A stretch of DNA of 64,000 nucleotides from an uncultured Clostridium sp. (GTDB lineage Bacteria > Bacillota > Clostridia > TANB77 > CAG-508), in NCBI GenBank assembly GCA_958413095.1, contig CATYUF010000001.1, positions 955 to 64,954 of the forward strand, written 5' to 3'. Positions 1 to 64,000 of this stretch are shown here, one piece after another. The notes under the pieces were generated by a model. It was not told the origin of the DNA. It did not search any database and saw only the letters and a list, made by a program, of their open reading frames with translations. Within the stretch, counting starts at the first letter, position 1. Every line of letters starts with the position of its first letter. A program made the translations under genes and the position numbers.

Positions 1-828
1 GAAAGAGGAGTAGCAAAACTAAAATTGGAAAAAATTACTACACCAAAACTAAAAGTAAGATTATTAATGCAATATGTCTTGGGAAAGCCAAGACAATATC
101 TAATTATATATGATAATGAACCACTAACTAGACAACAAGAAGATAAATTTTTTGATGGAATATCAAAACTTAGTAAAGATATACCAATAGAACATATAAC
201 TCACAAAAAAGAGTTTATGAAACTTGATTTTTTTGTTGATGAAAATGTTTTAATACCTAGGCAAGATACTGAAATTTTAGTTGAAGAAGTAATAGAAATA
301 GCAAAAAAAATAAATGCAAAAAAGATTTTAGATTTATGTACTGGAAGTGGAGCAATAGCAATATCACTGGCTAAATATTTGCCTAATACACAAGTGACAG
401 CATTAGATATAAGCAGTAAAGCATTAGAAGTAGCAAAATTAAATGCAAAAACTAATAATGTAGAAAGTCAAATAACATTTGTAGAATCTAATTTACTTGA
501 AAACTTGCCAAAAGAAAAATATGATATAATAGTATCAAATCCACCATATATAAAACAAGATATTATTAAAGAACTTGATAGAGAAGTACAGAAAGAACCT
601 CATATTGCATTAGATGGTGGAAAAGATGGATTGGATTTTTATAGAAAAATAATAGACTTAGGATATGAATACTTAAAATATGGAGGGTATTTATGTTTAG
701 AAATAGGCTATGACCAAAAAGAAGAAGTTATGAATTTACTAGATAATAATGGTCAATATATAAATAAAATATGTATAAAAGATTTATATGATAATGATAG
801 AGTAATAATTGCAAAGGTAGGTGACTAA
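1..828 (+). CDS. prmC: Release-factor glutamine N5-methyltransferase PrmC/HemK, 5'-partial at the window edge
   Basis: SAM-binding DLCTGSGAIAI and catalytic NPPY (VSNPPYI). The reading frame is open back to nt 1. The N-terminal HemK helical region looks truncated by about 15-20 aa. Confidence 0.9.
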   Translation, partial: ERGVAKLKLEKITTPKLKVRLLMQYVLGKPRQYLIIYDNEPLTRQQEDKFFDGISKLSKDIPIEHITHKKEFMKLDFFVDENVLIPRQDTEILVEEVIEIAKKINAKKILDLCTGSGAIAISLAKYLPNTQVTALDISSKALEVAKLNAKTNNVESQITFVESNLLENLPKEKYDIIVSNPPYIKQDIIKELDREVQKEPHIALDGGKDGLDFYRKIIDLGYEYLKYGGYLCLEIGYDQKEEVMNLLDNNGQYINKICIKDLYDNDRVIIAKVGD

Positions 829-829
829 A

Positions 830-1726
830 ATGTCTTTTTCTTCAGATATAAAACAAGAATTAAATAATAATCATAGTTTAACTGATAAGAACAATGTAGA
901 ATGTGAGTTAATAGGATATCTAATATCAGCTAATACTAACATTCACAAGCAAAATGAAATAAAATTTTCAACTGAAAATGATTATAATATAGATAGATTT
1001 TCAAAGTTGCTATCTAACTTAAACATAGATTATGACATAGATATTGTAGGAAAAGTCTTTTATATCAACACAAAACAAAAAGAAATAAAGAAAATAAGTC
1101 ATATAGAAATAAAGAATAACGAATTATATACAAAAAATATAGAAGAGTTATATCAAGAAAAAGAAGGATTTGAACAAAAGAAAGCAATTATAAAAGGTGC
1201 TTTTTTAGGTTCTGGTTCGATAAATAACCCAGAAAATTTATATCACTTAGAAATAGTTTTATCAAATGAAGAAAACATGACATTTTTAAAAAAGATAATA
1301 GAAAGTCTAAATATAAGCACTAAAGAATTAATTACAAAAACTAGATGTTCTATTTACTTTAAAGAATCAGAAGAAATCTCAAATTTATTAGCATTAATAG
1401 GAGCAAATAAAGCTGTTATGAAATTTGAAGATATTAGAGTCCAAAAAGAAATGAGAGGAAAAGTAAACAGAATAGTAAATTGTGAGACAGCAAACTTAAA
1501 TAAAACAATAAATGCATCTATTGAGCAAATAGGAGCAATTAAAAAATTACAGCAAACAGGAAAATTTAATAAATTAGATGAAAATTTAAAAGAGATAGCA
1601 AAATTAAGATTAGAAAATCCCAATATTTCACTAATAGAACTAGGAAAGATGCTAAAAAAACCACTAGGAAAATCAGGAGTAAATTATAGATTGAAAAAAA
1701 TAATGGAGATAGCAGATGAAGAATAA
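830..1726 (+). CDS. whiA: Sporulation/cell-division regulator WhiA
   Basis: Typical N-terminus MSFSSDIKQEL and a C-terminal HTH (GKSGVNYRLKKI). ATG 830 follows the SD-like GGTAGGTG. The track start at 821 is a GTG three codons upstream. Confidence 0.85.
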   Translation: MSFSSDIKQELNNNHSLTDKNNVECELIGYLISANTNIHKQNEIKFSTENDYNIDRFSKLLSNLNIDYDIDIVGKVFYINTKQKEIKKISHIEIKNNELYTKNIEELYQEKEGFEQKKAIIKGAFLGSGSINNPENLYHLEIVLSNEENMTFLKKIIESLNISTKELITKTRCSIYFKESEEISNLLALIGANKAVMKFEDIRVQKEMRGKVNRIVNCETANLNKTINASIEQIGAIKKLQQTGKFNKLDENLKEIAKLRLENPNISLIELGKMLKKPLGKSGVNYRLKKIMEIADEE

Positions 1727-2939
1727 AGAATTAGGAATATATATACATATACCATTTTGTAAACACAAATGCTATTATTGTGATTTTGTATCTTTTTCAA
1801 ATAAGGAAGAGATAGTAGAAAAATATATAAAAGCAGTAATAAAAGAATTAAAAAAATATTTAGAAAACAAAGAATTTATGAAAAATTATAATGTTACTAC
1901 TATATATATTGGAGGAGGAACACCATCATATATAGATAGTAAATATATAATAGAAATTCTAAAAGAAATAGAAAAAAACTTAGTTAATAATGACACAAAA
2001 TTTCAAGATATAGAAATTACATTAGAAGTAAATCCTGGTACAATAAATGAAGAAAAAGTGAACTTATATAAAGAAGCAAAAATAAATAGAATTAGTATGG
2101 GGCTGCAAAGTACCAACGACCAAATTTTAAAGCAAATTGGGAGAATACACACATATAATGAATTTTTAGATGCATATAGTATAGTAAAAAAAGCCGGATT
2201 TGATAATATAAATATAGACTTAATGATTGGACTACCAAATCAAACAATTTCAGATGTTAAAGAAAGCTTAAATAAAATAATAGAATTAAATCCTAATCAT
2301 ATTAGTGTATATTCATTAATATTAGAAGAAGGAACAGTTCTTGATAAGTTGATAGAAGAAGGAAAAATGGAATTATTAGATGAAGAGCTAGAACGAAATA
2401 TGTATTGGTATGTGAAAAATACATTAGAAATTAATGGATATAATCACTATGAAATATCTAATTTTTCTAAAATCGGAAAAGAATCAAAACATAATTTAAA
2501 CTGTTGGGAACAAAAAGAATATATCGGAATAGGAACATCAGCACATTCTTATATAAATGATGTAAGATATTGTAATAAGAGTAGTGTAGAAAAATATATT
2601 GAAAATATAAATAATAAAGATATTGATGTAAATGAAATTATAAAACTTGGAAATGGTAATAAAAGTTTTTTGGAAAAAGTAGAAGAAGTTTATGAAATAG
2701 ATGAAATACAATCTTTAGAAGACAAAAAAAGAGAGTATATGTTACTGGGTTTAAGGAAACTTGAAGGTGTTAAAATTTCAAGTTTTAAGGAGAAATTTGT
2801 TGAAAATCCTATATATGTATATCATAAAGAATTGGAGAAGTTAGTAGAAGAGGATTTGATTAGGATTGATGGTGATAGGATTTTTTTAAGTAGAAGAGGA
2901 ATAGATTTGGCAAATTTGGTTTGGGAAGAGTTTGTGTAA
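1716..2939 (+). CDS. hemW: Radical SAM heme chaperone HemW (HemN-like, oxygen-independent coproporphyrinogen oxidase family)
   Basis: HIPFCKHKCYYCDF (CX3CX2C with the extra HemN-type residues), GGGTPS, and a HemN_C-like C-terminus. The start overlaps the whiA stop. Confidence 0.85.
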   Translation: MKNKELGIYIHIPFCKHKCYYCDFVSFSNKEEIVEKYIKAVIKELKKYLENKEFMKNYNVTTIYIGGGTPSYIDSKYIIEILKEIEKNLVNNDTKFQDIEITLEVNPGTINEEKVNLYKEAKINRISMGLQSTNDQILKQIGRIHTYNEFLDAYSIVKKAGFDNINIDLMIGLPNQTISDVKESLNKIIELNPNHISVYSLILEEGTVLDKLIEEGKMELLDEELERNMYWYVKNTLEINGYNHYEISNFSKIGKESKHNLNCWEQKEYIGIGTSAHSYINDVRYCNKSSVEKYIENINNKDIDVNEIIKLGNGNKSFLEKVEEVYEIDEIQSLEDKKREYMLLGLRKLEGVKISSFKEKFVENPIYVYHKELEKLVEEDLIRIDGDRIFLSRRGIDLANLVWEEFV

Positions 2940-3091
2940 TACAATTATTCCATATACTATTATATTTTTAGCAATATTGCTAATACAAAGGTATTTTTTA
3001 AAAAGAAGAGTAAATGAACTAAATAAAATTATAGAAAAGTAAAAAATTAAGGCAGAAGGAAGTGCTTTCGGAAAAAAATTGTTAAAATCAC

Positions 3092-3121
3092 TTGACATAC
3101 CCTCAAAAAATATGTTATTAT
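3092..3121 (+). promoter_or_regulatory. Putative sigma-A promoter of the infC-rpmI-rplT operon
   Basis: TTGACA at 3092-3097, an 18-nt spacer, then TATTAT at 3116-3121 (overlapping TATAAT at 3119-3124). Confidence 0.4.
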
Positions 3122-3124
3122 AAT

Positions 3125-3257
3125 TAATGTTACAAGAAGAAGTCAAACTTCTCACCTTATCTAAGTAAAGAAAAAGGTTAGAAATTAAATAAATAAAAAC
3201 ATTTTCATATGTATATTTATTTTAGATTTGACTTGTAACAGAAGTCAAATTTTTTTT
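3125..3257 (+). promoter_or_regulatory. L20-type leader/attenuator ending in an intrinsic terminator (3226-3257)
   Basis: Perfect 9-bp stem ATTTGACTT/AAGTCAAAT (3226-3234 and 3242-3250), a 7-nt loop and a U7 tract directly before the infC SD. The upstream ACAAGAAGAAGTCAAA can pair with the left terminator arm as an antiterminator. This position matches the known L20-controlled attenuation of infC operons in Firmicutes. Confidence 0.55.
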
Positions 3258-3273
3258 GTGGAGGTGTTTTAGA

Positions 3274-3789
3274 ATAAAACAAGAATTACCAATTAATAGG
3301 CAAATAAAAGCCAAAGAAGTACAATTAATAGGCGAAAATGGTGAAAAAGAAGGTGTTATTTCTTTTGAACAAGCTTTAGAAAAAGCAGAAAGTAAGGATT
3401 TAGACTTAGTTTTAGTTGCTCCAAATTCAAATCCACCAGTTTGCAAAATAATGAACTATGGAAAATATAAATTTGAGCAAGCTAAAAAAGAAAAAGAAGC
3501 AAAGAAAAAACAAAAAAGTTTTGAAGTAAAAGAATTGCGTGTAACACCAAATATTGAAGACCATGATTTCAGCTTTAAATCTAAAAATGCTAAGAAATTT
3601 ATTGAAGATGGAAATAAAGTGAAAATAACAGTTAGATTTAGAGGAAGAGAAGTAAATAATTCAAAAGCAGGTGAACAAGTGCTAAATAAATTTATAGAAA
3701 ATTTAAGTGATGTAGCAGTTGTAGAAAAAGCACCTAAACTTGAAGGAAGAAATATGTTCATAATTTTAGCTAAAAAATCAGACAAATAA
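3274..3789 (+). CDS. infC: Translation initiation factor IF-3, probable non-canonical ATA start
   Basis: IKQELPINRQIKAKEVQLIGENGE is the normal IF-3 N-terminus. GGAGGTG (3261-3267) lies 6 nt before in-frame ATA 3274. The track start TTG 3256 sits upstream of the SD. Confidence 0.85.
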   Translation: MKQELPINRQIKAKEVQLIGENGEKEGVISFEQALEKAESKDLDLVLVAPNSNPPVCKIMNYGKYKFEQAKKEKEAKKKQKSFEVKELRVTPNIEDHDFSFKSKNAKKFIEDGNKVKITVRFRGREVNNSKAGEQVLNKFIENLSDVAVVEKAPKLEGRNMFIILAKKSDK

Positions 3790-3829
3790 TCTGAGTAAAA
3801 TAAATTAAAAATCGAAAGGAGAAAAAATT

Positions 3830-4033
3830 ATGCCAAAATTAAAAACAAATAAAGCTGCAAAGAAAAGATATTCTTTAACAGCAACAGGAAAAGTAAAAAG
3901 AACAAAATCAAACAGAAGACACTTATTAGCAAACAAAACAAAAAGACAAAAGAAATCAGGAAGAATCCAAAACGGATATGCAGATAAATCATGCGAAAAT
4001 ACAATCAAAAAATTATTACCATATGGTAACTAA
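3830..4033 (+). CDS. rpmI: 50S ribosomal protein L35
   Basis: MPKLKTNKAAKKRY N-terminus, basic 67-aa protein, and the conserved infC-rpmI-rplT order. Confidence 0.9.
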   Translation: MPKLKTNKAAKKRYSLTATGKVKRTKSNRRHLLANKTKRQKKSGRIQNGYADKSCENTIKKLLPYGN

Positions 4034-4067
4034 TAGGAAATAAGAATAATAAGGAAGGTGAATATAA

Positions 4068-4418
4068 ATGGCAAGAGTAAAAACAGCAAGAATAACAAGA
4101 AAAAGACATAAAAAAATATTAAAACAAGCAAAAGGATATTATGGAGCAAAACATTACAGATTTAGAAATGCTAATCAAGCAGTATTAAAATCTTTATCTT
4201 ATGCATATGTAGGAAGAAAAGATAGAAAAAGTGATTTTAGAAAATTATGGATAGCTAGAATAAATGCAGCAGCAAGAATGAATGGAACAACATATAGCAA
4301 ATTAGTTGCTGGATTAAAGAAAGCTAATGTAACAATAAACAGAAAAATGTTAGCAGAAGTAGCTGTATCAGATCCAAAAGCTTTTACAGAAATCGCTGAA
4401 ATAGCAAAAAAAGCATAA
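4068..4418 (+). CDS. rplT: 50S ribosomal protein L20
   Basis: [26 protein letters not shown] is canonical L20. Confidence 0.95.
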
Positions 4419-4444
4419 TTTAAATTGAATAATTTGTTGAAATA

Positions 4445-4512
4445 AAAAACTATTATATAATATAGAATTGATAAATGGAAACATTGAATTTTATATTATA
4501 TGGTAGTTTTTT
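4445..4512 (+). terminator. Long hairpin terminator of the infC operon
   Basis: Arms AAAAACTATTATATAATATAGAATT (4445-4469) and AATTTTATATTATATGGTAGTTTTT (4487-4511) match at about 22 of 25 positions, followed by T residues. Confidence 0.6.
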
Positions 4513-4642
4513 ATTGTGTAGAAGTTATTGATTTATATAAAAAGAGAATATATAATATAAGCTAATAAGAAGTTTTTTTATATTACATTTATTTGATGCA
4601 TGTAGAAATTTATAAATAGGTTCAAAATAAAAGCTAGTTTTT

Positions 4643-4750
4643 ATTGTATAGAAAAAATCGACTTTTATCTTGACCCTATATAGGATTTTTTCGTATACAA
4701 CAAGTAAAAGTGACCTTTAAAAAGACCCGCGATAGCTTTTCTTATTAAGC
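4643..4750 (+). repeat. Intergenic repeat family 1, copy A (~105 nt, core TATACAACAAGTAAAAGTGAC)
   Basis: Aligns by eye with 24981-25090 (+), 43876-43950 (-) and 51100-51186 (+). It contains the internal hairpin GAAAAAATC...GATTTTTTC. Confidence 0.75.
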
Positions 4751-4776
4751 AATCAAAAGAAAGAGAGGAATATATT

Positions 4777-5952
4777 ATGAATTATCCAGAAAAACTAAAA
4801 AAGGGAGATACAATAGGGATATGTGCTCCGTCAGGAGGGATAGCAGAAAAAGAAGATATTTTGCAACTCGAATTAGCAGAAAATCAATTAAGGAAAATGG
4901 GATATAAAATAATAGAAACTAAAAGTGTAAGAAAAGAAAATAAAGGAAGAAGTGCTAGTGGAAAAGAAAGAACTAAAGAATTTATGGAATTACTAGAAAA
5001 TGAAGAAGTAAAACTAATTATATTTGCAGCAGGAGGAGATTTTTTAATTGAAATTTTTGACTACTTAGATTTTGAAAAAATAAAAGGATTAAAGCCAAAG
5101 TGGCTACAAGGTTATTCAGACATAACAGGAATAGGATTTCTATTTAATACAATTCTAGATATACCTACAATGTATTGTCAAACAATAAAAGATTATGCAA
5201 TGAATCCATTATTTAGAAATTTAACTGATGCAATAAAAATAGAAACAGGAGAAAATATTATTCAAGAATCATTTGAGAAATATCAAAAGGTACTTGATTT
5301 TAGAGAAAATATAGAAAACGAAAATAAGGAACAAAAAGATAATAAAGAAAAAAAGAAAAATATAAATAATACAAAACAGTTAAACGATGAAATTAACTTA
5401 AATAAGTTAGAGAAAAAAGAAAATAAAGAAAATGACGAAAGAGAAAAAGAGAAATATAATTTAGAAGAACTAGTAAAAACATATGAATTAACAGAAAAAG
5501 TAGAGTGGAAAAATGTAACAGGAGAAGAAAAAATACAAATAAAAGGCAGAAGCTTAGGGGGGTGTTTAGACTGTATAAAGGGATACATAGGTACAAAATA
5601 TGATAAAGTAAAGGAATATATAGAAAGACATAAAAAAGATGGTTTGATATGGTTTTTAGAAGTCTTTGAAATGAGTACACCAGAAGTATATAGAACTTTG
5701 TGGCAAATGAAAAATGCTGGATACTTTAAATACTGTACTGGTATTGTATTTGGAAGACCGTTATTTATAAGGGAAGATTATGAAACAAATTTTAATGATA
5801 CAGTAAAAGAAGCATTACAAGACTTAGAAATTCCAATAATATGTGATGCTGATATAGGCCATGTAAAGCCTCAACTTGCAATAGTAAATGGAGCTATATT
5901 AGAAATAACATCACAAAATGGAAAAGGAACAGTAAAAACAATATTAGAATAG
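4777..5952 (+). CDS. S66-family LD-carboxypeptidase (LdcA/MccF-like) with a K/E/N-rich insertion
   Basis: GICAPSGG, nucleophile elbow GYSDIT, and C-terminal DADIGHV. A low-complexity insert of about 65 aa (ENENKEQKDNKEKKKN...) separates the two domains. Confidence 0.75.
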   Translation: MNYPEKLKKGDTIGICAPSGGIAEKEDILQLELAENQLRKMGYKIIETKSVRKENKGRSASGKERTKEFMELLENEEVKLIIFAAGGDFLIEIFDYLDFEKIKGLKPKWLQGYSDITGIGFLFNTILDIPTMYCQTIKDYAMNPLFRNLTDAIKIETGENIIQESFEKYQKVLDFRENIENENKEQKDNKEKKKNINNTKQLNDEINLNKLEKKENKENDEREKEKYNLEELVKTYELTEKVEWKNVTGEEKIQIKGRSLGGCLDCIKGYIGTKYDKVKEYIERHKKDGLIWFLEVFEMSTPEVYRTLWQMKNAGYFKYCTGIVFGRPLFIREDYETNFNDTVKEALQDLEIPIICDADIGHVKPQLAIVNGAILEITSQNGKGTVKTILE

Positions 5953-5989
5953 AATATATAAATTATTGAATGAAAGGGAGAAAGTAAAA

Positions 5990-6610
5990 ATGAAAGTTCT
6001 ATTAATAAATGGAAGTCCAAAAGAAAAAGGTTGCACATATACTGCATTAAAGGAAATAGAAAAACAATTAAATATTAATAATATAGAAACTGAAATAATG
6101 TGGATAGGAAATACTCCTATTTCAGGTTGTATAGGTTGTGGAAGTTGCTTAAAAACAGGAAAATGCTTTATAGAAGATAAAGTAAATGAATTCTTAGAAA
6201 AAGTACCAAAAATTGATGGATTTGTTTTTGGTAGCCCAGTACATTTTGCAGCAATATCAGGTCAATTATCGTCTTTTTTGGATAGAGCTTTTTATGGAAG
6301 AGGAAAGCTCTTTGCAAATAAATTAGCAGCAGGAATAGTAAGTTGTAGAAGAGGTGGAGCAACTGCTGCATTTGACGAAATAAATAAATATTTTGCAATG
6401 AGTAATATGCCAATAGTAACAAGTCAATATTGGAATATGGTACATGGAAATAACCCAGAAGAAGTAGTACAAGATGAAGAAGGAATGCAAACAATGAGAA
6501 CCTTAGGAAATAATATGGCTTGGTTACTAAAATGTATAGAACAAGGTAAGAAAATGGGAATAGAAGAACCAAAGAATGAAGAAAAAATAAAAACAAATTA
6601 TATAAGATAG
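5990..6610 (+). CDS. Flavodoxin-like FMN reductase / iron-sulfur flavoprotein family
   Basis: MKVLLINGSPK N-terminus and the Cys cluster GCIGCGSCLKTGKC. ATG 5990 follows AGGGAG; the track start 5966 is a TTG upstream of that SD. Confidence 0.7.
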   Translation: MKVLLINGSPKEKGCTYTALKEIEKQLNINNIETEIMWIGNTPISGCIGCGSCLKTGKCFIEDKVNEFLEKVPKIDGFVFGSPVHFAAISGQLSSFLDRAFYGRGKLFANKLAAGIVSCRRGGATAAFDEINKYFAMSNMPIVTSQYWNMVHGNNPEEVVQDEEGMQTMRTLGNNMAWLLKCIEQGKKMGIEEPKNEEKIKTNYIR

Positions 6611-6635
6611 TATAATATATATGGAGAAAAATGAA

Positions 6636-7403
6636 ATGAAAAGTCAAGGTAGTATAGGGATATTTGATTCGGGAATAGGTGGAGTAACAGTTTTAAAAGA
6701 AATAATAAAATTGTTACCAAATGAAGATTATATCTATGTTAGTGATTCAAAAAATAATCCATATGGAGATAAAACAGACGAAGAGATAATAAAAAGATGT
6801 GACAAGATATCAAGTTTTTTAATAAATAAAAACTGCAAAGTAATTGTTATAGCATGTAACACTGCAAGTGCAAAAGCATCAAAATTTTTAAGAAATAAAT
6901 ATAAAGAGATACCAATTATAGCAATAGAACCAGCATATAAAATGGTACATGATTATGAATTTGACAAAGAAACTTTAATTTTGGCAACTAAAGGTACAAT
7001 TATGAGTAAGAGATTTAATCATATTTTACAAGAATATAATAATAATAAAACTTATGTAATGTCATGCATAGGTTTAGCAGATTTAATAGAAGAAGGAAAA
7101 GAAGAAAAAATAAGAAAGTACCTTGAAGTGAACTTAAAAGAATATGTAGGAAAAGTAAAAAATGTTGTACTTGGTTGTACTCATTATCCATTAATTAAAA
7201 ATGAAATTGCAGATATTTTAGGAGAGGTTAAGTTTTTCGATGGAGCACCATATGTTGCAAAACATTTGAAAAGAGTGCTAGAAAAAAGAAAAATTATAAA
7301 ACAAGAACTTGCAAAAGGAAACATAGAATTTTTCGATACAGTAGAATCTAAGGATAAAAGAAAAAGATTTTTGGAAATATTAGGAGAAAATCATGAAAGA
7401 TAG
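6636..7403 (+). CDS. murI: Glutamate racemase
   Basis: GIFDSGIGG, catalytic ACNTAS and GCTHYP motifs. The start could be 6636 (SD GGAG at 6623-6626) or 6621. Confidence 0.9.
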   Translation: MKSQGSIGIFDSGIGGVTVLKEIIKLLPNEDYIYVSDSKNNPYGDKTDEEIIKRCDKISSFLINKNCKVIVIACNTASAKASKFLRNKYKEIPIIAIEPAYKMVHDYEFDKETLILATKGTIMSKRFNHILQEYNNNKTYVMSCIGLADLIEEGKEEKIRKYLEVNLKEYVGKVKNVVLGCTHYPLIKNEIADILGEVKFFDGAPYVAKHLKRVLEKRKIIKQELAKGNIEFFDTVESKDKRKRFLEILGENHER

Positions 7404-7565
7404 TGTGTAAAGTTCAAATTTTATAAAAAGCCGTAAAGAGCAATTTTATAATAAAAATACAAATATTGTAAAAAAGGTAAAATTAGAAAAAATCTACACT
7501 AATTTTACCTTTTTAATATCTAATACTTAGAACTAATACAAAAACAAAATGACTACAAAACTAAT

Positions 7566-7994
7566 TTATAAATACTTCTTCAATCTTTCAACATTATTTT
7601 CCTGAAATTTAATAAAATTATTCAAAATATTTTTTATACTTTCATCATTATCCTGATTATGATTTAATAATTTTACGCCTTCAATAATGCCCATATTTGT
7701 ACCTTTAAGCAACATTTCAGCAATTTTAGAATTGCTTTGGTCGTTTAATGTACTCATTTGAATATCAATCCAGCCCATCATTTTTTGAGCAGGATTAACT
7801 TCTTTAGGAAATTCGTCATATTTTTCTAATTCATTGTTAACTTGATTTAATATCTCATTATATTTATTATATTCATATTGTAAGTCATCTTTGAAATTTG
7901 AATCAGTAACTTTATCAGAAATTGTAGAAATAGAATCCATACCCATTTTAATTCCTTTATTAATTTCATTTAAAATATATTCAGGTCTATCCAT
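7566..7994 (-). CDS. Hypothetical helical protein (142 aa)
   Basis: Clean ORF with non-repetitive, helix-rich composition. I do not recognise a family. Confidence 0.55.
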   Translation of the reverse strand: MDRPEYILNEINKGIKMGMDSISTISDKVTDSNFKDDLQYEYNKYNEILNQVNNELEKYDEFPKEVNPAQKMMGWIDIQMSTLNDQSNSKIAEMLLKGTNMGIIEGVKLLNHNQDNDESIKNILNNFIKFQENNVERLKKYL

Positions 7995-8164
7995 ATTTAT
8001 ATTTTATGATTATTTGAAAAAATAAATAATCACATACTCCTTTCTTCAAATTTTTATAAATTTATTATAACCAACAAAAAAGAAAATATAAGAACAAACA
8101 ATGAATAAAAAAATAATTAATTGGAAAAATTAAATCATATAAACAAAAAGGAGGAAATAAAATA

Positions 8165-8605
8165 ATGGAAAAAATAGTAAAGGGCTTAAATGAACTTTTA
8201 GCGGACTTAAATATTTTTTATAGAAAATTACAAAATTTTCATTGGAATATAAAAGGAAAAGAATTTTTTGTATTACATGTAAAACTAGAAGAATATTATA
8301 ATGAAATAAATTTACAAATAGACGAAATAGCAGAACATATATTAATGTTAGAAAAACAACCGCTAGGAACGATGAAAGAATATTTAGAAATAGGAAAAAT
8401 CGAAGAAGCTACAAGTGTCAAAGTTGAAGAAAAAATAGTAATAGAAAAGATATTAAAAGATTATGAAACTTTATTACAAAATGTAATTTGCATAAAAAAA
8501 GAAGCAGATAATAGTCATATATATGGTACATCTGCTTTAATGGATTCATATATTTTAAATTATAGTAAAATAATATGGATGTTAAAACAAACAATGGCAC
8601 AATAA
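8165..8605 (+). CDS. dps: Dps-family DNA-protection/ferritin-like protein
   Basis: LADLNIFYRKLQNFHWNIKG...IDEIAE matches the Dps ferroxidase-site helices. SD AGGAGG lies upstream. Confidence 0.85.
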   Translation: MEKIVKGLNELLADLNIFYRKLQNFHWNIKGKEFFVLHVKLEEYYNEINLQIDEIAEHILMLEKQPLGTMKEYLEIGKIEEATSVKVEEKIVIEKILKDYETLLQNVICIKKEADNSHIYGTSALMDSYILNYSKIIWMLKQTMAQ

Positions 8606-8614
8606 AATATTTAT

Positions 8615-9130
8615 TTAAGTAGAAGATTTATATTTGAACAAACATTTTTTATTAATAAATTTTGAAAAATCATCAGAGGAACCACGAACAAAGCCACTTT
8701 TATTAATTAAAAAAGCATAATCATTATCGATATATAAATAAAAAAATGTTTTGGTTTCATAAATCTTATATAATTTATAATATTTCATTCTAGAGTAATC
8801 CATATTATGACAGATAGTAAAATATTTCTCATAAAACTTAAATGTAAATAATTGTTCTTGAGAAATTTTTTGGCTTTTAAATTCCTTTTTTACTTCATAA
8901 ATTGGATGAAATAATCTCCAAAAGATAAAAAAACAAAAAATAACAAACAGGCAGATAGCAAGACTATAGTAATGATATTTTATTTGCATAGCAAAACAAA
9001 AAAATAGTAATAAGCCAACAACAATAGTATAAAACATATATTTATTGCTGAAAGTATTTTTATGAAATTCTAAGTATTCATTGTATGTTTTTTTATCATA
9101 TTTAGTTTTATTTTTAAATAAGAGTTTCAT
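8615..9130 (-). CDS. YcxB-like membrane protein
   Basis: Two central TM helices followed by the YcxB-type C-terminal domain (FTFKFYEKYF...YETKTFFYLYI). The internal start MKLLFKNK is more likely than the track start at 9175. Confidence 0.55.
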   Translation of the reverse strand: MKLLFKNKTKYDKKTYNEYLEFHKNTFSNKYMFYTIVVGLLLFFCFAMQIKYHYYSLAICLFVIFCFFIFWRLFHPIYEVKKEFKSQKISQEQLFTFKFYEKYFTICHNMDYSRMKYYKLYKIYETKTFFYLYIDNDYAFLINKSGFVRGSSDDFSKFINKKCLFKYKSST

Positions 9131-9227
9131 TTTATCACCAATATGAGTATAACATAAATATATAATAAATTTCAAGAATTAATATATAAGTGATAAAATA
9201 CTAAGAAAATTTAAAATAAAGTTTAAC

Positions 9228-9285
9228 ACAAAAAACAACAAGGGGCTGTCCCGGAAATATTTTAATATTCTAGGACAGCCTCTTG
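9228..9285 (-). terminator. Rho-independent terminator after tsaB-rimI
   Basis: GC-rich stem CAAGAGGCTGTCC/GGACAGCCCCTTG followed on the minus strand by TTGTTTTTTGTG. Confidence 0.7.
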
Positions 9286-9322
9286 CATTTTATTATTTTA
9301 TATATAAATACTGTTTTTTAGT

Positions 9323-10498
9323 TTAAATTAATCTTTTTTTCATTAAAATAGCATCAAATTTATCATCATAATAATTTTTTCTTCTACCAACTTCTAAAAA
9401 TTCATGTTTTTTATACAAGTTAATGGCAGGAAAATTTTCTTCATTAACTTCTAAATTAATACTATTGATATTGTTATTTTTACAAATATCAATTAAATTT
9501 TTTAAAAGTAAACTTGCAATACCTTGTTTTCTATAAGAAGATTTAACAGCAATATTCATAATATCTGCTTCATCAATAATAAATTTAGCACCTGCAAATC
9601 CAACGATTTCATTTTCAAGCTTTGCAACAATAAATTTTGAATTATTACTTTTTAATTCATCTTTTAAAACATCTAAATTCCAAAAATCATCAAACTCAGA
9701 AATGTTCAAATTATCTAAATCACTATATTTCATTTTACTAACTAATAAATTTTTTTCTTCTAATTGTCTTTGGGCTTGAGGTTTTTTCAAGTAAAGTGGA
9801 AGTATATCATAGTTATAATTATTGATATTATTGTTATCAATATTCTTACCTTGGAGATTATCTTTATATTTATCATTACCATTAAATGCATCAATTCCAG
9901 CTAGTCCAAGATTTACAATATCAATATCATTTAATTCATTATTAGAAAAGTAAATAGAGCTATTATTACAAGCACTTGAAATATATTCTCTATAAATTAA
10001 AGAACCGTCACCTACAAAAGTTATTTTTTTTTCATTATACTTATAGTTTAAAAGTTTAATACAATTTTCAATACTATCAGCAGTAGGCTCTTCTAATAAA
10101 GTATAAGTATTATTTTTAAAATCATATAAAGAATAGTAACAATTATTGTTTTTACAATCGATAAGACTGCAAATTAATCCTTCATTTTTTACATTATAAG
10201 CTAAACAGGTAAGAGAACTAACACCAATTATAGGGATATTGAAACTATCTGAGAATGCTTTTACAGTAGCAATTCCAATACGAATACCAGTAAAAGAACC
10301 AGGTCCAATATCACAGATTAATAAATCTATATCGTTTAAAGTTAAGTTAGTTTCTTCAAATATATCTTTAATAATAGGCATTAAAGATTCAGAATGTGTT
10401 AAACCATTATTAAGCTCTATTTTTTTAAGTAGTTTATTATCATCTAAAATTGCAACAGCACAAATTTTGCTAGAAGTATCAATGCATAAAGTTTTCAA
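9323..10498 (-). CDS. tsaB: Fused TsaB (t6A dimerisation subunit) and RimI (ribosomal-protein-alanine acetyltransferase)
   Basis: The N-terminus MKTLCIDTSS...GPGSFTGIRIG...LPLYLKKPQAQ is TsaB. The C-terminal GNAT has RKQGIASLLL and LEVNEEN. The two are joined in one ORF by an Asn-rich linker. Confidence 0.8.
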   Translation of the reverse strand: MKTLCIDTSSKICAVAILDDNKLLKKIELNNGLTHSESLMPIIKDIFEETNLTLNDIDLLICDIGPGSFTGIRIGIATVKAFSDSFNIPIIGVSSLTCLAYNVKNEGLICSLIDCKNNNCYYSLYDFKNNTYTLLEEPTADSIENCIKLLNYKYNEKKITFVGDGSLIYREYISSACNNSSIYFSNNELNDIDIVNLGLAGIDAFNGNDKYKDNLQGKNIDNNNINNYNYDILPLYLKKPQAQRQLEEKNLLVSKMKYSDLDNLNISEFDDFWNLDVLKDELKSNNSKFIVAKLENEIVGFAGAKFIIDEADIMNIAVKSSYRKQGIASLLLKNLIDICKNNNINSINLEVNEENFPAINLYKKHEFLEVGRRKNYYDDKFDAILMKKRLI

Positions 10499-10517
10499 AA
10501 TAAAACCTCCATATATA

Positions 10518-10982
10518 TTATTTTAAAGAATTTAAAATATCATCATATTTTTCACCATAAGATGTAATATTTAAAATTCTTAGATTTTCATTATTTTCAT
10601 CTCTTTCAAATTGTATGTGAATATAATCTTTTGGTAGAGCATCTTGAATTATTTCACCCCATTCAACAATGCAAATACCTTTATCAAAATATTCGTCGCC
10701 ACCAATTTCATAAAACTCAGAGGAATCTTCTAATCTATAAACATCAAAATGGTAAATATTAATATCATTTTTTATGTATTCATTAACAATGGTAAATGTA
10801 GGACTAGAAATTTCATTTTCTAAGTTAAAATATGATAAAATTCCTTCAGTTAATTTTGTCTTTCCAGAACCCAATTCGCCAGAAAGAACAACTACATCAC
10901 CATTACTCAACTTTGAAGCTAATTTTTTTCCAAAAGATAGTGTATCATTTAGATTAGATGAAACTATTTTTAATAAATTCAT
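10518..10982 (-). CDS. tsaE: tRNA t6A ATPase TsaE
   Basis: P-loop GELGSGKTKL, SPTFTI and HFDVYRL motifs. ATG 10982 is preceded by AAAGGA. Confidence 0.9.
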   Translation of the reverse strand: MNLLKIVSSNLNDTLSFGKKLASKLSNGDVVVLSGELGSGKTKLTEGILSYFNLENEISSPTFTIVNEYIKNDINIYHFDVYRLEDSSEFYEIGGDEYFDKGICIVEWGEIIQDALPKDYIHIQFERDENNENLRILNITSYGEKYDDILNSLK

Positions 10983-11319
10983 AATTTTTCCTTTCAATTT
11001 AATAATAAAAATTTAGATTAATTATAAAATATTTAAACACATTGTTTTTTATCAATCTATCATTAAATTTATTTTAAATTATTTATAGAATATACATTTA
11101 AAAGTTAAAGTACATTTTATATACTTTAAAATTTATAAATATTAAAAATTAAGCATAAATAAAATATTTAAAATTTAATCAACTAAAAACATTATAATAC
11201 AGAACTAACAAAAATACAATTATATATTACAATTATATTACATTTATAAAAAATATGTTGAAAAATGTACCAGTTTAAATTATAATTAACTTGTATATGG
11301 ATTAACTAAGGAGGAAAAC

Positions 11320-12123
11320 ATGGATACTTTTGCAAATTACATTTTAGAAGCAGAAGATTTATCAGCTAAATTAGAAATAGCATATTATCTATCTAAAAAA
11401 ATAAGAATATTTTTTGATAAATCAGTAGTTTTCAAAACTGAAATAGCAAGAATGTTTATTGACTATATGAAAATAGATGTTGATAAAAATTTAGTATTAA
11501 CGGCATGTCTTTTGTGTAATTGCAAAAAGGTAAATGATGCTCAAGATATAAAAAGAGTACATACATATGCCAAAGAAGGTTCAGAATATCTATCAACATT
11601 AGGATTTGATAACAAGTTTTGTAAAATATGTGAAGAAGTAAATAGATATAGCCAAAGTAATCCTAGAGAAAAAGAAAGTGATATACTAGAATTAGTAGAT
11701 CAATTTGGAGGAATGCTATTAGACAGACCAGAAAGAATAGGATTCAAACCAGATGAGGCTATGGTTCTATTAGAACATAGAAATTTAAAAGATTATTACA
11801 ATAGATATTTACATACATTTAATGATTTTGTAAATATAATGGAACAAATCGAATTAAATGAAATGACTACAATGAAGTCTTTAAGAAGGTTAGTAAAAAT
11901 ATATAACGAAACAGATAAATTAAAGAATTTTATAAATAAAGTATGCTATGATTATGAGCCTAAAATGGATAAAGCAATGGAAAAACATATGAAAGAAATA
12001 AAAAATGAAATGCTAGATAATTCATCACGACCATTATTTAGTGAAGAAACAGCAAGAAAAGTATTATCTCGTATGAAGGAAGAGGAACTAGGTAAAATCC
12101 CATATAAAAACCTAAATAAATAA
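11320..12123 (+). CDS. HD-domain-like protein with a degenerate catalytic dyad
   Basis: LTACLLCNCKK sits where HD proteins have aLLHDiGK (H to C, D to N). It lies 17 nt upstream of the EndoQ-like gene. Confidence 0.5.
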   Translation: MDTFANYILEAEDLSAKLEIAYYLSKKIRIFFDKSVVFKTEIARMFIDYMKIDVDKNLVLTACLLCNCKKVNDAQDIKRVHTYAKEGSEYLSTLGFDNKFCKICEEVNRYSQSNPREKESDILELVDQFGGMLLDRPERIGFKPDEAMVLLEHRNLKDYYNRYLHTFNDFVNIMEQIELNEMTTMKSLRRLVKIYNETDKLKNFINKVCYDYEPKMDKAMEKHMKEIKNEMLDNSSRPLFSEETARKVLSRMKEEELGKIPYKNLNK

Positions 12124-12140
12124 TACAAGAAGGAAATAAA

Positions 12141-13334
12141 ATGTACGAAATATTTGCAGATATGCATGTTCATATAGGGAGAAGTGAAAATGGAAAACCA
12201 ATAAAAATAACAGCAGCAAGATCTTTGAATTTTGCTAATATAGCTAAAGAATGTGCAGATAGAAAAGGAATAAATGTAGTAGGAATAATAGATTGTGCTT
12301 CACCATATGTAATTGAAGATATAGAAAATTTTTTAAAAACAGGAGAGGCATATGAGCTAAAAGATGGTGGAATAATATACAAAGATAAAGTTTGTATATT
12401 ATTAGGAAGTGAAGTAGAAACTTCAGAAGAAGGAAGAAATGGAAAAAAGGGAAGTGCTCACAATATATGTTTCTTTCCACATTTAAAAGATATAAAACAA
12501 TTTTCAAGTGAATTAAGTCACCATTTAAAAAATATTACTTTAAGTACACAAAGAACAGATTTATCTGGATATGATTTAATAGATATAGTAGAAAAATATA
12601 ATGGGATATTAATACCAGCACATATCTTTACTCCACATAAAAGTTATTATGGGAATTGCACAGATAGATTAAAAAATATATTCAAGGAAAAATATGATAA
12701 AATTTTTGCAGTAGAATTAGGATTAAGTTCAGATACATTCTTAGCAGATATGATAACAGAATTGGAAAATAAAACCTTCTTAACAAATTCAGATGCACAT
12801 TCACTTCCAAAAATAGCAAGAGAATATAATAAAATACAAGTAGAAGATATATCATTTAAAGAGATAGTAAAAGCTTTAAAAAATAAAGATGGAAGAAAAA
12901 TAATTGCAAATTATGGGCTAGATCCAAAACTTGGTAAATATCATAGAACATATTGTGATGACTGTGAAAAAACTATAGAAACGAAAGAGCCGGTAGAAGA
13001 ATGCCCATATTGTGGAAGTAAAAATGTTACATTTGGAGTTTTTGATAGAATTGAATTAATAAAAGATAAGCAAAAAACAAAAAGCCCAGAAAATAGACCA
13101 CCATATATATATCAAGTTCCACTAGGATTTATCCCAGGAGTAGGTGGAAAAACTATAACAAAACTATTAGATAATTTTGAAACAGAAATGAATATACTAC
13201 ATAAATTATCAAAAGATGATATAGAAGCAGTAGTAGGAGAGAAAGTAGCTAGTAGTATAGAAAAAGCAAGAAGTGGAGGCTATCAAGTTCACTCAGGTGG
13301 TGGAGGAAATTATGGTAAATTAGGGGCTAAATAG
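12141..13334 (+). CDS. Endonuclease Q-like PHP-domain protein (TIGR00375-like)
   Basis: N-terminal PHP metal motif DMHVHIGRS, zinc ribbon CDDC...CPYCGS, and C-terminal helix-hairpin-helix-like GVGGKTITKLL. Confidence 0.65.
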   Translation: MYEIFADMHVHIGRSENGKPIKITAARSLNFANIAKECADRKGINVVGIIDCASPYVIEDIENFLKTGEAYELKDGGIIYKDKVCILLGSEVETSEEGRNGKKGSAHNICFFPHLKDIKQFSSELSHHLKNITLSTQRTDLSGYDLIDIVEKYNGILIPAHIFTPHKSYYGNCTDRLKNIFKEKYDKIFAVELGLSSDTFLADMITELENKTFLTNSDAHSLPKIAREYNKIQVEDISFKEIVKALKNKDGRKIIANYGLDPKLGKYHRTYCDDCEKTIETKEPVEECPYCGSKNVTFGVFDRIELIKDKQKTKSPENRPPYIYQVPLGFIPGVGGKTITKLLDNFETEMNILHKLSKDDIEAVVGEKVASSIEKARSGGYQVHSGGGGNYGKLGAK

Positions 13335-13512
13335 AAAGCAATATTGTAATATTTAATATATAAAAGTATCATTTTTTAGTTATAGTAAATATTAATTTCT
13401 ACAACTTAAATGAAATTATATGAGATGAAAGAAACAAAATATAGATTTAAAAATGTTCTAAAAAATCTTCTTATCGAATACACATTATGTATAAAAGATA
13501 AGGAGATTTTTT

Positions 13513-14151
13513 ATGAAGAAAAACAGAGGAATGAAATTAGTTAACTTAATAAAAGAACATATAAAAAACAATGCTAAAGAATATATAATTGTCACACTAA
13601 TTTTTATAACAGGAATATTTGCAGGAGTATTTTTCTTGAACAATATGCAAGAAACACCAAAGTCAGATGTAACAAATTACTTAAATAATTTTATAACTAA
13701 ATTAAAAGAAAATCAAAATTTAGATATGATAGGGTTATTTAAAAACTCAATAATGCAGAATTTGATTTTAGGAGTAGTAATTTGGTTTTTTGGAACAACT
13801 GTAATTGGAATACCTATTGTTTTTGGACTCGTATTATACAGAGGATTTTGTTTAGGATATACGATTTCTACATCTATATTAGTATTAGGATTAACTAAAG
13901 GATTAACTTTTTCGATTGTTACATTATTGATACAAAATATATTATTTATTCCTGCAATTCTTGCACTAGCTGTTAGTGGCTTTAAGCTATATAAATCAAT
14001 AATAAAAGATAAAAGAAAAGAGAACATAAAACTAGAAATCTTAAGACATACAATTTTTTCATTAATAATGTTAATACTATTAATAATTTCAGCAATAATA
14101 GAAATATTTATTTCAACAAATATTTTAAGTAACATAATAAAATATTTTTAA
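13513..14151 (+). CDS. spoIIM: Stage II sporulation protein M
   Basis: About 210-aa polytopic membrane protein with SpoIIM-like topology and the YRGFCLGY segment, next to xerD. Confidence 0.7.
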   Translation: MKKNRGMKLVNLIKEHIKNNAKEYIIVTLIFITGIFAGVFFLNNMQETPKSDVTNYLNNFITKLKENQNLDMIGLFKNSIMQNLILGVVIWFFGTTVIGIPIVFGLVLYRGFCLGYTISTSILVLGLTKGLTFSIVTLLIQNILFIPAILALAVSGFKLYKSIIKDKRKENIKLEILRHTIFSLIMLILLIISAIIEIFISTNILSNIIKYF

Positions 14152-14250
14152 AAATATCGAAAAATGTATTTACTTTTTTCAAATAGTTTGATATAACATA
14201 TATGGTTAATTTATGTAAATTTTAAAAATATAGAGATAGGGGAAATAAAG

Positions 14251-15132
14251 ATGGAAAGACAATTAAAATTATTTTTTGATTTTTTAGAAAATGATAAAAA
14301 ATTATCAGAAAATACATTACAATCATACAAAAGAGATTTAAAACAATTCAGAAAGTATTTAGAATCTTATGGATTACATTATAACAGAGTAAAAGAAGAA
14401 GATATGGAAAATTACATAAAAGAATTACAAGAACAAGGAAAAAAGGCTTCAAGTATATCAAGATGTATAGCATCTATAAGATCATTTTATCAATTTGCAC
14501 TAAAGCATAAAAAAATAAAAAACGATCCAACAGCACATTTACAATCTCCTAAAATAGAAAAAAGAGTACCTAGTGTATTAACATCAAAAGAAGTAGAATT
14601 ATTATTAAAACAACCTGACAATGAAGACTTAAAAGGAATGAGAGATAAAGCAATGCTTGAATTTGCATATGCAACAGGAATGAGAGTTACAGAAATAATA
14701 TCATTAGATGTAGATGATATAAACTTAGAAGAAGGATATGCAATTTGCAAAGGAACAAATAAACAAAGAATTATTCCATTAGGTTCTTTATGTTTAAAAG
14801 CATTAAAAACTTATTTAGAAGAAGCAAGAGATATATTAATAAAAAATGATGAAGAAAGAGCATTATTTGTAAACATAAATGGAGGAAGATTAACAAGACA
14901 AGGTTTTTGGAAAATAATTAAATACTACAAAGACCAAGCACATATAACAAAAGACATAACACCTCATGTATTAAGACATTCATTTGCAACACATTTATTA
15001 CAAAATGGAGCTGACTTAAAAGCAATCCAAACAATGTTAGGACATTCAGACATATCATCAACACAAGTATATATGCAATTTCAAGACGAAGGTTTAAAAA
15101 ATGTATATAGAAAAGCACATCCAAGAGCATGA
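14251..15132 (+). CDS. xerD: Tyrosine recombinase XerD
   Basis: ATGMRVTE and LRHSFATHLLQNGADLKAIQTMLGHSDISSTQVY, carrying the catalytic R, H-x-x-R and Y. Confidence 0.9.
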   Translation: MERQLKLFFDFLENDKKLSENTLQSYKRDLKQFRKYLESYGLHYNRVKEEDMENYIKELQEQGKKASSISRCIASIRSFYQFALKHKKIKNDPTAHLQSPKIEKRVPSVLTSKEVELLLKQPDNEDLKGMRDKAMLEFAYATGMRVTEIISLDVDDINLEEGYAICKGTNKQRIIPLGSLCLKALKTYLEEARDILIKNDEERALFVNINGGRLTRQGFWKIIKYYKDQAHITKDITPHVLRHSFATHLLQNGADLKAIQTMLGHSDISSTQVYMQFQDEGLKNVYRKAHPRA

Positions 15133-15211
15133 TTTTGGGGTCGGAGACAAAAATCATCAACAGTTAAGTTTGCAATTTTAGAGTCGGAAACAAAATGCAT
15201 CAACGGTTAAG
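15131..15211 (+). repeat. GGGGTCGG repeat family 2, tandem pair of ~40-nt units
   Basis: GATTTTGGGGTCGGAGACAAAAATCATCAACAGTTAAG is followed by AGAGTCGGAAACAAAATGCATCAACGGTTAAG. A related copy lies at 23615-23670. Confidence 0.65.
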
Positions 15212-15359
15212 ATTGTATAATTTATATAATTTAAAGTTTAGAAAAAAGTTTCATTATTTGTGAAGCTTTTTTGTTTGTGAGATAATGCATTTTAAGATAA
15301 TATAGTTTATTGAATAGTAAAAGTTTAAGTTACTGGATAAGGGCTTTAAAAATTAACCG

Positions 15360-15573
15360 CTGGAAATAGTTGATAATTATAATTTTTTTGGATTTTGACT
15401 ACTTATTTCATTCAGAAAGAATTGGTAAGGCTTTTTCATGAGCCTCTCTCACTCAGACCCTTTCATACTTCAAGTACCGTGAGCATTCCTCATTCGAAAG
15501 CCTAACCAATTCTAATCTTCATTCCAGTCGAACGTCAAAATCCAAAAAAATTATAATTATCAACTATTTCCAG
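15360..15573. mobile_element. MITE-like hairpin element with 39-bp perfect terminal inverted repeats
   Basis: Left arm 15360-15398 (CTGGAAATAGTTGATAATTATAATTTTTTTGGATTTTGA) is the exact reverse complement of 15535-15573. The interior is also largely self-complementary. A solo right end lies at 50212-50253. Confidence 0.7.
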
Positions 15574-15639
15574 CTTCTCTACAATAAAAAACATTATCCT
15601 GTAACAAGCTAAAAACTGAAATTTATATGAATTTTGACT

Positions 15640-15900
15640 TTAAAAGAAGATAATGGTAGAATATAAAAATCAAGAACTAAAACTAAAAATAGATGATAGT
15701 AAAATATAAAAACAAATAATTAAAACTAAAAATAGATAATAGTAAAATATAAAAACAAATAATTAAAATTAAAAATAGATGATAGTAAAATATAAAAATA
15801 AAGAAATAAAAATTATAAATTAAAGTTAAAAATAAACAATTGAAATTAATAATAGAAAAACTAAAAATAATAAGTAAAAAATAAATAATTAAAATAAAAA
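15640..15900. repeat. 43-bp tandem repeat array: 3 good copies at about 15680-15810 plus decayed flanking copies
   Basis: AAAAATAGAT recurs at 15685, 15728 and 15771 (period 43). The unit is AAAAATAGATGATAGTAAAATATAAAAACAAATAATTAAAACT. Confidence 0.7.
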
Positions 15901-15916
15901 AGAGAGGAAAATAATT

Positions 15917-16807
15917 TTGAACACTACCTTAAAAATATTATTAACAATACTAATAACAACAATTATAGCAATAACAATAGTGATATTATATTTTTTCATA
16001 TTTGATATAGAAACCAAAGTACCAAAAGAAATAGAGCAAGAATGTAAAATAGAAACAAAACAATTTATGGGAAGAAAAATATTTATATTAAAAGATAAAA
16101 ATGTTACAGCTAGTAAAAAATATATACTATATTTTCATGGCGGCTCATATGTAGCAGAAGCAACCCAAAATCATTTTAATTTTTTAGAAAAAATAGCAAA
16201 AGATACTAAATATACAATAATCATGCCAGATTACCCATTAACTCCAAAATATACATATGACGATGTTTTTGATATGGCAGTACCATTATATAAAGAAATA
16301 ATATCAAAAGTAAACAACAATGATTTAATACTTATGGGAGATTCAGCAGGAGGAGGGTTAGCCTTAGGGTTATATGAAAAAATAGCAAATGATTTTATAG
16401 ATATACCATCAAAAACAATACTAATTTCTCCTTGGTTAGATGTAAAAATGCAAAATGAAAAGATAAATGAAGTTTCAAAAAATGATGATATTTTAAGCAA
16501 AGAAAAATTAATACTTGCAGGAATAGCATATGCAGGAAAAGATGGAATGGACAAATATTTGGTAAATCCAATAGAGGGAGATTTATCAAAACTAAATAAT
16601 ATAAGTATATTTACAGGAACATATGATATTCTAAATCCAGATGCGACGCTTTTAAAAGAAAAAGCAGATAAAGTAGGTGGAAATATTGAATTAAAAGTAT
16701 ATGACAAAGCAAAACATATATGGTTAATTGATAATAATTCAGATACAGAAATAACCAATAAAGCATATAATGATTTATTAGAAGAATTAAGAGATGAAGG
16801 TGAATAG
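15917..16807 (+). CDS. Membrane-anchored alpha/beta hydrolase (esterase/lipase family IV-like)
   Basis: N-terminal TM helix, oxyanion HGGSY and nucleophile elbow GDSAGG. TTG start 9 nt after GAGAGG. Confidence 0.75.
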   Translation: MNTTLKILLTILITTIIAITIVILYFFIFDIETKVPKEIEQECKIETKQFMGRKIFILKDKNVTASKKYILYFHGGSYVAEATQNHFNFLEKIAKDTKYTIIMPDYPLTPKYTYDDVFDMAVPLYKEIISKVNNNDLILMGDSAGGGLALGLYEKIANDFIDIPSKTILISPWLDVKMQNEKINEVSKNDDILSKEKLILAGIAYAGKDGMDKYLVNPIEGDLSKLNNISIFTGTYDILNPDATLLKEKADKVGGNIELKVYDKAKHIWLIDNNSDTEITNKAYNDLLEELRDEGE

Positions 16808-16811
16808 CCAA

Positions 16812-18110
16812 ATGAAAAAAGAAAAATTATACTGGAGAAGATTAGATAACTCAGCAAAAATATTTCCTATTTCTGCTGGAAAAAAATATAGTACAGTTTT
16901 TAGATTATCGGCGATTTTAACAGAGATTGTAGAACCGAATATATTAAAAGAAGCTGTAAAAAAAGCATTAATGCAATATGAATTTTTCAAAGTAAGAATG
17001 AAAGACGGCTTTTTTTGGAATTATTTAGAATATAATCCTAAAGACCCAATTATAGAAAAAGAAAAGGAATATCCTTGCACATATATAGAGCCAACTAGAA
17101 ATAATGGATATTTATTTAAAGTTACATATTTTGAAAAAAAGATTAATATAGATATATTTCATTCTTTAACAGACGGAAATAGTGGAGTTACATTTTTTAG
17201 AGAAATTATATATAACTACATAGAATTAATGCATAAGGAAGAATTTAAAGAAGAATTAAGAACTACTAAAAAAATAGATTTATCAGCAGAAGATAGTTAT
17301 ATAAAAAATTATGATAAAAAAGCTAAAAACAATAGTTCAACTAAAAAGGCATATCAATTAGAAGGAAAGAAAACAAAATTCGGAGCAATTTCTGCAATAC
17401 ATGAATTTATTAATATTGAACAGTTAAAAAATGAATGTAAGAAAAAAGATGCAACAGTAACGCAATATTTAACAGCAGTATTAATTTATTCAATATATGA
17501 AGCAAATTATCTAAAAGCTAGAAAAAATAATGCTAAAAAACCAATAAAAGTTTGTATACCTGTAAACTTAAAAAAATACTTTCCATCAAATACAATTTCT
17601 AATTTTTTTTCATATATTACATTAGAAGCTGATATGAAAGATAAAAAAATGAGTGAATTTGATAATATTTTAGAATTTGTAAAAAAACACTTTAAAACAA
17701 AATTAACAGAAAACGAAATACAAAAAACTATGTCGTCAAATGTAAAATTAGGTATAAATCCAATAATAAAAAGAATACCATTAATCTTGAAGAAACCATT
17801 GGTAAGACTTAGTTATATAGAAATTAGAAAATACACTACAACTACATTTTCAAATATAGGAAGAATAGGTATTATAGGAAAATATCAAAAATATATAGAA
17901 AGTTTTTTGATGTTAATTGCACCAGAACCAGTAGAAAAAATTAAATGTTCAGCCTGTTCATTTGAAGATAAAATTGTATTTACATTCACATCGATTTTAG
18001 GAAATTGTGACATAGAAAAGTTTTTTTATGAGTTTTTAATTAAGAAGGGTATTAAAGTAACAATAGAAAGTAATGGGATTTTAGATATTAAAACTGATAA
18101 TAATTTTTAA
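16812..18110 (+). CDS. Condensation/alcohol-acetyltransferase-like acyltransferase (HxxxD)
   Basis: HSLTDGNSG (HxxxDG) active-site motif in a protein of about 430 aa. ATG 16812 follows GAAGGTG and overlaps the end of the hydrolase gene. Confidence 0.65.
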   Translation: MKKEKLYWRRLDNSAKIFPISAGKKYSTVFRLSAILTEIVEPNILKEAVKKALMQYEFFKVRMKDGFFWNYLEYNPKDPIIEKEKEYPCTYIEPTRNNGYLFKVTYFEKKINIDIFHSLTDGNSGVTFFREIIYNYIELMHKEEFKEELRTTKKIDLSAEDSYIKNYDKKAKNNSSTKKAYQLEGKKTKFGAISAIHEFINIEQLKNECKKKDATVTQYLTAVLIYSIYEANYLKARKNNAKKPIKVCIPVNLKKYFPSNTISNFFSYITLEADMKDKKMSEFDNILEFVKKHFKTKLTENEIQKTMSSNVKLGINPIIKRIPLILKKPLVRLSYIEIRKYTTTTFSNIGRIGIIGKYQKYIESFLMLIAPEPVEKIKCSACSFEDKIVFTFTSILGNCDIEKFFYEFLIKKGIKVTIESNGILDIKTDNNF

Positions 18111-18132
18111 AAATTAGAAGGGAATAAAAAAT

Positions 18133-18696
18133 ATGTTATATCCTCAAAAGTTAAGTAGCAAAAAAAGTGAGTTAATAATAAAAATAGCAATTCTAATATC
18201 TATTATAATAGCATTAATATTAGTAATTATAAATAGATTAACAAACCAAGAGATACATTGGGCAGCTCTAGCAAATGCTGGAATTATATATGCTTGGATA
18301 ACAATTATATATTCTATAAATAGAAGGACAAATATTGCAGGTCATGTATTAGTTCAATTAATAGCGATAACAATTTTGACTACATATATTGATTATAGAA
18401 TAGGTTTTAAAGGCTGGTCTTTAGAAATGGCTATACCGATAATGATAATAGTTGCGAATATAACAATGTTGGTATTAACGATTGTAAGCTACAAAAGATA
18501 TGTTAAATATGCAATTTATCAATTAATTATATGTATTCTTAGTTTAATTCCAATTTATTTTATATATGAACATATGGTATTAAATATGGTATTAAGCTAT
18601 GTTGCAATAGGAATTTCTATTTTGAACTTTATATTAACAATTATTTTATGTGCTAGAGATGTAAAAGAAGCAATAATAATAAAATTTCATACATAA
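18133..18696 (+). CDS. Polytopic membrane protein of unknown function
   Basis: Five or six hydrophobic helices. Tightly spaced between the acyltransferase and the ABC genes. Confidence 0.6.
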   Translation: MLYPQKLSSKKSELIIKIAILISIIIALILVIINRLTNQEIHWAALANAGIIYAWITIIYSINRRTNIAGHVLVQLIAITILTTYIDYRIGFKGWSLEMAIPIMIIVANITMLVLTIVSYKRYVKYAIYQLIICILSLIPIYFIYEHMVLNMVLSYVAIGISILNFILTIILCARDVKEAIIIKFHT

Positions 18697-18715
18697 AAAT
18701 TAAAGGAGGAAAAAA

Positions 18716-20455
18716 ATGTTAAAAAAATTAGCAAGTTATGTAAAAGAATACAAAAAATACGCAATATTAACACCAATATTTGTAATATTAGAAGTAGTAA
18801 TGGAAGTAATAATACCTCTATTAATGGCCAAAATTATAGATGTTGGGATACAAAACAATGATATAAAATATATATTAGAAATAGGAGCTTTATTAATAGT
18901 TTCAGCAATTATGTCATTAATTTTTGGAATGTTATCAGGAAAATTTGCAGCCAAAGCATCAGCAGGATATTCCAAAAACTTAAGAAAAGCAATGTTCCAT
19001 AAAATTCAAGACTATTCTTTTGAAAATATAGATAAATTTTCTACATCTAGTTTAGTAACAAGAATGACAACAGATGTTACAAATGTTCAAATGGCTTTTC
19101 AAATGATTATTAGAATTTTAGTAAGAGGACCAATAATGATGATTTTTGCATTACTAATGGTTTTATCAATAAATGCAAAAATATCACTAATATTTTTTAT
19201 AGCAATTCCAGTATTAGGAGCTGTTTTAATATTTATAACATTAAAAGCACATCCAAATTTTGAAAAAGTGTTTAAAAAATATGATAAATTAAATAGAGTA
19301 GTTCAAGAAAACTTAGGAGCAATAAGAGTAGTAAAATCATTTGTAAGAGAAAAACACGAAAATAAAAAATTCAAGGAAGTAAATGATGAAGTATATACAA
19401 ACTTTAAAAAAGCTGAAAAAATAGTTGCGTTTAATGCACCAGCTATGCAACTAACAATATATACATGTATCTTATTAATATCTTGGATTGGTTCAAAAAC
19501 AATAGTAGCAGGAGGAATGCAAACAGGAGAATTATCAAGTATTGTAACATATGCTTGGCAAATATTAACTAGTTTAATGATGCTTTCAATGGTATTTGTA
19601 ATGGTAATTATGGCACAATCATCAGCAGAAAGAATTATAGAAGTAATAGATGAAGAGCCTACAATAAAAAATAAAGAAAATGCAATCAAAGAAGTTAAAG
19701 ATGCATCTATTGAATTTGAAAATGTAACATTTGCATATAGTGATGAGGAAGAAGAAGGAAAAAATGCTTTAGAAAATATTAATTTGAAGATAAAATCAGG
19801 AGAAACTATAGGAATAATTGGAGGAACAGGAAGTTCAAAATCTTCATTAGTACAATTAATACCAAGACTATATGATGTAACAAAAGGTAAAGTAAAAGTA
19901 GGTGGAATAGATGTAAGAGATTATGATATAAAAGCTTTAAGAGATTCAGTAGCAATGGTATTACAAAAAAATGTACTATTTTCTGGTACGATTGCAGAGA
20001 ACCTAAGATGGGGAAAGAAAGACGCAGATGAAGAAGAACTTAAAGAAATATGTAAATTATCACAAGCAGACAGTTTTATACAAGAATTTCCAAGCAAATA
20101 TGATACTATGCTAGACCAAGGTGGAACAAATGTATCAGGAGGACAAAAACAAAGAATTTGTATAGCAAGAGCAATTTTAAAACAACCTAAAATTTTAATT
20201 TTAGATGATTCAACTAGTGCAGTAGATACAAAAACAGATGCATTAATAAGAAAAGCATTTAGAGAAAAAATACCAAACACAACTAAGATAATAATAGCTC
20301 AAAGAGTTTCTTCAATAGAAGATGCTGACCAAATAATAGTACTTAATGAAGGAAAAATAGATGGAATAGGAACTTCAAAAGAATTATTAGAAACAAACCA
20401 AATATATAAAGAAGTATATGAATCACAAATGAAGGGAGGCGATGATGATGAATAA
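18716..20455 (+). CDS. ABC exporter half-transporter with a degenerate nucleotide-binding site
   Basis: TMD plus NBD. Walker A is GGTGSSKS (Gly to Ser before the Lys), signature is VSGGQKQR, and Walker B is ILILDDS (Asp replaces the catalytic Glu). Confidence 0.85.
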   Translation: MLKKLASYVKEYKKYAILTPIFVILEVVMEVIIPLLMAKIIDVGIQNNDIKYILEIGALLIVSAIMSLIFGMLSGKFAAKASAGYSKNLRKAMFHKIQDYSFENIDKFSTSSLVTRMTTDVTNVQMAFQMIIRILVRGPIMMIFALLMVLSINAKISLIFFIAIPVLGAVLIFITLKAHPNFEKVFKKYDKLNRVVQENLGAIRVVKSFVREKHENKKFKEVNDEVYTNFKKAEKIVAFNAPAMQLTIYTCILLISWIGSKTIVAGGMQTGELSSIVTYAWQILTSLMMLSMVFVMVIMAQSSAERIIEVIDEEPTIKNKENAIKEVKDASIEFENVTFAYSDEEEEGKNALENINLKIKSGETIGIIGGTGSSKSSLVQLIPRLYDVTKGKVKVGGIDVRDYDIKALRDSVAMVLQKNVLFSGTIAENLRWGKKDADEEELKEICKLSQADSFIQEFPSKYDTMLDQGGTNVSGGQKQRICIARAILKQPKILILDDSTSAVDTKTDALIRKAFREKIPNTTKIIIAQRVSSIEDADQIIVLNEGKIDGIGTSKELLETNQIYKEVYESQMKGGDDDE

Positions 20456-22307
20456 GAAAAATGGAAAAATTAATACTATAAAAAGATTATTAAAATATGT
20501 AACAAGTACATATAAATTACAATTAGTAATAGTTTTAATAAGCATCATAGTAAGTGCATTAGTAGGAGTAGCAGGAATACAATTTTTAAAATATTTAATA
20601 GATGATTTTATAGTTCCATTAGTAAATAGTCAAAATCCTGATTTTGGACCATTATTACAAGTAATTTTAATAATGGGAGGAATATATTTAGTAGGAGTTC
20701 TAGGAACATATATATATAACAGATTAATGATAAATATATCTCAAGGAGCTTTAAATAAAATTCGTGAAGAAATGTTTGAACATATGCAAAAACTACCAAT
20801 AAGATATTTTGATAGTAGACCTCATGGAGAAATAATGAGTACATATACAAATGATGTAGATACTCTAAGACAAATGCTTAGCCAAAGTATACCACAAGTA
20901 TTTTCTGCATCAGTATCAATGATAACTATACTAATATCAATGTTTTCTACAAATGTATATTTAACATTACTAGTATTAGCAATGGTTGTATTAATGATAT
21001 TTGTCTCAAAATATTTAGGTGGAAATAGTTCAAGATATTTTATAAAACAACAAGAAGACTTAGGAAAAGTAGATGGATATATTGAAGAAATGATGGAAGG
21101 CCAAAAAGTAATAAAGGTATTTAATCATGAGGAAGAAACAAAGAAGAAATTTGATGAATTAAATGAACAATTATGTGATAGTGTCACAAATGCAAATACT
21201 TATGCAAATATTTTAATGCCATGTATAATGAATATAGGAAATTTAGGATATGTATTAGTTGCAGTAGTAGGAGGAATATTATCAATAAATGGAATATTAA
21301 CAATAGGTAGTATCGCAGCATTCTTGCAATTTGTAAAAGCTTTCACAAATCCTTTAGGACAAGTATCTCAACAAATGAACTCAATAGTTATGGCACTTGC
21401 AGGAGCAGAAAGAATATTTAATCTAATAGATGAAGAAGTTGAACAAGACGAAGGATATGTAACACTTGTAAATGCAAAAATGGAAAATGGAAAAATAGTA
21501 GAAACAGAAGAAAGAACAGGAATGTGGGCTTGGAAACATCCTCATAAAGATGGAAGAATAACATATACAAGACTTCGTGGACAAGTAGAGTTTGAAAATG
21601 TACAATTTGGATATGTTGAACATAAAAGAATATTGCATGATATAACATTAAAAGCAAAAGAAGGTCAAAAAGTTTCATTTGTAGGAGCAACAGGAGCTGG
21701 AAAGACTACAATAACAAATTTAATAAATAGATTTTATGACATCCAAGAAGGTAAAATAAGATATGATAGAATAAATATTAGAAAAATAAAGAAAGATGAT
21801 TTAAGAAGGTCATTAGGAATGGTATTACAAGATACTAATTTATTTACAGGGACAATAAGAGAAAATATAAGATATGGAAAATTAAATGCAACAGATGAAG
21901 AAGTATATGAAGCAGCTAAATTATCAAATGCAGATAAATTTATAAAACATTTACCTCATGGATATGATACTGTAATAACAGGAAATGGAGAAGGCTTATC
22001 ACAAGGACAAAGACAATTATTATCAATAGCAAGAGCAGCATTAAATAATCCTCCAGTATTAATATTAGATGAAGCAACTTCTAGCATAGATACAAGAACA
22101 GAAAAGATTGTTCAAGATGGTATGGATAAATTAATGAAAGGTAGAACAGTTTTTGTAATAGCGCATAGATTGTCAACTATAAGAAATTCGGACTTGATTA
22201 TGGTATTAGATCATGGAAGAATTATAGAAAGAGGAAATCATGAAGAATTAATAGGAAATAAGGGGACATATTATGGATTATATACGGGGGCTATTGAAAT
22301 TGATTAA
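20442..22307 (+). CDS. ABC exporter half-transporter with a consensus site
   Basis: Walker A GATGAGKTT, signature LSQGQRQ, Walker B LILDEATS. The gene overlaps its upstream partner by 14 nt. Confidence 0.85.
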   Translation: MMMNKKNGKINTIKRLLKYVTSTYKLQLVIVLISIIVSALVGVAGIQFLKYLIDDFIVPLVNSQNPDFGPLLQVILIMGGIYLVGVLGTYIYNRLMINISQGALNKIREEMFEHMQKLPIRYFDSRPHGEIMSTYTNDVDTLRQMLSQSIPQVFSASVSMITILISMFSTNVYLTLLVLAMVVLMIFVSKYLGGNSSRYFIKQQEDLGKVDGYIEEMMEGQKVIKVFNHEEETKKKFDELNEQLCDSVTNANTYANILMPCIMNIGNLGYVLVAVVGGILSINGILTIGSIAAFLQFVKAFTNPLGQVSQQMNSIVMALAGAERIFNLIDEEVEQDEGYVTLVNAKMENGKIVETEERTGMWAWKHPHKDGRITYTRLRGQVEFENVQFGYVEHKRILHDITLKAKEGQKVSFVGATGAGKTTITNLINRFYDIQEGKIRYDRINIRKIKKDDLRRSLGMVLQDTNLFTGTIRENIRYGKLNATDEEVYEAAKLSNADKFIKHLPHGYDTVITGNGEGLSQGQRQLLSIARAALNNPPVLILDEATSSIDTRTEKIVQDGMDKLMKGRTVFVIAHRLSTIRNSDLIMVLDHGRIIERGNHEELIGNKGTYYGLYTGAIEID

Positions 22308-22403
22308 GTAAGAAATAATCTTATTACTAATAAATTTTTTAAAGTATTATAAATAATTTTATGATAGTATATAAATTATAAATTGTATAGGAGGTACTTT
22401 TTG

Positions 22404-23570
22404 ATGAAAGATATGAATATTTCAAAAGAAATTAAATATATAGGAGCAAGTGATGAAAATATAAAGTTATTTGAAAATCAATATGTATTAGAAAATGGAA
22501 TGAGTTATAATTCATATGTGATAAAGGACGAGAAAAATGTAATATTAGATACAATAGATGAAAGACTAACCAAAGAGTGGCTTGAAAATTTAGAAGAGGC
22601 ATTAAATGGAGAAGAGCCAGATTATTTAGTAGTTTCTCATATGGAACCAGACCATGCATATAATATTGGTTTAATTGCTGAAAAGTATCCTAAAATGAAA
22701 ATAGTAGGAAATCAAATTACATTTAATATGCTTAATAATTTTTTTGACATAGATTTTTCTAATAGAAAGTTTGTGGTTATGGAAGGTGATGTACTAGATA
22801 TAGGAAAACATAAATTACAATTTTTTATGGCACCAATGGTACATTGGCCAGAAGTAATGGTGACATATGAACAAACAGAAAAAATATTATTTTCAGCAGA
22901 TGCATTTGGTAAATTTGGTTCATTAAATATAGACGAAGAATGGGACTGTGAAGCAAGAAGATATTATTTTGGAATAGTTGGAAAATATGGGATGCAAGTA
23001 CAAGCTTTATTAAAAAAATTAGAAAATTTAGATATAAAAATGATTTGTCCTTTACATGGACCAATATTGAAAGAAAATTTACAATATTATATTAATAAAT
23101 ATGATATATGGAGTAAATATGAACCAGAAGAAGAGGGAATATATATAGCGTGTGCATCAATACATGGAAACACACTAAAAGTAGCAAATGAGATGAAAAA
23201 GATATTAGAAGAAAACGGAGCAAAAAAAGTAGTATTAGGAAATTTAGCAACAGAAGACTGGGCAGAAGCAGTAGAAGATGCATTTAGATATTCGCATTTA
23301 ATAGTAGCAGCTTCAAGCTATAATACAGGAGTATTTCCTCCAATGCAACATTTTTTAGAACATCTAAAAGATAGAAATTATCAAAAAAGAACAGTTGCCA
23401 TAATAGAAAATGGCTCATGGGCGCCATCAGCAGGAAAATGCATGAAAAATATGTTACAGGGAATGAAAGATATAAATGTACTAGAAAATGTTGTAACAAT
23501 AAAGTCAACAATGAAAGAGGAAAATAGAGAGCAATTAAAAGAAATGGCAAAAGAGATTTTAGAAAAATAA
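22404..23570 (+). CDS. FprA-type flavodiiron protein (metallo-beta-lactamase fold plus flavodoxin)
   Basis: Diiron motif HMEPDH (HxExDH) and a C-terminal flavodoxin-like domain. ATG 22404 follows AGGAGG. Confidence 0.8.
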   Translation: MKDMNISKEIKYIGASDENIKLFENQYVLENGMSYNSYVIKDEKNVILDTIDERLTKEWLENLEEALNGEEPDYLVVSHMEPDHAYNIGLIAEKYPKMKIVGNQITFNMLNNFFDIDFSNRKFVVMEGDVLDIGKHKLQFFMAPMVHWPEVMVTYEQTEKILFSADAFGKFGSLNIDEEWDCEARRYYFGIVGKYGMQVQALLKKLENLDIKMICPLHGPILKENLQYYINKYDIWSKYEPEEEGIYIACASIHGNTLKVANEMKKILEENGAKKVVLGNLATEDWAEAVEDAFRYSHLIVAASSYNTGVFPPMQHFLEHLKDRNYQKRTVAIIENGSWAPSAGKCMKNMLQGMKDINVLENVVTIKSTMKEENREQLKEMAKEILEK

Positions 23571-23582
23571 AAGAATTTTTTT

Positions 23583-23609
23583 AAATCTCTAGTGTTGAGA
23601 GATTTTTTT
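23583..23609 (+). terminator. Intrinsic terminator after the flavodiiron gene
   Basis: Stem AAATCTCT/AGAGATTT, a 7-nt loop and a T tract. Confidence 0.7.
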
Positions 23610-23614
23610 GACAT

Positions 23615-23670
23615 GATTTTGGGGTCGTGATTTTGGGGTCGGATACAAAAATCATGACTCCAAAGTCAAG
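23615..23670 (+). repeat. GGGGTCGG repeat family 2, second locus
   Basis: GATTTTGGGGTCGTGATTTTGGGGTCGGATACAAAAATCATGACTCCAAAGTCAAG. TTTGGGGTC can pair with GACTCCAAA. Confidence 0.6.
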
Positions 23671-23687
23671 CTAAAAAATAATCTTTA

Positions 23688-24710
23688 TTACTTCAAATTT
23701 TTCCTTCTAAGTTGTCCACAGGCAGCGTCAATATCTGAGCCTAATTCTCGTCTTATTGTAGCAACTATTCCATGGTCATTCAAATAATCTCTAAATTTCA
23801 TAATATTCTTATTTGAACTTTTCATATAAGCACCATTTTCAATTTTATTTATAGGAATTAAATTAACATGGCATATCATACCTTTGAGAAGTTTTACTAA
23901 TCGTTTAGCATCTTCTAAATTATCATTATTTTCCTTAGCAAGAGCATATTCAAAAGATATTCTTCTATGAGTTTTTTCTATATAGTCTCTACAAGCTTGT
24001 AATAATTCTTCTAGTTTATAAGCATCATTAACTGGCATCATTTGGCTTCTTTGTTCATTTGTAGTAGCATGTAAGGAAATTGATAAGGTGCATTGTATAT
24101 TTTCTTCTGCTAGTTTATATATTTTAGGAACTAAACCACTTGTAGAAATACTAATATGTCTAGCACCAATATTTAAACCTTTAGGATTATTAATTATTCT
24201 AATAGCTCCAACAACATTATCATAATTATCTAAGGGTTCACCAATGCCCATAAATACTATATTTGATATTCGTATATTTTCATCCCTTTCAACAGCCATT
24301 ATTTGTTCAACAATTTCTCCAGTAGATAAGTTTCTAATAAAGGGAATACCCGTTGATGCACAAAATTTACATCCCATTTTACAACCAATTTGGGAAGAAA
24401 CACAAATGCTATATCCATGATGATATTCCATAAGTACAGTTTCAATAGCATTTCCATCTAATACATCGAATAAATATTTTTTTGTTCCATCAGATGCAAC
24501 TTGTTTTTTTAAAATATTAAATTGCTTTATAGTATAATTTTCTTTTAATTTTTCTCTCAACTCTAAAGACAAATTTGTCATTTCATCAAAACTTGAAACC
24601 CTAGATTCATATATCCACTTAAATATTTGTTCTGCCCTGAAGGGTTTTTCACCTATCTTTTTTAGCTCTTCCTTAAGTTCGTCTAAGTTATAATCTTTTA
24701 TATTTTTCAT
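23688..24710 (-). CDS. rlmN: 23S rRNA/tRNA adenine-C2 methyltransferase RlmN (radical SAM)
   Basis: QIGCKMGCKFCAS cluster, the C-terminal catalytic Cys region GSDIDAACGQL, and the N-terminal FRAEQIFKW. Confidence 0.92.
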   Translation of the reverse strand: MKNIKDYNLDELKEELKKIGEKPFRAEQIFKWIYESRVSSFDEMTNLSLELREKLKENYTIKQFNILKKQVASDGTKKYLFDVLDGNAIETVLMEYHHGYSICVSSQIGCKMGCKFCASTGIPFIRNLSTGEIVEQIMAVERDENIRISNIVFMGIGEPLDNYDNVVGAIRIINNPKGLNIGARHISISTSGLVPKIYKLAEENIQCTLSISLHATTNEQRSQMMPVNDAYKLEELLQACRDYIEKTHRRISFEYALAKENNDNLEDAKRLVKLLKGMICHVNLIPINKIENGAYMKSSNKNIMKFRDYLNDHGIVATIRRELGSDIDAACGQLRRKNLK

Positions 24711-24719
24711 TTTGATTTT

Positions 24720-24772
24720 AGTCCTTATATATAATATATTTAGGTTTTTTAATTAGGTTTTACCTATAAACC
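24720..24772 (-). promoter_or_regulatory. Conserved 5' leader motif shared with gatD (copy 1)
   Basis: On the minus sense: GGTTTATAGGTAAAACCTAATTAAAAAACCTAAATATATTATATATAAGGACT, 10 nt before the rlmN ATG. About 85% identical to 44810-44861. Confidence 0.45.
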
Positions 24773-24775
24773 ATA

Positions 24776-24961
24776 TTAATATTTTGGTATTGATTTTGGT
24801 ATAATTACATTTTTAGGTCTATTTACTTTTATTAAATTTTCAAAATTATATATCATTTTATAATCTTTACCATAAATAAATTTCAATAAATTAATTCTTA
24901 TTTTCTCAAAAGGAGAATTTTTTACAATAATAAGACTTGTTTGATTTTGGTTTTTTTGCAT
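24776..24961 (-). CDS. Small hypothetical protein (61 aa)
   Basis: ATG 24961 is preceded by GGTGAT. The longer track ORF (to 25045) runs into repeat family 1 copy B, so its 5' extension is doubtful. Confidence 0.35.
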   Translation of the reverse strand: MQKNQNQTSLIIVKNSPFEKIRINLLKFIYGKDYKMIYNFENLIKVNRPKNVIIPKSIPKY

Positions 24962-24980
24962 AATATCACCAATCCATTTT

Positions 24981-25090
24981 TTATTGTTGTATAGGAAAAA
25001 TCGACTTTTATCTTGAAGCAATATAGAATTTTCCATATACAACAAGTAAAAGTTACCTTTAAAAAGAGTTGCAATAGTTTTACTAACATA
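24981..25090 (+). repeat. Intergenic repeat family 1, copy B
   Basis: TTATTGTTGTATAGGAAAAATCGACTTTTATCTTGAAGCAATATAGAATTTTCCATATACAACAAGTAAAAGTTACCTTTAAAAAG..., collinear with copy A. Confidence 0.75.
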
Positions 25091-25345
25091 ACTTCGATAC
25101 TTTTCTTCTAATTTATATAGATAACATTACTATAAAAATGGTATTTTGTCAATTTACTTTTAAATTATGATAGTAAATATTGTATGTTAGCCAATGATTT
25201 GATAGCAAATGTAGTTGTTATTCTATATCTATAAAATTTAGATTTAATTACTTGTAAATATTATAACATAGAAGCAGTATGTAGTGTAAAATTACTAAAA
25301 ATAAAAATTGAAATTACAAGGTGAAAGGTGAAAAAAACAAATTAA

Positions 25346-25374
25346 TTGACATAATGATGAATAAAATGTATAAT
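25346..25374 (+). promoter_or_regulatory. Consensus sigma-A promoter
   Basis: TTGACA (25346-25351), a 17-nt spacer ending in TG, then TATAAT (25369-25374), 66 nt upstream of the 25441 ATG. Confidence 0.6.
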
Positions 25375-25440
25375 ATAAATATAAATTACAGAAAAAAAGC
25401 TTTCCAAAATTCAATGAATTAGGAAAGAACAGGAGGAATT

Positions 25441-25893
25441 ATGACTAAAAAAATTATATCTATGCCAACAGGATTTAATCCAAGTGAATGGTCACGGAAA
25501 ACAAATTGCTATATGTATGCAATAAATCATCAGAAAGATAATAACCCAAGAGATGTAGGAGAATTATCTGGTAATTTGATAAAAGACTACTATACCGTAG
25601 ATGAAATTAAAGAAAGGTTATTCGAAGATATGAAAATGCTTAATATGGAAATAAAAAAAGCAACATATGAAGAAGAGTGCCTTGAAGATGAATGGAAAAT
25701 AGCATTATTTTATCGAGAAGAAGATGGAGATTTTCACTTTTTAAGAGAAGACTATCACAACAGATGGTCACATAAAACAAAAGGAAGAAAACCATCTAAT
25801 AAGGATTATAGTAATGCAACAATTATTAATCCTAGATGGGCAAACTTAATGGAATATGAATTTGTAGAGTTTTACAAGTTAAAATGCCATTAG
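25441..25893 (+). CDS. Cytoplasmic putative Cys-His (papain-fold-like) hydrolase, 150 aa
   Basis: No signal peptide. Candidate nucleophile in TNCYMYA and candidate His in DGDFHFLRED...WSHKTKG. SD AGGAGG. The family is not recognised with certainty. Confidence 0.6.
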   Translation: MTKKIISMPTGFNPSEWSRKTNCYMYAINHQKDNNPRDVGELSGNLIKDYYTVDEIKERLFEDMKMLNMEIKKATYEEECLEDEWKIALFYREEDGDFHFLREDYHNRWSHKTKGRKPSNKDYSNATIINPRWANLMEYEFVEFYKLKCH

Positions 25894-25910
25894 TTATTTT
25901 ATATTTTATT

Positions 25911-25946
25911 AAAAAGCTTGTTTTTAAACAAAATACAAGCTTTTTT
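25911..25946 (+). terminator. Intrinsic terminator
   Basis: Perfect 11-bp stem AAAAAGCTTGT/ACAAGCTTTTT followed by a T tract. Confidence 0.75.
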
Positions 25947-26123
25947 AGTTTATGGGTAAAAACTAGTATTAAAGAAAAATGAGAGAAAGATAGGAATAGG
26001 TAATAAAAAAACAGGAATATAAATAAAAGTTTTTATAAAACTAAAAAAAATAAATTTCATAAATGATTAATATAATTATATGAAAATAAAAAAGAATTAG
26101 TAAATTAAAGTATTATAATAAAA

Positions 26124-26363
26124 CTAATTCTTTTTTATTTTATAATGTTTATCATCAGTATAACCTAATAACCAAATAGGAGAAACATCAAAAAGAGTTG
26201 CAATTTTGTCAATCATAGTAGGTCCAATATTTTGAATTTGTCCACTAGCATATTTAGAAATAGTAGACTTGGATTTTAAACCTAATTTTTCAGCAATTTT
26301 TTCATAAGTTAAATCTGATTGGTTAATAAGTTCAGTAAATCTTTCATGAAAAATATATTTCAA
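26124..26363 (-). CDS. XRE-family HTH transcriptional regulator (79 aa)
   Basis: LTYEKIAEKLGLKSKSTISKYASGQ is a classic Cro/CI-type HTH. A hairpin terminator (AAGAATTAGT/ACTAATTCTT) overlaps its stop. Confidence 0.85.
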   Translation of the reverse strand: MKYIFHERFTELINQSDLTYEKIAEKLGLKSKSTISKYASGQIQNIGPTMIDKIATLFDVSPIWLLGYTDDKHYKIKKN

Positions 26364-26397
26364 ATATATTCACCTCTTTAAAAAATATATTGAAAAT

Positions 26398-26426
26398 ATT
26401 ATAACATTAAAAAATAAAAATGTAAA
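26398..26426 (-). promoter_or_regulatory. Promoter for the minus-strand XRE gene
   Basis: On the minus strand: TTTACA, 17 nt, TATAAT (forward TGTAAA 26421-26426 and ATTATA 26398-26403). Confidence 0.5.
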
Positions 26427-26469
26427 TAGTAAGTTTTATACATAAAAAGTAAAAAAATGGAAAAATATA

Positions 26470-26498
26470 TTGACAAAGCACGAAAAATGATATATCAT
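26470..26498 (+). promoter_or_regulatory. Promoter for the plus-strand XRE gene and probably the downstream operon
   Basis: TTGACA (26470-26475), 17 nt, TATCAT (26493-26498). AAAAATATATTGA occurs twice in the divergent region (about 26382 and 26461). Confidence 0.5.
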
Positions 26499-26529
26499 GT
26501 TTCTTAATAAGAAACAAAAAGGAGCAAAT

Positions 26530-26784
26530 ATGGAACCTAAAGTTATAGGAAATAGAATAAAAGAATTAATGACTATGGAAAAAATTGATAAAAAAGAACT
26601 AGCAGATAGTTTAGATTTAACAATGCTTGAATTAGAAAAAAAGCTTAATGGTGAAGAAGAATTTTATATTAGTCAAATGATTAATATAAAAAAAATATTT
26701 CATCTTAATTTAGAAGTTTTTACAAAATTATTTTTTGAAGAAGATTTTGATTTGGAAGGAACTTTTACTAATTTATATAAATAG
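26530..26784 (+). CDS. XRE-family HTH regulator (84 aa)
   Basis: IGNRIKELMTMEKIDKKELADSLDLTMLELEKKLNGE is HTH-like. ATG 26530 follows AAAGGAG. The track start 26497 lies inside the -10 box. Confidence 0.7.
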   Translation: MEPKVIGNRIKELMTMEKIDKKELADSLDLTMLELEKKLNGEEEFYISQMINIKKIFHLNLEVFTKLFFEEDFDLEGTFTNLYK

Positions 26785-26796
26785 TTCAACAAAAGA

Positions 26797-26822
26797 AGAG
26801 AAGATAAAACTTCTCTATTTTT
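26797..26822 (+). terminator. Weak hairpin (terminator or attenuator) between the XRE gene and the operon
   Basis: 7-bp stem AGAGAAG/CTTCTCT, loop ATAAAA, then ATTTTTG. Only about 26 nt separate it from the HAD gene ATG, which leaves no room for a separate promoter. Confidence 0.45.
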
Positions 26823-26848
26823 GTAATAAAAAATAAGGAGAATAGTTT

Positions 26849-27598
26849 ATGGAAGAAAAATTTAAGAAAAAATTATCAGGTTTAGATTTAGTTATTTTTG
26901 ATTTAGATGGTACATTAATTGATTCAAATGGTGTTCATAATTATCTAGATATAGAGTTAGTTCGTTCACTTGGAGAAACTAAAAATCCGGAAGAAATTTT
27001 ACAAGAAAGAGAATTATTTTTTAAAAATAATAATATAGGCGATATATATTTAAACTATTGCGAATATTTAAAAACAAAATATAAATCTAATATGTCAAAA
27101 GAAGAAATTTTGCAATATCGAAGAGATTTATCAAAAAAGATTTCAAAAGATATCAAATATAAACCAGATGCAGATAAAATGATAAAATACTTGAAAAGTC
27201 AAGAGATAAAGATTGCCTTGGGAACAGTTTCAAGAAGAGAAACTATAAATATTTATATTAATGAAAATGAAAATATTAAAAATAAATGTGATTTACAAGA
27301 ATATTTTGATTTTATAGTGACCAAAGATGATGTTAAATTAAAGAAACCTAATCCAGAAGTTTATAATAAAATAATAGAAAAGTTTAATATTTCAGATTTG
27401 TCTAAATGTATTGTTATAGAAGATTCATTAACAGGTGTTATTGCAGCAAAGAAAGCGAATCTCGATGTTATAGTAGTCTATGATAAATATTCAGACAAAG
27501 ATAGAGAAAAAATTAATGAACTCGCAGATTATAATGTGGCAGATTTCAAAGAATTAATTGAATTATTTAAAAAAAGTAAAATGAAAGGAGAATTTTAA
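26849..27598 (+). CDS. HAD-superfamily phosphatase (beta-PGM-like subfamily IA)
   Basis: Motif I FDLDGTLIDS, motif II GTVS, K-containing motif III, motif IV IEDSLTG. SD AAGGAG. Confidence 0.8.
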   Translation: MEEKFKKKLSGLDLVIFDLDGTLIDSNGVHNYLDIELVRSLGETKNPEEILQERELFFKNNNIGDIYLNYCEYLKTKYKSNMSKEEILQYRRDLSKKISKDIKYKPDADKMIKYLKSQEIKIALGTVSRRETINIYINENENIKNKCDLQEYFDFIVTKDDVKLKKPNPEVYNKIIEKFNISDLSKCIVIEDSLTGVIAAKKANLDVIVVYDKYSDKDREKINELADYNVADFKELIELFKKSKMKGEF

Positions 27599-27599
27599 A

Positions 27600-28589
27600 A
27601 TGAGTTCACCATGTGTATTTAGAAATAGAGAAACAAATAAGTATTTAGCATTTATAGAGATAACTAATTCATGTAATATGAGATGCAAACACTGTATGAA
27701 TTGGTCTATTGAAAATTCAAACAATTGTTTTGAAAAAGAAAAAATATTGAGATTAATAAAGGAGCTTTATGATGATAATACAGAGGAAATATATATATCA
27801 GGAGGAGAACCATTACTATATCCATATATTGATGATGTGATTTTGTATGCCAATTCATTGGGGATAAAAGTAACTCTTGCAACTAATGCTCTTGAGATTC
27901 CTAATCATTTAAAAGCAATAAAAGAAGGAGTACAATTAGTATCAATTAGTCTTGATGGTATAGGAAAAACACATGACAAATTTAGAGGAGTAACTGGAGC
28001 ATTTGATAATTGTGTGAAAATGTTTAAGTTATTAAGAGAAAATAATATAAAAACTAGAATAAGTGCTATGATATGGAAAGAAAACATTAACGAACTAGAA
28101 GAGATGATTTCTCTTGCCAAAACTTGTGGAGTTTCTAAAGTTAATTTAGCATTTTTAATACCAGAAGGAAGAGCTAAGTCTGATGATACAATCAAATTAC
28201 CTATTGATAAATATAAAGAAATGATTGATATGGTATCAAATTTGAGAAAAAAGTATAAATCAGAAAATTTTGATATAGAAATTAGAAGAAATAATATTTT
28301 GAATAAAGATAGCGTAGATTGTCCAGGAGGAAGAAATTTAATACATATAAATGTAAATGGAAAAGTATCACCATGTTCTTGGATTGCAAAGTTAGATATA
28401 AACAATGAATTTTCAGGAGATTGGCCTAAAAATAGTATTAAAGAATGTATAAATAAATTTCAAAGTTTTGAAAAAACAGTAAAGTTAAGAAAAAATAAAT
28501 ATGGATATTGTGGATGTATTGCTTTATCTAAAATATATAATGAAAACTTTACAGCACCAGATCCATTAAATGAATTTTTGAAAAAATAA
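27600..28589 (+). CDS. Radical SAM enzyme with a C-terminal auxiliary Cys cluster (twitch/partial SPASM)
   Basis: ITNSCNMRCKHC (CX3CX2C) and SGGEPLL. C-terminus has DCPGG...(17 aa)...PCSW and YGYCGC. Confidence 0.85.
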   Translation: MSSPCVFRNRETNKYLAFIEITNSCNMRCKHCMNWSIENSNNCFEKEKILRLIKELYDDNTEEIYISGGEPLLYPYIDDVILYANSLGIKVTLATNALEIPNHLKAIKEGVQLVSISLDGIGKTHDKFRGVTGAFDNCVKMFKLLRENNIKTRISAMIWKENINELEEMISLAKTCGVSKVNLAFLIPEGRAKSDDTIKLPIDKYKEMIDMVSNLRKKYKSENFDIEIRRNNILNKDSVDCPGGRNLIHINVNGKVSPCSWIAKLDINNEFSGDWPKNSIKECINKFQSFEKTVKLRKNKYGYCGCIALSKIYNENFTAPDPLNEFLKK

Positions 28590-28614
28590 GAAAAGTAAGG
28601 AAAGAATAGAAAAT

Positions 28615-29352
28615 ATGAATAAATATGCAATAATAACTGGTGTAGCATCTGGAATAGGTGAATGTATAGCAGAAAAATTTATAGAAGAAGGAATATATGT
28701 TTTTGGAATAGATGAAAATATTCCAAAGAATAATAAAATAGAATATTTTAAATGTGATATCAGAGATGAAAAAAGAATTATTGATATAATCAATAAAATA
28801 AAAGAAAAGACAGAGAGGATAGATTATCTAATAAATGCAGCAGGGATATTTTGCTATAAAGAAAGAAACTTAATTGAAAATCTTTCAAAAGAAGAATGGC
28901 AAAATGTAATTGACGTTAATTTAACAGGAACTTTCTTAATAACAAAATACACAATACCATTATTAAAAAATTCTTTAAATGGAAATATAATTAATTTAAG
29001 TTCAGAGCAAGTTGTTTTACCACAGATAAAAAGTGCACCATATGCTATAACTAAATCAGGAATTGAAATGTTTTCAAAAGTACTTGCACTTGAATTGTTA
29101 GAAGCAAAGATTAGAGTTAATACTATAGCACTGGCTTCTGTAAAAACTAATTTTTTGAAAAGATATAAAAAAGATGATGAAGTAATAAATAAAATGATGG
29201 AAAATACCAATGAAAATATGCCTTTTGGAATTATTGAAGCATATGATGTATATAAATTAGTTAAATATTTGATAGAAAAAGATAATAAAATAACAGGACA
29301 AACTATTCTTATGGATAGTGGAGTTGTAATAGATGTAAATAATAAGAAATAG
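28615..29352 (+). CDS. Short-chain dehydrogenase/reductase
   Basis: Cofactor motif TGVASGIG and catalytic S...YAITK (YxxxK). Confidence 0.85.
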   Translation: MNKYAIITGVASGIGECIAEKFIEEGIYVFGIDENIPKNNKIEYFKCDIRDEKRIIDIINKIKEKTERIDYLINAAGIFCYKERNLIENLSKEEWQNVIDVNLTGTFLITKYTIPLLKNSLNGNIINLSSEQVVLPQIKSAPYAITKSGIEMFSKVLALELLEAKIRVNTIALASVKTNFLKRYKKDDEVINKMMENTNENMPFGIIEAYDVYKLVKYLIEKDNKITGQTILMDSGVVIDVNNKK

Positions 29353-29361
29353 GAGATATGT

Positions 29362-30549
29362 ATGAAAAAAATAAAATTTGATATAGATGAAAAAAATAAA
29401 CTATATTTTCTACCAGAATATAATAGATTTGCATTAAATAATTGCAATTTTAAAATAGAGCCAGATTATTATGAAGAATCATTAGTAAAACTAAGATTAG
29501 AAATATCACATTTATGTAATGGAAGATGTAAATATTGTTTAGTTTTTGGAAATCATGTTGAGAAATTTGATGTTTTGGATATTAAGGAATTTTGGAAAGA
29601 ATTTAGTAATAAAGAATGGTTTAAAAATTTAAAAAGCATTTTTATTATAGGAGGAGAACCATTACTTTATTTCGAAGAGTTAAGTTTCATTATGGATAAT
29701 TTTAAAGGAAGAATTAGTTTTTCAACAAATGGAACATTATTAACAGAAGAAATGGTAAAAAAATTTTCAGAATCAAATGTTTCTATATATATTTCTTTAG
29801 ATGGTCCAAGATTTGAAGATAATATTAATAGAGTATATACAAATGGAAAATATATGTACCCTGACATTATAAAAGGAATACAGCTACTAAAGAAATATAA
29901 TGTTTCGTTTGGAATTTTTATGGTAGCATGTAAAGAAACAATACATAAAGCAAAAGATATGATTTTAGAATTAGATGAAGAATATTCTCCATCAAGAATA
30001 GGATATAGTCTTCCACATTGGACGCCAGATTATAAAGATGAAGATTTATCAGAAGAATTTAGAGATGTTTTAATTGAACTTTATAAAAATAGACAAAAAA
30101 TAAAAGCTGATATTCCACAAATGAGTTGGAGATTAAATCCATTACGAGAAGGGAAAATAAAAAAATTTTCATGTGGATTACATACTACTCAAACGACCAT
30201 TTTACCGGATAAGTCTTTTGTTAGATGTTCAAAGATAGATAATAAAAATGATAATTTAAAAGATTATGTTACAAATGAATTATTGAATAAAAATTCACCT
30301 GTAGAATTAGCAAAAAATGCAGATTCATGTTGTTCTAAATGTATAGCTGTATCTTGTTGCGGAGGTGGTTGTCCATTTGATGGAATGAAAAGATTTAAAT
30401 GTTTAACAGATAAAAGAGAATGTGTAATCACACCACCACTTATCGAAATGGCAATTAATGATATTGTAAAAGGTTTAAAGAATAGTAAAATTAAGATAAA
30501 AGATGGACTAATAGATAAAGAAATTATTGATAAATTGTTGTGGAGTTGA
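29362..30549 (+). CDS. Radical SAM/SPASM-domain enzyme
   Basis: SHLCNGRCKYC (CX3CX2C) and IGGEPLL. Full SPASM signature CX2CX5CX3C in CSKCIAVSCCGGGC, with additional upstream and downstream Cys. Confidence 0.88.
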   Translation: MKKIKFDIDEKNKLYFLPEYNRFALNNCNFKIEPDYYEESLVKLRLEISHLCNGRCKYCLVFGNHVEKFDVLDIKEFWKEFSNKEWFKNLKSIFIIGGEPLLYFEELSFIMDNFKGRISFSTNGTLLTEEMVKKFSESNVSIYISLDGPRFEDNINRVYTNGKYMYPDIIKGIQLLKKYNVSFGIFMVACKETIHKAKDMILELDEEYSPSRIGYSLPHWTPDYKDEDLSEEFRDVLIELYKNRQKIKADIPQMSWRLNPLREGKIKKFSCGLHTTQTTILPDKSFVRCSKIDNKNDNLKDYVTNELLNKNSPVELAKNADSCCSKCIAVSCCGGGCPFDGMKRFKCLTDKRECVITPPLIEMAINDIVKGLKNSKIKIKDGLIDKEIIDKLLWS

Positions 30550-30554
30550 TTTTT

Positions 30555-31220
30555 ATGAAAATAGATAATATAAAGGAAGTTATGTTGGGGCACATTGCAA
30601 ATAATGTAGAAGTAGTAATAATAACTCCATTGAAGTCAACATATAGGAGTTTAAAAGAGCGATTTGAAATTAAAGAAGTATATGAAAAAGCTTTTTTTGA
30701 AAATTGTGTATTTAAATTAAAAAAAAATAGAAGAAAAGGAATGATTATTTTATCTCCGCAAGGCATTGCAGCAAAAGATATAGTAGAATTATTTAAAAAC
30801 ACTAAAATTATATTTTTTGGATTAGCAGGAAGCTTAAATCCAAATTTGAAAATAGGTAGTTTTGTAGAAGTAGAAACGGCGATAAGCCAAAAAGAAAAAT
30901 TTAAATTAACTACAATGGGAAAGTTAATGACAGTAAGATGTGGATATTCACCATGTTTAATTGGTAAAATAGCAAAAGAATATTGTGATATGTCAAAAAA
31001 ACAAAAATGTGATGTTGTTGATATGGAAACGGTATTTTGTGCTAAAACAGCAATTGAAGCTAATAATAAATTTATAGTATTATTATTAATTTCAGACATT
31101 CCTGAAATAATTAATTTTTGGGAATTATCAGAAAACATGAAAATAAAACTTGCTGAGAGCAGAAAAATTGCAATAGATAAAATAGAAAATTATGTTAATA
31201 TTTTAATAGAAAAGGAATGA
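30555..31220 (+). CDS. PNP/MTAN-superfamily nucleosidase or nucleoside phosphorylase-like protein
   Basis: FGLAGSLNPNLKIGSFV, VVDMETVFCAKTA and LISD match the PNP_UDP_1 (Pfs/MqnB/HpnG-type) core. ATG 30555 lies 9 nt after GGAG. Confidence 0.7.
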   Translation: MKIDNIKEVMLGHIANNVEVVIITPLKSTYRSLKERFEIKEVYEKAFFENCVFKLKKNRRKGMIILSPQGIAAKDIVELFKNTKIIFFGLAGSLNPNLKIGSFVEVETAISQKEKFKLTTMGKLMTVRCGYSPCLIGKIAKEYCDMSKKQKCDVVDMETVFCAKTAIEANNKFIVLLLISDIPEIINFWELSENMKIKLAESRKIAIDKIENYVNILIEKE

Positions 31221-31221
31221 A

Positions 31222-32124
31222 GTGAAAATGGAAGAAGAAATACTAATAAAATATATTGAAACTACCAGTAAATGTAATTATTCTTGTCCGATATGTGTGC
31301 CAAGAACTAGAAATTGTCATCTTGATATGAATGAATTTTACTCAATTATAGACAATAATTTAGATTTATTTTATAAAAAAGCAATTTGGATGGATTTCAA
31401 TGGAGAACCTTTAGTAGATCCATACTTTTTTAATAGAGTAAAATATATGCATAGTAAGGGAATTAATACAAGATTATCTACAAATGGAGCATTGCTTAAT
31501 GAAGAAAATAGAATGAAAATGGCAACTTCTGGTATAAGTTATATTGTTGTGTCGATAGGAACTTTAAATTCTTCTTTATACAAACAAATCAGAGGAATAG
31601 ACAATTTATCAAATGTTTTAAACAATTTAATTGAATTAAAAAAATGTATTGATAAAACAAATTCCAAAACTGAACTTCAAGCTGTTATGATAGATACAGG
31701 AGAAAGTTTAAATAGAGAAGAATTTATAAAGTATTTTCATAAGTTAGGAATTAATGTAGCATTTCATAATTTTACTAATAGATCTAAAAGTATTGAAATG
31801 GATATTAATCCAAAAAAAAGAAATTTTGATATGTATAAAAGAGGTGAATGCAAAGGATTAAAAAGTAATATTATAATACTTAGTAATTGTGAAGTAGTTA
31901 CTTGTTGTTGTGATCTTTTAGCACAAAATTCATTGGGGAATTTGAGAGATTATGACTATTCTGTAAAAAAATTAATACAAAATGGAAAAATTGATAAAAT
32001 TATTTCAGATTTAAGAAATCATAAATATTATGGTGCCTGTAAAAATTGTTCTGATTGGATTTATTATCAAGAAGGTGCAAAAGAAGAATATGTAACTGTT
32101 TACCCTGTAAAAAAGGATGTGTAA
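31222..32124 (+). CDS. Radical SAM enzyme with a Cys-rich C-terminus (SPASM-like)
   Basis: TSKCNYSCPIC (CX3CX2C) and FNGEPLV. C-terminus has NCEVVTCCCD and GACKNCSDW. Start is GTG 31222 or ATG 31228. Confidence 0.85.
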   Translation: MKMEEEILIKYIETTSKCNYSCPICVPRTRNCHLDMNEFYSIIDNNLDLFYKKAIWMDFNGEPLVDPYFFNRVKYMHSKGINTRLSTNGALLNEENRMKMATSGISYIVVSIGTLNSSLYKQIRGIDNLSNVLNNLIELKKCIDKTNSKTELQAVMIDTGESLNREEFIKYFHKLGINVAFHNFTNRSKSIEMDINPKKRNFDMYKRGECKGLKSNIIILSNCEVVTCCCDLLAQNSLGNLRDYDYSVKKLIQNGKIDKIISDLRNHKYYGACKNCSDWIYYQEGAKEEYVTVYPVKKDV

Positions 32125-32130
32125 TTTGGA

Positions 32131-33081
32131 ATGTGTAATAGGAGATTTGTTGTAATAGGAGATTTAATTGCTGATTTATATTATAATGGAACTAAATTAA
32201 TTGGAATTGATGGTGGGAGCTCAAGATATAATGTTATAGCTAATTTAGCATCAATGAAATGTAATACAGCACTTATTGGAGGATGTGGGAATGACAAAAT
32301 TGGAAATATAGTATTAGAGAGATATAGAAAATTAGGCGTTGATATTTCAGGTGTAATTTATAAAAATAAACCTACAAGAGCTTATCATTTAATAGTAGAT
32401 CAAGCTATGTTACCAAAAGTAACTTACGAATGTAGTAAAATTTCACCATCTAATTATAAAAGTACATGGTATGATGATAGTCTACAAGATATCAAATATT
32501 GTAGAAGTCAAGTGACAAAAAATGACATTGTAGTTTTAGACAAATTAGATGAATTTTCTCTCGATATTATTAATAATTTTGAGTGCTATAAAGCTCTTGA
32601 TATTGGTCATTCTAAAAGAATAGAGAAATTAAGTGATAGTCAAATTATAGAATTAAAAGAAAAAATTTCATTATTACAATTAAATGAAAGAGTAATTCCT
32701 TATTTGATGCAAAGATATGGATATAGTAATATAATAGATATATATAAATTATTTCAACCAAAACTGATGATTGTGACAAGAGGAAGAAAAGGTGCCGACT
32801 TTATTTTTGGAAACAAGAAAATCCAAAAGAAAATTAAAAGTAGTACCGAGGAATTAGACCCTACAGGAGCAGGAGATGCCTTTTTCTCTGTTTTTATAAA
32901 AGAATATTTTAATGGTTCAATAGAGAAAATTGATGATGAATTTATAAATGAAACATTCTCTAAAGCTTTAACTTTGACAGGAAATGTAGTAAAACATATA
33001 GGTGCAAGAGGACATATTTATGCAAGAACCTTTGACAAAATTGTTTCAAATAAAGAAAAAGAAGAGATAAAAGAATTGTAA
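32131..33081 (+). CDS. PfkB-family (ribokinase-like) sugar/nucleoside kinase
   Basis: PfkB signature 2 DPTGAGDAFFS and the N-terminal VIGDLIAD / GGSSRYNV region. Confidence 0.8.
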   Translation: MCNRRFVVIGDLIADLYYNGTKLIGIDGGSSRYNVIANLASMKCNTALIGGCGNDKIGNIVLERYRKLGVDISGVIYKNKPTRAYHLIVDQAMLPKVTYECSKISPSNYKSTWYDDSLQDIKYCRSQVTKNDIVVLDKLDEFSLDIINNFECYKALDIGHSKRIEKLSDSQIIELKEKISLLQLNERVIPYLMQRYGYSNIIDIYKLFQPKLMIVTRGRKGADFIFGNKKIQKKIKSSTEELDPTGAGDAFFSVFIKEYFNGSIEKIDDEFINETFSKALTLTGNVVKHIGARGHIYARTFDKIVSNKEKEEIKEL

Positions 33082-33107
33082 AATATAAAATTGAAAGAGT
33101 GAAAAAT

Positions 33108-33686
33108 ATGAAGATTTATGTAACTAGACATGGAGAAACAGATTGGAATGTAAAGCATAAAAATATAAAAATAGGTAATAACATTAAAAATAGTTCGATT
33201 ACAGATGATGATTTTATAGATATGAATACTATTGGAATAAAACAAGCAGAAAATTTAGCAAAGCAATTAAAAAATACTAGTATTGATTTAATTATTTGTT
33301 CACCATTACCAAGAGCTAAACAAACTGCGGAAATTATAGTAAAAGGACGAAATATACCAATAATTTTCGACAGAGATATTTCTGTGAGAGAATTTGGGGA
33401 ACATAAGGGAAAAGTTGCTGATGTTGATTTTGATTTTACACACGGTTTTTGGAGCTATAAAGCCAACATAAAATATAAAAAAGCAGAAAATATTCGAGAC
33501 TTTTTTAATAGAGTATATTCTTTTTTGGACAAAATAAAAGAAAAATATGAAGACAAAAAAATTTTATTAGTAACACATGGAAGTATAGGGATTCCAATAT
33601 ATTGTTATTTTAATGGCATACCAGATGATGATAATTTATTAAAATATGTTTTAGAAAATTGTGAAATAGCTATTTATGAAACATGA
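33108..33686 (+). CDS. Histidine phosphatase (phosphoglycerate mutase/CobC-like family)
   Basis: Catalytic VTRHGETDWN and the second His in LVTHGS. An Asn/Ile-rich insert of about 10-15 aa follows the RHG motif. Confidence 0.8.
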   Translation: MKIYVTRHGETDWNVKHKNIKIGNNIKNSSITDDDFIDMNTIGIKQAENLAKQLKNTSIDLIICSPLPRAKQTAEIIVKGRNIPIIFDRDISVREFGEHKGKVADVDFDFTHGFWSYKANIKYKKAENIRDFFNRVYSFLDKIKEKYEDKKILLVTHGSIGIPIYCYFNGIPDDDNLLKYVLENCEIAIYET

Positions 33687-33740
33687 ATATATCATACATA
33701 ACATATTTATTATGAATATAAAAAGTAATTTTAAAATTGA

Positions 33741-33771
33741 AAAGTGTTACATTGGAATATTGTAACACTTT
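33741..33771. terminator. Hairpin between the convergent operon and spoIVA
   Basis: Perfect 11-bp stem AAAGTGTTACA/TGTAACACTTT with a 9-nt loop. The flanking U tracts are weak. Confidence 0.5.
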
Positions 33772-33864
33772 CTTCCTTTCTAAAAAATTAATTTTTAAGA
33801 TAAAGTTTATATCATAGTGAGGTTACTTTTGCAGTAGTAGCCTATATCATAATCACTTCTTATT

Positions 33865-35343
33865 TTAAAGAATAATACAAATTAATCCACCACTACCTTC
33901 GTTAACAATTCTTTCCAAAGTTTCTTGTAATTTTACCTGAGCTTCTTCTGGCATTTTAGCAAGTTTAGTTTGTAAGCCTTCATTAACAAGTTCATGTAAG
34001 CTTTTTCCGAAAATATTTGATTCCCAAATTTTCTTAGGGTCACTTTCAAATTCAGATAGTAAATAATTAACAAGTTCTTCAGACTGTTTTTCAGAACCAA
34101 CAATAGGAGAAACTTCAGTAGCTACATTAGTACGAATTAAGTGAATACTTGGAGCTGTTGCTTTTAATTTTACACCAAATTTTGACCCTTGTTTTACCAT
34201 TTCAGGTTCTTCTAATATTAATTCATCTATTGATGGAGTGACGATACCATAGCCTTTTCGATTAACTTCATCTAAAGCATAAGAGATTTTATCATATTTT
34301 TTCTTTGTACTAGCAAGTTCAGATATAATACTAAATAAATCACCTTCGTTAGTAACAGCAACACCAGTAATTTCAGATAGAACTTTATAAAACAATTCTT
34401 CTTTTAATTGTATTTCAACATTAACTTTTCCTGTACCTAGTTGAATATCTGAAATAGAAGTTTTTGAAATAATTTCTGTTTGCTTAATAGTATCAACACA
34501 ATTAGAGATTTCTTTTAGCATATTAATACTTGAAAAAGCATCTTTAATTTCCTTATATAATTCAGCTTTAAGAGGATGCTCAATACTTAATCCATCAATC
34601 CATCTAGGAAATTTTATACTAATTTGATCAACAGGGAATTCATATAAAATCTTTGAGAAAATAGTATTAATATTTTCTATCGTTAAATATTCACAATTAA
34701 TTGGCATTACAGAAGTATTATATTTATCACTTAGTTTTTTAGCTAGTTCTTTTGCATATTCAGAGTCAGGGTCATTAGAGTTTAATAAAATTATAAATGG
34801 TTTATTAAGTTCTCTTAATTCACTTACAACTCTTTCTTCAGCTTTGATATAATCTTCTCTTGGAATATCAGTAATTGAACCATCTGTTGTAACTAAAATT
34901 CCAATAGTAGAATGTTCAGTTATTACTTTTTTTGTTCCAATTTCGGCAGCTTTTTCAAAAGGAATTTCTTCTTCAGACCAAGGGGTTTTTACCATTCTAG
35001 GCATATCATCTTCTAAATATCCTATAGCATTATCAACTAGATAACCAACACAATCTACAAGTCTTGTCTTAAATTTTAAATTATCATCTAATGTGATTTC
35101 AATAGCTTCATTAGGAATAAATTTGGGTTCTGTCGTCATTATAGTTTTTCCACCTGCACTTTGTGGAAGTTCATCTTTAGCTCGTTCTTTTTTATATTCA
35201 TTATCAATATTAGGAATGACTAATAAGTCCATAAATCTTTTTATAAAAGTAGATTTACCAGTCCTTACAGGACCGACAACTCCTACATAAATATCACCAT
35301 CAGTTCTTTTTGCGATGTCTTGATACAATCTTGTATTTTCCAT
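33865..35343 (-). CDS. spoIVA: Stage IV sporulation protein A (spore coat morphogenetic ATPase)
   Basis: 492 aa, with the N-terminal Walker A GVVGPVRTGKSTFIKRFM and the conserved C-terminal GSGGLICIIL. Confidence 0.92.
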   Translation of the reverse strand: MENTRLYQDIAKRTDGDIYVGVVGPVRTGKSTFIKRFMDLLVIPNIDNEYKKERAKDELPQSAGGKTIMTTEPKFIPNEAIEITLDDNLKFKTRLVDCVGYLVDNAIGYLEDDMPRMVKTPWSEEEIPFEKAAEIGTKKVITEHSTIGILVTTDGSITDIPREDYIKAEERVVSELRELNKPFIILLNSNDPDSEYAKELAKKLSDKYNTSVMPINCEYLTIENINTIFSKILYEFPVDQISIKFPRWIDGLSIEHPLKAELYKEIKDAFSSINMLKEISNCVDTIKQTEIISKTSISDIQLGTGKVNVEIQLKEELFYKVLSEITGVAVTNEGDLFSIISELASTKKKYDKISYALDEVNRKGYGIVTPSIDELILEEPEMVKQGSKFGVKLKATAPSIHLIRTNVATEVSPIVGSEKQSEELVNYLLSEFESDPKKIWESNIFGKSLHELVNEGLQTKLAKMPEEAQVKLQETLERIVNEGSGGLICIIL

Positions 35344-35397
35344 CTATATACCTCCTTCATAAAATTCAAGAAATGTTTGTACTAAATTACTTTAATT

Positions 35398-35424
35398 AAT
35401 GTATATTGATAAAACATAGAATAT
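35398..35424 (-). promoter_or_regulatory. Sigma-E-type promoter upstream of spoIVA
   Basis: On the minus strand: ATATT, 14 nt, TATACATT. The B. subtilis sigma-E consensus is kmATATT-N14-CATACAnT. It lies about 55 nt upstream of the ATG. Confidence 0.45.
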
Positions 35425-35529
35425 ATTACAAGTTTTATAAAAAACTTGATAAATAAATTAACATGTGCTAAAATGACATTATTATAGAAGAAACATATAA
35501 TATACTAAAAGACAAAAGGAGCGACTAAT

Positions 35530-36774
35530 ATGGATAAAATGCAAGATATTATAGATATATTAAAAACATATAATCAAGAACATATTATAAATTTATTAGA
35601 AAAAATAAATGAAGAACAAGAAAAAGATTTAATCGAACAAATAAGTAATATAGATTTTCATCAAATGAAAGAGTTATTTGATAACACAAAAAAAGAAGTA
35701 GAGATTAAAGAAAATAAAATAGAACCATTAGAATACTTAGATAAAGACAAATTATCAAAAGAAACTAGAGACAGATTTGATAAATTAGGCTCAGAAGTAT
35801 TAGAAAAAGGCGAGTATGCAGTAGTGACAATGGCAGGAGGGCAAGGTACAAGATTAGGTCATACAGGGCCGAAAGGAACTTTTAAATTAGATGTATATGG
35901 AAAAGGTAAATATTTATTTGAAATATTAATAGAAAATTTAAAAGAAGCTAATAAGAAGTATGGAAAAGTCATTCCATGGTACATAATGACAAGCAAAGAA
36001 AATAATGCAGAAACAAAAGCATTTCTAGAAAAAAATAATTATTTTGGATATCCAAAAAATAGTGTTACTTTGTTTGAACAAGGAGAATTGCCTCTTATAA
36101 ATACAGAAGGAAGATTATTAATAGGAAAAAATAAAAAAATCAGAGAAGCATCAGATGGTAATGGAGGAACATATTTTTCTCTTAGAGCAAGTGGCTGCTT
36201 AGCTGACATGAAAGAAAAGGGGATTAAATGGATTTTCATAGGTGGGGTAGATAATGCACTATTAAAAATGGCAGATGTAACATTACTAGGAATGGCAATA
36301 GATAAAAATGTTCAAATTGCATCAAAGTCAATAGTAAAAGCAAATCCACATGAGAAAGTAGGAGTATTTGCTAAAATGAATGGACATCCAAAAGTTATAG
36401 AATATTCAGAAATGCCTGAAAAAATGTCAGAAGAAGTTGATGATAATGGAGAGCTAAAATATGGTGAGGCACATATAATGTGTAATCTATATACAATAGA
36501 TGCAATAGAGAAAATAAGCAAAGAAACTTTAATGTATCATAGTGCTTTTAAGAAAAATGCATATATAGATGAAGATGGAAAAGAAATAATTCCAGAAGAA
36601 CCAAATTCATATAAGTTTGAATCATTTATTTTTGATGCATTTGAATTTTTTGATGATATAGCAATTTTAAGAGGAAAAAGAGAGGATGATTTTGCACCAG
36701 TAAAAAATAAAGAAGGTGTGGATAGTCCTAAAACTGCAAAAGAACTGTATGAAAAATTTTGGAACAGGAGTTAA
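35530..36774 (+). CDS. UDPGP-family (eukaryote UAP1-like) UDP-sugar pyrophosphorylase
   Basis: MAGGQGTRLG, NGG and GGVDN motifs in a 414-aa protein. Confidence 0.8.
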   Translation: MDKMQDIIDILKTYNQEHIINLLEKINEEQEKDLIEQISNIDFHQMKELFDNTKKEVEIKENKIEPLEYLDKDKLSKETRDRFDKLGSEVLEKGEYAVVTMAGGQGTRLGHTGPKGTFKLDVYGKGKYLFEILIENLKEANKKYGKVIPWYIMTSKENNAETKAFLEKNNYFGYPKNSVTLFEQGELPLINTEGRLLIGKNKKIREASDGNGGTYFSLRASGCLADMKEKGIKWIFIGGVDNALLKMADVTLLGMAIDKNVQIASKSIVKANPHEKVGVFAKMNGHPKVIEYSEMPEKMSEEVDDNGELKYGEAHIMCNLYTIDAIEKISKETLMYHSAFKKNAYIDEDGKEIIPEEPNSYKFESFIFDAFEFFDDIAILRGKREDDFAPVKNKEGVDSPKTAKELYEKFWNRS

Positions 36775-36823
36775 GGAATATTCTTAAATTCCTGTTTTAT
36801 TTTTAGAAAGGATTTGATTTTAA

Positions 36824-37489
36824 ATGGAAGAATGTAAAATTAAAAATTTATATAATTTAGAGGAAACAATAGCTAAAAGTTTATTAGAGGAAGCTACATA
36901 TCCTTGGGAAGTATTAAGTAAAATAGAAGAATATATATTAAAAATAGGGGAAGAACTAAGCAAAGAAAATTATAATAAGGTAGGAGATAATGTTTGGATT
37001 GCAAAATCAGCAAAAGTTGCTCCAACAGCATATATAAATGGCCCAGCTATTATTGGGGAAAATGCAGAAGTTAGACATTGTGCATTTATTAGAGGGAATG
37101 CAATAGTTGGTAATAATGCAGTTGTTGGAAATTCAACTGAGCTTAAAAATGTTATTTTATTTAATAATGTTCAAGTTCCTCATTATAATTATGTTGGAGA
37201 TTCTATTTTGGGCTATAAATCTCATATGGGTGCTGGTTCTATAACTTCTAATGTGAAGTCTGATAAGAAGATGGTAATTATAAAAAATGGAGATAAAACA
37301 ATTGAAACTGGTAGGAAAAAAGTTGGAGCTATGATTGGAGATAATGTTGAGGTTGGTTGTGGATCTATTTTAAATCCTGGTACTGTTATTGGAAAGGATT
37401 CGAATGTGTATCCATTGTCTTCAGTTAGAGGTGTTGTGAAGGCTCATAGTATTTATAAGAAAGATGGGGATATTGTCGATAAAGTTTAG
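36824..37489 (+). CDS. Left-handed beta-helix (hexapeptide) acyltransferase resembling the GlmU C-terminal domain
   Basis: Repeated [LIV]-G-x-x-x-x hexapeptides and the GlmU-like NYVGDSILGYKSHMGAGSITSN. Confidence 0.7.
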   Translation: MEECKIKNLYNLEETIAKSLLEEATYPWEVLSKIEEYILKIGEELSKENYNKVGDNVWIAKSAKVAPTAYINGPAIIGENAEVRHCAFIRGNAIVGNNAVVGNSTELKNVILFNNVQVPHYNYVGDSILGYKSHMGAGSITSNVKSDKKMVIIKNGDKTIETGRKKVGAMIGDNVEVGCGSILNPGTVIGKDSNVYPLSSVRGVVKAHSIYKKDGDIVDKV

Positions 37490-37549
37490 ATTTTTGAAAT
37501 CACTTTATTTTTTTATGAGTTTTGTATATAATATGAAATAGAATTTTAA

Positions 37550-39568
<2,019 letters not shown>

Positions 39569-39625
39569 AAGAAGGAAGGAGAGAATGATATATTTGAAAT
39601 GTAAAATATATCGTTCGAAAAATAT

Positions 39626-39880
39626 ATGGACAAAAATTATACATTTGAAATGATGTGGGAAGATTTAGACAATGGCTATCAAATATATTACACATATGTT
39701 AGAAATAAATATTTATTATTTAAAACAGCACCTAATTGCTATACTCAAAAGTTGTTATCAGACCATTCAAAAAATCCTCAACCTAAAATGACAATGCTAA
39801 CATTGAAAAGAGTTAGGGAGATGTTTCCTAATATGGAAGATATTGAGTATCGTATAGGAATATCTGAAACAGAAAATTAG
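39626..39880 (+). CDS. Hypothetical protein (84 aa)
   Basis: Non-repetitive ORF, but no SD. It is overlapped at its 5' end by a 22-codon ORF (39585-39653) that does have a strong SD. Confidence 0.4.
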   Translation: MDKNYTFEMMWEDLDNGYQIYYTYVRNKYLLFKTAPNCYTQKLLSDHSKNPQPKMTMLTLKRVREMFPNMEDIEYRIGISETEN

Positions 39881-39961
39881 TAAGAGTTGATATAAGTGGA
39901 TTTTTCCAGTAGATAAATTTATATTTAATGATTTATATGAAAAAGAAATGAGGTAGAAAAA

Positions 39962-40480
39962 ATGAAATTATTTTCAAAAGAAGTAAAAGATATGAACGAA
40001 TTAAATGAAGTTCTAAAAAATAATAGTGAAATATCAAAAGAATATGAAGTTGCAGTAATTGTATATGCTTTCGATAAACATAATAAAATAGTTTTTCAAA
40101 GAAGAGGTCTAGGATGTAGAGACGAACAACTAAAACTAGAAACTATTGGAGGAAGAGTAAAGAAAAGTGATATAGATTTTAGAACAGCTTTACAAAGAGA
40201 AATTACAGAAGAAGTTGGAACAGATGCAGACATTGAATTAGAAGAATTTATTGTATCAACTTATGCTAAAACATTTGATGTAAGAAATAATAAAGAACAA
40301 GACTGGATTTATCTTGTTTATAAAGGAAATTTAAAAAGTGGAGAATTAAAAATTGCTGAACCTAATAAATGTTTAGGATATGAAAGATATAAAATTGGAG
40401 ATGTTGATGAAGATGAACTAAGTAATGGTGCAAGAGAACTATATAATATTGTGAGTGAGAAATATAGATATTTAAAATAA
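39962..40480 (+). CDS. NUDIX hydrolase
   Basis: Nudix box GGRVKKSDIDFRTALQREITEEVG (GX5EX7REUXEEXGU). Confidence 0.85.
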   Translation: MKLFSKEVKDMNELNEVLKNNSEISKEYEVAVIVYAFDKHNKIVFQRRGLGCRDEQLKLETIGGRVKKSDIDFRTALQREITEEVGTDADIELEEFIVSTYAKTFDVRNNKEQDWIYLVYKGNLKSGELKIAEPNKCLGYERYKIGDVDEDELSNGARELYNIVSEKYRYLK

Positions 40481-40498
40481 GACGGAGGAAATCAATTA

Positions 40499-41117
40499 AT
40501 GAATTAGAGAATTAGTCCAATACATAGAGAATGAAATTTTTCCATTATATAATAGAAATGAAGAAGGACATGGAATAAATCACATTAAAACAGTAATAAA
40601 AAGAAGTCTAGAATTAGCAGAAGATTATGATGTTGATATAGATATGGTTTATACAATAGCTTCATATCATGATTTAGGACATTATATAGATAGAAAGACA
40701 CATGAAATAATATCAGCTAAAATATTTGTGGAAGATAAAAAAATAATGCAATGGTTTACAGATGAGCAAATAATTATAATTAAAGAAGCAATAGAAGACC
40801 ATAGAGCCTCTAGTAATCATGAGCCTAGAACTATATATGGGAAAATAATAAGTACAGCAGATAGAACAATTATTGATATAGATAATACTATTAAGCGAAC
40901 ATATTCTTATGGAAAAAGAAACTATATAAACTTATCCGAAGAACAACAAATTGAAAGAGTTTATAGGCATTTGACAGAAAAATACGGAGAAAATGGTTAT
41001 GCAAAAGTATATTTAGAAGATAAAGCGTTTGAAGATGCTTTAGATAAATTAAGACAATCATTATCAAATAAAGAAGAATTTATTAAAAGAGTAAAAAGAG
41101 TAGTTAAAACAATATAA
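40499..41117 (+). pseudogene. HD-domain phosphohydrolase with an apparent 1-nt frame disruption just after the start codon
   Basis: GGAGGA then ATG 40499, but ATG-AAT-TAG terminates. The HD protein frame (IRELVQYIENEIFPLYNRNEEGHGINH...YHDLGH) opens at 40503, offset by +1, and has no in-frame ATG/GTG/TTG before 40644. Confidence 0.5.
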
Positions 41118-41277
41118 ACTTTTATCATAGCATTAACAAAACATATTAATGGAGAAATATGGAGATAAAAATTGTAATACACATTTAAATAATCCAATAA
41201 ATAGATGAACAAAGATTAGAAAGGATTGCAAAAAAATATTAGAATAGAAGAGTTATTGAGAAAGGACTGATATAAAA

Positions 41278-42388
41278 ATGAAAAATTATTATTTTACATC
41301 AGAAAGTGTTACAGAAGGACATCCAGATAAATTAGCAGATTTAATATCAGATGTCATACTAGATGAATGTTTAAAACAAGACGAAAATTCTAAAGTGGCA
41401 GTTGAAACATTTTTATCAAGTAATTTAATAACAATAGCAGGGCAAATAACATCAAAAGCTAAGTTTGATATAGAAAAAATTGTAAGAGATACAATAAAAG
41501 AAGTTGGCTATGATAATGAAAATACAGATATTGATTATAGAACTTGTGAAATACAAACTAAAATAACAAGGCAAAGTCCAGATATAGCACTTCGGTGTAG
41601 ATATTGGTGGAGCAGGAGACCAAGGAATTATGTTTGGATATGCAAGCAATGAAACAGAAGAATATATGCCATATGGGATTTATCTTGCACATAAACTATC
41701 TAAAAAGTTGACAGAGGTAAGAAAAGAAAAAGTAATTCCATATTTAAGACCTGATGGAAAAACACAAGTTACTATTGAATATGAAAATAATAAGCCAAAA
41801 AGAATTGAGGCAATTTTAATATCAACACAACATCAAGAAGAAATATCACAAGAAAAAATAAGAAAAGACATAATTGAAAAAGTAATAAAACCAGCAGTAT
41901 CCAAAAATATGATGGATGAAAATACAAAAATCTATATAAATCCAACAGGAAGATTTGTAATAGGAGGACCATTAGGAGATACTGGATTAACAGGCAGAAA
42001 AATAATAGTAGATACTTATGGAGGATATAGCAGGCACGGAGGAGGAGCTTTTTCAGGAAAAGATGCAAGTAAGGTAGATAGAAGTTCTACATATATGTTA
42101 AGACATATTGCTAAAAATATAGTAGCTAATAATTATGCAGAAAAATGTGAAATACAAGTATCATATGCAATAGGAATGAAAGAACCCTTGTCTATATATG
42201 TTAATACATTTGGCACAGGAAAGAAAAGTGATGAAGAGCTTGCAGGTTTAATAAAAGAGAAATTTGATTTAACACCAAATGGAATAATTAATTATTTACA
42301 TTTAAAAGAACCAATTTATAGTAAAACAACTAATTATGGACATTTTGGTAAAAAAGATTTACCTTGGGAAAAAGTAATAAAATTATAA
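41278..42388 (+). pseudogene. metK: S-adenosylmethionine synthetase interrupted by a single extra nucleotide (C 41593)
   Basis: Frame 0 encodes TEGHPDK...QSPDIAL. The +1 frame continues [26 protein letters not shown]... to the normal C-terminus. The junction is GCA CTT C GGT GTA. Confidence 0.85.
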
Positions 42389-42540
42389 AAAATAACCAAC
42401 AAAGAATTTTTAATTTTATATATTAATACTTGGGGTAAAATAATAAAATATAAAGTTCACAAAGAATTCACAAAAGACCCAAAAATAGAACATAAAAAAA
42501 TATTATATTAATAATCATAAACATCCCCTTTTTTTCAAAG

Positions 42541-42586
42541 CAACCTTAATATTTAACTAAGATTTATAATATTAAGGTTGTTTTTT
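42541..42586 (+). terminator. Intrinsic terminator about 150 nt downstream of metK
   Basis: 12-bp stem CAACCTTAATAT/ATATTAAGGTTG followed by T6. Confidence 0.65.
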
Positions 42587-42803
42587 GTTATGCAAAATTG
42601 ATTTAGTATTTTGAAAAAATATATTCTAGAAAGAGAAAATTTTACAGTTAAAAAATATATTTAAATTTTGTAGATTGAGAGTGGTAAACTACACTTTACT
42701 TAAAAATAAAATAGTGATAGAATGATGAAAACTTGTTAATAAAATTAAAGCTTCATGAAGTTTTTAATTTTACGAATATTTTGGAAAAAAGGAGAAGAGA
42801 AAA

Positions 42804-43871
42804 ATGAATAAATATTTTGAAAGTATAAAAAATGATGAAGTAAGACAATATTTAGAATTATTATCACCAGAATTTCCAGAATGGTTATTAGAATATATAT
42901 ATACACCTGAAATGCTAAGAATTGATGGAGTATGTATGTCTTGTGGTACATGTTATACAAAGATATATAATGATAAATATTTTTATTCAACTTTAACACA
43001 TAGTGTTGCTGTGGCTCTAATAATATGGAATTTTACTAAAGATAAAAAACAAACTCTATCAGGCTTATTCCATGATATTGCAACACCAGTTTTTAAACAT
43101 TGTATTGATTTTATGAATGGAGATTCTGAAAAACAAGAGTCAACAGAAGAAAGAACAGAGCAAATAATTAAAAATTCAAAACAAATAATGAATTTATTAA
43201 ATAGAGACAATATAAAAATTGAAGAAGTTTCGGATTATAAAATATATCCAATTGCCGATAATGACACTCCAAAATTAAGTAGTGATAGATTAGAATATAC
43301 ACTATCAGGAGGACTATATCAAGTAAGGATATTCGATGTTGAACAAATAAAGAAATATTATAATAATATAATTATTTCAAAAAATGAAAGTGGAACTGAA
43401 GAATTAGCATTTACAGATGAAAAAATATGTGAAGATTTTATACACAAAATTTCAAAATTATGGCCTCGTTGGGGTGAAGATGAGGACAGATTATGTATGC
43501 AATTTATAGCTGATATTGTAAAATCTATGTATAAAAAAGGATATATTACAATTGATAATTTATATGAATTTTCAGAAAAAGAAATAATAGACAAAATTAA
43601 AAATTGTGAGGATTTATATATTAGGAATGCATTTATAAATTTTGAAGAAGCTCAGAGAAATTTAGTGTATAAAAGTCAAAAATTAAAAAATGAAATATAT
43701 TGCACAAGTGTAAAAGGAAAGAAAAGATATATTAATCCTTTAGTAATAAATGGTCAAAATGTTTCTAGAATAAAAGAAATTTCTGAAATAGCAAATAAAG
43801 ATATTAAAGATTTTTTAAATATGAAAATGCATACTTATATTGGTTTGAATTTTGAATTCAAGCCATATTAA
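42804..43871 (+). CDS. HD-domain protein (355 aa)
   Basis: LTHSVAVA...GLFHDIATPVFKH (H...HD...H metal ligands). Confidence 0.7.
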   Translation: MNKYFESIKNDEVRQYLELLSPEFPEWLLEYIYTPEMLRIDGVCMSCGTCYTKIYNDKYFYSTLTHSVAVALIIWNFTKDKKQTLSGLFHDIATPVFKHCIDFMNGDSEKQESTEERTEQIIKNSKQIMNLLNRDNIKIEEVSDYKIYPIADNDTPKLSSDRLEYTLSGGLYQVRIFDVEQIKKYYNNIIISKNESGTEELAFTDEKICEDFIHKISKLWPRWGEDEDRLCMQFIADIVKSMYKKGYITIDNLYEFSEKEIIDKIKNCEDLYIRNAFINFEEAQRNLVYKSQKLKNEIYCTSVKGKKRYINPLVINGQNVSRIKEISEIANKDIKDFLNMKMHTYIGLNFEFKPY

Positions 43872-43875
43872 ATAG

Positions 43876-43950
43876 AAAAGCAGTTTTACTTGTTGTATAG
43901 AGAAAAGACTATATAGAGTTAAGATAAAAGAGGATTTTTTCTATGTAATA
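43876..43950 (-). repeat. Intergenic repeat family 1, copy C (inverted, lacks the 3' tail)
   Basis: The reverse complement reads TTTTTTTATTACATAGAAAAAATCCTCTTTTATCTTAACTCTATATAGTCTTTTCTCTATACAACAAGTAAAACTG. Confidence 0.65.
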
Positions 43951-44037
43951 AAAAAATAAGACTAATAATAAGTATAATTTAAAATTATTATTAGTCTTAT
44001 TTTTATTTGGTTTATAGAAAATTGCATTTCTTACAAC

Positions 44038-44802
44038 TTAAAAATAATATTTATTTGAAATATTATTTAAAAATCTATCAATTAATTGATTTCTACATAA
44101 ATTTTCAAACCTATCATCTAAAGGCTCTAAAGCTAAATTTTCATCATATTTTCTATCTAGACAATATTTTATAATATAATCAGCAAGTTCTGGATTTTTA
44201 GAAAGCAAAGGACCATGTAAGTATGTGGCAATAACATTATTTAAGAAAAATCCTTCATTAGTATCTCCAAATTTATTTCCATTTCCAAATAGAACTTTTC
44301 CAAAAGGACTACTAATATCATAAGTTTGTCCTCCATGATTTTCAAAACCTATAACTTTAGTATTTTGGTTATTTATATTAACATCAAGAACAATATTTCC
44401 AATACATCTTTTTGTTCTATCTTCAATAGCTTCTGTATAATAAGGAAAAATACCTAAACCATCAATTATATTACCATTAACATCTTTATAATATTTACCA
44501 AAAAGCTGATAAGCTCCACAAATTAGTAAGAAAAATACTCCATTAGATACAGCTTCTTTTATGCTATCTGTATATTTTACCAAATCTTCTGACAAGATAC
44601 TTTGTTCATTATCAGCACCACCACCTGCAAAGACTAGGTCATAATCATTAAAATTAGGTGGTACATCGCCAATAGAATATTCATCAATTTTACAAGCAAA
44701 ACCTCTTTGCACAAGACGATATTTTAGAACTTGTATATTACCATAATCTCCATATAATTCTAATATATCAGGATATAAATACAATATTTTTAATTCTTTC
44801 AT
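44038..44802 (-). CDS. gatD: Lipid II isoglutaminyl synthase glutaminase subunit GatD (CobB/CobQ-type GATase)
   Basis: Nucleophile context LLICGAYQLFG and the His region TYLHGP. Paired with murT upstream. Confidence 0.8.
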   Translation of the reverse strand: MKELKILYLYPDILELYGDYGNIQVLKYRLVQRGFACKIDEYSIGDVPPNFNDYDLVFAGGGADNEQSILSEDLVKYTDSIKEAVSNGVFFLLICGAYQLFGKYYKDVNGNIIDGLGIFPYYTEAIEDRTKRCIGNIVLDVNINNQNTKVIGFENHGGQTYDISSPFGKVLFGNGNKFGDTNEGFFLNNVIATYLHGPLLSKNPELADYIIKYCLDRKYDENLALEPLDDRFENLCRNQLIDRFLNNISNKYYF

Positions 44803-44809
44803 ATTTTTC

Positions 44810-44861
44810 AGTCCTTATATAAATATTTAGGTATTTTTTATTATAAGGTTACCTATAAACC
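44810..44861 (-). promoter_or_regulatory. Conserved 5' leader motif shared with rlmN (copy 2)
   Basis: On the minus sense: GGTTTATAGGTAACCTTATAATAAAAAATACCTAAATATTTATATAAGGACT, 8 nt before the gatD ATG. Confidence 0.45.
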
Positions 44862-44998
44862 TTAAAATGATATATTATATAAAGTATATTTCAATAAAAT
44901 CTATAATTTTTAATGCTTTTGAAATTTTTACTTTAATCAAAATATTATACAACTTTTTAGTTTTACAACACAAAGAGAAAATAGCTTTAGTGTTAAAT

Positions 44999-46324
44999 TT
45001 ATTTTTGATTTTTAAAACTTAAAATATTATTTCTAGTAGGTTGTAATGCTGTATAATTTGCTATAACATACTTTGGTGTTGAAGTAGAATATAGGCTTTT
45101 TACAGCTTCAGATAGCTCTAAATAAGATTCTATTTTTCCCGAATCAAAGCCAGAAGTTTTAATTCTTATAGCAATATCATAAGCTCTTGTTCCAGCAGTT
45201 ACAATTCTTTTTACATTGTTTAATTCTTCAAAATTAATATCCCAAATCCATGAAACATCAAAGCCATCAGCTTTATTATCATTTAATACAAATAATAATT
45301 CTTTTTCAGAGTCATCTTCATTTAATATTCTTAGACTTACATTAGCACCAGTAGGGTTTTTGGCTAAATTTATAGTAGTATCTATATTATTTATTTTTAA
45401 ATGTTCTAATCTACCATTATTTAATTCAAAATTAGCTAGAGTATTTTTTATAATCTCAGTGTCAATATCATACAAAGATGCACAAGAAATAACAGCAATA
45501 AAATTATAAATTATATAAATACTATTTGATTTTATAGTATATAAAGCATTACCAACTTCAAAAGTCTTTTTATCTAAATCAACATTTTTAGCTAATTTAT
45601 ATATTTCATTATCACCATAATTACAATTAGGACATTTGAATTTTCCGATATGGGAATATTGATAATATTCATATTCTAATCTAGTTTTACAGAAAGGACA
45701 GAATTTTCCCTCTCCAGCTTCTTTCATTTCGGCAGTGGCATTAGCATACTTTTCAACACTAAAGTAAAAAACATTATCATTATTAGGATTAGCTTTACCA
45801 AGTCTTGCAACATTTGGGTCATCATTATTTAATATTAAATTACCATTATAATTTTTTAAGAAATTATAGATTTTTAAAATAAGAGATTCAACTTCTCCGT
45901 TCCTATCTAGTTGGTCTCTAAAGAAATTACCAACTACTAAAGTATCTAACTTGAAATCTTTAAAAACAATAGGAACATATCCTTCATCAACTTCAAATAC
46001 TAGGAAATCAGCTTTTATTTTACCTGTTAAAGTGCAATGTTTTAAAATAGTAGATAAAATTCCAGTTTCCATATTATTACCTTCAAAGTTGCTTATTACT
46101 TTTTTTTCAGCATTTTTAAAAACTGCACCAATTGCATTATTAATCATAGTTTTTCCATTTGTAGATGTAACAGCAATTACAGGACAATTTACTTTAAAAT
46201 ATTTGAAAATATCAGGATTCCAGTCAAAGGCAAATTTTCCTAATAAATTACCACCATTTTTACCACAAATTTTTAAGATAAAATGTAGTATTTTCATAGC
46301 TAGTATAATAAAAAAGTTTTTCAT
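44999..46324 (-). CDS. murT: Lipid II isoglutaminyl synthase ligase subunit MurT (Mur ligase family)
   Basis: P-loop TSTNGKTM, zinc ribbon CPFC...CPNC and a DUF1727-like C-terminus. ATG 46324 lies 7 nt after GAGGTG. Confidence 0.8.
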   Translation of the reverse strand: MKNFFIILAMKILHFILKICGKNGGNLLGKFAFDWNPDIFKYFKVNCPVIAVTSTNGKTMINNAIGAVFKNAEKKVISNFEGNNMETGILSTILKHCTLTGKIKADFLVFEVDEGYVPIVFKDFKLDTLVVGNFFRDQLDRNGEVESLILKIYNFLKNYNGNLILNNDDPNVARLGKANPNNDNVFYFSVEKYANATAEMKEAGEGKFCPFCKTRLEYEYYQYSHIGKFKCPNCNYGDNEIYKLAKNVDLDKKTFEVGNALYTIKSNSIYIIYNFIAVISCASLYDIDTEIIKNTLANFELNNGRLEHLKINNIDTTINLAKNPTGANVSLRILNEDDSEKELLFVLNDNKADGFDVSWIWDINFEELNNVKRIVTAGTRAYDIAIRIKTSGFDSGKIESYLELSEAVKSLYSTSTPKYVIANYTALQPTRNNILSFKNQK

Positions 46325-46539
46325 AAGTATACACCTCATAATTTAATTTTACTTGGATTATATCATAATGTATAAAATTTAGGAATATAAAATATAAATT
46401 TTTAATTAGTAATATCATTTTGGTAATATTCATGAAAAAAGGAAAAATGAATTTATTAATAAATCTTAAAATAAATTATTGATTTTTGATGTAGTAATAT
46501 AGTAATATTGTAGTATTAAAATTGAAAGAGGGAAGTTAA

Positions 46540-47337
46540 ATGATATATATAAATGAGAAAAAATTAGAGCAATGTAAAATAAATAAGAATAACATATGCT
46601 ATATAATAGACTTTGACAGAACACTAACAAAAGAAAACTGCGAGGATTCTTGGGATGCAGTTGCAAGTAAAAAAATATTTGGAGAAGAATTAGCCAAAGA
46701 ACTAAATAATTTATACAAAAAATATGGACCAATAGAAGTAAACTATAAAATACCTTTTGAAGAAAAAGAAAAATATATGATAGAATGGTATCAAAAATGT
46801 ATGGAAACATACTATAAATTTAACTTAACAAAAGACAAAGTGGAAAAGTCCATAAAAACAAGTAATATAGAGCTAAGAACAGGTGTAATAGAATTTTTGA
46901 ATTTTACTAAAGAAGAAAATATAACTATAATAATATTATCAGCAGGAATAGGAAATACAATAGAAGAAGTACTAAAACAAAACTCATGTTATTTTGAGAA
47001 TATACATATAATAAGTAATTTTATTAAATTTGATAATGAAGGATATATGTTAAAATATGAAGGAGATTTAATTCATTCATTAAATAAAAATATAGACAAA
47101 ATAAATCAGAAAAAAATAATTGATATAGTAGAAAATAAAGAATATAGAATTGTAATAGGAGATTTAATAGAGGATATAAAAATGTCAGGGGATTATCCTG
47201 ATGATAAATTAATAAAAATAGGATTTTTAAATAAAAATGTGACTGAGAATTTAGAAAAATATAAAGAAAAATTTGATATAGTACTAATAAATGAAAATCA
47301 AGATTTTGAATTACTAAAAGAAATAATTAAGGCATAG
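46540..47337 (+). CDS. HAD-type 5'-nucleotidase of the eukaryotic cN-III/UMPH-1 family
   Basis: Motif I IIDFDRTLT. The long block ILSAGIGNTIEEVLKQ...ISNFIKFDNEGYMLKYEGDLIHSLNK resembles human NT5C3 (SAGIGDVLEEV...[25 protein letters not shown]). Confidence 0.7.
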   Translation: MIYINEKKLEQCKINKNNICYIIDFDRTLTKENCEDSWDAVASKKIFGEELAKELNNLYKKYGPIEVNYKIPFEEKEKYMIEWYQKCMETYYKFNLTKDKVEKSIKTSNIELRTGVIEFLNFTKEENITIIILSAGIGNTIEEVLKQNSCYFENIHIISNFIKFDNEGYMLKYEGDLIHSLNKNIDKINQKKIIDIVENKEYRIVIGDLIEDIKMSGDYPDDKLIKIGFLNKNVTENLEKYKEKFDIVLINENQDFELLKEIIKA

Positions 47338-47496
47338 GCAAAGTTAAAATATTTAACTTTAAAAAATTATCATAAAAAGTTTAAAGTTTACACAAACTTT
47401 ACGATATACTCATATAAAAATAAGAGGGAATTTACTAGATGAACTTACTACTTTAAAAGTAATAGTTCATTGTAGGATACCCTCTTAATCTTATGC

Positions 47497-50106
47497 TTAA
47501 ATCCAATCTCCATATTTTTTAATATAAATTTTCTTTGCAAATAATGCAAGTATACAATAGAAGAAAGTAATTACAAAAATCATAACAATATATTTAAATG
47601 CAATAGGAACTAATCCAATTATACTTCCTAAGGTAGTAAATGGAACTATAAGTCCAATAATTATAAGCAATATTGAAGAAAAATACACCATTTTATGAGC
47701 ATTACTTTGGATAAATGGTATTTTAGAAGTTCTAATAATGTGCATGCCTACTAAATTAGAAACTATACTGTAACTAAACCAAACGGTTTGGAAAGTAGCT
47801 GCTTCTCTTATACCAAATATAAACCATAAGCTTGCAAAAATCACTAAATCAAATATTGAACTTATTGGACCCATAAATAGCATAAAGTTTTTTAGACTTT
47901 TTATACTAAAAGTTTTAGGCTTTTTAATAATATCATTATCAACATTATCAAAAGGTAGGGTCATTTGACCAAAATCATAAAGTAAACTTTCTACTAATAA
48001 TTGAATAGGAGTTTCAGGTAAAAATGGTAAAGCAACACTTGCAACAATTACAGATAGAACTTCTCCAAAGTTAAAGCTTGTTGCCATTTTTATATATTTC
48101 ATCAAATTAGCAAAAGTTTTTCTACCTTCAGTAACTCCATCTAATAAGACATTCAAATCTTTTTCAAGAAGAATTATATCAGCAGATTCTTTGGCAATAT
48201 CTACTGCGGTATCAACAGATATACCTACATCAGAATTTGTAAGTGAAGGGCTATCATTTATTCCATCACCCATATAACCAACTACATTTCCAGATTCTTT
48301 TAAAAGTCTAACGATTCTTGCTTTTTGAATAGGAGAAAGTTTAGCAAAGATATTATTTTTCTTTAATAATCTAGAAACTCCTAAATCAGAAAGTTTATCA
48401 ATTTGACTTCCTAAAATAATTTTTCTTGACTTAATTCCAACTCTATCACATACTGATTTAGTTACTTCTGCATTATCTCCTGTTAATACTATTACACGAA
48501 TTCCAGCAGAGTTCATCTTTAAAATAGATTCTTTTGCAGATTCTTTAGGTGGGTCTAAAAATCCTATAAAACCTAGTAAAATCATATTTTTTTCATCTTT
48601 TACATCAAAATCTGAAATATTTGCAATATCATTTTTTTGGCAAACAGCAACTACTCTTAAACCATCACGATTTAATTGTTTTGTTATTTTATTAATGTTT
48701 TCTTTAATTTCTTTTGTTAAAGAAGATACTGTTCCTCTATAATCTACCATTGTGCAGATATTAAGGATTTCTTCGACAGCACCTTTAGTAATTAATTGTT
48801 TTTTATTATTTTTATCTTGAACAACAACAGACAAACGCCTACGAGAGAAGTCAAAAGGAATTTCGTCAACTTTTATATATTGTGTACTTATTTCAGACAT
48901 ATTATGTTCTAAGCCTCTTTTGATAACAGCTTCATCAATATTACCTTTTAGACCTGTTTGGAAATATGCGTTTAAAAATGCATGTTTTAAAACTCTTAAA
49001 TCTTCATCACCATTTATATCTAAATATTTTTCTAAAACAATGTTATCCTCTGTTAAAGTTCCAGTTTTATCAGTACATAATATATTCATTGCTCCAAAAT
49101 TTTGAATTGCATCTAGTTTTTTTACAATAGTTTTTTTCTTAGACATTCTGACAGCACCTTTTGATAAACAAGAAGATAAAATAACTGGTAATAAAAGAGG
49201 TGTGATGGTTATTGCTATTGCAACAGCAAAAGTAAATGCAGTAATGTTATCGTGTTTTTGAAAGTTTAAAAGAAAAACAATAGGTATCATTATTAGCATA
49301 AATCTAATTAATAATTTACTAATACTTTCAATTCCTTTTTGAAAAGCAGTCTTTGGTTTTCCTGATGTGATTGTATGAGCTATTTTTCCAAAATAAGTAG
49401 AATCTCCTATTTTTATAACACATGCTTTAGCACTACCTGAGATTACATTTGTTCCCATAAAGCAGATAGTATCTAGTTCAGATATAGTATCAATTTCATT
49501 ATTAGTTATTTCTGTTTCAGAGGATTTTTTAATAGCATCAGACTCTCCTGTTAAAGAAGATTGTCCAACATATAAATCTTTAGAATCAAGAATTCTTAAA
49601 TCAGCTGGAATCATACTACCAGCAGATAATAAAATTATATCATTTAAAGTTACATTTTTTATTGGAATTTCAATTTCTTTTCCATCTCTCATTACAGTGC
49701 AAGTGGTTGCTACTAATTCTTTAAGATTTTCAGCAGCTTTGTTTGAACGATATTCTTCAAAAAAATCTAAAAATGTACTTGCAGTAATTAAAATTAAAAT
49801 AACAATAATGTTTGCATAGCTTGGAGTTTCTGGTAAATAAATATCTGTGTAACATAGAAGTAATACAATTCCTAGTAAGATAATATTAAATGGGCTAAAT
49901 AAACTGTCAAAAAAGTAGTTATACCATTTTTTTGATTTTGATTGTTTGATTTCATTAAGTCCATATTTACGATTATTTTCTAAAGCTTTAGAAGAAGATA
50001 GACCGTTTAGATTCAAGTTATGCTTTTTTATGAATTCGTCTTTTGAGAGTAAACAATCTTCTCCATATAGTTTTGAAATATTAACTTCATCTTTTGAGTT
50101 TTGCAT
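47497..50106 (-). CDS. mgtA: Mg2+-importing P-type ATPase
   Basis: Phosphorylation site CTDKTGTLT, TGES, and hinge GDGINDSPSL, with MgtA-type topology. Start is ATG 50106 or 50115. Confidence 0.88.
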   Translation of the reverse strand: MQNSKDEVNISKLYGEDCLLSKDEFIKKHNLNLNGLSSSKALENNRKYGLNEIKQSKSKKWYNYFFDSLFSPFNIILLGIVLLLCYTDIYLPETPSYANIIVILILITASTFLDFFEEYRSNKAAENLKELVATTCTVMRDGKEIEIPIKNVTLNDIILLSAGSMIPADLRILDSKDLYVGQSSLTGESDAIKKSSETEITNNEIDTISELDTICFMGTNVISGSAKACVIKIGDSTYFGKIAHTITSGKPKTAFQKGIESISKLLIRFMLIMIPIVFLLNFQKHDNITAFTFAVAIAITITPLLLPVILSSCLSKGAVRMSKKKTIVKKLDAIQNFGAMNILCTDKTGTLTEDNIVLEKYLDINGDEDLRVLKHAFLNAYFQTGLKGNIDEAVIKRGLEHNMSEISTQYIKVDEIPFDFSRRRLSVVVQDKNNKKQLITKGAVEEILNICTMVDYRGTVSSLTKEIKENINKITKQLNRDGLRVVAVCQKNDIANISDFDVKDEKNMILLGFIGFLDPPKESAKESILKMNSAGIRVIVLTGDNAEVTKSVCDRVGIKSRKIILGSQIDKLSDLGVSRLLKKNNIFAKLSPIQKARIVRLLKESGNVVGYMGDGINDSPSLTNSDVGISVDTAVDIAKESADIILLEKDLNVLLDGVTEGRKTFANLMKYIKMATSFNFGEVLSVIVASVALPFLPETPIQLLVESLLYDFGQMTLPFDNVDNDIIKKPKTFSIKSLKNFMLFMGPISSIFDLVIFASLWFIFGIREAATFQTVWFSYSIVSNLVGMHIIRTSKIPFIQSNAHKMVYFSSILLIIIGLIVPFTTLGSIIGLVPIAFKYIVMIFVITFFYCILALFAKKIYIKKYGDWI

Positions 50107-50211
50107 TTTAATCATCTTCCTTTCAAATAATTTATTTAGAAGTTATGAAATCTTACTTATAAAGTATAACCATAATAGAAAAAAATAACAATAAAATATT
50201 AAAAATTAAAT

Positions 50212-50253
50212 AAAAATTATAATTATCAACTATTTCCAGCTTCTCTACAATAA
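50212..50253 (+). repeat. Solo copy of the right end of the 15.4-kb hairpin element
   Basis: AAAAATTATAATTATCAACTATTTCCAGCTTCTCTACAATAA is identical to 15545-15586, including 13 nt beyond the inverted repeat. Confidence 0.7.
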
Positions 50254-50394
50254 TAACAAAAGGTTTAGGAAAAAGGTGTAAAAATCAGAAATATTTGTGT
50301 AAAAAAGAATTTTAATGTGATATAATTAAAACAAAATATAGAAATTATATTATATAAAATATAAATTTAGTAAAAATGAAAGGAACATCCTAAA

Positions 50395-50904
50395 ATGGAA
50401 GTAGAGGAAATAATAGCCAATAACGATAATAAAGAGGAAATGTTAAAAGCAGTAAAGGAAAGTGGTAAAAATTTAGATTTAGTTTCAGAAAGGTTACAAG
50501 ATGATGATGATATAGTAAGAACTGCAATAATACAAGATGGTGAAGCATTGGAATTTGCAAGTGATAGGTTAAAAGATAATAAAGAAATTTTAAAATTAGC
50601 AATAGAAACAGCTCCTTGGACAATTTGTTATGCTTCTGAAAGATTAAGAGCAGATAAAGAAATAATTTTCGAAAGCTGTAAAAAATATGGTCAAGCTCTA
50701 TATTTTGCAAGTGAAGAATTAAGAAATGATAGAGAAGTTGTAAAAGCAGCAGTAGAAAATAAAGGAATAATAATAAAATATGCAAGTAGTAGATTAATAG
50801 ACGACAAAGAATTGGCAGAAATAGCAGTAAAACAGAATAAACAAGCTTATCATTTTATATCAAATAGATTAAAAGAAGACGAGGATATAAAGAGCCTGAT
50901 GTGA
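50395..50904 (+). CDS. DUF4116 repeat protein
   Basis: Five or more units of about 30 aa of the type D.EIV..AV...G.AL.YAS..LK.DKE. Confidence 0.7.
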   Translation: MEVEEIIANNDNKEEMLKAVKESGKNLDLVSERLQDDDDIVRTAIIQDGEALEFASDRLKDNKEILKLAIETAPWTICYASERLRADKEIIFESCKKYGQALYFASEELRNDREVVKAAVENKGIIIKYASSRLIDDKELAEIAVKQNKQAYHFISNRLKEDEDIKSLM

Positions 50905-51099
50905 TTTGAGTTAATAAATAAGTTAGTATTATTAAATATATATACAGATGATAAAAATTATGCAATATATAGTTTTTTACATAATGTAAATGATTTAGTT
51001 CAATAAAAGTAGTAAAGTATAGGTAAAAGTAAAGAGATTATTTAAAAAATTACTTTTACCTATTATATATGAAAAAATATGTTATAAATATAAAAGTAA

Positions 51100-51186
51100 A
51101 GATTTCCTATAAAATAAAAAATATAGGATTTTTTCATATACAACAAGTAAAAGTGACATTAAAAAACTTACGATAGCTTTACTTAT
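51100..51186 (+). repeat. Intergenic repeat family 1, copy D (5'-degenerate)
   Basis: CCTATAAAATAAAAAATATAGGATTTTTTCATATACAACAAGTAAAAGTGACATTAAAAAACTTACGATAGCTTTACTTA. Confidence 0.65.
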
Positions 51187-52193
51187 ATAGTTTCGCTACT
51201 TTTCTTATTTTTATGTAATGATAATTTTCTTTTTAGTAAAATAAAAAATCTTCTAAAATTCAAACGATTAATGCAATAACCTAAAACACAACCTAGAATA
51301 ACTAAGGCAATTCTAATTTCTATAGCTGTATTAGGGTCAAATAACACCATTGAGGAGCTTAAAGAATTTACTGTAATGAAAACCATTTGATATCTATAAT
51401 CCTCAATAAATGTATATATATAATTAAGAATAATAGTAGTAAATGCTACATATTTATCTGGTATTAAGTATTGGAACAATAAAACAAACATTACTGAACC
51501 TACAACAGTGGCAATAATTCTATAAATAAATCTTTTTTGAGTATGGTCAAAATCAATTTGTGTAAGTGACATTACAGACATAGCAATCCACATTGTTTTT
51601 TGAAGACCAACTAAAGAACCTATTAACATTGCTATACTAACACCAACAGCCATTTTACAAGAAAGAATAAATCTTGGAGAAGATATATCAAAATCAGTAA
51701 ATAATTCTCTAAATTTGATATGTTTTTCTTCAGAGTTTCTATGCTTATAATAATATACAGCTGAAACAATTAATCCACCAATAAGAAGACTTAGCATTCT
51801 TGTATAAAAATCTTTTCCTATTGCAACATTGGATTGGTCAAAAATATAGCATAGAATAAATGGCATATATGCTTTATATTCAGGTTTTAAAGAGGGTACA
51901 TACATAATTATAAATATTGCAATTAAATTTACAAAAAAACCTAAAAATGGATTAATAATAGCAATTCTATTAGCAATTCCAGTAAAGACAAACAAAGATA
52001 CAATTATTATTGGAGCTTCCTTTTTATCAATTCCAATATTCATTTTCCAATAGAGCATAATTCCAATTAGAATACATACCCAAGTAAGTGAGTTATTTGA
52101 GCCAAATAATGATGAGAAAATCCCAACAAAAACCATAATACATGCAAGCATAAATAAATTAGATATTGCACTTTTAAAAGTAAATTTTTTCAA
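51183..52193 (-). CDS. Polytopic membrane protein, FUSC/aromatic-acid-exporter-like
   Basis: About ten hydrophobic helices in a 336-aa protein. The family call is tentative. Confidence 0.5.
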   Translation of the reverse strand: MKKFTFKSAISNLFMLACIMVFVGIFSSLFGSNNSLTWVCILIGIMLYWKMNIGIDKKEAPIIIVSLFVFTGIANRIAIINPFLGFFVNLIAIFIIMYVPSLKPEYKAYMPFILCYIFDQSNVAIGKDFYTRMLSLLIGGLIVSAVYYYKHRNSEEKHIKFRELFTDFDISSPRFILSCKMAVGVSIAMLIGSLVGLQKTMWIAMSVMSLTQIDFDHTQKRFIYRIIATVVGSVMFVLLFQYLIPDKYVAFTTIILNYIYTFIEDYRYQMVFITVNSLSSSMVLFDPNTAIEIRIALVILGCVLGYCINRLNFRRFFILLKRKLSLHKNKKSSETI

Positions 52194-52425
52194 ATAAATC
52201 AGTCCTTTCTTAAAATAAAATTACAAATAATAATTGTAACATAAATTATTACAAACCACAATACAAAAATGAGATTTTTTTATTAAATAAAAGTGCTAAA
52301 ATCATTGACAAATAAATAATTATGATATAAAATACAAACAATAGTTCACAAAATATGAAACGAAGAAAAATATGTAGTAATAAAGGTAATAAGAACTAAA
52401 ATTTGTTAGAAAAGGATGTGTTCTT

Positions 52426-53373
52426 ATGAATGAAAAAAAGAATGAAATTATTTTGTTTGAGAATCAAGGGGTGAGGCTAGAAGTTAATTTAAAGGATGAA
52501 ACTGTATGGCTTACACAAGAACAAATGTCAAAATTGTTTACAAAAGCTAAATCTACTATTAATGAACATATAAAGAATATATATAAAGAGGGAGAATTGC
52601 TAGAAATAGAAACAATGACTAAATTCGGAAATTCCGAATTTGCTGATAAACCAACTAATTATTATAATTTGGATATGATTATATCTGTTGGATATCGTGT
52701 AAAATCACAAAATGGTATTTTATTTAGAAAATGGGCCACTAAAATTTTAAAAGACTATATGTTAAAAGGCTATGCAGTAAATCAAAAGAGATTAGAATAC
52801 TTAGAAAAAACAGTCCAACTTATAGATATAGCAAATAGAATAGATGATAGATTAGAAAAAAATGATGCAAAAGGCATATTAAAAGTAATTGGAGAGTATT
52901 CAAAAGCACTAGATTTACTAGATGACTATGACCATAGAACACTAAAGAAAATAGAAGGGAATATAGACGAAAGAAAAATTAAATATAGTGAATGTATAGA
53001 AGTAATAAACAAATTAAGATTTAATGAAGAAAGTTCATTATTTGCAGTAGAAAGAGATAAAGGATTAGAATCAATTATAGGAAATATTTATCAAAGTTTT
53101 GGAGGACAAGATATTTATAAAAGCATTGAAGAAAAAGGAGCGAATTTCTTGTATTTAGTAGTAAAAAATCATGTATTTGCAAATGGAAATAAAAGAATTG
53201 CTGCAACATTATTTATATATTTTTTAAATTTTTACAATATTTTATATAAGAATGGAAAACAAGTTATAGATAATAATACTTTAACAGCATTAACTTTATT
53301 AATAGCAGAATCACATCCTAAAGAAAAAGAAATCATTATAGACTTAGTAATGAACTTTTTAAATAATGATTAA
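52426..53373 (+). CDS. RhuM-family N-terminal domain fused to a Doc/Fic-type C-terminal domain
   Basis: RhuM-like block LFENQGVRLEV...WLTQEQMSKLF...ISVGYRVKSQNGILFRKWATKILKDY. Doc-type motif HVFANGNKRIAA (HxFx[DN][AG]NKR). Confidence 0.75.
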   Translation: MNEKKNEIILFENQGVRLEVNLKDETVWLTQEQMSKLFTKAKSTINEHIKNIYKEGELLEIETMTKFGNSEFADKPTNYYNLDMIISVGYRVKSQNGILFRKWATKILKDYMLKGYAVNQKRLEYLEKTVQLIDIANRIDDRLEKNDAKGILKVIGEYSKALDLLDDYDHRTLKKIEGNIDERKIKYSECIEVINKLRFNEESSLFAVERDKGLESIIGNIYQSFGGQDIYKSIEEKGANFLYLVVKNHVFANGNKRIAATLFIYFLNFYNILYKNGKQVIDNNTLTALTLLIAESHPKEKEIIIDLVMNFLNND

Positions 53374-53691
53374 TATATTTTTTTAAACAATATACTTTTG
53401 TAGTGTAAAATAATTCTATGACAATATTTGTAAATCAATTAAACTTAATACATTTTTTACTAGAAATATTATTAAAATTTATATAAAATGAAAAATTTTT
53501 ATATTCGAATGTGTGTAAAAATACTATGCTAGTAAACAATGTAAGAGAATTATTTTACACTAATACTTTTGGCAAAAATATTGAGAATTAACACTAATTA
53601 TGATATAATTTAAACATTAAAATTAATATTGAATAAAATATAAGTGCAATAAAATAAATTCAAAACACTTATATAGATAGGATGTGAAAAA

Positions 53692-56430
53692 ATGAAAAAC
53701 AAAACAACAATAATATTATCAATTTTTATAATATTAATATTAGCAATGCAATTCATATTACCAATAACAGCAAATGCATATGAATTACAAAAAGTAACAA
53801 GAGAAGAAAGTACAATTGATGTAAATTTAAAAAGAGATGAATCAAATTCAAATATAGTAAACATAACAGCAACAGATACAACCTATGATATTATTGAATT
53901 AAAATATGTTCATAAATACATTGAAATTTCAAATATAGAATATTTTGAACAGAATAATAGTGATGTAAATACTTTTGAAATTATACCATCTAGAAGTATA
54001 CAAGAATCATTTGAATTAGAAGGATATGGTTCATATACAGTATATGCTAAAAACTCAAGAGGAGATAGATTTTTAAGTAGAATTACAATAAATGACCCAG
54101 AAGATGCACCAGATATTACTTTAATAAAAAATGAAGAAAATCCAATGCATTTTACTATTCAAGTTATTAGTAAAAATAATACAATTACAACTCTAAAAAT
54201 TGCCAAAAAGCAAAACATAGATGACAAAATAGATTTTAATACACAAGGGACGGATATAGAATTTATTGAAAGTAACAACGTCAATGTAAAGTATGATAAG
54301 ATAACAGAAGAAGGTCTATATGAAGTATATGCAGCTGATAATAAGGGGAATAAAACATCTGTAGAAATATATTTATCAAAAAGTAATACACCTATTGAAG
54401 CAAGTATTTGGAAAGGTTCTGCTATAAGAGAAGTAGAATTAAAAATTAAAGATTCCTTATGTGATATAGTAAAAGTAAAAGTTGCAAGAAATTCTGAGAT
54501 ATCAGGATTTGAAGATTTTAATACTAAAGGAGAGGAACTACAATTCACAAAAGGAAATAATGTAACTATAAACTATATTGCACCAGAAGACGATACATAT
54601 GTATTTTATATAGAAGATGAAGCTGGCTTTAAGAAAATGCTTACAAAAAGGATAACTGAAAATGAAAAAGCAATGAATATTGATATAAAACAAGATGAGG
54701 CTAATCCTAAAAATGTAAAAATAAAAGCAATAAATGAAGTATGCAAAATAGTAAAATTGAAAGTTGCAATTGGAGAAAATATAGATTTAGAATATTTTAA
54801 GCAAAATGGAGAAGAAATTGAAATAGTTGCAGGAAAAGAAGTTAATGTAGAATATACAGTTAATAAAGATTGTAAGTTAAATGTATATGTGGAAGATGAA
54901 GAAGGATATACATATATGTATTCTAAAAATTTAACTGGAATTGACGAACCACAACCTATAACTCCACCAACAATTGAAGTATCACAAAATAGTGATAACC
55001 CTAAACAAATTGATGTAACAGTAAAAAGTACAGATTCATATATAAGAAAAATAAAATGGGCTAAAAACAGTAGAGATGAAAAGTATTTTGAAAACAATGG
55101 AACACAAATAGGAATAGGGAATGTTGGTAAAATAATTAAAACAGATTTTGTAATAAGTAGTATAGGAGTATATACTATTTATGCAGAAGATAATGAAGGA
55201 AATAAAACTGTAAAAGAAATAAATATAACAAATATAGACGATAAACCAATTCCAGATATTAAACCACCAGAGATAACAGGAGTAGAAAATAATAAAATTT
55301 ATAATAAATCACTTACACCCAAAATAACAGATGAAAATTTAGCAGAAGTTATCGTAAAAAAAGATGATAATGTAGTAGAAAATTATAAAAACGGTGATAC
55401 AATTGAAGAAGATGGAATATATCAACTTATAGCAACAGACAAAGCTGGAAACAAAACAGAAATTAAATTTGGGATAGATAGAACAGCTCCTGAAATTAAC
55501 ATAGAACAAGAAATAAAAGATGAAAAAAATGTAACAGCCAATATAAAGATTATAGATAATTTAGTTAAAATAAAGAAAGCTAAAATTGCAAAGGGAGAAA
55601 AAAATATAGAATATTTTACAGAAAATGGTCAAGAATTGGAAGTTAAAATAGAAAATACAACAGCCTCAAGTGCAATAAACATAACAGATAATGGAATATA
55701 TACTGTTTATGCAGAAGATATATTGGGAAACAAAAGTATAGAAAAATTTGAAGTTACAACTATAAAAGTAGACCCTGAACCTGAGCCAGAAGATAAGATA
55801 CCACCTAAGATTACAGGAGTACAAGATGGTAAAACTTATACAGAAAAGATTTCTCCAAAGGCAGAAGATGAAAATTTGGTAGAGGTTATTTTAAGAAGAA
55901 ATGGAGAAATAGTAAAAAAATATAAAAATGGTGATGTAATAAACAAAAACGGACAATATACATTAACAGCAAAGGATAAGGCAGGAAATACAACAAGTAT
56001 AAGATTTACTATAAATATAAAAGATACAAATAATAACACAAATGGTAATACAAATACCGGAAACAACAATACGAACACGAATAACAATGCAAATACCGGA
56101 AACAATAATACAAACACAAATAACAATACAAATACCGGAAACAATAATACAAACACAAATAACAATACGAATACCGGAAACAATAATACAAACACGAATA
56201 ACAATATAAATACAGGAAATAATAACAATAATAAAAACAACATAAATGGTAGTGGGAATAAAATAAACAACAATAAAGAAAATAATTTACAAGCTGGAGA
56301 CAAGAATGAATCAAAAAATATTCTACCATATGCAGGTAATACAGGATTTTTTATAATTGGAATTATTGTGGCTAGTATAGTATCAATATTTAGTTATTTT
56401 AAATATAAGAAATATAATAAAATAAAATAG
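53692..56430 (+). CDS. Cell-surface repeat protein with an LPXTG-like (LPYAG) sorting signal
   Basis: Signal peptide. Five units of about 95 aa (..KIAKG.NIEYF..NG.ELE....YTVYAED..GN). Two Ig-like PP(E/K)ITGV...DKAGN modules. An Asn/Thr-rich spacer. LPYAGNTG followed by a TM helix and a KYKKYNKIK tail. Confidence 0.8.
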   Translation: MKNKTTIILSIFIILILAMQFILPITANAYELQKVTREESTIDVNLKRDESNSNIVNITATDTTYDIIELKYVHKYIEISNIEYFEQNNSDVNTFEIIPSRSIQESFELEGYGSYTVYAKNSRGDRFLSRITINDPEDAPDITLIKNEENPMHFTIQVISKNNTITTLKIAKKQNIDDKIDFNTQGTDIEFIESNNVNVKYDKITEEGLYEVYAADNKGNKTSVEIYLSKSNTPIEASIWKGSAIREVELKIKDSLCDIVKVKVARNSEISGFEDFNTKGEELQFTKGNNVTINYIAPEDDTYVFYIEDEAGFKKMLTKRITENEKAMNIDIKQDEANPKNVKIKAINEVCKIVKLKVAIGENIDLEYFKQNGEEIEIVAGKEVNVEYTVNKDCKLNVYVEDEEGYTYMYSKNLTGIDEPQPITPPTIEVSQNSDNPKQIDVTVKSTDSYIRKIKWAKNSRDEKYFENNGTQIGIGNVGKIIKTDFVISSIGVYTIYAEDNEGNKTVKEINITNIDDKPIPDIKPPEITGVENNKIYNKSLTPKITDENLAEVIVKKDDNVVENYKNGDTIEEDGIYQLIATDKAGNKTEIKFGIDRTAPEINIEQEIKDEKNVTANIKIIDNLVKIKKAKIAKGEKNIEYFTENGQELEVKIENTTASSAINITDNGIYTVYAEDILGNKSIEKFEVTTIKVDPEPEPEDKIPPKITGVQDGKTYTEKISPKAEDENLVEVILRRNGEIVKKYKNGDVINKNGQYTLTAKDKAGNTTSIRFTINIKDTNNNTNGNTNTGNNNTNTNNNANTGNNNTNTNNNTNTGNNNTNTNNNTNTGNNNTNTNNNINTGNNNNNKNNINGSGNKINNNKENNLQAGDKNESKNILPYAGNTGFFIIGIIVASIVSIFSYFKYKKYNKIK
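56036..56230 (+). repeat. 39-bp in-frame tandem repeat (about 4.5 copies) encoding NTGNNNTNTNNN(A/T/I)
   Basis: AATACCGGAAACAA recurs with a 39-nt period starting at 56053 and 56092. Confidence 0.8.
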
Positions 56431-56458
56431 AAATTTGATAGTTATTGAAATTTTAAGT

Positions 56459-56510
56459 GCACCTATGAAAAATTAGAAAAGCCTAATTTTATGAGGTGCA
56501 TTTTTATTTT
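56459..56510 (+). terminator. Terminator after the surface protein gene
   Basis: Imperfect stem GCACCTATGAAAAATTAG / CCTAATTTTATGAGGTGC followed by ATTTTTATTTT. Confidence 0.55.
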
Positions 56511-56626
56511 AAAAAAACTGAAAATTATAGGAAAAAACTATTATTTTTTTGGATTTTGTGATATAAGATAATTATAAATTAAAAGTAAGATAAATTTTTC
56601 AATGTAAAGGAGGGACAAAATAAATA

Positions 56627-57229
56627 ATGAAAAATTTTAACTCAAGTAAAATAATATCAAATTTAGTAAGAATATCAATAATTATAATAGCTATTTTTCT
56701 AATAATAAATAAACAATATGAAAACTTAGGAATACTAGCAATTACAATGTTATTAACATTTTATGATGTTCTAGTTGAAAAATTATTAAAAATAAAATTA
56801 GATAACAAATTAAAAAACTCAATAACATTATTTATTTTTGGAGCACAATGTTTAGGTAGTGTATTAGATTTTTACGGAAAATTTTTGTGGTGGGACACAA
56901 TGTTACATACTATATCAGGAGTTATATTCTATTTTGTAGGTACAACAATAATAGAACAAATGAGTAAAAAATATGGTAACCAAAATATTAATAAAATGAT
57001 AGTAATATCATTCGGAATTTGTTTTGCCTTAGCTTCAGGAGTTGTATGGGAAGTATTTGAATATGGAGTAGATACATTCTTAGGACAAAATATGCAAATA
57101 ACAGAAGGATTAATAGGTAGAGAAGCAATAAAAGATACTATGATTGACTTAATTTCAGTAACAGGTGGAACAATAGTGATATCAATTTTAGATAGTTTTT
57201 TAAGAAAAAGAAAAGAAGAAAAGGAATAA
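56627..57229 (+). CDS. Integral membrane protein, paralog 1 (200 aa)
   Basis: Shares the WWDTMLHTISG and VWEVFEYGVD motifs with the next gene. Confidence 0.65.
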   Translation: MKNFNSSKIISNLVRISIIIIAIFLIINKQYENLGILAITMLLTFYDVLVEKLLKIKLDNKLKNSITLFIFGAQCLGSVLDFYGKFLWWDTMLHTISGVIFYFVGTTIIEQMSKKYGNQNINKMIVISFGICFALASGVVWEVFEYGVDTFLGQNMQITEGLIGREAIKDTMIDLISVTGGTIVISILDSFLRKRKEEKE

Positions 57230-57232
57230 AAT

Positions 57233-58036
57233 ATGAAGAAAAATAAAGTAAAAAAATATAGAAAAAGAGATTTGACAGTATATATTGTACTAAGACTATT
57301 GGTAATACTTACAATAGTTATTCAAGCTATTAGAGGGAATTTTGAAAATGTATTTTTATGTGTTTTAACTTTAATACTATTTACAATACCATCTATTATA
57401 GATAAAAAATTAAATATAAAATTACCAAATGCATTAGAAGTAATAATACTATTGTTTATATTTTCAGCAGAGATATTAGGAGAAATACAAAACTTTTATG
57501 GTATATTCAAATTTTGGGATACGATGTTACACACTATAAATGGATTTTTATGTGCAGCAATAGGATTTTCAATGATTGATATTTTAAACAGAAGTCCTAA
57601 ATTTCATTTAAAAATGTCACCACTATTTGTAGCATTAGTAGCATTTTGTTTTTCAATGACAATAGGAATATTATGGGAGTTCTTTGAATATGGTTCAGAT
57701 GTATTTTTCAAAACTGATATGCAAAAAGACAGGATAACTTCTTCAATAGCATCTGTAGAAATTAATGAATCAAGAAAAAATATACCAATAAAAATAAATA
57801 ATATTGAAAAAGAAGTAATAAGCTACTATGAAAATGGAGAATTAAAACAAAGAGTAATAGAAGGAGGACATTTAGATATAGGTTTAAAAGATACAATGAA
57901 AGATTTATTTGTAAATTTCATTGGTGCAGTAGTATTTTCAATAATAGGATTATTGTATATTAAAAATAGAGATGAATACAAATTTGCTGAGAATTTTATA
58001 CCAACAATGAAGATTGAAGAAGAAAAAGTAGAGTAA
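57233..58036 (+). CDS. Integral membrane protein, paralog 2 (267 aa), with an extra loop domain of about 60 aa
   Basis: FWDTMLHTINGF and LWEFFEYGSD, with the insert KTDMQKDRITSS...GGHLDIGLKD. Confidence 0.65.
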   Translation: MKKNKVKKYRKRDLTVYIVLRLLVILTIVIQAIRGNFENVFLCVLTLILFTIPSIIDKKLNIKLPNALEVIILLFIFSAEILGEIQNFYGIFKFWDTMLHTINGFLCAAIGFSMIDILNRSPKFHLKMSPLFVALVAFCFSMTIGILWEFFEYGSDVFFKTDMQKDRITSSIASVEINESRKNIPIKINNIEKEVISYYENGELKQRVIEGGHLDIGLKDTMKDLFVNFIGAVVFSIIGLLYIKNRDEYKFAENFIPTMKIEEEKVE

Positions 58037-58078
58037 AGTTTTATATAAAACTAATTAAACTTAAAAAATATAAATTCG

Positions 58079-58123
58079 ATGTAGAAAAACACAAAGAATA
58101 ATGTTGTTTTTCTACATATTTTG
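58079..58123 (+). terminator. Intrinsic terminator
   Basis: 13-bp stem ATGTAGAAAAACA/TGTTTTTCTACAT followed by ATTTTG. Confidence 0.7.
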
Positions 58124-58230
58124 TCTAAAAACTATAATTATAAATAACAAAAAATTCCTCAAAATGTTGTATTTTAAAAAAATATTGTTATAATTATATA
58201 TGGACAATTTTTACGAAAGGGAGGATTTTT

Positions 58231-59376
58231 ATGTTAAAAAAAGTAGCAATATTAGCAAATGGAGGAGATGTATCAGGATTTAATGCTGTAATAAGAGCAA
58301 TAGTAAAAACAGCAGAAAATCATGGTGTAGAATGTTATGGAATAATAGATGGATATAATGGATTATTAAAAAAAGACTTTGAATTACTATCAACAGCAGG
58401 AGATGGAGATGCAAAAGGGATATTACCAAAAGGTGGTTCAATAATAGGTTCATCAACAAATGCAAATGTATTTAACTATAAAGTAATAGATGAAGAAGGA
58501 AATGTAGAATATAAAGACCTATCAGATATATGTGTACAAAACATCAAAGAAGCAGGATTTGACTGCATCTTTACATTAGGAGGAGATGGAACACAAAAAT
58601 CAGCAAGAGACTTCTCAACAAAAGGAGTTAATGTTATAGGAGTACCAAAAACAATAGACAATGATGTAGCATGCACAGAAATAACATTCGGATACAACAC
58701 AGCAGTTTCAGTAGCAATGGAAGCAATAGATAGATTACACACAACAGGAGAAACACATCATAGAATAATGGTATTAGAAGTAATGGGAAGATATGCAGGA
58801 TGGATTGCACTAGAATCAGCAATAGCTGGAGGAGCAGATGTTGCATTAATTCCAGAAATACCATATGACATAGAAAGTGTTGCAAGAAAAATAGAAAACA
58901 GAAAGAAAAGAGGAAAAAGCTTCAGTGTAGTAGTAGTAGCAGAAGGAGCTAGGGCAAAAGATGGAGAAATAACAGTAGCAGGAACAAGAGACAACGGAGC
59001 AGGAGTAGACAACACAAAACTAGGAGGAGTAGGAGAAATAGTAGCAAAACAACTAGAACAGCTAACAGGTCTAGAAGCAAGAAACACAACACTAGGATAT
59101 ATGCAAAGAGGAGGAACACCAACAGCATATGACAGAGTACTATCAACAAAATACGGAGTAAAAGCAATGCAACTAGCACTAGAAGGAAAATTTGGAACAA
59201 TAGCAGTCCTAAAAAACGGAAAAGTAGACTCAGCAACATTAGAAGAAGTAGTAGGAAACAACACAAAAATAGGAGCAGTATCAGGAAACACAGCAGAAAG
59301 CAACATAAGAAAAGTAACCATGGACCACGACCTAGTAATAACAGCAAGAAATATAGGAATTAATTTAGGTGATTAG
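58231..59376 (+). CDS. pfkA: 6-phosphofructokinase (PfkA family, long-form clade)
   Basis: GGDGT and PKTIDND (Gly at the E. coli 104-equivalent position, Lys at the 124-equivalent), plus MGRYAGW. Strongly biased codon usage. Confidence 0.85.
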   Translation: MLKKVAILANGGDVSGFNAVIRAIVKTAENHGVECYGIIDGYNGLLKKDFELLSTAGDGDAKGILPKGGSIIGSSTNANVFNYKVIDEEGNVEYKDLSDICVQNIKEAGFDCIFTLGGDGTQKSARDFSTKGVNVIGVPKTIDNDVACTEITFGYNTAVSVAMEAIDRLHTTGETHHRIMVLEVMGRYAGWIALESAIAGGADVALIPEIPYDIESVARKIENRKKRGKSFSVVVVAEGARAKDGEITVAGTRDNGAGVDNTKLGGVGEIVAKQLEQLTGLEARNTTLGYMQRGGTPTAYDRVLSTKYGVKAMQLALEGKFGTIAVLKNGKVDSATLEEVVGNNTKIGAVSGNTAESNIRKVTMDHDLVITARNIGINLGD

Positions 59377-59577
59377 TAAAGAAATTACAAAGAATAATAA
59401 AAAGAAACAATAAAAATACTAATCAATTAACTTTAAAACAATATATAATAAATAATTTATACAAAGGATAAAACAAAAATTAATAACAAAAACACAAAAA
59501 ACTCCAAAACAGAATACTAAATACAAATCAAAAATTGCTATAAAATAGCAATAAAAAACCAAGAAATAGTAGAGTAG

Positions 59578-59782
59578 TTAAAAGCCAAATATATAAAAAA
59601 TTTAAGTTTTATGTGCGACTGGAATAATTTTAGAAGTTCTTTGCAAAAATTTTGGGTAATGTTCGTGTGGTCATCTTTAAAAAAAGTGACCAGCACAGAA
59701 AGGGCACCAAAAATTTTGCATAGAACTTCTTAAATTATGAAAGAAGCCATAAACTTAAATTTTTTATATATTTGGCTTTTAA
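59578..59782. mobile_element. 205-bp near-perfect hairpin (MITE-like) with 32-bp perfect terminal inverted repeats
   Basis: 59578-59609 (TTAAAAGCCAAATATATAAAAAATTTAAGTTT) is the exact reverse complement of 59751-59782. Interior segments also pair (TTGCAAAAATTTTGG/CCAAAAATTTTGCA, TGGTCA/TGACCA). Confidence 0.7.
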
Positions 59783-59922
59783 CGACCCCAACATTATCGC
59801 AAATCTCTAACAAATTCTCCACTAATTATTACAATTATATTACATTTCCAAAAAATATTGTTATCACCAAAAAATATTGCTATAATCAAAATATATAATA
59901 TAAATACGAAGGAGGAATCGTT

Positions 59923-61089
59923 ATGTTAAAATCAAACGTAGCATGGAGCACAAATAAAGACAGTTATACACAAGGAAAGGAATCTGCACAAAAAACAGTA
60001 GTAGACCTAATCCAAACAAAAGTAGCATTCTTATACACATCAGTAGACTGTAACATAGAAAAAGTATTAGAAGGAGCAAAATCAGAACTAGGAACAGCAC
60101 CAATAATAGGATGCACATCAAGTGGAGGAATAATCACACCAGGAGGCTTCATAACATCAGAAAACGGATTCACAGGAATAATGGGAATAGGAGACCCTAA
60201 CATGGCAGTTGGAGTAGCAGGAGCACCAAGAGGAGAAGACCCAAGAGCAACAGCAAGAAAAGTAGCAAAAGAAGCAATGGCAAAAGTAGGAACAGACAAA
60301 GCCCCAAGTTACTATTACATGGTAGCATCACCAGGAGAAGAAGAACAATATGTAAAAGGAATTGCAGATGTAATAGGAGAAATTCCATTCTCAGGAGGAA
60401 GTGCAGCAGATAACACAGTTGAAGGAAAATGGAAAATCTTCACAAATGACCAAATTTTCTCAGATGGTGTTGCAGTAGCATTTTTCTACACAAACACACC
60501 AATTGAAAACGAATTCACAGGAGCATACCATGAAACAACAAATTCAGGAATAATCACAAAATTAAAAGGAAAAAGAACATTAGTAGAAATAGATGGAGTA
60601 CCAGCAATTAAGAAATACGCAGAATGGACAGGAAAAAAAGAAAAAGACTTAATGGGAAGTAATTTATTATCAGCAACAATTACAGAACCATTAGGAGTAA
60701 AAGATAGATTAGGAGATTTAATAGCAATTCGTCACCCTATGTTTGGAAACGAAGATGGTTCAATGAATATAGGAAATGATATGGCTGTAAATACTGCTAT
60801 AATTCAAATGCAAGGAAGTGTTGACGAATTAATACAAGGTGCAGCTAAAACAGCTAAGAAACTACAAAAAAGATTACCAGGTAAAGCTGGAGCATATCTA
60901 TTTATTCACTGTGGAGGAAGAAAATTAGCAATAGGAGATAGAATAGGAGAAGTAGCAGATGGAATCAAAAAAGTGGTAGGAGATACACCATTTATAATGG
61001 CATTCACATTTGGAGAATATGGAGATACTGACCACTCTGGAAATACTTGTGGAGGCTTAATGCTTTCAGATACAGCATTTTGCGAATGA
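59923..61089 (+). CDS. FIST-domain protein (FIST_N plus FIST_C), stand-alone
   Basis: About 390 aa with a Gly-rich FIST-like layout (APIIGCTSSGGI..., FIHCGGR...GEYG). No output domain. Confidence 0.6.
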   Translation: MLKSNVAWSTNKDSYTQGKESAQKTVVDLIQTKVAFLYTSVDCNIEKVLEGAKSELGTAPIIGCTSSGGIITPGGFITSENGFTGIMGIGDPNMAVGVAGAPRGEDPRATARKVAKEAMAKVGTDKAPSYYYMVASPGEEEQYVKGIADVIGEIPFSGGSAADNTVEGKWKIFTNDQIFSDGVAVAFFYTNTPIENEFTGAYHETTNSGIITKLKGKRTLVEIDGVPAIKKYAEWTGKKEKDLMGSNLLSATITEPLGVKDRLGDLIAIRHPMFGNEDGSMNIGNDMAVNTAIIQMQGSVDELIQGAAKTAKKLQKRLPGKAGAYLFIHCGGRKLAIGDRIGEVADGIKKVVGDTPFIMAFTFGEYGDTDHSGNTCGGLMLSDTAFCE

Positions 61090-61209
61090 AGAGATGGGGA
61101 AAAACCACAAAATGAAGAAGCAAAATATGAATGTACTATAACAAAATATAAAGATGGAGAAGTTATGGTATGTAAAAATATAAATTCAAGTAAAAGGGAG
61201 GAAGCAACT

Positions 61210-62643
61210 ATGAAAAACTTAATTGGTTATGAATGGAAAGAAGCTTCTAACGGAGCAAAAATTGAAGTAGTAAATCCTGCAACACAAGAATTAATAGAAA
61301 CAGTACCAAATGTAACAGAAGAAGATGTAGATGAAGCAGTAAAAGTTGCAGTTCAAGAACAAAAGAAATGGGAAAAAGTTTCTATATATGAAAGAGCAGA
61401 AATATTATATAAATTTGTTGATTTAGTAGAAGAAAACAAAGAAAGATTAGCTATTTTATTATCTAACGAGACAGGAAAACCAATAAGAGAAGCAAGAGGA
61501 GAAATAGCAAATGTTAGAATAGGAACAAGAGGATTTATTGAAAGAGCAAAACACTTATATGGAGAAAGTATACCAGCAGGAACAGAAGCAGGACAAGAAA
61601 AAACAATGCAAATAACAAAAAGATATCCATTAGGTGTAATTGCTGCAATAATACCATTCAATTTTCCAAGCGACTTATTCTGCCAAAAAGTGCCACCAGC
61701 TTTGATGATGGGAAATAGCATAATAGTAAAACCATCAAATTATAATCCCCTAACATTAATAGAATATGTTAAATTAATGGTAGAAGCAGGAGTACCAGCA
61801 GGATGTATTCAAATACTAACAGGAGATGGTCCAACAGTAGGACAAGCTTTAGCAAGACATCCAGGAGTTCACCTAGTATCATTAACAGGAGGAACAGCAG
61901 CAGGAATACAAACAATGGGAACAGCATCTAAAAACTTAACACATGTAATGCTTGAATTAGGTGGAAATGATGCATTTATTTTCTTAGAAGATGGAGATAT
62001 GGACTTAGCAGTAAAAGAAACTATTTGGGGTAGATTATATAATGGTGGACAAGTATGCTGTGCAAGTAAAAGATTTTTAATACACAATTCAAGAAAACAA
62101 GAATTTATTGAAAGAATGAAAGAAGTAATTTCTAATTTAAAAGTTGGAGACCCAATGCAAGAAGATACAGACATGGGACCAATGATAAATATAAATGCAG
62201 CAAAAAGAATAGAAGAACAAGTAAACCAAATGGTTGCAGAAGGTGCAACAGTAGTATGTGGAGGAAAAAGAGAAGATGCATATTACTATCCAACAATACT
62301 AGATAATGTAACAAAAGACATGGAAGTTGCAAAAGATATGGAAATATTTGGACCAGTAATATCAGTAATAGGATTTGATACAGAAGAAGAAGCAATAGAA
62401 ATTGCAAATCAATCTTCATATGGGTTATGTGGCTCTGTAATATCAAAAGACTATTCAAGAGCAATGAAAATAGCTGATAAACTTGAATGTGGAGGAGCAA
62501 TAGTAAATGGAGCAAGTTTCTATCGTTCATTTGAAATGCCATTTGGAGGATGGAAACATTCTGGAATAGGAAATGAAGGAGTATTATCTACTTTACAAGA
62601 AATGTCTAGAGTAAAAACAATAGTATTAAAGAATATATTATAA
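61210..62643 (+). CDS. NAD(P)-dependent aldehyde dehydrogenase
   Basis: Catalytic Glu in MLELGGND, catalytic Cys in GQVCCASKR, and C-terminal FGGWKHSGIG. ATG 61210 follows GGGAGG. Confidence 0.88.
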   Translation: MKNLIGYEWKEASNGAKIEVVNPATQELIETVPNVTEEDVDEAVKVAVQEQKKWEKVSIYERAEILYKFVDLVEENKERLAILLSNETGKPIREARGEIANVRIGTRGFIERAKHLYGESIPAGTEAGQEKTMQITKRYPLGVIAAIIPFNFPSDLFCQKVPPALMMGNSIIVKPSNYNPLTLIEYVKLMVEAGVPAGCIQILTGDGPTVGQALARHPGVHLVSLTGGTAAGIQTMGTASKNLTHVMLELGGNDAFIFLEDGDMDLAVKETIWGRLYNGGQVCCASKRFLIHNSRKQEFIERMKEVISNLKVGDPMQEDTDMGPMININAAKRIEEQVNQMVAEGATVVCGGKREDAYYYPTILDNVTKDMEVAKDMEIFGPVISVIGFDTEEEAIEIANQSSYGLCGSVISKDYSRAMKIADKLECGGAIVNGASFYRSFEMPFGGWKHSGIGNEGVLSTLQEMSRVKTIVLKNIL

Positions 62644-62840
62644 CTAGATTTTCTCTTGAAAATAAATTTTTAATATTAAATTTATTTTATAATATACTTA
62701 GAAACTAGCAAATTTATAAAGTTTCTAGGGGACAATTAAAATATAAATATGTCGCATATGAATATTTTGTATGCGACATATAAAAGTAATTTAAAAATAT
62801 TCAAAAGACAAAAAATAATAAGCAAAAAAAGGAGAAGAAT

Positions 62841-63494
62841 ATGGATAAAAAGAAGAAAATAATTATCGCTGTAAGTGCAGTTGTAATTATAGCTATAATA
62901 TGTGTCGTAGCATTTTTTATAATAAAAGATAATGGAAAAAATGAAGAAACAGCTGGTAACAATTCAAAACTAAGTCAAGTCTATGAAAAAATGAACGAAA
63001 AATCAGTATATACATTTACAGCAACTTTAAATGACAAAAACTCTAAAACAGTAAAAAGAAAAAATGACAAAGCGCGTATAGACTTAAATCTAGATGGAGA
63101 GAAATCAGCAGATATTATAAAAGATGGAAATACATATTTAGTAATGGCAGAAGATGAGAAAGTTTATAAATATCAAAATAATGATATTGAACTTACTGAA
63201 TTATTGATAAACATTAAAGAAACAATAGAAAGTCAAAATCCTCAAAAAAGCAAAGAAGAAATAGACGGAAAAAAATATGAATGTGAGGAATATAAAGGAG
63301 TATCAGACTTTGTATTAACTAAAAAAATAGAAGATGAAGAAAATGTAAGTACTAAATTTTATTTTAAAGGTAATAACTTAGAATACATAAAAACAAAAAT
63401 AAATGATAAAGAAGAATTATTAAAAATAAACATTTCATATGATGATATATCAGAAAATGAATTTGAAATACCATCAGAATATGAAGTACTATAA
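62841..63494 (+). CDS. Membrane-anchored hypothetical protein
   Basis: N-terminal KKKK followed by a TM helix, then a soluble beta-rich domain of about 180 aa. Confidence 0.6.
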   Translation: MDKKKKIIIAVSAVVIIAIICVVAFFIIKDNGKNEETAGNNSKLSQVYEKMNEKSVYTFTATLNDKNSKTVKRKNDKARIDLNLDGEKSADIIKDGNTYLVMAEDEKVYKYQNNDIELTELLINIKETIESQNPQKSKEEIDGKKYECEEYKGVSDFVLTKKIEDEENVSTKFYFKGNNLEYIKTKINDKEELLKINISYDDISENEFEIPSEYEVL

Positions 63495-63577
63495 ATAGAT
63501 TAGCTAAAACAAGTCAAAATTAAAATTTATTTATTAATTTTGATTAACTATTAGTATACTAGGGAGGAACAAAAGAA

Positions 63578-64000
63578 ATGGCAATTAAATTTGTATTAAA
63601 TGAAACATCATATTTTGGAGAAAAAGCAAGAGATGTTTTACCAGAAGAAATAAAGAAAAGAAATTTTAAAAAGGTATTTTTAGTAAGTGACAAAGCTTTA
63701 GTAGAAGCAGGTGTTACAAAAAAAGTTGAAGAAATATTAAAAGAGGCAAATATAGAATATACACTATATGATGAAATAAAACCAAACCCAACTATAAAAA
63801 ATGTAACAGATGGAGTAGCAGCTTGTAAAAAATCAGGAGCAGATGTAATTGTAGCAGTTGGTGGAGGTTCAAGCATTGACACATCAAAAGGAATATCAAT
63901 AGTAATGACAAACCCAGATAGAGCAGATGTAAAATCATTAAATGGATTATCAAATACAGTAAATAGGGGAATGCCAATTATAGCATTACCAACAACAGCA
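63578..64000 (+). CDS. Iron-containing alcohol dehydrogenase (FucO/DhaT-like), 3'-partial
   Basis: Not in the ORF track because it is open at the window end. GGGAGG precedes ATG 63578. The product reads MAIKFVLNETSYFGEKA...VAVGGGSSIDTSKG...ALPTTA (GGGSxxD motif). Confidence 0.85.
   Translation, partial: MAIKFVLNETSYFGEKARDVLPEEIKKRNFKKVFLVSDKALVEAGVTKKVEEILKEANIEYTLYDEIKPNPTIKNVTDGVAACKKSGADVIVAVGGGSSIDTSKGISIVMTNPDRADVKSLNGLSNTVNRGMPIIALPTTA

What the first reader, a model, noticed from the sequence alone, without database searches (positions are those of the whole stretch)
26849..33686. Nine-gene operon with three radical-SAM/SPASM-type enzymes among nucleoside/sugar-phosphate enzymes and no precursor peptide
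**What the sequence shows.** Nine same-strand genes have gaps of 0-25 nt. The order is HAD phosphatase, rSAM (CNMRCKHC plus a partial SPASM/twitch), SDR, rSAM with a full CX2CX5CX3C SPASM, PNP/MTAN-like nucleosidase, rSAM (CNYSCPIC plus a Cys-rich tail), PfkB kinase, histidine phosphatase. I found no short ORF with an SD inside or next to the operon that could be a RiPP precursor.

**Interpretation.** SPASM/twitch rSAM enzymes are best known from peptide maturation. They also occur in small-molecule chemistry, for example BtrN and the AprD4 dehydratase with its AprD3 reductase partner. Combined with a kinase, two phosphatases, a nucleosidase and an SDR, this points to stepwise radical tailoring of a phosphorylated sugar, cyclitol or nucleoside. 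Possible products include an antimetabolite, an antiviral nucleotide analogue or a cofactor-like molecule. I cannot match this gene combination to any characterised pathway I know of. It also sits in an accessory-looking block between two core genes, rlmN and spoIVA.
Basis: partly seen in the sequence, partly recalled or inferred. Interest (0 to 1): 0.85.

Follow-up and report, generated by a model that had tools for sequence, protein, structure and literature searches.

The report
Orphan triple radical-SAM small-molecule operon
This gut Clostridia genome carries an uncharacterised operon with three radical-SAM enzymes and nucleoside/sugar-phosphate enzymes that most likely builds a small molecule rather than a peptide, and in other bacteria the same enzyme core travels with its own isoleucyl-tRNA synthetase and tRNA-Ile, which points to an unknown family of amino-acid-conjugated antibiotics.

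Summary
There are eight tightly packed + strand genes at 26849-33686, not nine; a ninth appears only if the small HTH gene at 26530-84 is counted. The order is HAD, rSAM1 (twitch-like), SDR, rSAM2 (full 7-Cys SPASM), PNP/MTAN-fold protein, rSAM3, PfkB kinase, histidine phosphatase. All catalytic motifs are intact.

The five-gene core (rSAM1, SDR, rSAM2, PNP-like, rSAM3) is syntenic in about 20 independent Bacillota loci and one Bacteroidota locus, always in a different genomic context. No conserved precursor-peptide ORF and no RRE domain were found. No protein reaches any curated family cut-off, and no literature match turned up.

There are two flavours. The window type has HAD, the core, and a kinase and/or phosphatase. 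The second type adds exporters and always an amino-acid-activating system. That system is IleRS in five contexts (twice with tRNA-Ile(GAU)), CysRS, LeuRS, an A-T didomain, or an aa:ACP ligase with ACP. The IleRS copies appear to be inherited together with the cluster.

Best reading: a new small-molecule pathway that tailors a nucleoside or pentose phosphate. In relatives its core product is joined to an amino acid, as in ascamycin, and the window holds the unconjugated minimal version. The product is unknown.

The parts
26470..26498 (+). promoter-like site (TTGACA-17-TATCAT, 11 of 12 matches) upstream of the small HTH gene
   Evidence: a consensus match only
26530..26784 (+). small HTH-like gene (ORF opens at 26497; ATG 26530 has an AGGAG SD); a possible operon regulator and the only candidate for a 'ninth gene'
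   Evidence: weak BetR/HTH-type hits; no homolog found in any related locus
26797..26816 (+). 7-bp hairpin followed by a T-run between the HTH gene and the HAD gene (terminator or attenuator-like)
26849..27598 (+). HAD-IA hydrolase (phosphatase or phosphomutase type), DLDGT motif; always directly upstream of rSAM1 in window-type clusters; fused to rSAM1 in one database protein
   Evidence: fusion P0283
27600..28589 (+). rSAM1: radical SAM enzyme, CNMRCKHC, one twitch-like auxiliary cluster (C5, C241, C259, C306)
28615..29352 (+). SDR oxidoreductase (TGxxxGIG, YxxxK); always follows rSAM1 or precedes rSAM2
29362..30549 (+). rSAM2: radical SAM enzyme, CNGRCKYC, full SPASM with seven invariant auxiliary Cys
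30555..31220 (+). PNP/MTAN-fold protein (ORF opens at GTG 30540); invariant DME and D-x-P catalytic-type motifs plus four invariant Cys (CGYSPC, C152, C162)
31222..32124 (+). rSAM3: radical SAM enzyme, CNYSCPIC, short SPASM/twitch tail; the most conserved protein of the cassette
32131..33081 (+). PfkB-family kinase (GG and TGAGD motifs); weak best hits to ribose-1-phosphate and sugar kinases
33099..33686 (+). histidine phosphatase / phosphomutase superfamily protein (RHGET motif)
33741..33771 (.). 11-bp hairpin (about -12 kcal/mol) after the last gene, between the operon and convergent spoIVA; a likely terminator

Best explanation
The operon is the minimal ('type A') form of a conserved, uncharacterised biosynthetic cassette of anaerobic Bacillota. 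The cassette tailors a small phosphorylated nucleoside or pentose-type substrate by three successive radical-SAM reactions. It does not modify a peptide.

Proposed steps (all chemical steps are inferred, none is shown):
1. The PfkB kinase phosphorylates a nucleoside or sugar, or the pathway starts from a nucleotide. The phosphate then serves as a handle.
2. rSAM1 (twitch type) and the SDR act as a pair. A radical oxidation or dehydration is followed by NAD(P)H reduction, as in AprD4/AprD3.
3. rSAM2 (two auxiliary clusters) and rSAM3 (BtrN-like) carry out further C-H functionalisation or C-C bond formation.
4. The PNP-like enzyme cleaves a purine N-glycosidic bond. Its substrate is either a pathway intermediate or the 5'-deoxyadenosine by-product of the three radical-SAM enzymes.
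5. The HAD and histidine-phosphatase proteins move or remove phosphate.

In the second form of the cassette the same core sits with exporters and with an amino-acid-activating system (IleRS with or without tRNA-Ile, CysRS, LeuRS, an A-T didomain, or an aa:ACP ligase with ACP). There the core product is probably joined to an amino acid and exported. The cluster-borne synthetase would supply aminoacyl-tRNA, provide self-resistance, or do both, as AcmD does for ascamycin. The window version lacks these parts and would make only the unconjugated core metabolite.
For: Shown:
- Eight intact genes sit 1-25 nt apart with catalytic motifs present.
- The core order rSAM1-SDR-rSAM2-PNP-like-rSAM3 is conserved at 31-84% identity in about 20 independent loci with unrelated flanks.
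- rSAM2, rSAM3 and the PNP-like protein each form a tight family followed by a sharp score drop: about 112, 85 and 71 proteins.
- No conserved small ORF and no RRE domain were found.
- The PNP-like model (pLDDT 92) has the PNP/MTAN/futalosine-hydrolase fold, and the Glu and Asp motifs are kept.
- The rSAM3 model (pLDDT 88) is closest to BtrN, followed by SuiB (a peptide maturase), DesII and BlsE. rSAM1 hits BlsE and SkfB by sequence.
- Relatives add an NDP-sugar-type nucleotidyltransferase, a kinase, a DegT aminotransferase, a GT2, CYTH and extra PNP enzymes.
- A HAD-rSAM1 fusion protein exists.

Amino-acid linkage in relatives:
- IleRS is adjacent to or inside the cluster in L001, L003, L022, L024 and L056, in five different arrangements.
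- tRNA-Ile(GAU) is present in L003 and L056.
- CysRS overlaps the end of the cluster in L040.
- LeuRS lies two genes away in L053.
- An A-T didomain is present in L002 and L008, and adjacent AMP-binding and PP-binding genes in L055. L021 has an A-domain homolog by tblastn only.
- An aa:ACP ligase with ACP is present in L052.
- No T-box RNA was detected anywhere in the five loci that carry these IleRS genes.
- IleRS identities track rSAM2 identities. They reach 85% between a 34%-GC and a 62.5%-GC genome.

Precedent: ascamycin's AcmD both supplies Ala-tRNA and is resistant to the product (PMC12945691). Sinefungin biosynthesis combines a radical-SAM C-C bond, a kinase/phosphatase pair and tRNA-dependent aminoacylation.
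Against: - No substrate, product or activity is known for any member.
- All three radical-SAM enzymes also resemble peptide maturases at the generic level: PapB, SkfB, SuiB and CteB.
- The window has no synthetase, amino-acid ligase or exporter anywhere in its 64 kb. The amino-acid-conjugate reading therefore rests on relatives at 54% identity or less.
- L006/L007 lack the PNP-like gene, and a standard PNP gene lies nearby. The PNP-like protein may therefore only clear 5'-deoxyadenosine.
- The SDR is frameshifted in one whole lineage. Several type B copies are fragmented or broken by IS elements. The cassette is therefore often decaying.
- I could not test whether the adjacent IleRS is a second copy in those genomes.
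Confidence: 0.6

Rival explanations
1. Catabolic or salvage pathway. The operon takes up, or acts on, an existing nucleoside or pentose derivative, for example a deoxy-sugar or the 5'-deoxyadenosine made by radical-SAM enzymes. It would use radical chemistry suited to anaerobes and feed the product into central metabolism through kinase, phosphorylase and mutase steps.
For: The accessory genes are those of nucleoside salvage: a PfkB kinase with weak ribose-1-phosphate-kinase similarity, a PNP-fold enzyme, and HAD and histidine-phosphatase proteins from mutase-containing superfamilies. The window cluster has no exporter or resistance gene. L048 has an NhaC-type transporter directly upstream. 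L006 has an NrtR-type regulator, a PNP gene and a PRPP synthetase nearby.
Against: Three dedicated radical-SAM enzymes are costly for catabolism. No aldolase, isomerase or other link to central metabolism is present. The same core sits with ABC exporters, amino-acid ligases, carrier proteins and synthetases in type B loci, which is a biosynthetic signature. The distribution is patchy and island-like.
Confidence: 0.13
2. Anti-phage or conflict system. The enzymes would make a modified nucleotide (for example a chain terminator or a depleting agent) inside the cell, as prokaryotic viperins do with their partner kinases.
For: All three radical-SAM proteins hit the PADLOC pVip models (E 1e-22 to 4e-7). 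Kinase and phosphatases are present. Some relatives lie next to AbiE, a type I R-M methylase, Abi_2, integrases or a conjugative element. The window block is accessory and has XRE-type regulators next to it.
Against: Scores are far below the NCBIfam viperin cut-off (69, 48 and 37 bits against 180), and the similarity covers only the generic radical-SAM core. No other protein hits PADLOC apart from weak hits to the upstream small HTH ORF. No phage homologs were found. Exporters and amino-acid ligases in relatives do not fit an intracellular defence system.
Confidence: 0.08
3. RiPP or protein maturation. The SPASM/twitch enzymes would modify a peptide or protein encoded elsewhere. Examples would be a distant precursor or an enzyme that needs a radical-SAM-made cofactor or cross-link, as with anSME or the tungsten-cofactor maturase.
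For: The best NCBIfam and PDB sequence hits include PapB, FibroRumin, SkfB, CteB and anSME. For rSAM3 the best NCBIfam hit is the tungsten-cofactor oxidoreductase maturase. Type B loci carry NTP_transf_5 and ABC-2 transporters, which also occur in RiPP clusters.
Against: No conserved small ORF exists in or beside 20 loci. No PqqD/RRE domain is present and the N-terminal extensions are too short for one. All scores are 4- to 10-fold below the family cut-offs. No candidate client protein is conserved in the neighbourhood. The constant partners are nucleoside and sugar-phosphate enzymes.
Confidence: 0.06

Closest known systems
Ascamycin (acm) cluster of Streptomyces sp. 80H647: nucleoside sulfamate plus the cluster-encoded AlaRS AcmD and the transferase AcmF (PMC12945691)
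   Same: A small-molecule nucleoside-type cluster that carries its own full-length aminoacyl-tRNA synthetase. That copy both supplies aminoacyl-tRNA for conjugation and is resistant to the product. This matches the IleRS, tRNA-Ile, CysRS and LeuRS linkage seen in relatives of the window cluster.
   Different: No radical-SAM enzymes are involved in that aminoacylation logic. The organisms and enzyme families differ. No AcmF-like transferase was recognised here. The window cluster itself has no synthetase.
Sinefungin (sin) cluster, bioRxiv 10.64898/2026.05.21.726688
   Same: A radical-SAM enzyme builds the nucleoside scaffold. A kinase and a phosphatase apply a cryptic phosphorylation. Amino acids are added from aminoacyl-tRNA. 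The product is an amino-acid-nucleoside conjugate that is exported.
   Different: The sinefungin radical-SAM enzyme depends on B12, and none of the three here shows a B12-binding domain. No PEARL, arginase or precursor-like peptide is present. This cassette has three radical-SAM enzymes plus an SDR and a PNP-like protein.
Twitch/SPASM radical-SAM enzymes of sugar and nucleoside pathways: BtrN, DesII, BlsE and the AprD4/AprD3 pair
   Same: rSAM3's best structural match is BtrN, followed by SuiB, DesII and BlsE. rSAM1 matches BlsE by sequence (E 1.8e-14). A radical-SAM gene is always next to an SDR gene, as AprD4 is to AprD3.
   Different: Identities are only 12-16% and TM-scores 0.56-0.69. None reaches a family cut-off (BlsE model 62 bits against 400). 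Peptide maturases score similarly.
Radical-SAM adenosylation followed by a nucleosidase: MqnE/MqnB (futalosine) and HpnH/HpnG (hopanoids)
   Same: A radical-SAM gene is immediately followed by, and possibly translationally coupled to, a PNP/MTAN-fold gene. HpnG is the best NCBIfam hit of the PNP-like protein, and futalosine hydrolase is among its best structural matches (TM 0.70).
   Different: The HpnG score is 32 bits against a cut-off of 187. rSAM2 is a SPASM enzyme and shows no MqnE/HpnH family hit. No chorismate or hopanoid genes are present.
Self-resistance IleRS genes in mupirocin, thiomarinol and SB-203208 clusters
   Same: A type-2-like IleRS (about 1040 aa, DUF5915 C-terminus) is embedded in or next to a biosynthetic cluster and moves with it.
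   Different: Those clusters are polyketide or sulfonamide pathways of Pseudomonas, Pseudoalteromonas or Streptomyces. Here the partner is a radical-SAM cassette in anaerobic Bacillota, a tRNA-Ile gene is also present, and resistance is untested.

Membership tests
RiPP cluster with a radical-SAM/SPASM maturase (sacti-, ranthi- or cyclophane-type) | A precursor peptide gene next to the maturase, conserved among homologous clusters | tested here: not met
   No candidate in the window. Upstream gaps of L001, L002 and L009 show nothing shared. All-against-all clustering of small ORFs from 20 loci gives only shadow ORFs inside core genes and low-complexity noise.
RiPP cluster with a radical-SAM/SPASM maturase (sacti-, ranthi- or cyclophane-type) | An RRE/PqqD-like peptide-binding domain in or beside the maturase | tested here: not met
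   No PqqD-type Pfam hit in any of the eight proteins. CX3CX2C begins at residue 25, 52 and 18, which leaves at most about 45 residues N-terminal.
RiPP cluster with a radical-SAM/SPASM maturase (sacti-, ranthi- or cyclophane-type) | A score above the curated cut-off of a named maturase family | tested here: not met
   The best is PapB at 83.5 bits against a cut-off of 340. All others are lower.
Radical SAM superfamily with SPASM/twitch extension | A CX3CX2C cluster motif plus conserved C-terminal Cys for one (twitch) or two (SPASM) auxiliary clusters | tested here: met
   PF04055 is above its cut-off in all three proteins. rSAM2 has seven invariant auxiliary Cys with CX2CX5CX3C. rSAM1 has C5, C241, C259 and C306. 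rSAM3 has C210, C228, C273 and C276, and PF13186 scores 22.4 bits against 21.5. Cluster binding itself cannot be tested here.
PNP/MTAN nucleoside phosphorylase-hydrolase superfamily (PF01048) | The alpha/beta PNP fold with the ribose-binding Glu and the catalytic Asp | tested here: met
   PF01048 scores 44.2 bits against 25.1. The AF2 model has pLDDT 92. Foldseek TM is 0.6-0.72 to PNP, MTAP, MTAN and futalosine hydrolase. The invariant D156-M157-E158 and D181-x-P183 align with VDMET and ISD-P of AMP nucleosidase and MTAN.
PNP/MTAN nucleoside phosphorylase-hydrolase superfamily (PF01048) | Hydrolase versus phosphorylase signature (MTAN water-activating Glu12, or phosphate-binding Arg/Ser) | tested here: inconclusive
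   The N-terminal strand-loop reads V-I-I-T-P-L-K-S-T (T24 and P25 invariant, S28 nearly so) rather than the MTAN acidic motif as I recall it. No tool alignment covers this segment.
Prokaryotic viperin (pVip) defence enzymes | A score at or above the NF038283 cut-off (180 bits) and the viperin C-terminal NTP-binding extension | tested here: not met
   The scores are 69, 48 and 37 bits. PADLOC hits cover only the radical-SAM core.
Radical-SAM adenosylation plus nucleosidase pairs (MqnE/MqnB, HpnH/HpnG) | A radical-SAM partner of the MqnE or HpnH family and a nucleosidase of the MqnB or HpnG family | tested here: not met
   HpnG scores 32 bits against 187. No MqnE or HpnH model appears among the listed hits of any radical-SAM protein. 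Only the gene-pair logic is shared.
Synthetase-linked aminoacyl-nucleoside clusters (ascamycin-like) | A full-length aminoacyl-tRNA synthetase copy inside or next to the cluster | tested here: not met
   For the window: no synthetase and no tRNA in 64 kb. For relatives the feature is met: IleRS in L001, L003, L022, L024 and L056; tRNA-Ile in L003 and L056; CysRS in L040; LeuRS near L053.
Synthetase-linked aminoacyl-nucleoside clusters (ascamycin-like) | An aminoacyl-tRNA-dependent transferase (AcmF-like, PEARL, GNAT/Fem or CDPS type) | tested here: inconclusive
   None was recognised. The conserved type-B proteins of about 185 aa and about 375 aa have no Pfam or NCBIfam hit, and a PDB profile search run for the 185-aa family alone also gave nothing. 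One 306-aa protein in L040 has a weak tRNA-synt_1b hit (E 4e-5).
Sinefungin-type pathway | A B12-dependent radical-SAM enzyme, PEARL ligases and an arginase | tested here: not met
   No B12-binding, LanB-like or arginase domain is present in the window proteins.
PfkB carbohydrate/nucleoside kinases | A PF00294 match with the N-terminal GG and the C-terminal TGAGD (anion hole and catalytic Asp) | tested here: met
   57.5 bits against 25.8. 'IDGGSS' and 'DPTGAGDAF' can be read directly in the translation. No equivalog cut-off is reached, so the substrate is unknown.
Histidine phosphatase superfamily branch 1, and HAD-IA hydrolases | The RHG catalytic motif with a second His; the DxDGT nucleophile motif | tested here: met
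   'TRHGETDWN' and 'THGS' in the last gene, 'FDLDGTL' in the first. Pfam scores are 114 and 100 bits. Phosphatase versus mutase activity cannot be tested here.

The most novel reading that the evidence does not exclude
The five-gene core makes a previously unknown nucleoside- or pentose-derived scaffold by three consecutive radical-SAM reactions. In the exporter-bearing relatives this scaffold is joined to isoleucine (or leucine or cysteine), using a cluster-borne synthetase and tRNA or carrier-protein ligases. The result would be a new class of aminoacyl-adenylate-mimicking or reaction-hijacking translation inhibitors made by gut and soil anaerobes. The window encodes the free 'warhead' pathway.
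Probability: 0.3. Interest if true: 0.85.

Novelty: new variant of a known kind. Interest (0 to 1): 0.68.

Why it matters
Three radical-SAM families, an SDR and a divergent PNP-fold family have no characterised member, yet they are kept together across Bacillota. This defines a compact and tractable target for enzyme and product discovery: eight genes in 6.8 kb, all intact.

The recurrent co-inheritance of the core with IleRS and tRNA-Ile, or with other amino-acid-activating systems, gives a concrete and testable hypothesis. The product would be an amino-acid-conjugated inhibitor of translation from anaerobic gut bacteria. Few such small-molecule antibiotics are known from this source.

The case also warns that SPASM-based genome-mining rules will file this family under sactipeptide or ranthipeptide RiPPs.

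Tried and rejected
- Precursor peptides. I listed ORFs of 20 aa or more in the window. I inspected the long gaps upstream of rSAM1 in L001, L002 and L009. I clustered all small ORFs from 20 loci with and without masking of long ORFs. Nothing conserved lies outside the core genes.
- Riboswitches and T-boxes. Rfam at gathering threshold on the window and 17 loci found only tRNAs, a glmS ribozyme and a TwoAYGGAY RNA, none of them upstream of the operon. A permissive scan upstream of the L022 IleRS found nothing.
- Defence. PADLOC gave only generic pVip-level radical-SAM hits, plus weak hits to the upstream small HTH ORF. A tblastn of rSAM3 against phages found nothing.
- Mobile-element carriage. 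A tblastn of rSAM2 against plasmids found only distant (25%) peptide-maturase-type enzymes. No island-flanking repeats were found in 24650-34000.
- Literature. Seven full-text searches combined radical SAM with nucleosidase, SDR, IleRS, ileS2, self-resistance, adenosylation, cryptic phosphorylation or tRNA dependence. They gave analogies but no description of this gene set.
- PDB sequence searches. rSAM3 had no hit at all, and the 185-aa type-B protein had none.
- An NDK-like reading of the 185-aa protein ('HCPD' against 'HGSD') was my own guess and found no support.
- The CysRS and tRNA-Cys 3 kb upstream of L017/L048 may be housekeeping genes, since they sit next to a cysK-like gene. I did not count them as linkage.

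Full report
**1. What is in the window**

The + strand of 26849-33686 holds eight ORFs.

| Gene | Coordinates | Size |
|---|---|---|
| HAD | 26849-27598 | 249 aa |
| rSAM1 | 27600-28589 | 329 aa |
| SDR | 28615-29352 | 245 aa |
| rSAM2 | 29362-30549 | 395 aa |
| PNP-like | ORF from 30540; database homologs start at ATG 30555 | 221 aa |
| rSAM3 | 31222-32124 | 300 aa |
| PfkB kinase | 32131-33081 | 316 aa |
| Histidine phosphatase | 33099-33686 | 195 aa |

The title's 'nine' is wrong unless one counts the small HTH-like gene at 26530-26784. That gene lies 64 nt upstream, behind a promoter-like site (26470-26498), and is separated from the HAD gene by a hairpin with a T-run (26797-26816). The intergenic gaps are 1, 25, 9, 5, 1, 6 and 17 nt, and each gene has a Shine-Dalgarno-like motif. 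An 11-bp hairpin follows the last gene at 33741-33771.

Pfam confirms every domain call. The flanking genes are rlmN (23688-24710, -) and spoIVA (33865-35343, -). G+C is 25.0% in the operon and 21.8% in the 2-kb stretch between rlmN and the operon, against about 26% on either side.

**2. The proteins**

All three radical-SAM proteins carry CX3CX2C. Alignments with homologs show what is invariant.
- rSAM2 has seven further invariant Cys: C271, C289, C324, C327, C333, C337 and C354. This is the full SPASM pattern.
- rSAM1 has C5, C241, C259 and C306, which is twitch-like.
- rSAM3 has C210, C228 (C229 nearly invariant), C273 and C276.

None of the eight proteins reaches a curated NCBIfam cut-off. 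The best hits are far below threshold:
- rSAM1: AhbD/NirJ type, 129 bits against a cut-off of 500.
- rSAM2: PapB, 83.5 bits against 340.
- rSAM3: tungsten-cofactor maturase, 77.5 bits against 380.
- PNP-like: HpnG, 32 bits against 187.

PDB sequence searches gave the following.
- rSAM1: SkfB and BlsE.
- rSAM2: CteB and anSME.
- rSAM3: nothing.

The AlphaFold model of rSAM3 (pLDDT 88) is closest to BtrN, followed by SuiB, DesII, BlsE, MoaA and viperin, with TM 0.56-0.69. This resemblance is generic and leans toward small-molecule enzymes.

The PNP-like protein belongs to a tight family of 71 database proteins. Its model (pLDDT 92) has the PNP/MTAP/MTAN/futalosine-hydrolase fold. Invariant D-M-E and D-x-P motifs align with the ribose-binding Glu and catalytic Asp regions of MTAN and AMP nucleosidase. 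It also has four invariant Cys (CGYSPC, C152, C162), which I cannot explain.

The kinase, histidine phosphatase, HAD and SDR all show their catalytic motifs in the translation.

**3. The cassette is conserved and mobile**

rSAM2 homologs form a family of about 112 proteins at 44% identity or more, followed by a sharp drop to 32% and below. rSAM3 behaves the same way, with about 85 proteins.

I obtained contexts by exact-protein look-ups and a scan of GTDB species genomes. I tabulated them with tblastn. The order rSAM1-SDR-rSAM2-PNP-like-rSAM3 recurs in uncultured gut Clostridia, Lachnospiraceae, Ruthenibacterium and Paenibacillus. A rearranged form occurs in a Bacteroidota MAG (L040).

None of these loci shares the window's flanks. 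The block therefore moves between genomes. One copy sits on a conjugative element (L052). Others sit next to integrases, IS elements, AbiE or a restriction-modification methylase.

An exhaustive HMMER search with rSAM1 also found a HAD-rSAM1 fusion protein (P0283). It is 54% identical to the HAD and 69% identical to rSAM1.

**4. Not a RiPP cluster**

No PqqD/RRE domain is present. The N-terminal extensions before the cluster motif are at most about 45 residues. I clustered every ORF of 12-100 aa from 20 cluster-bearing loci. The only conserved ones are alternative-frame shadows inside the core genes, and after masking long ORFs nothing conserved remains.

**5. Two flavours, and a link to amino-acid activation**

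Type A includes the window, L004-L007, L010-L020, L046 and L048. It consists of HAD plus the core plus PfkB and/or the histidine phosphatase. It has no recognisable exporter, although L048 has an NhaC-family transporter directly upstream of the HAD gene.

Type B/C includes L001, L002, L003, L008, L021, L022, L024, L040, L052, L053, L055 and L056. These loci add various combinations of:
- a conserved protein of about 185 aa with no known family (A6);
- ABC transporters, an NTP_transf_5 protein, an MBL-fold hydrolase or CYTH;
- in L024 and L056, a DegT aminotransferase, a GT2 and two more radical-SAM enzymes; L024 also has an NDP-sugar-type nucleotidyltransferase and an APH-type kinase.

Each type B/C locus also carries an amino-acid-activating system.

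| System | Loci |
|---|---|
| Type-2-like IleRS, adjacent or embedded, in five different arrangements | L001, L003, L022, L024 (opposite strand, between the PNP-like gene and rSAM3), L056 |
| tRNA-Ile(GAU) gene as well | L003, L056 |
| CysRS overlapping the last cluster gene | L040 |
| LeuRS two genes away | L053 |
| A-T didomain, or adjacent AMP-binding and PP-binding genes | L002, L008, L055 (L021: A-domain homolog by tblastn only) |
| SerRS-like aa:ACP ligase with ACP | L052 |

Rfam detected no T-box RNA in any of the five loci that carry these IleRS genes.

The IleRS proteins are 70-85% identical across hosts of 34-62.5% G+C. Their pairwise identities follow those of rSAM2: L024-L056 is 85% for IleRS and 67% for rSAM2, and L003-L022 is 76% and 67%. 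I infer that the synthetase is inherited together with the cassette. I could not check whether it is a second copy in those genomes.

**6. Mechanism**

What is shown: an intact, conserved, peptide-less operon of three radical-SAM enzymes with an SDR, a PNP-fold enzyme and phosphate-handling enzymes.

What is inferred is a small-molecule pathway on a phosphorylated nucleoside or pentose:
- the kinase installs a phosphate handle;
- rSAM1 and the SDR form a radical oxidation or dehydration plus reduction pair;
- rSAM2 and rSAM3 do further radical steps;
- the PNP-like enzyme removes a purine base from an intermediate, or clears 5'-deoxyadenosine;
- HAD and the histidine phosphatase shift or remove phosphate.

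The type B/C data suggest that the core product is there joined to an amino acid and exported. The cluster synthetase would act as aminoacyl-tRNA supplier, resistant target, or both. AcmD of the ascamycin cluster shows exactly this dual role (PMC12945691). The sinefungin pathway combines a radical-SAM step, a kinase/phosphatase pair and tRNA-dependent aminoacylation.

The window has no synthetase, tRNA, ligase or exporter in 64 kb. It would therefore make only the unconjugated metabolite.

**7. Rivals**

- A catabolic or salvage role fits the accessory enzymes and the lack of an exporter. It does not fit the biosynthetic company the core keeps elsewhere.
- A viperin-like defence role rests only on generic radical-SAM similarity and island location.
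- A RiPP or protein-maturation role fails its defining tests (section 4).
- Decay is real in some lineages: a frameshifted SDR, fragmented genes in L055, and IS-broken remnants in L050/L051. In the window all eight genes are intact.

**8. Novelty and verdict**

No curated family, defence model, plasmid or phage record, or paper in the searched library describes this gene set.

It is a new variant of a known kind, namely a radical-SAM-dependent small-molecule gene cluster. Its enzyme combination is unusual, and in relatives it shows a striking link to synthetases and tRNA.

The product and all chemical steps remain hypothetical. Interest is 0.68.

Noticed in passing
L003 11222-11297 and 11336-14455; L056 565-3714 and 12130-12203: Two independent relatives of the cluster carry both a type-2-like IleRS and a stand-alone tRNA-Ile(GAU) gene at the cluster border. 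The two tRNA genes are 95% identical. In L003 a TTGACA...TAGGAT promoter-like motif precedes the tRNA gene.
   Followed up: partly
L046 9247-9991; L010-L013 and L047, equivalent positions (window about 28863): The SDR gene is split into 89-aa and 166-aa ORFs by the same 1-nt insertion in a whole lineage of species-level genomes, while both halves stay conserved. This could be a pseudogene, a split enzyme or a programmed frameshift.
   Followed up: partly
protein P0283 (568 aa; database representative): A single polypeptide fuses the HAD (54% identity) to rSAM1 (69% identity). This suggests that the two act together. It could also be an artefact of a lost stop codon.
   Followed up: partly
window 30555-31220 (residues C129, C134, C152, C162): The PNP-like family has four invariant cysteines, including a CGYSPC motif that I do not know from characterised PNP/MTAN enzymes. 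They may form a metal or Fe-S site, or a redox site.
   Followed up: no
L040 2823-18059: A Bacteroidota MAG carries a rearranged, distant version of the cluster. The gene order is rSAM3, SDR, rSAM2, a 306-aa protein with a weak TrpRS/TyrRS-type hit, a 373-aa protein, a methyltransferase, rSAM1, the PNP-like gene and CysRS. It lies directly after AbiEi/AbiEii and a type I R-M methylase.
   Followed up: partly
L022 1-13501; L050/L051 7900-14300; L055 9591-11859: These are decayed copies. L022 keeps only rSAM2, the IleRS, the PNP-like gene and the 185-aa gene. L050/L051 keep rSAM3, the 185-aa gene, HAD and CYTH next to an IS (rve) element. L055 has a fragmented SDR and a fragmented PNP-like gene.
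   Followed up: no
L001 12834-13535 and homologs (alignment A6): A protein of about 185 aa always follows rSAM3 in type B clusters. Its invariant motifs are TYLLLHP and FLS-x-x-HCPD. It has no Pfam, NCBIfam or PDB match. It is a candidate for the missing conjugating enzyme.
   Followed up: partly
window 25441-25893, 26124-26363 (-): Between rlmN and the operon lie a 150-aa ORF with no family match and a divergent XRE-type HTH gene. I searched the related loci only for the 150-aa ORF and found no homolog. This AT-rich stretch (21.8% G+C) looks like separate accessory cargo.
   Followed up: partly
L004/L005 13890-17338: Downstream of one type A cluster lie a CntK_N-acetyltransferase fusion, a stand-alone 130-aa HGTP_anticodon domain (the class II synthetase anticodon-binding domain), an M15 peptidase and a Ham1-type NTP pyrophosphatase. 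Any link to the cluster is unknown.
   Followed up: no
L055 5319-5483 (-): A strong TwoAYGGAY RNA match (123 bits) lies next to an integrase gene upstream of the cluster.
   Followed up: no
window 1716-2939, 9323-10498 (-), 22383-23570: Other genes seen while scanning the window are a HemN-like radical-SAM protein, a TsaD-GNAT fusion and an ODP/flavodoxin (flavodiiron-type) protein. Together with rlmN, the window holds five radical-SAM genes.
   Followed up: no
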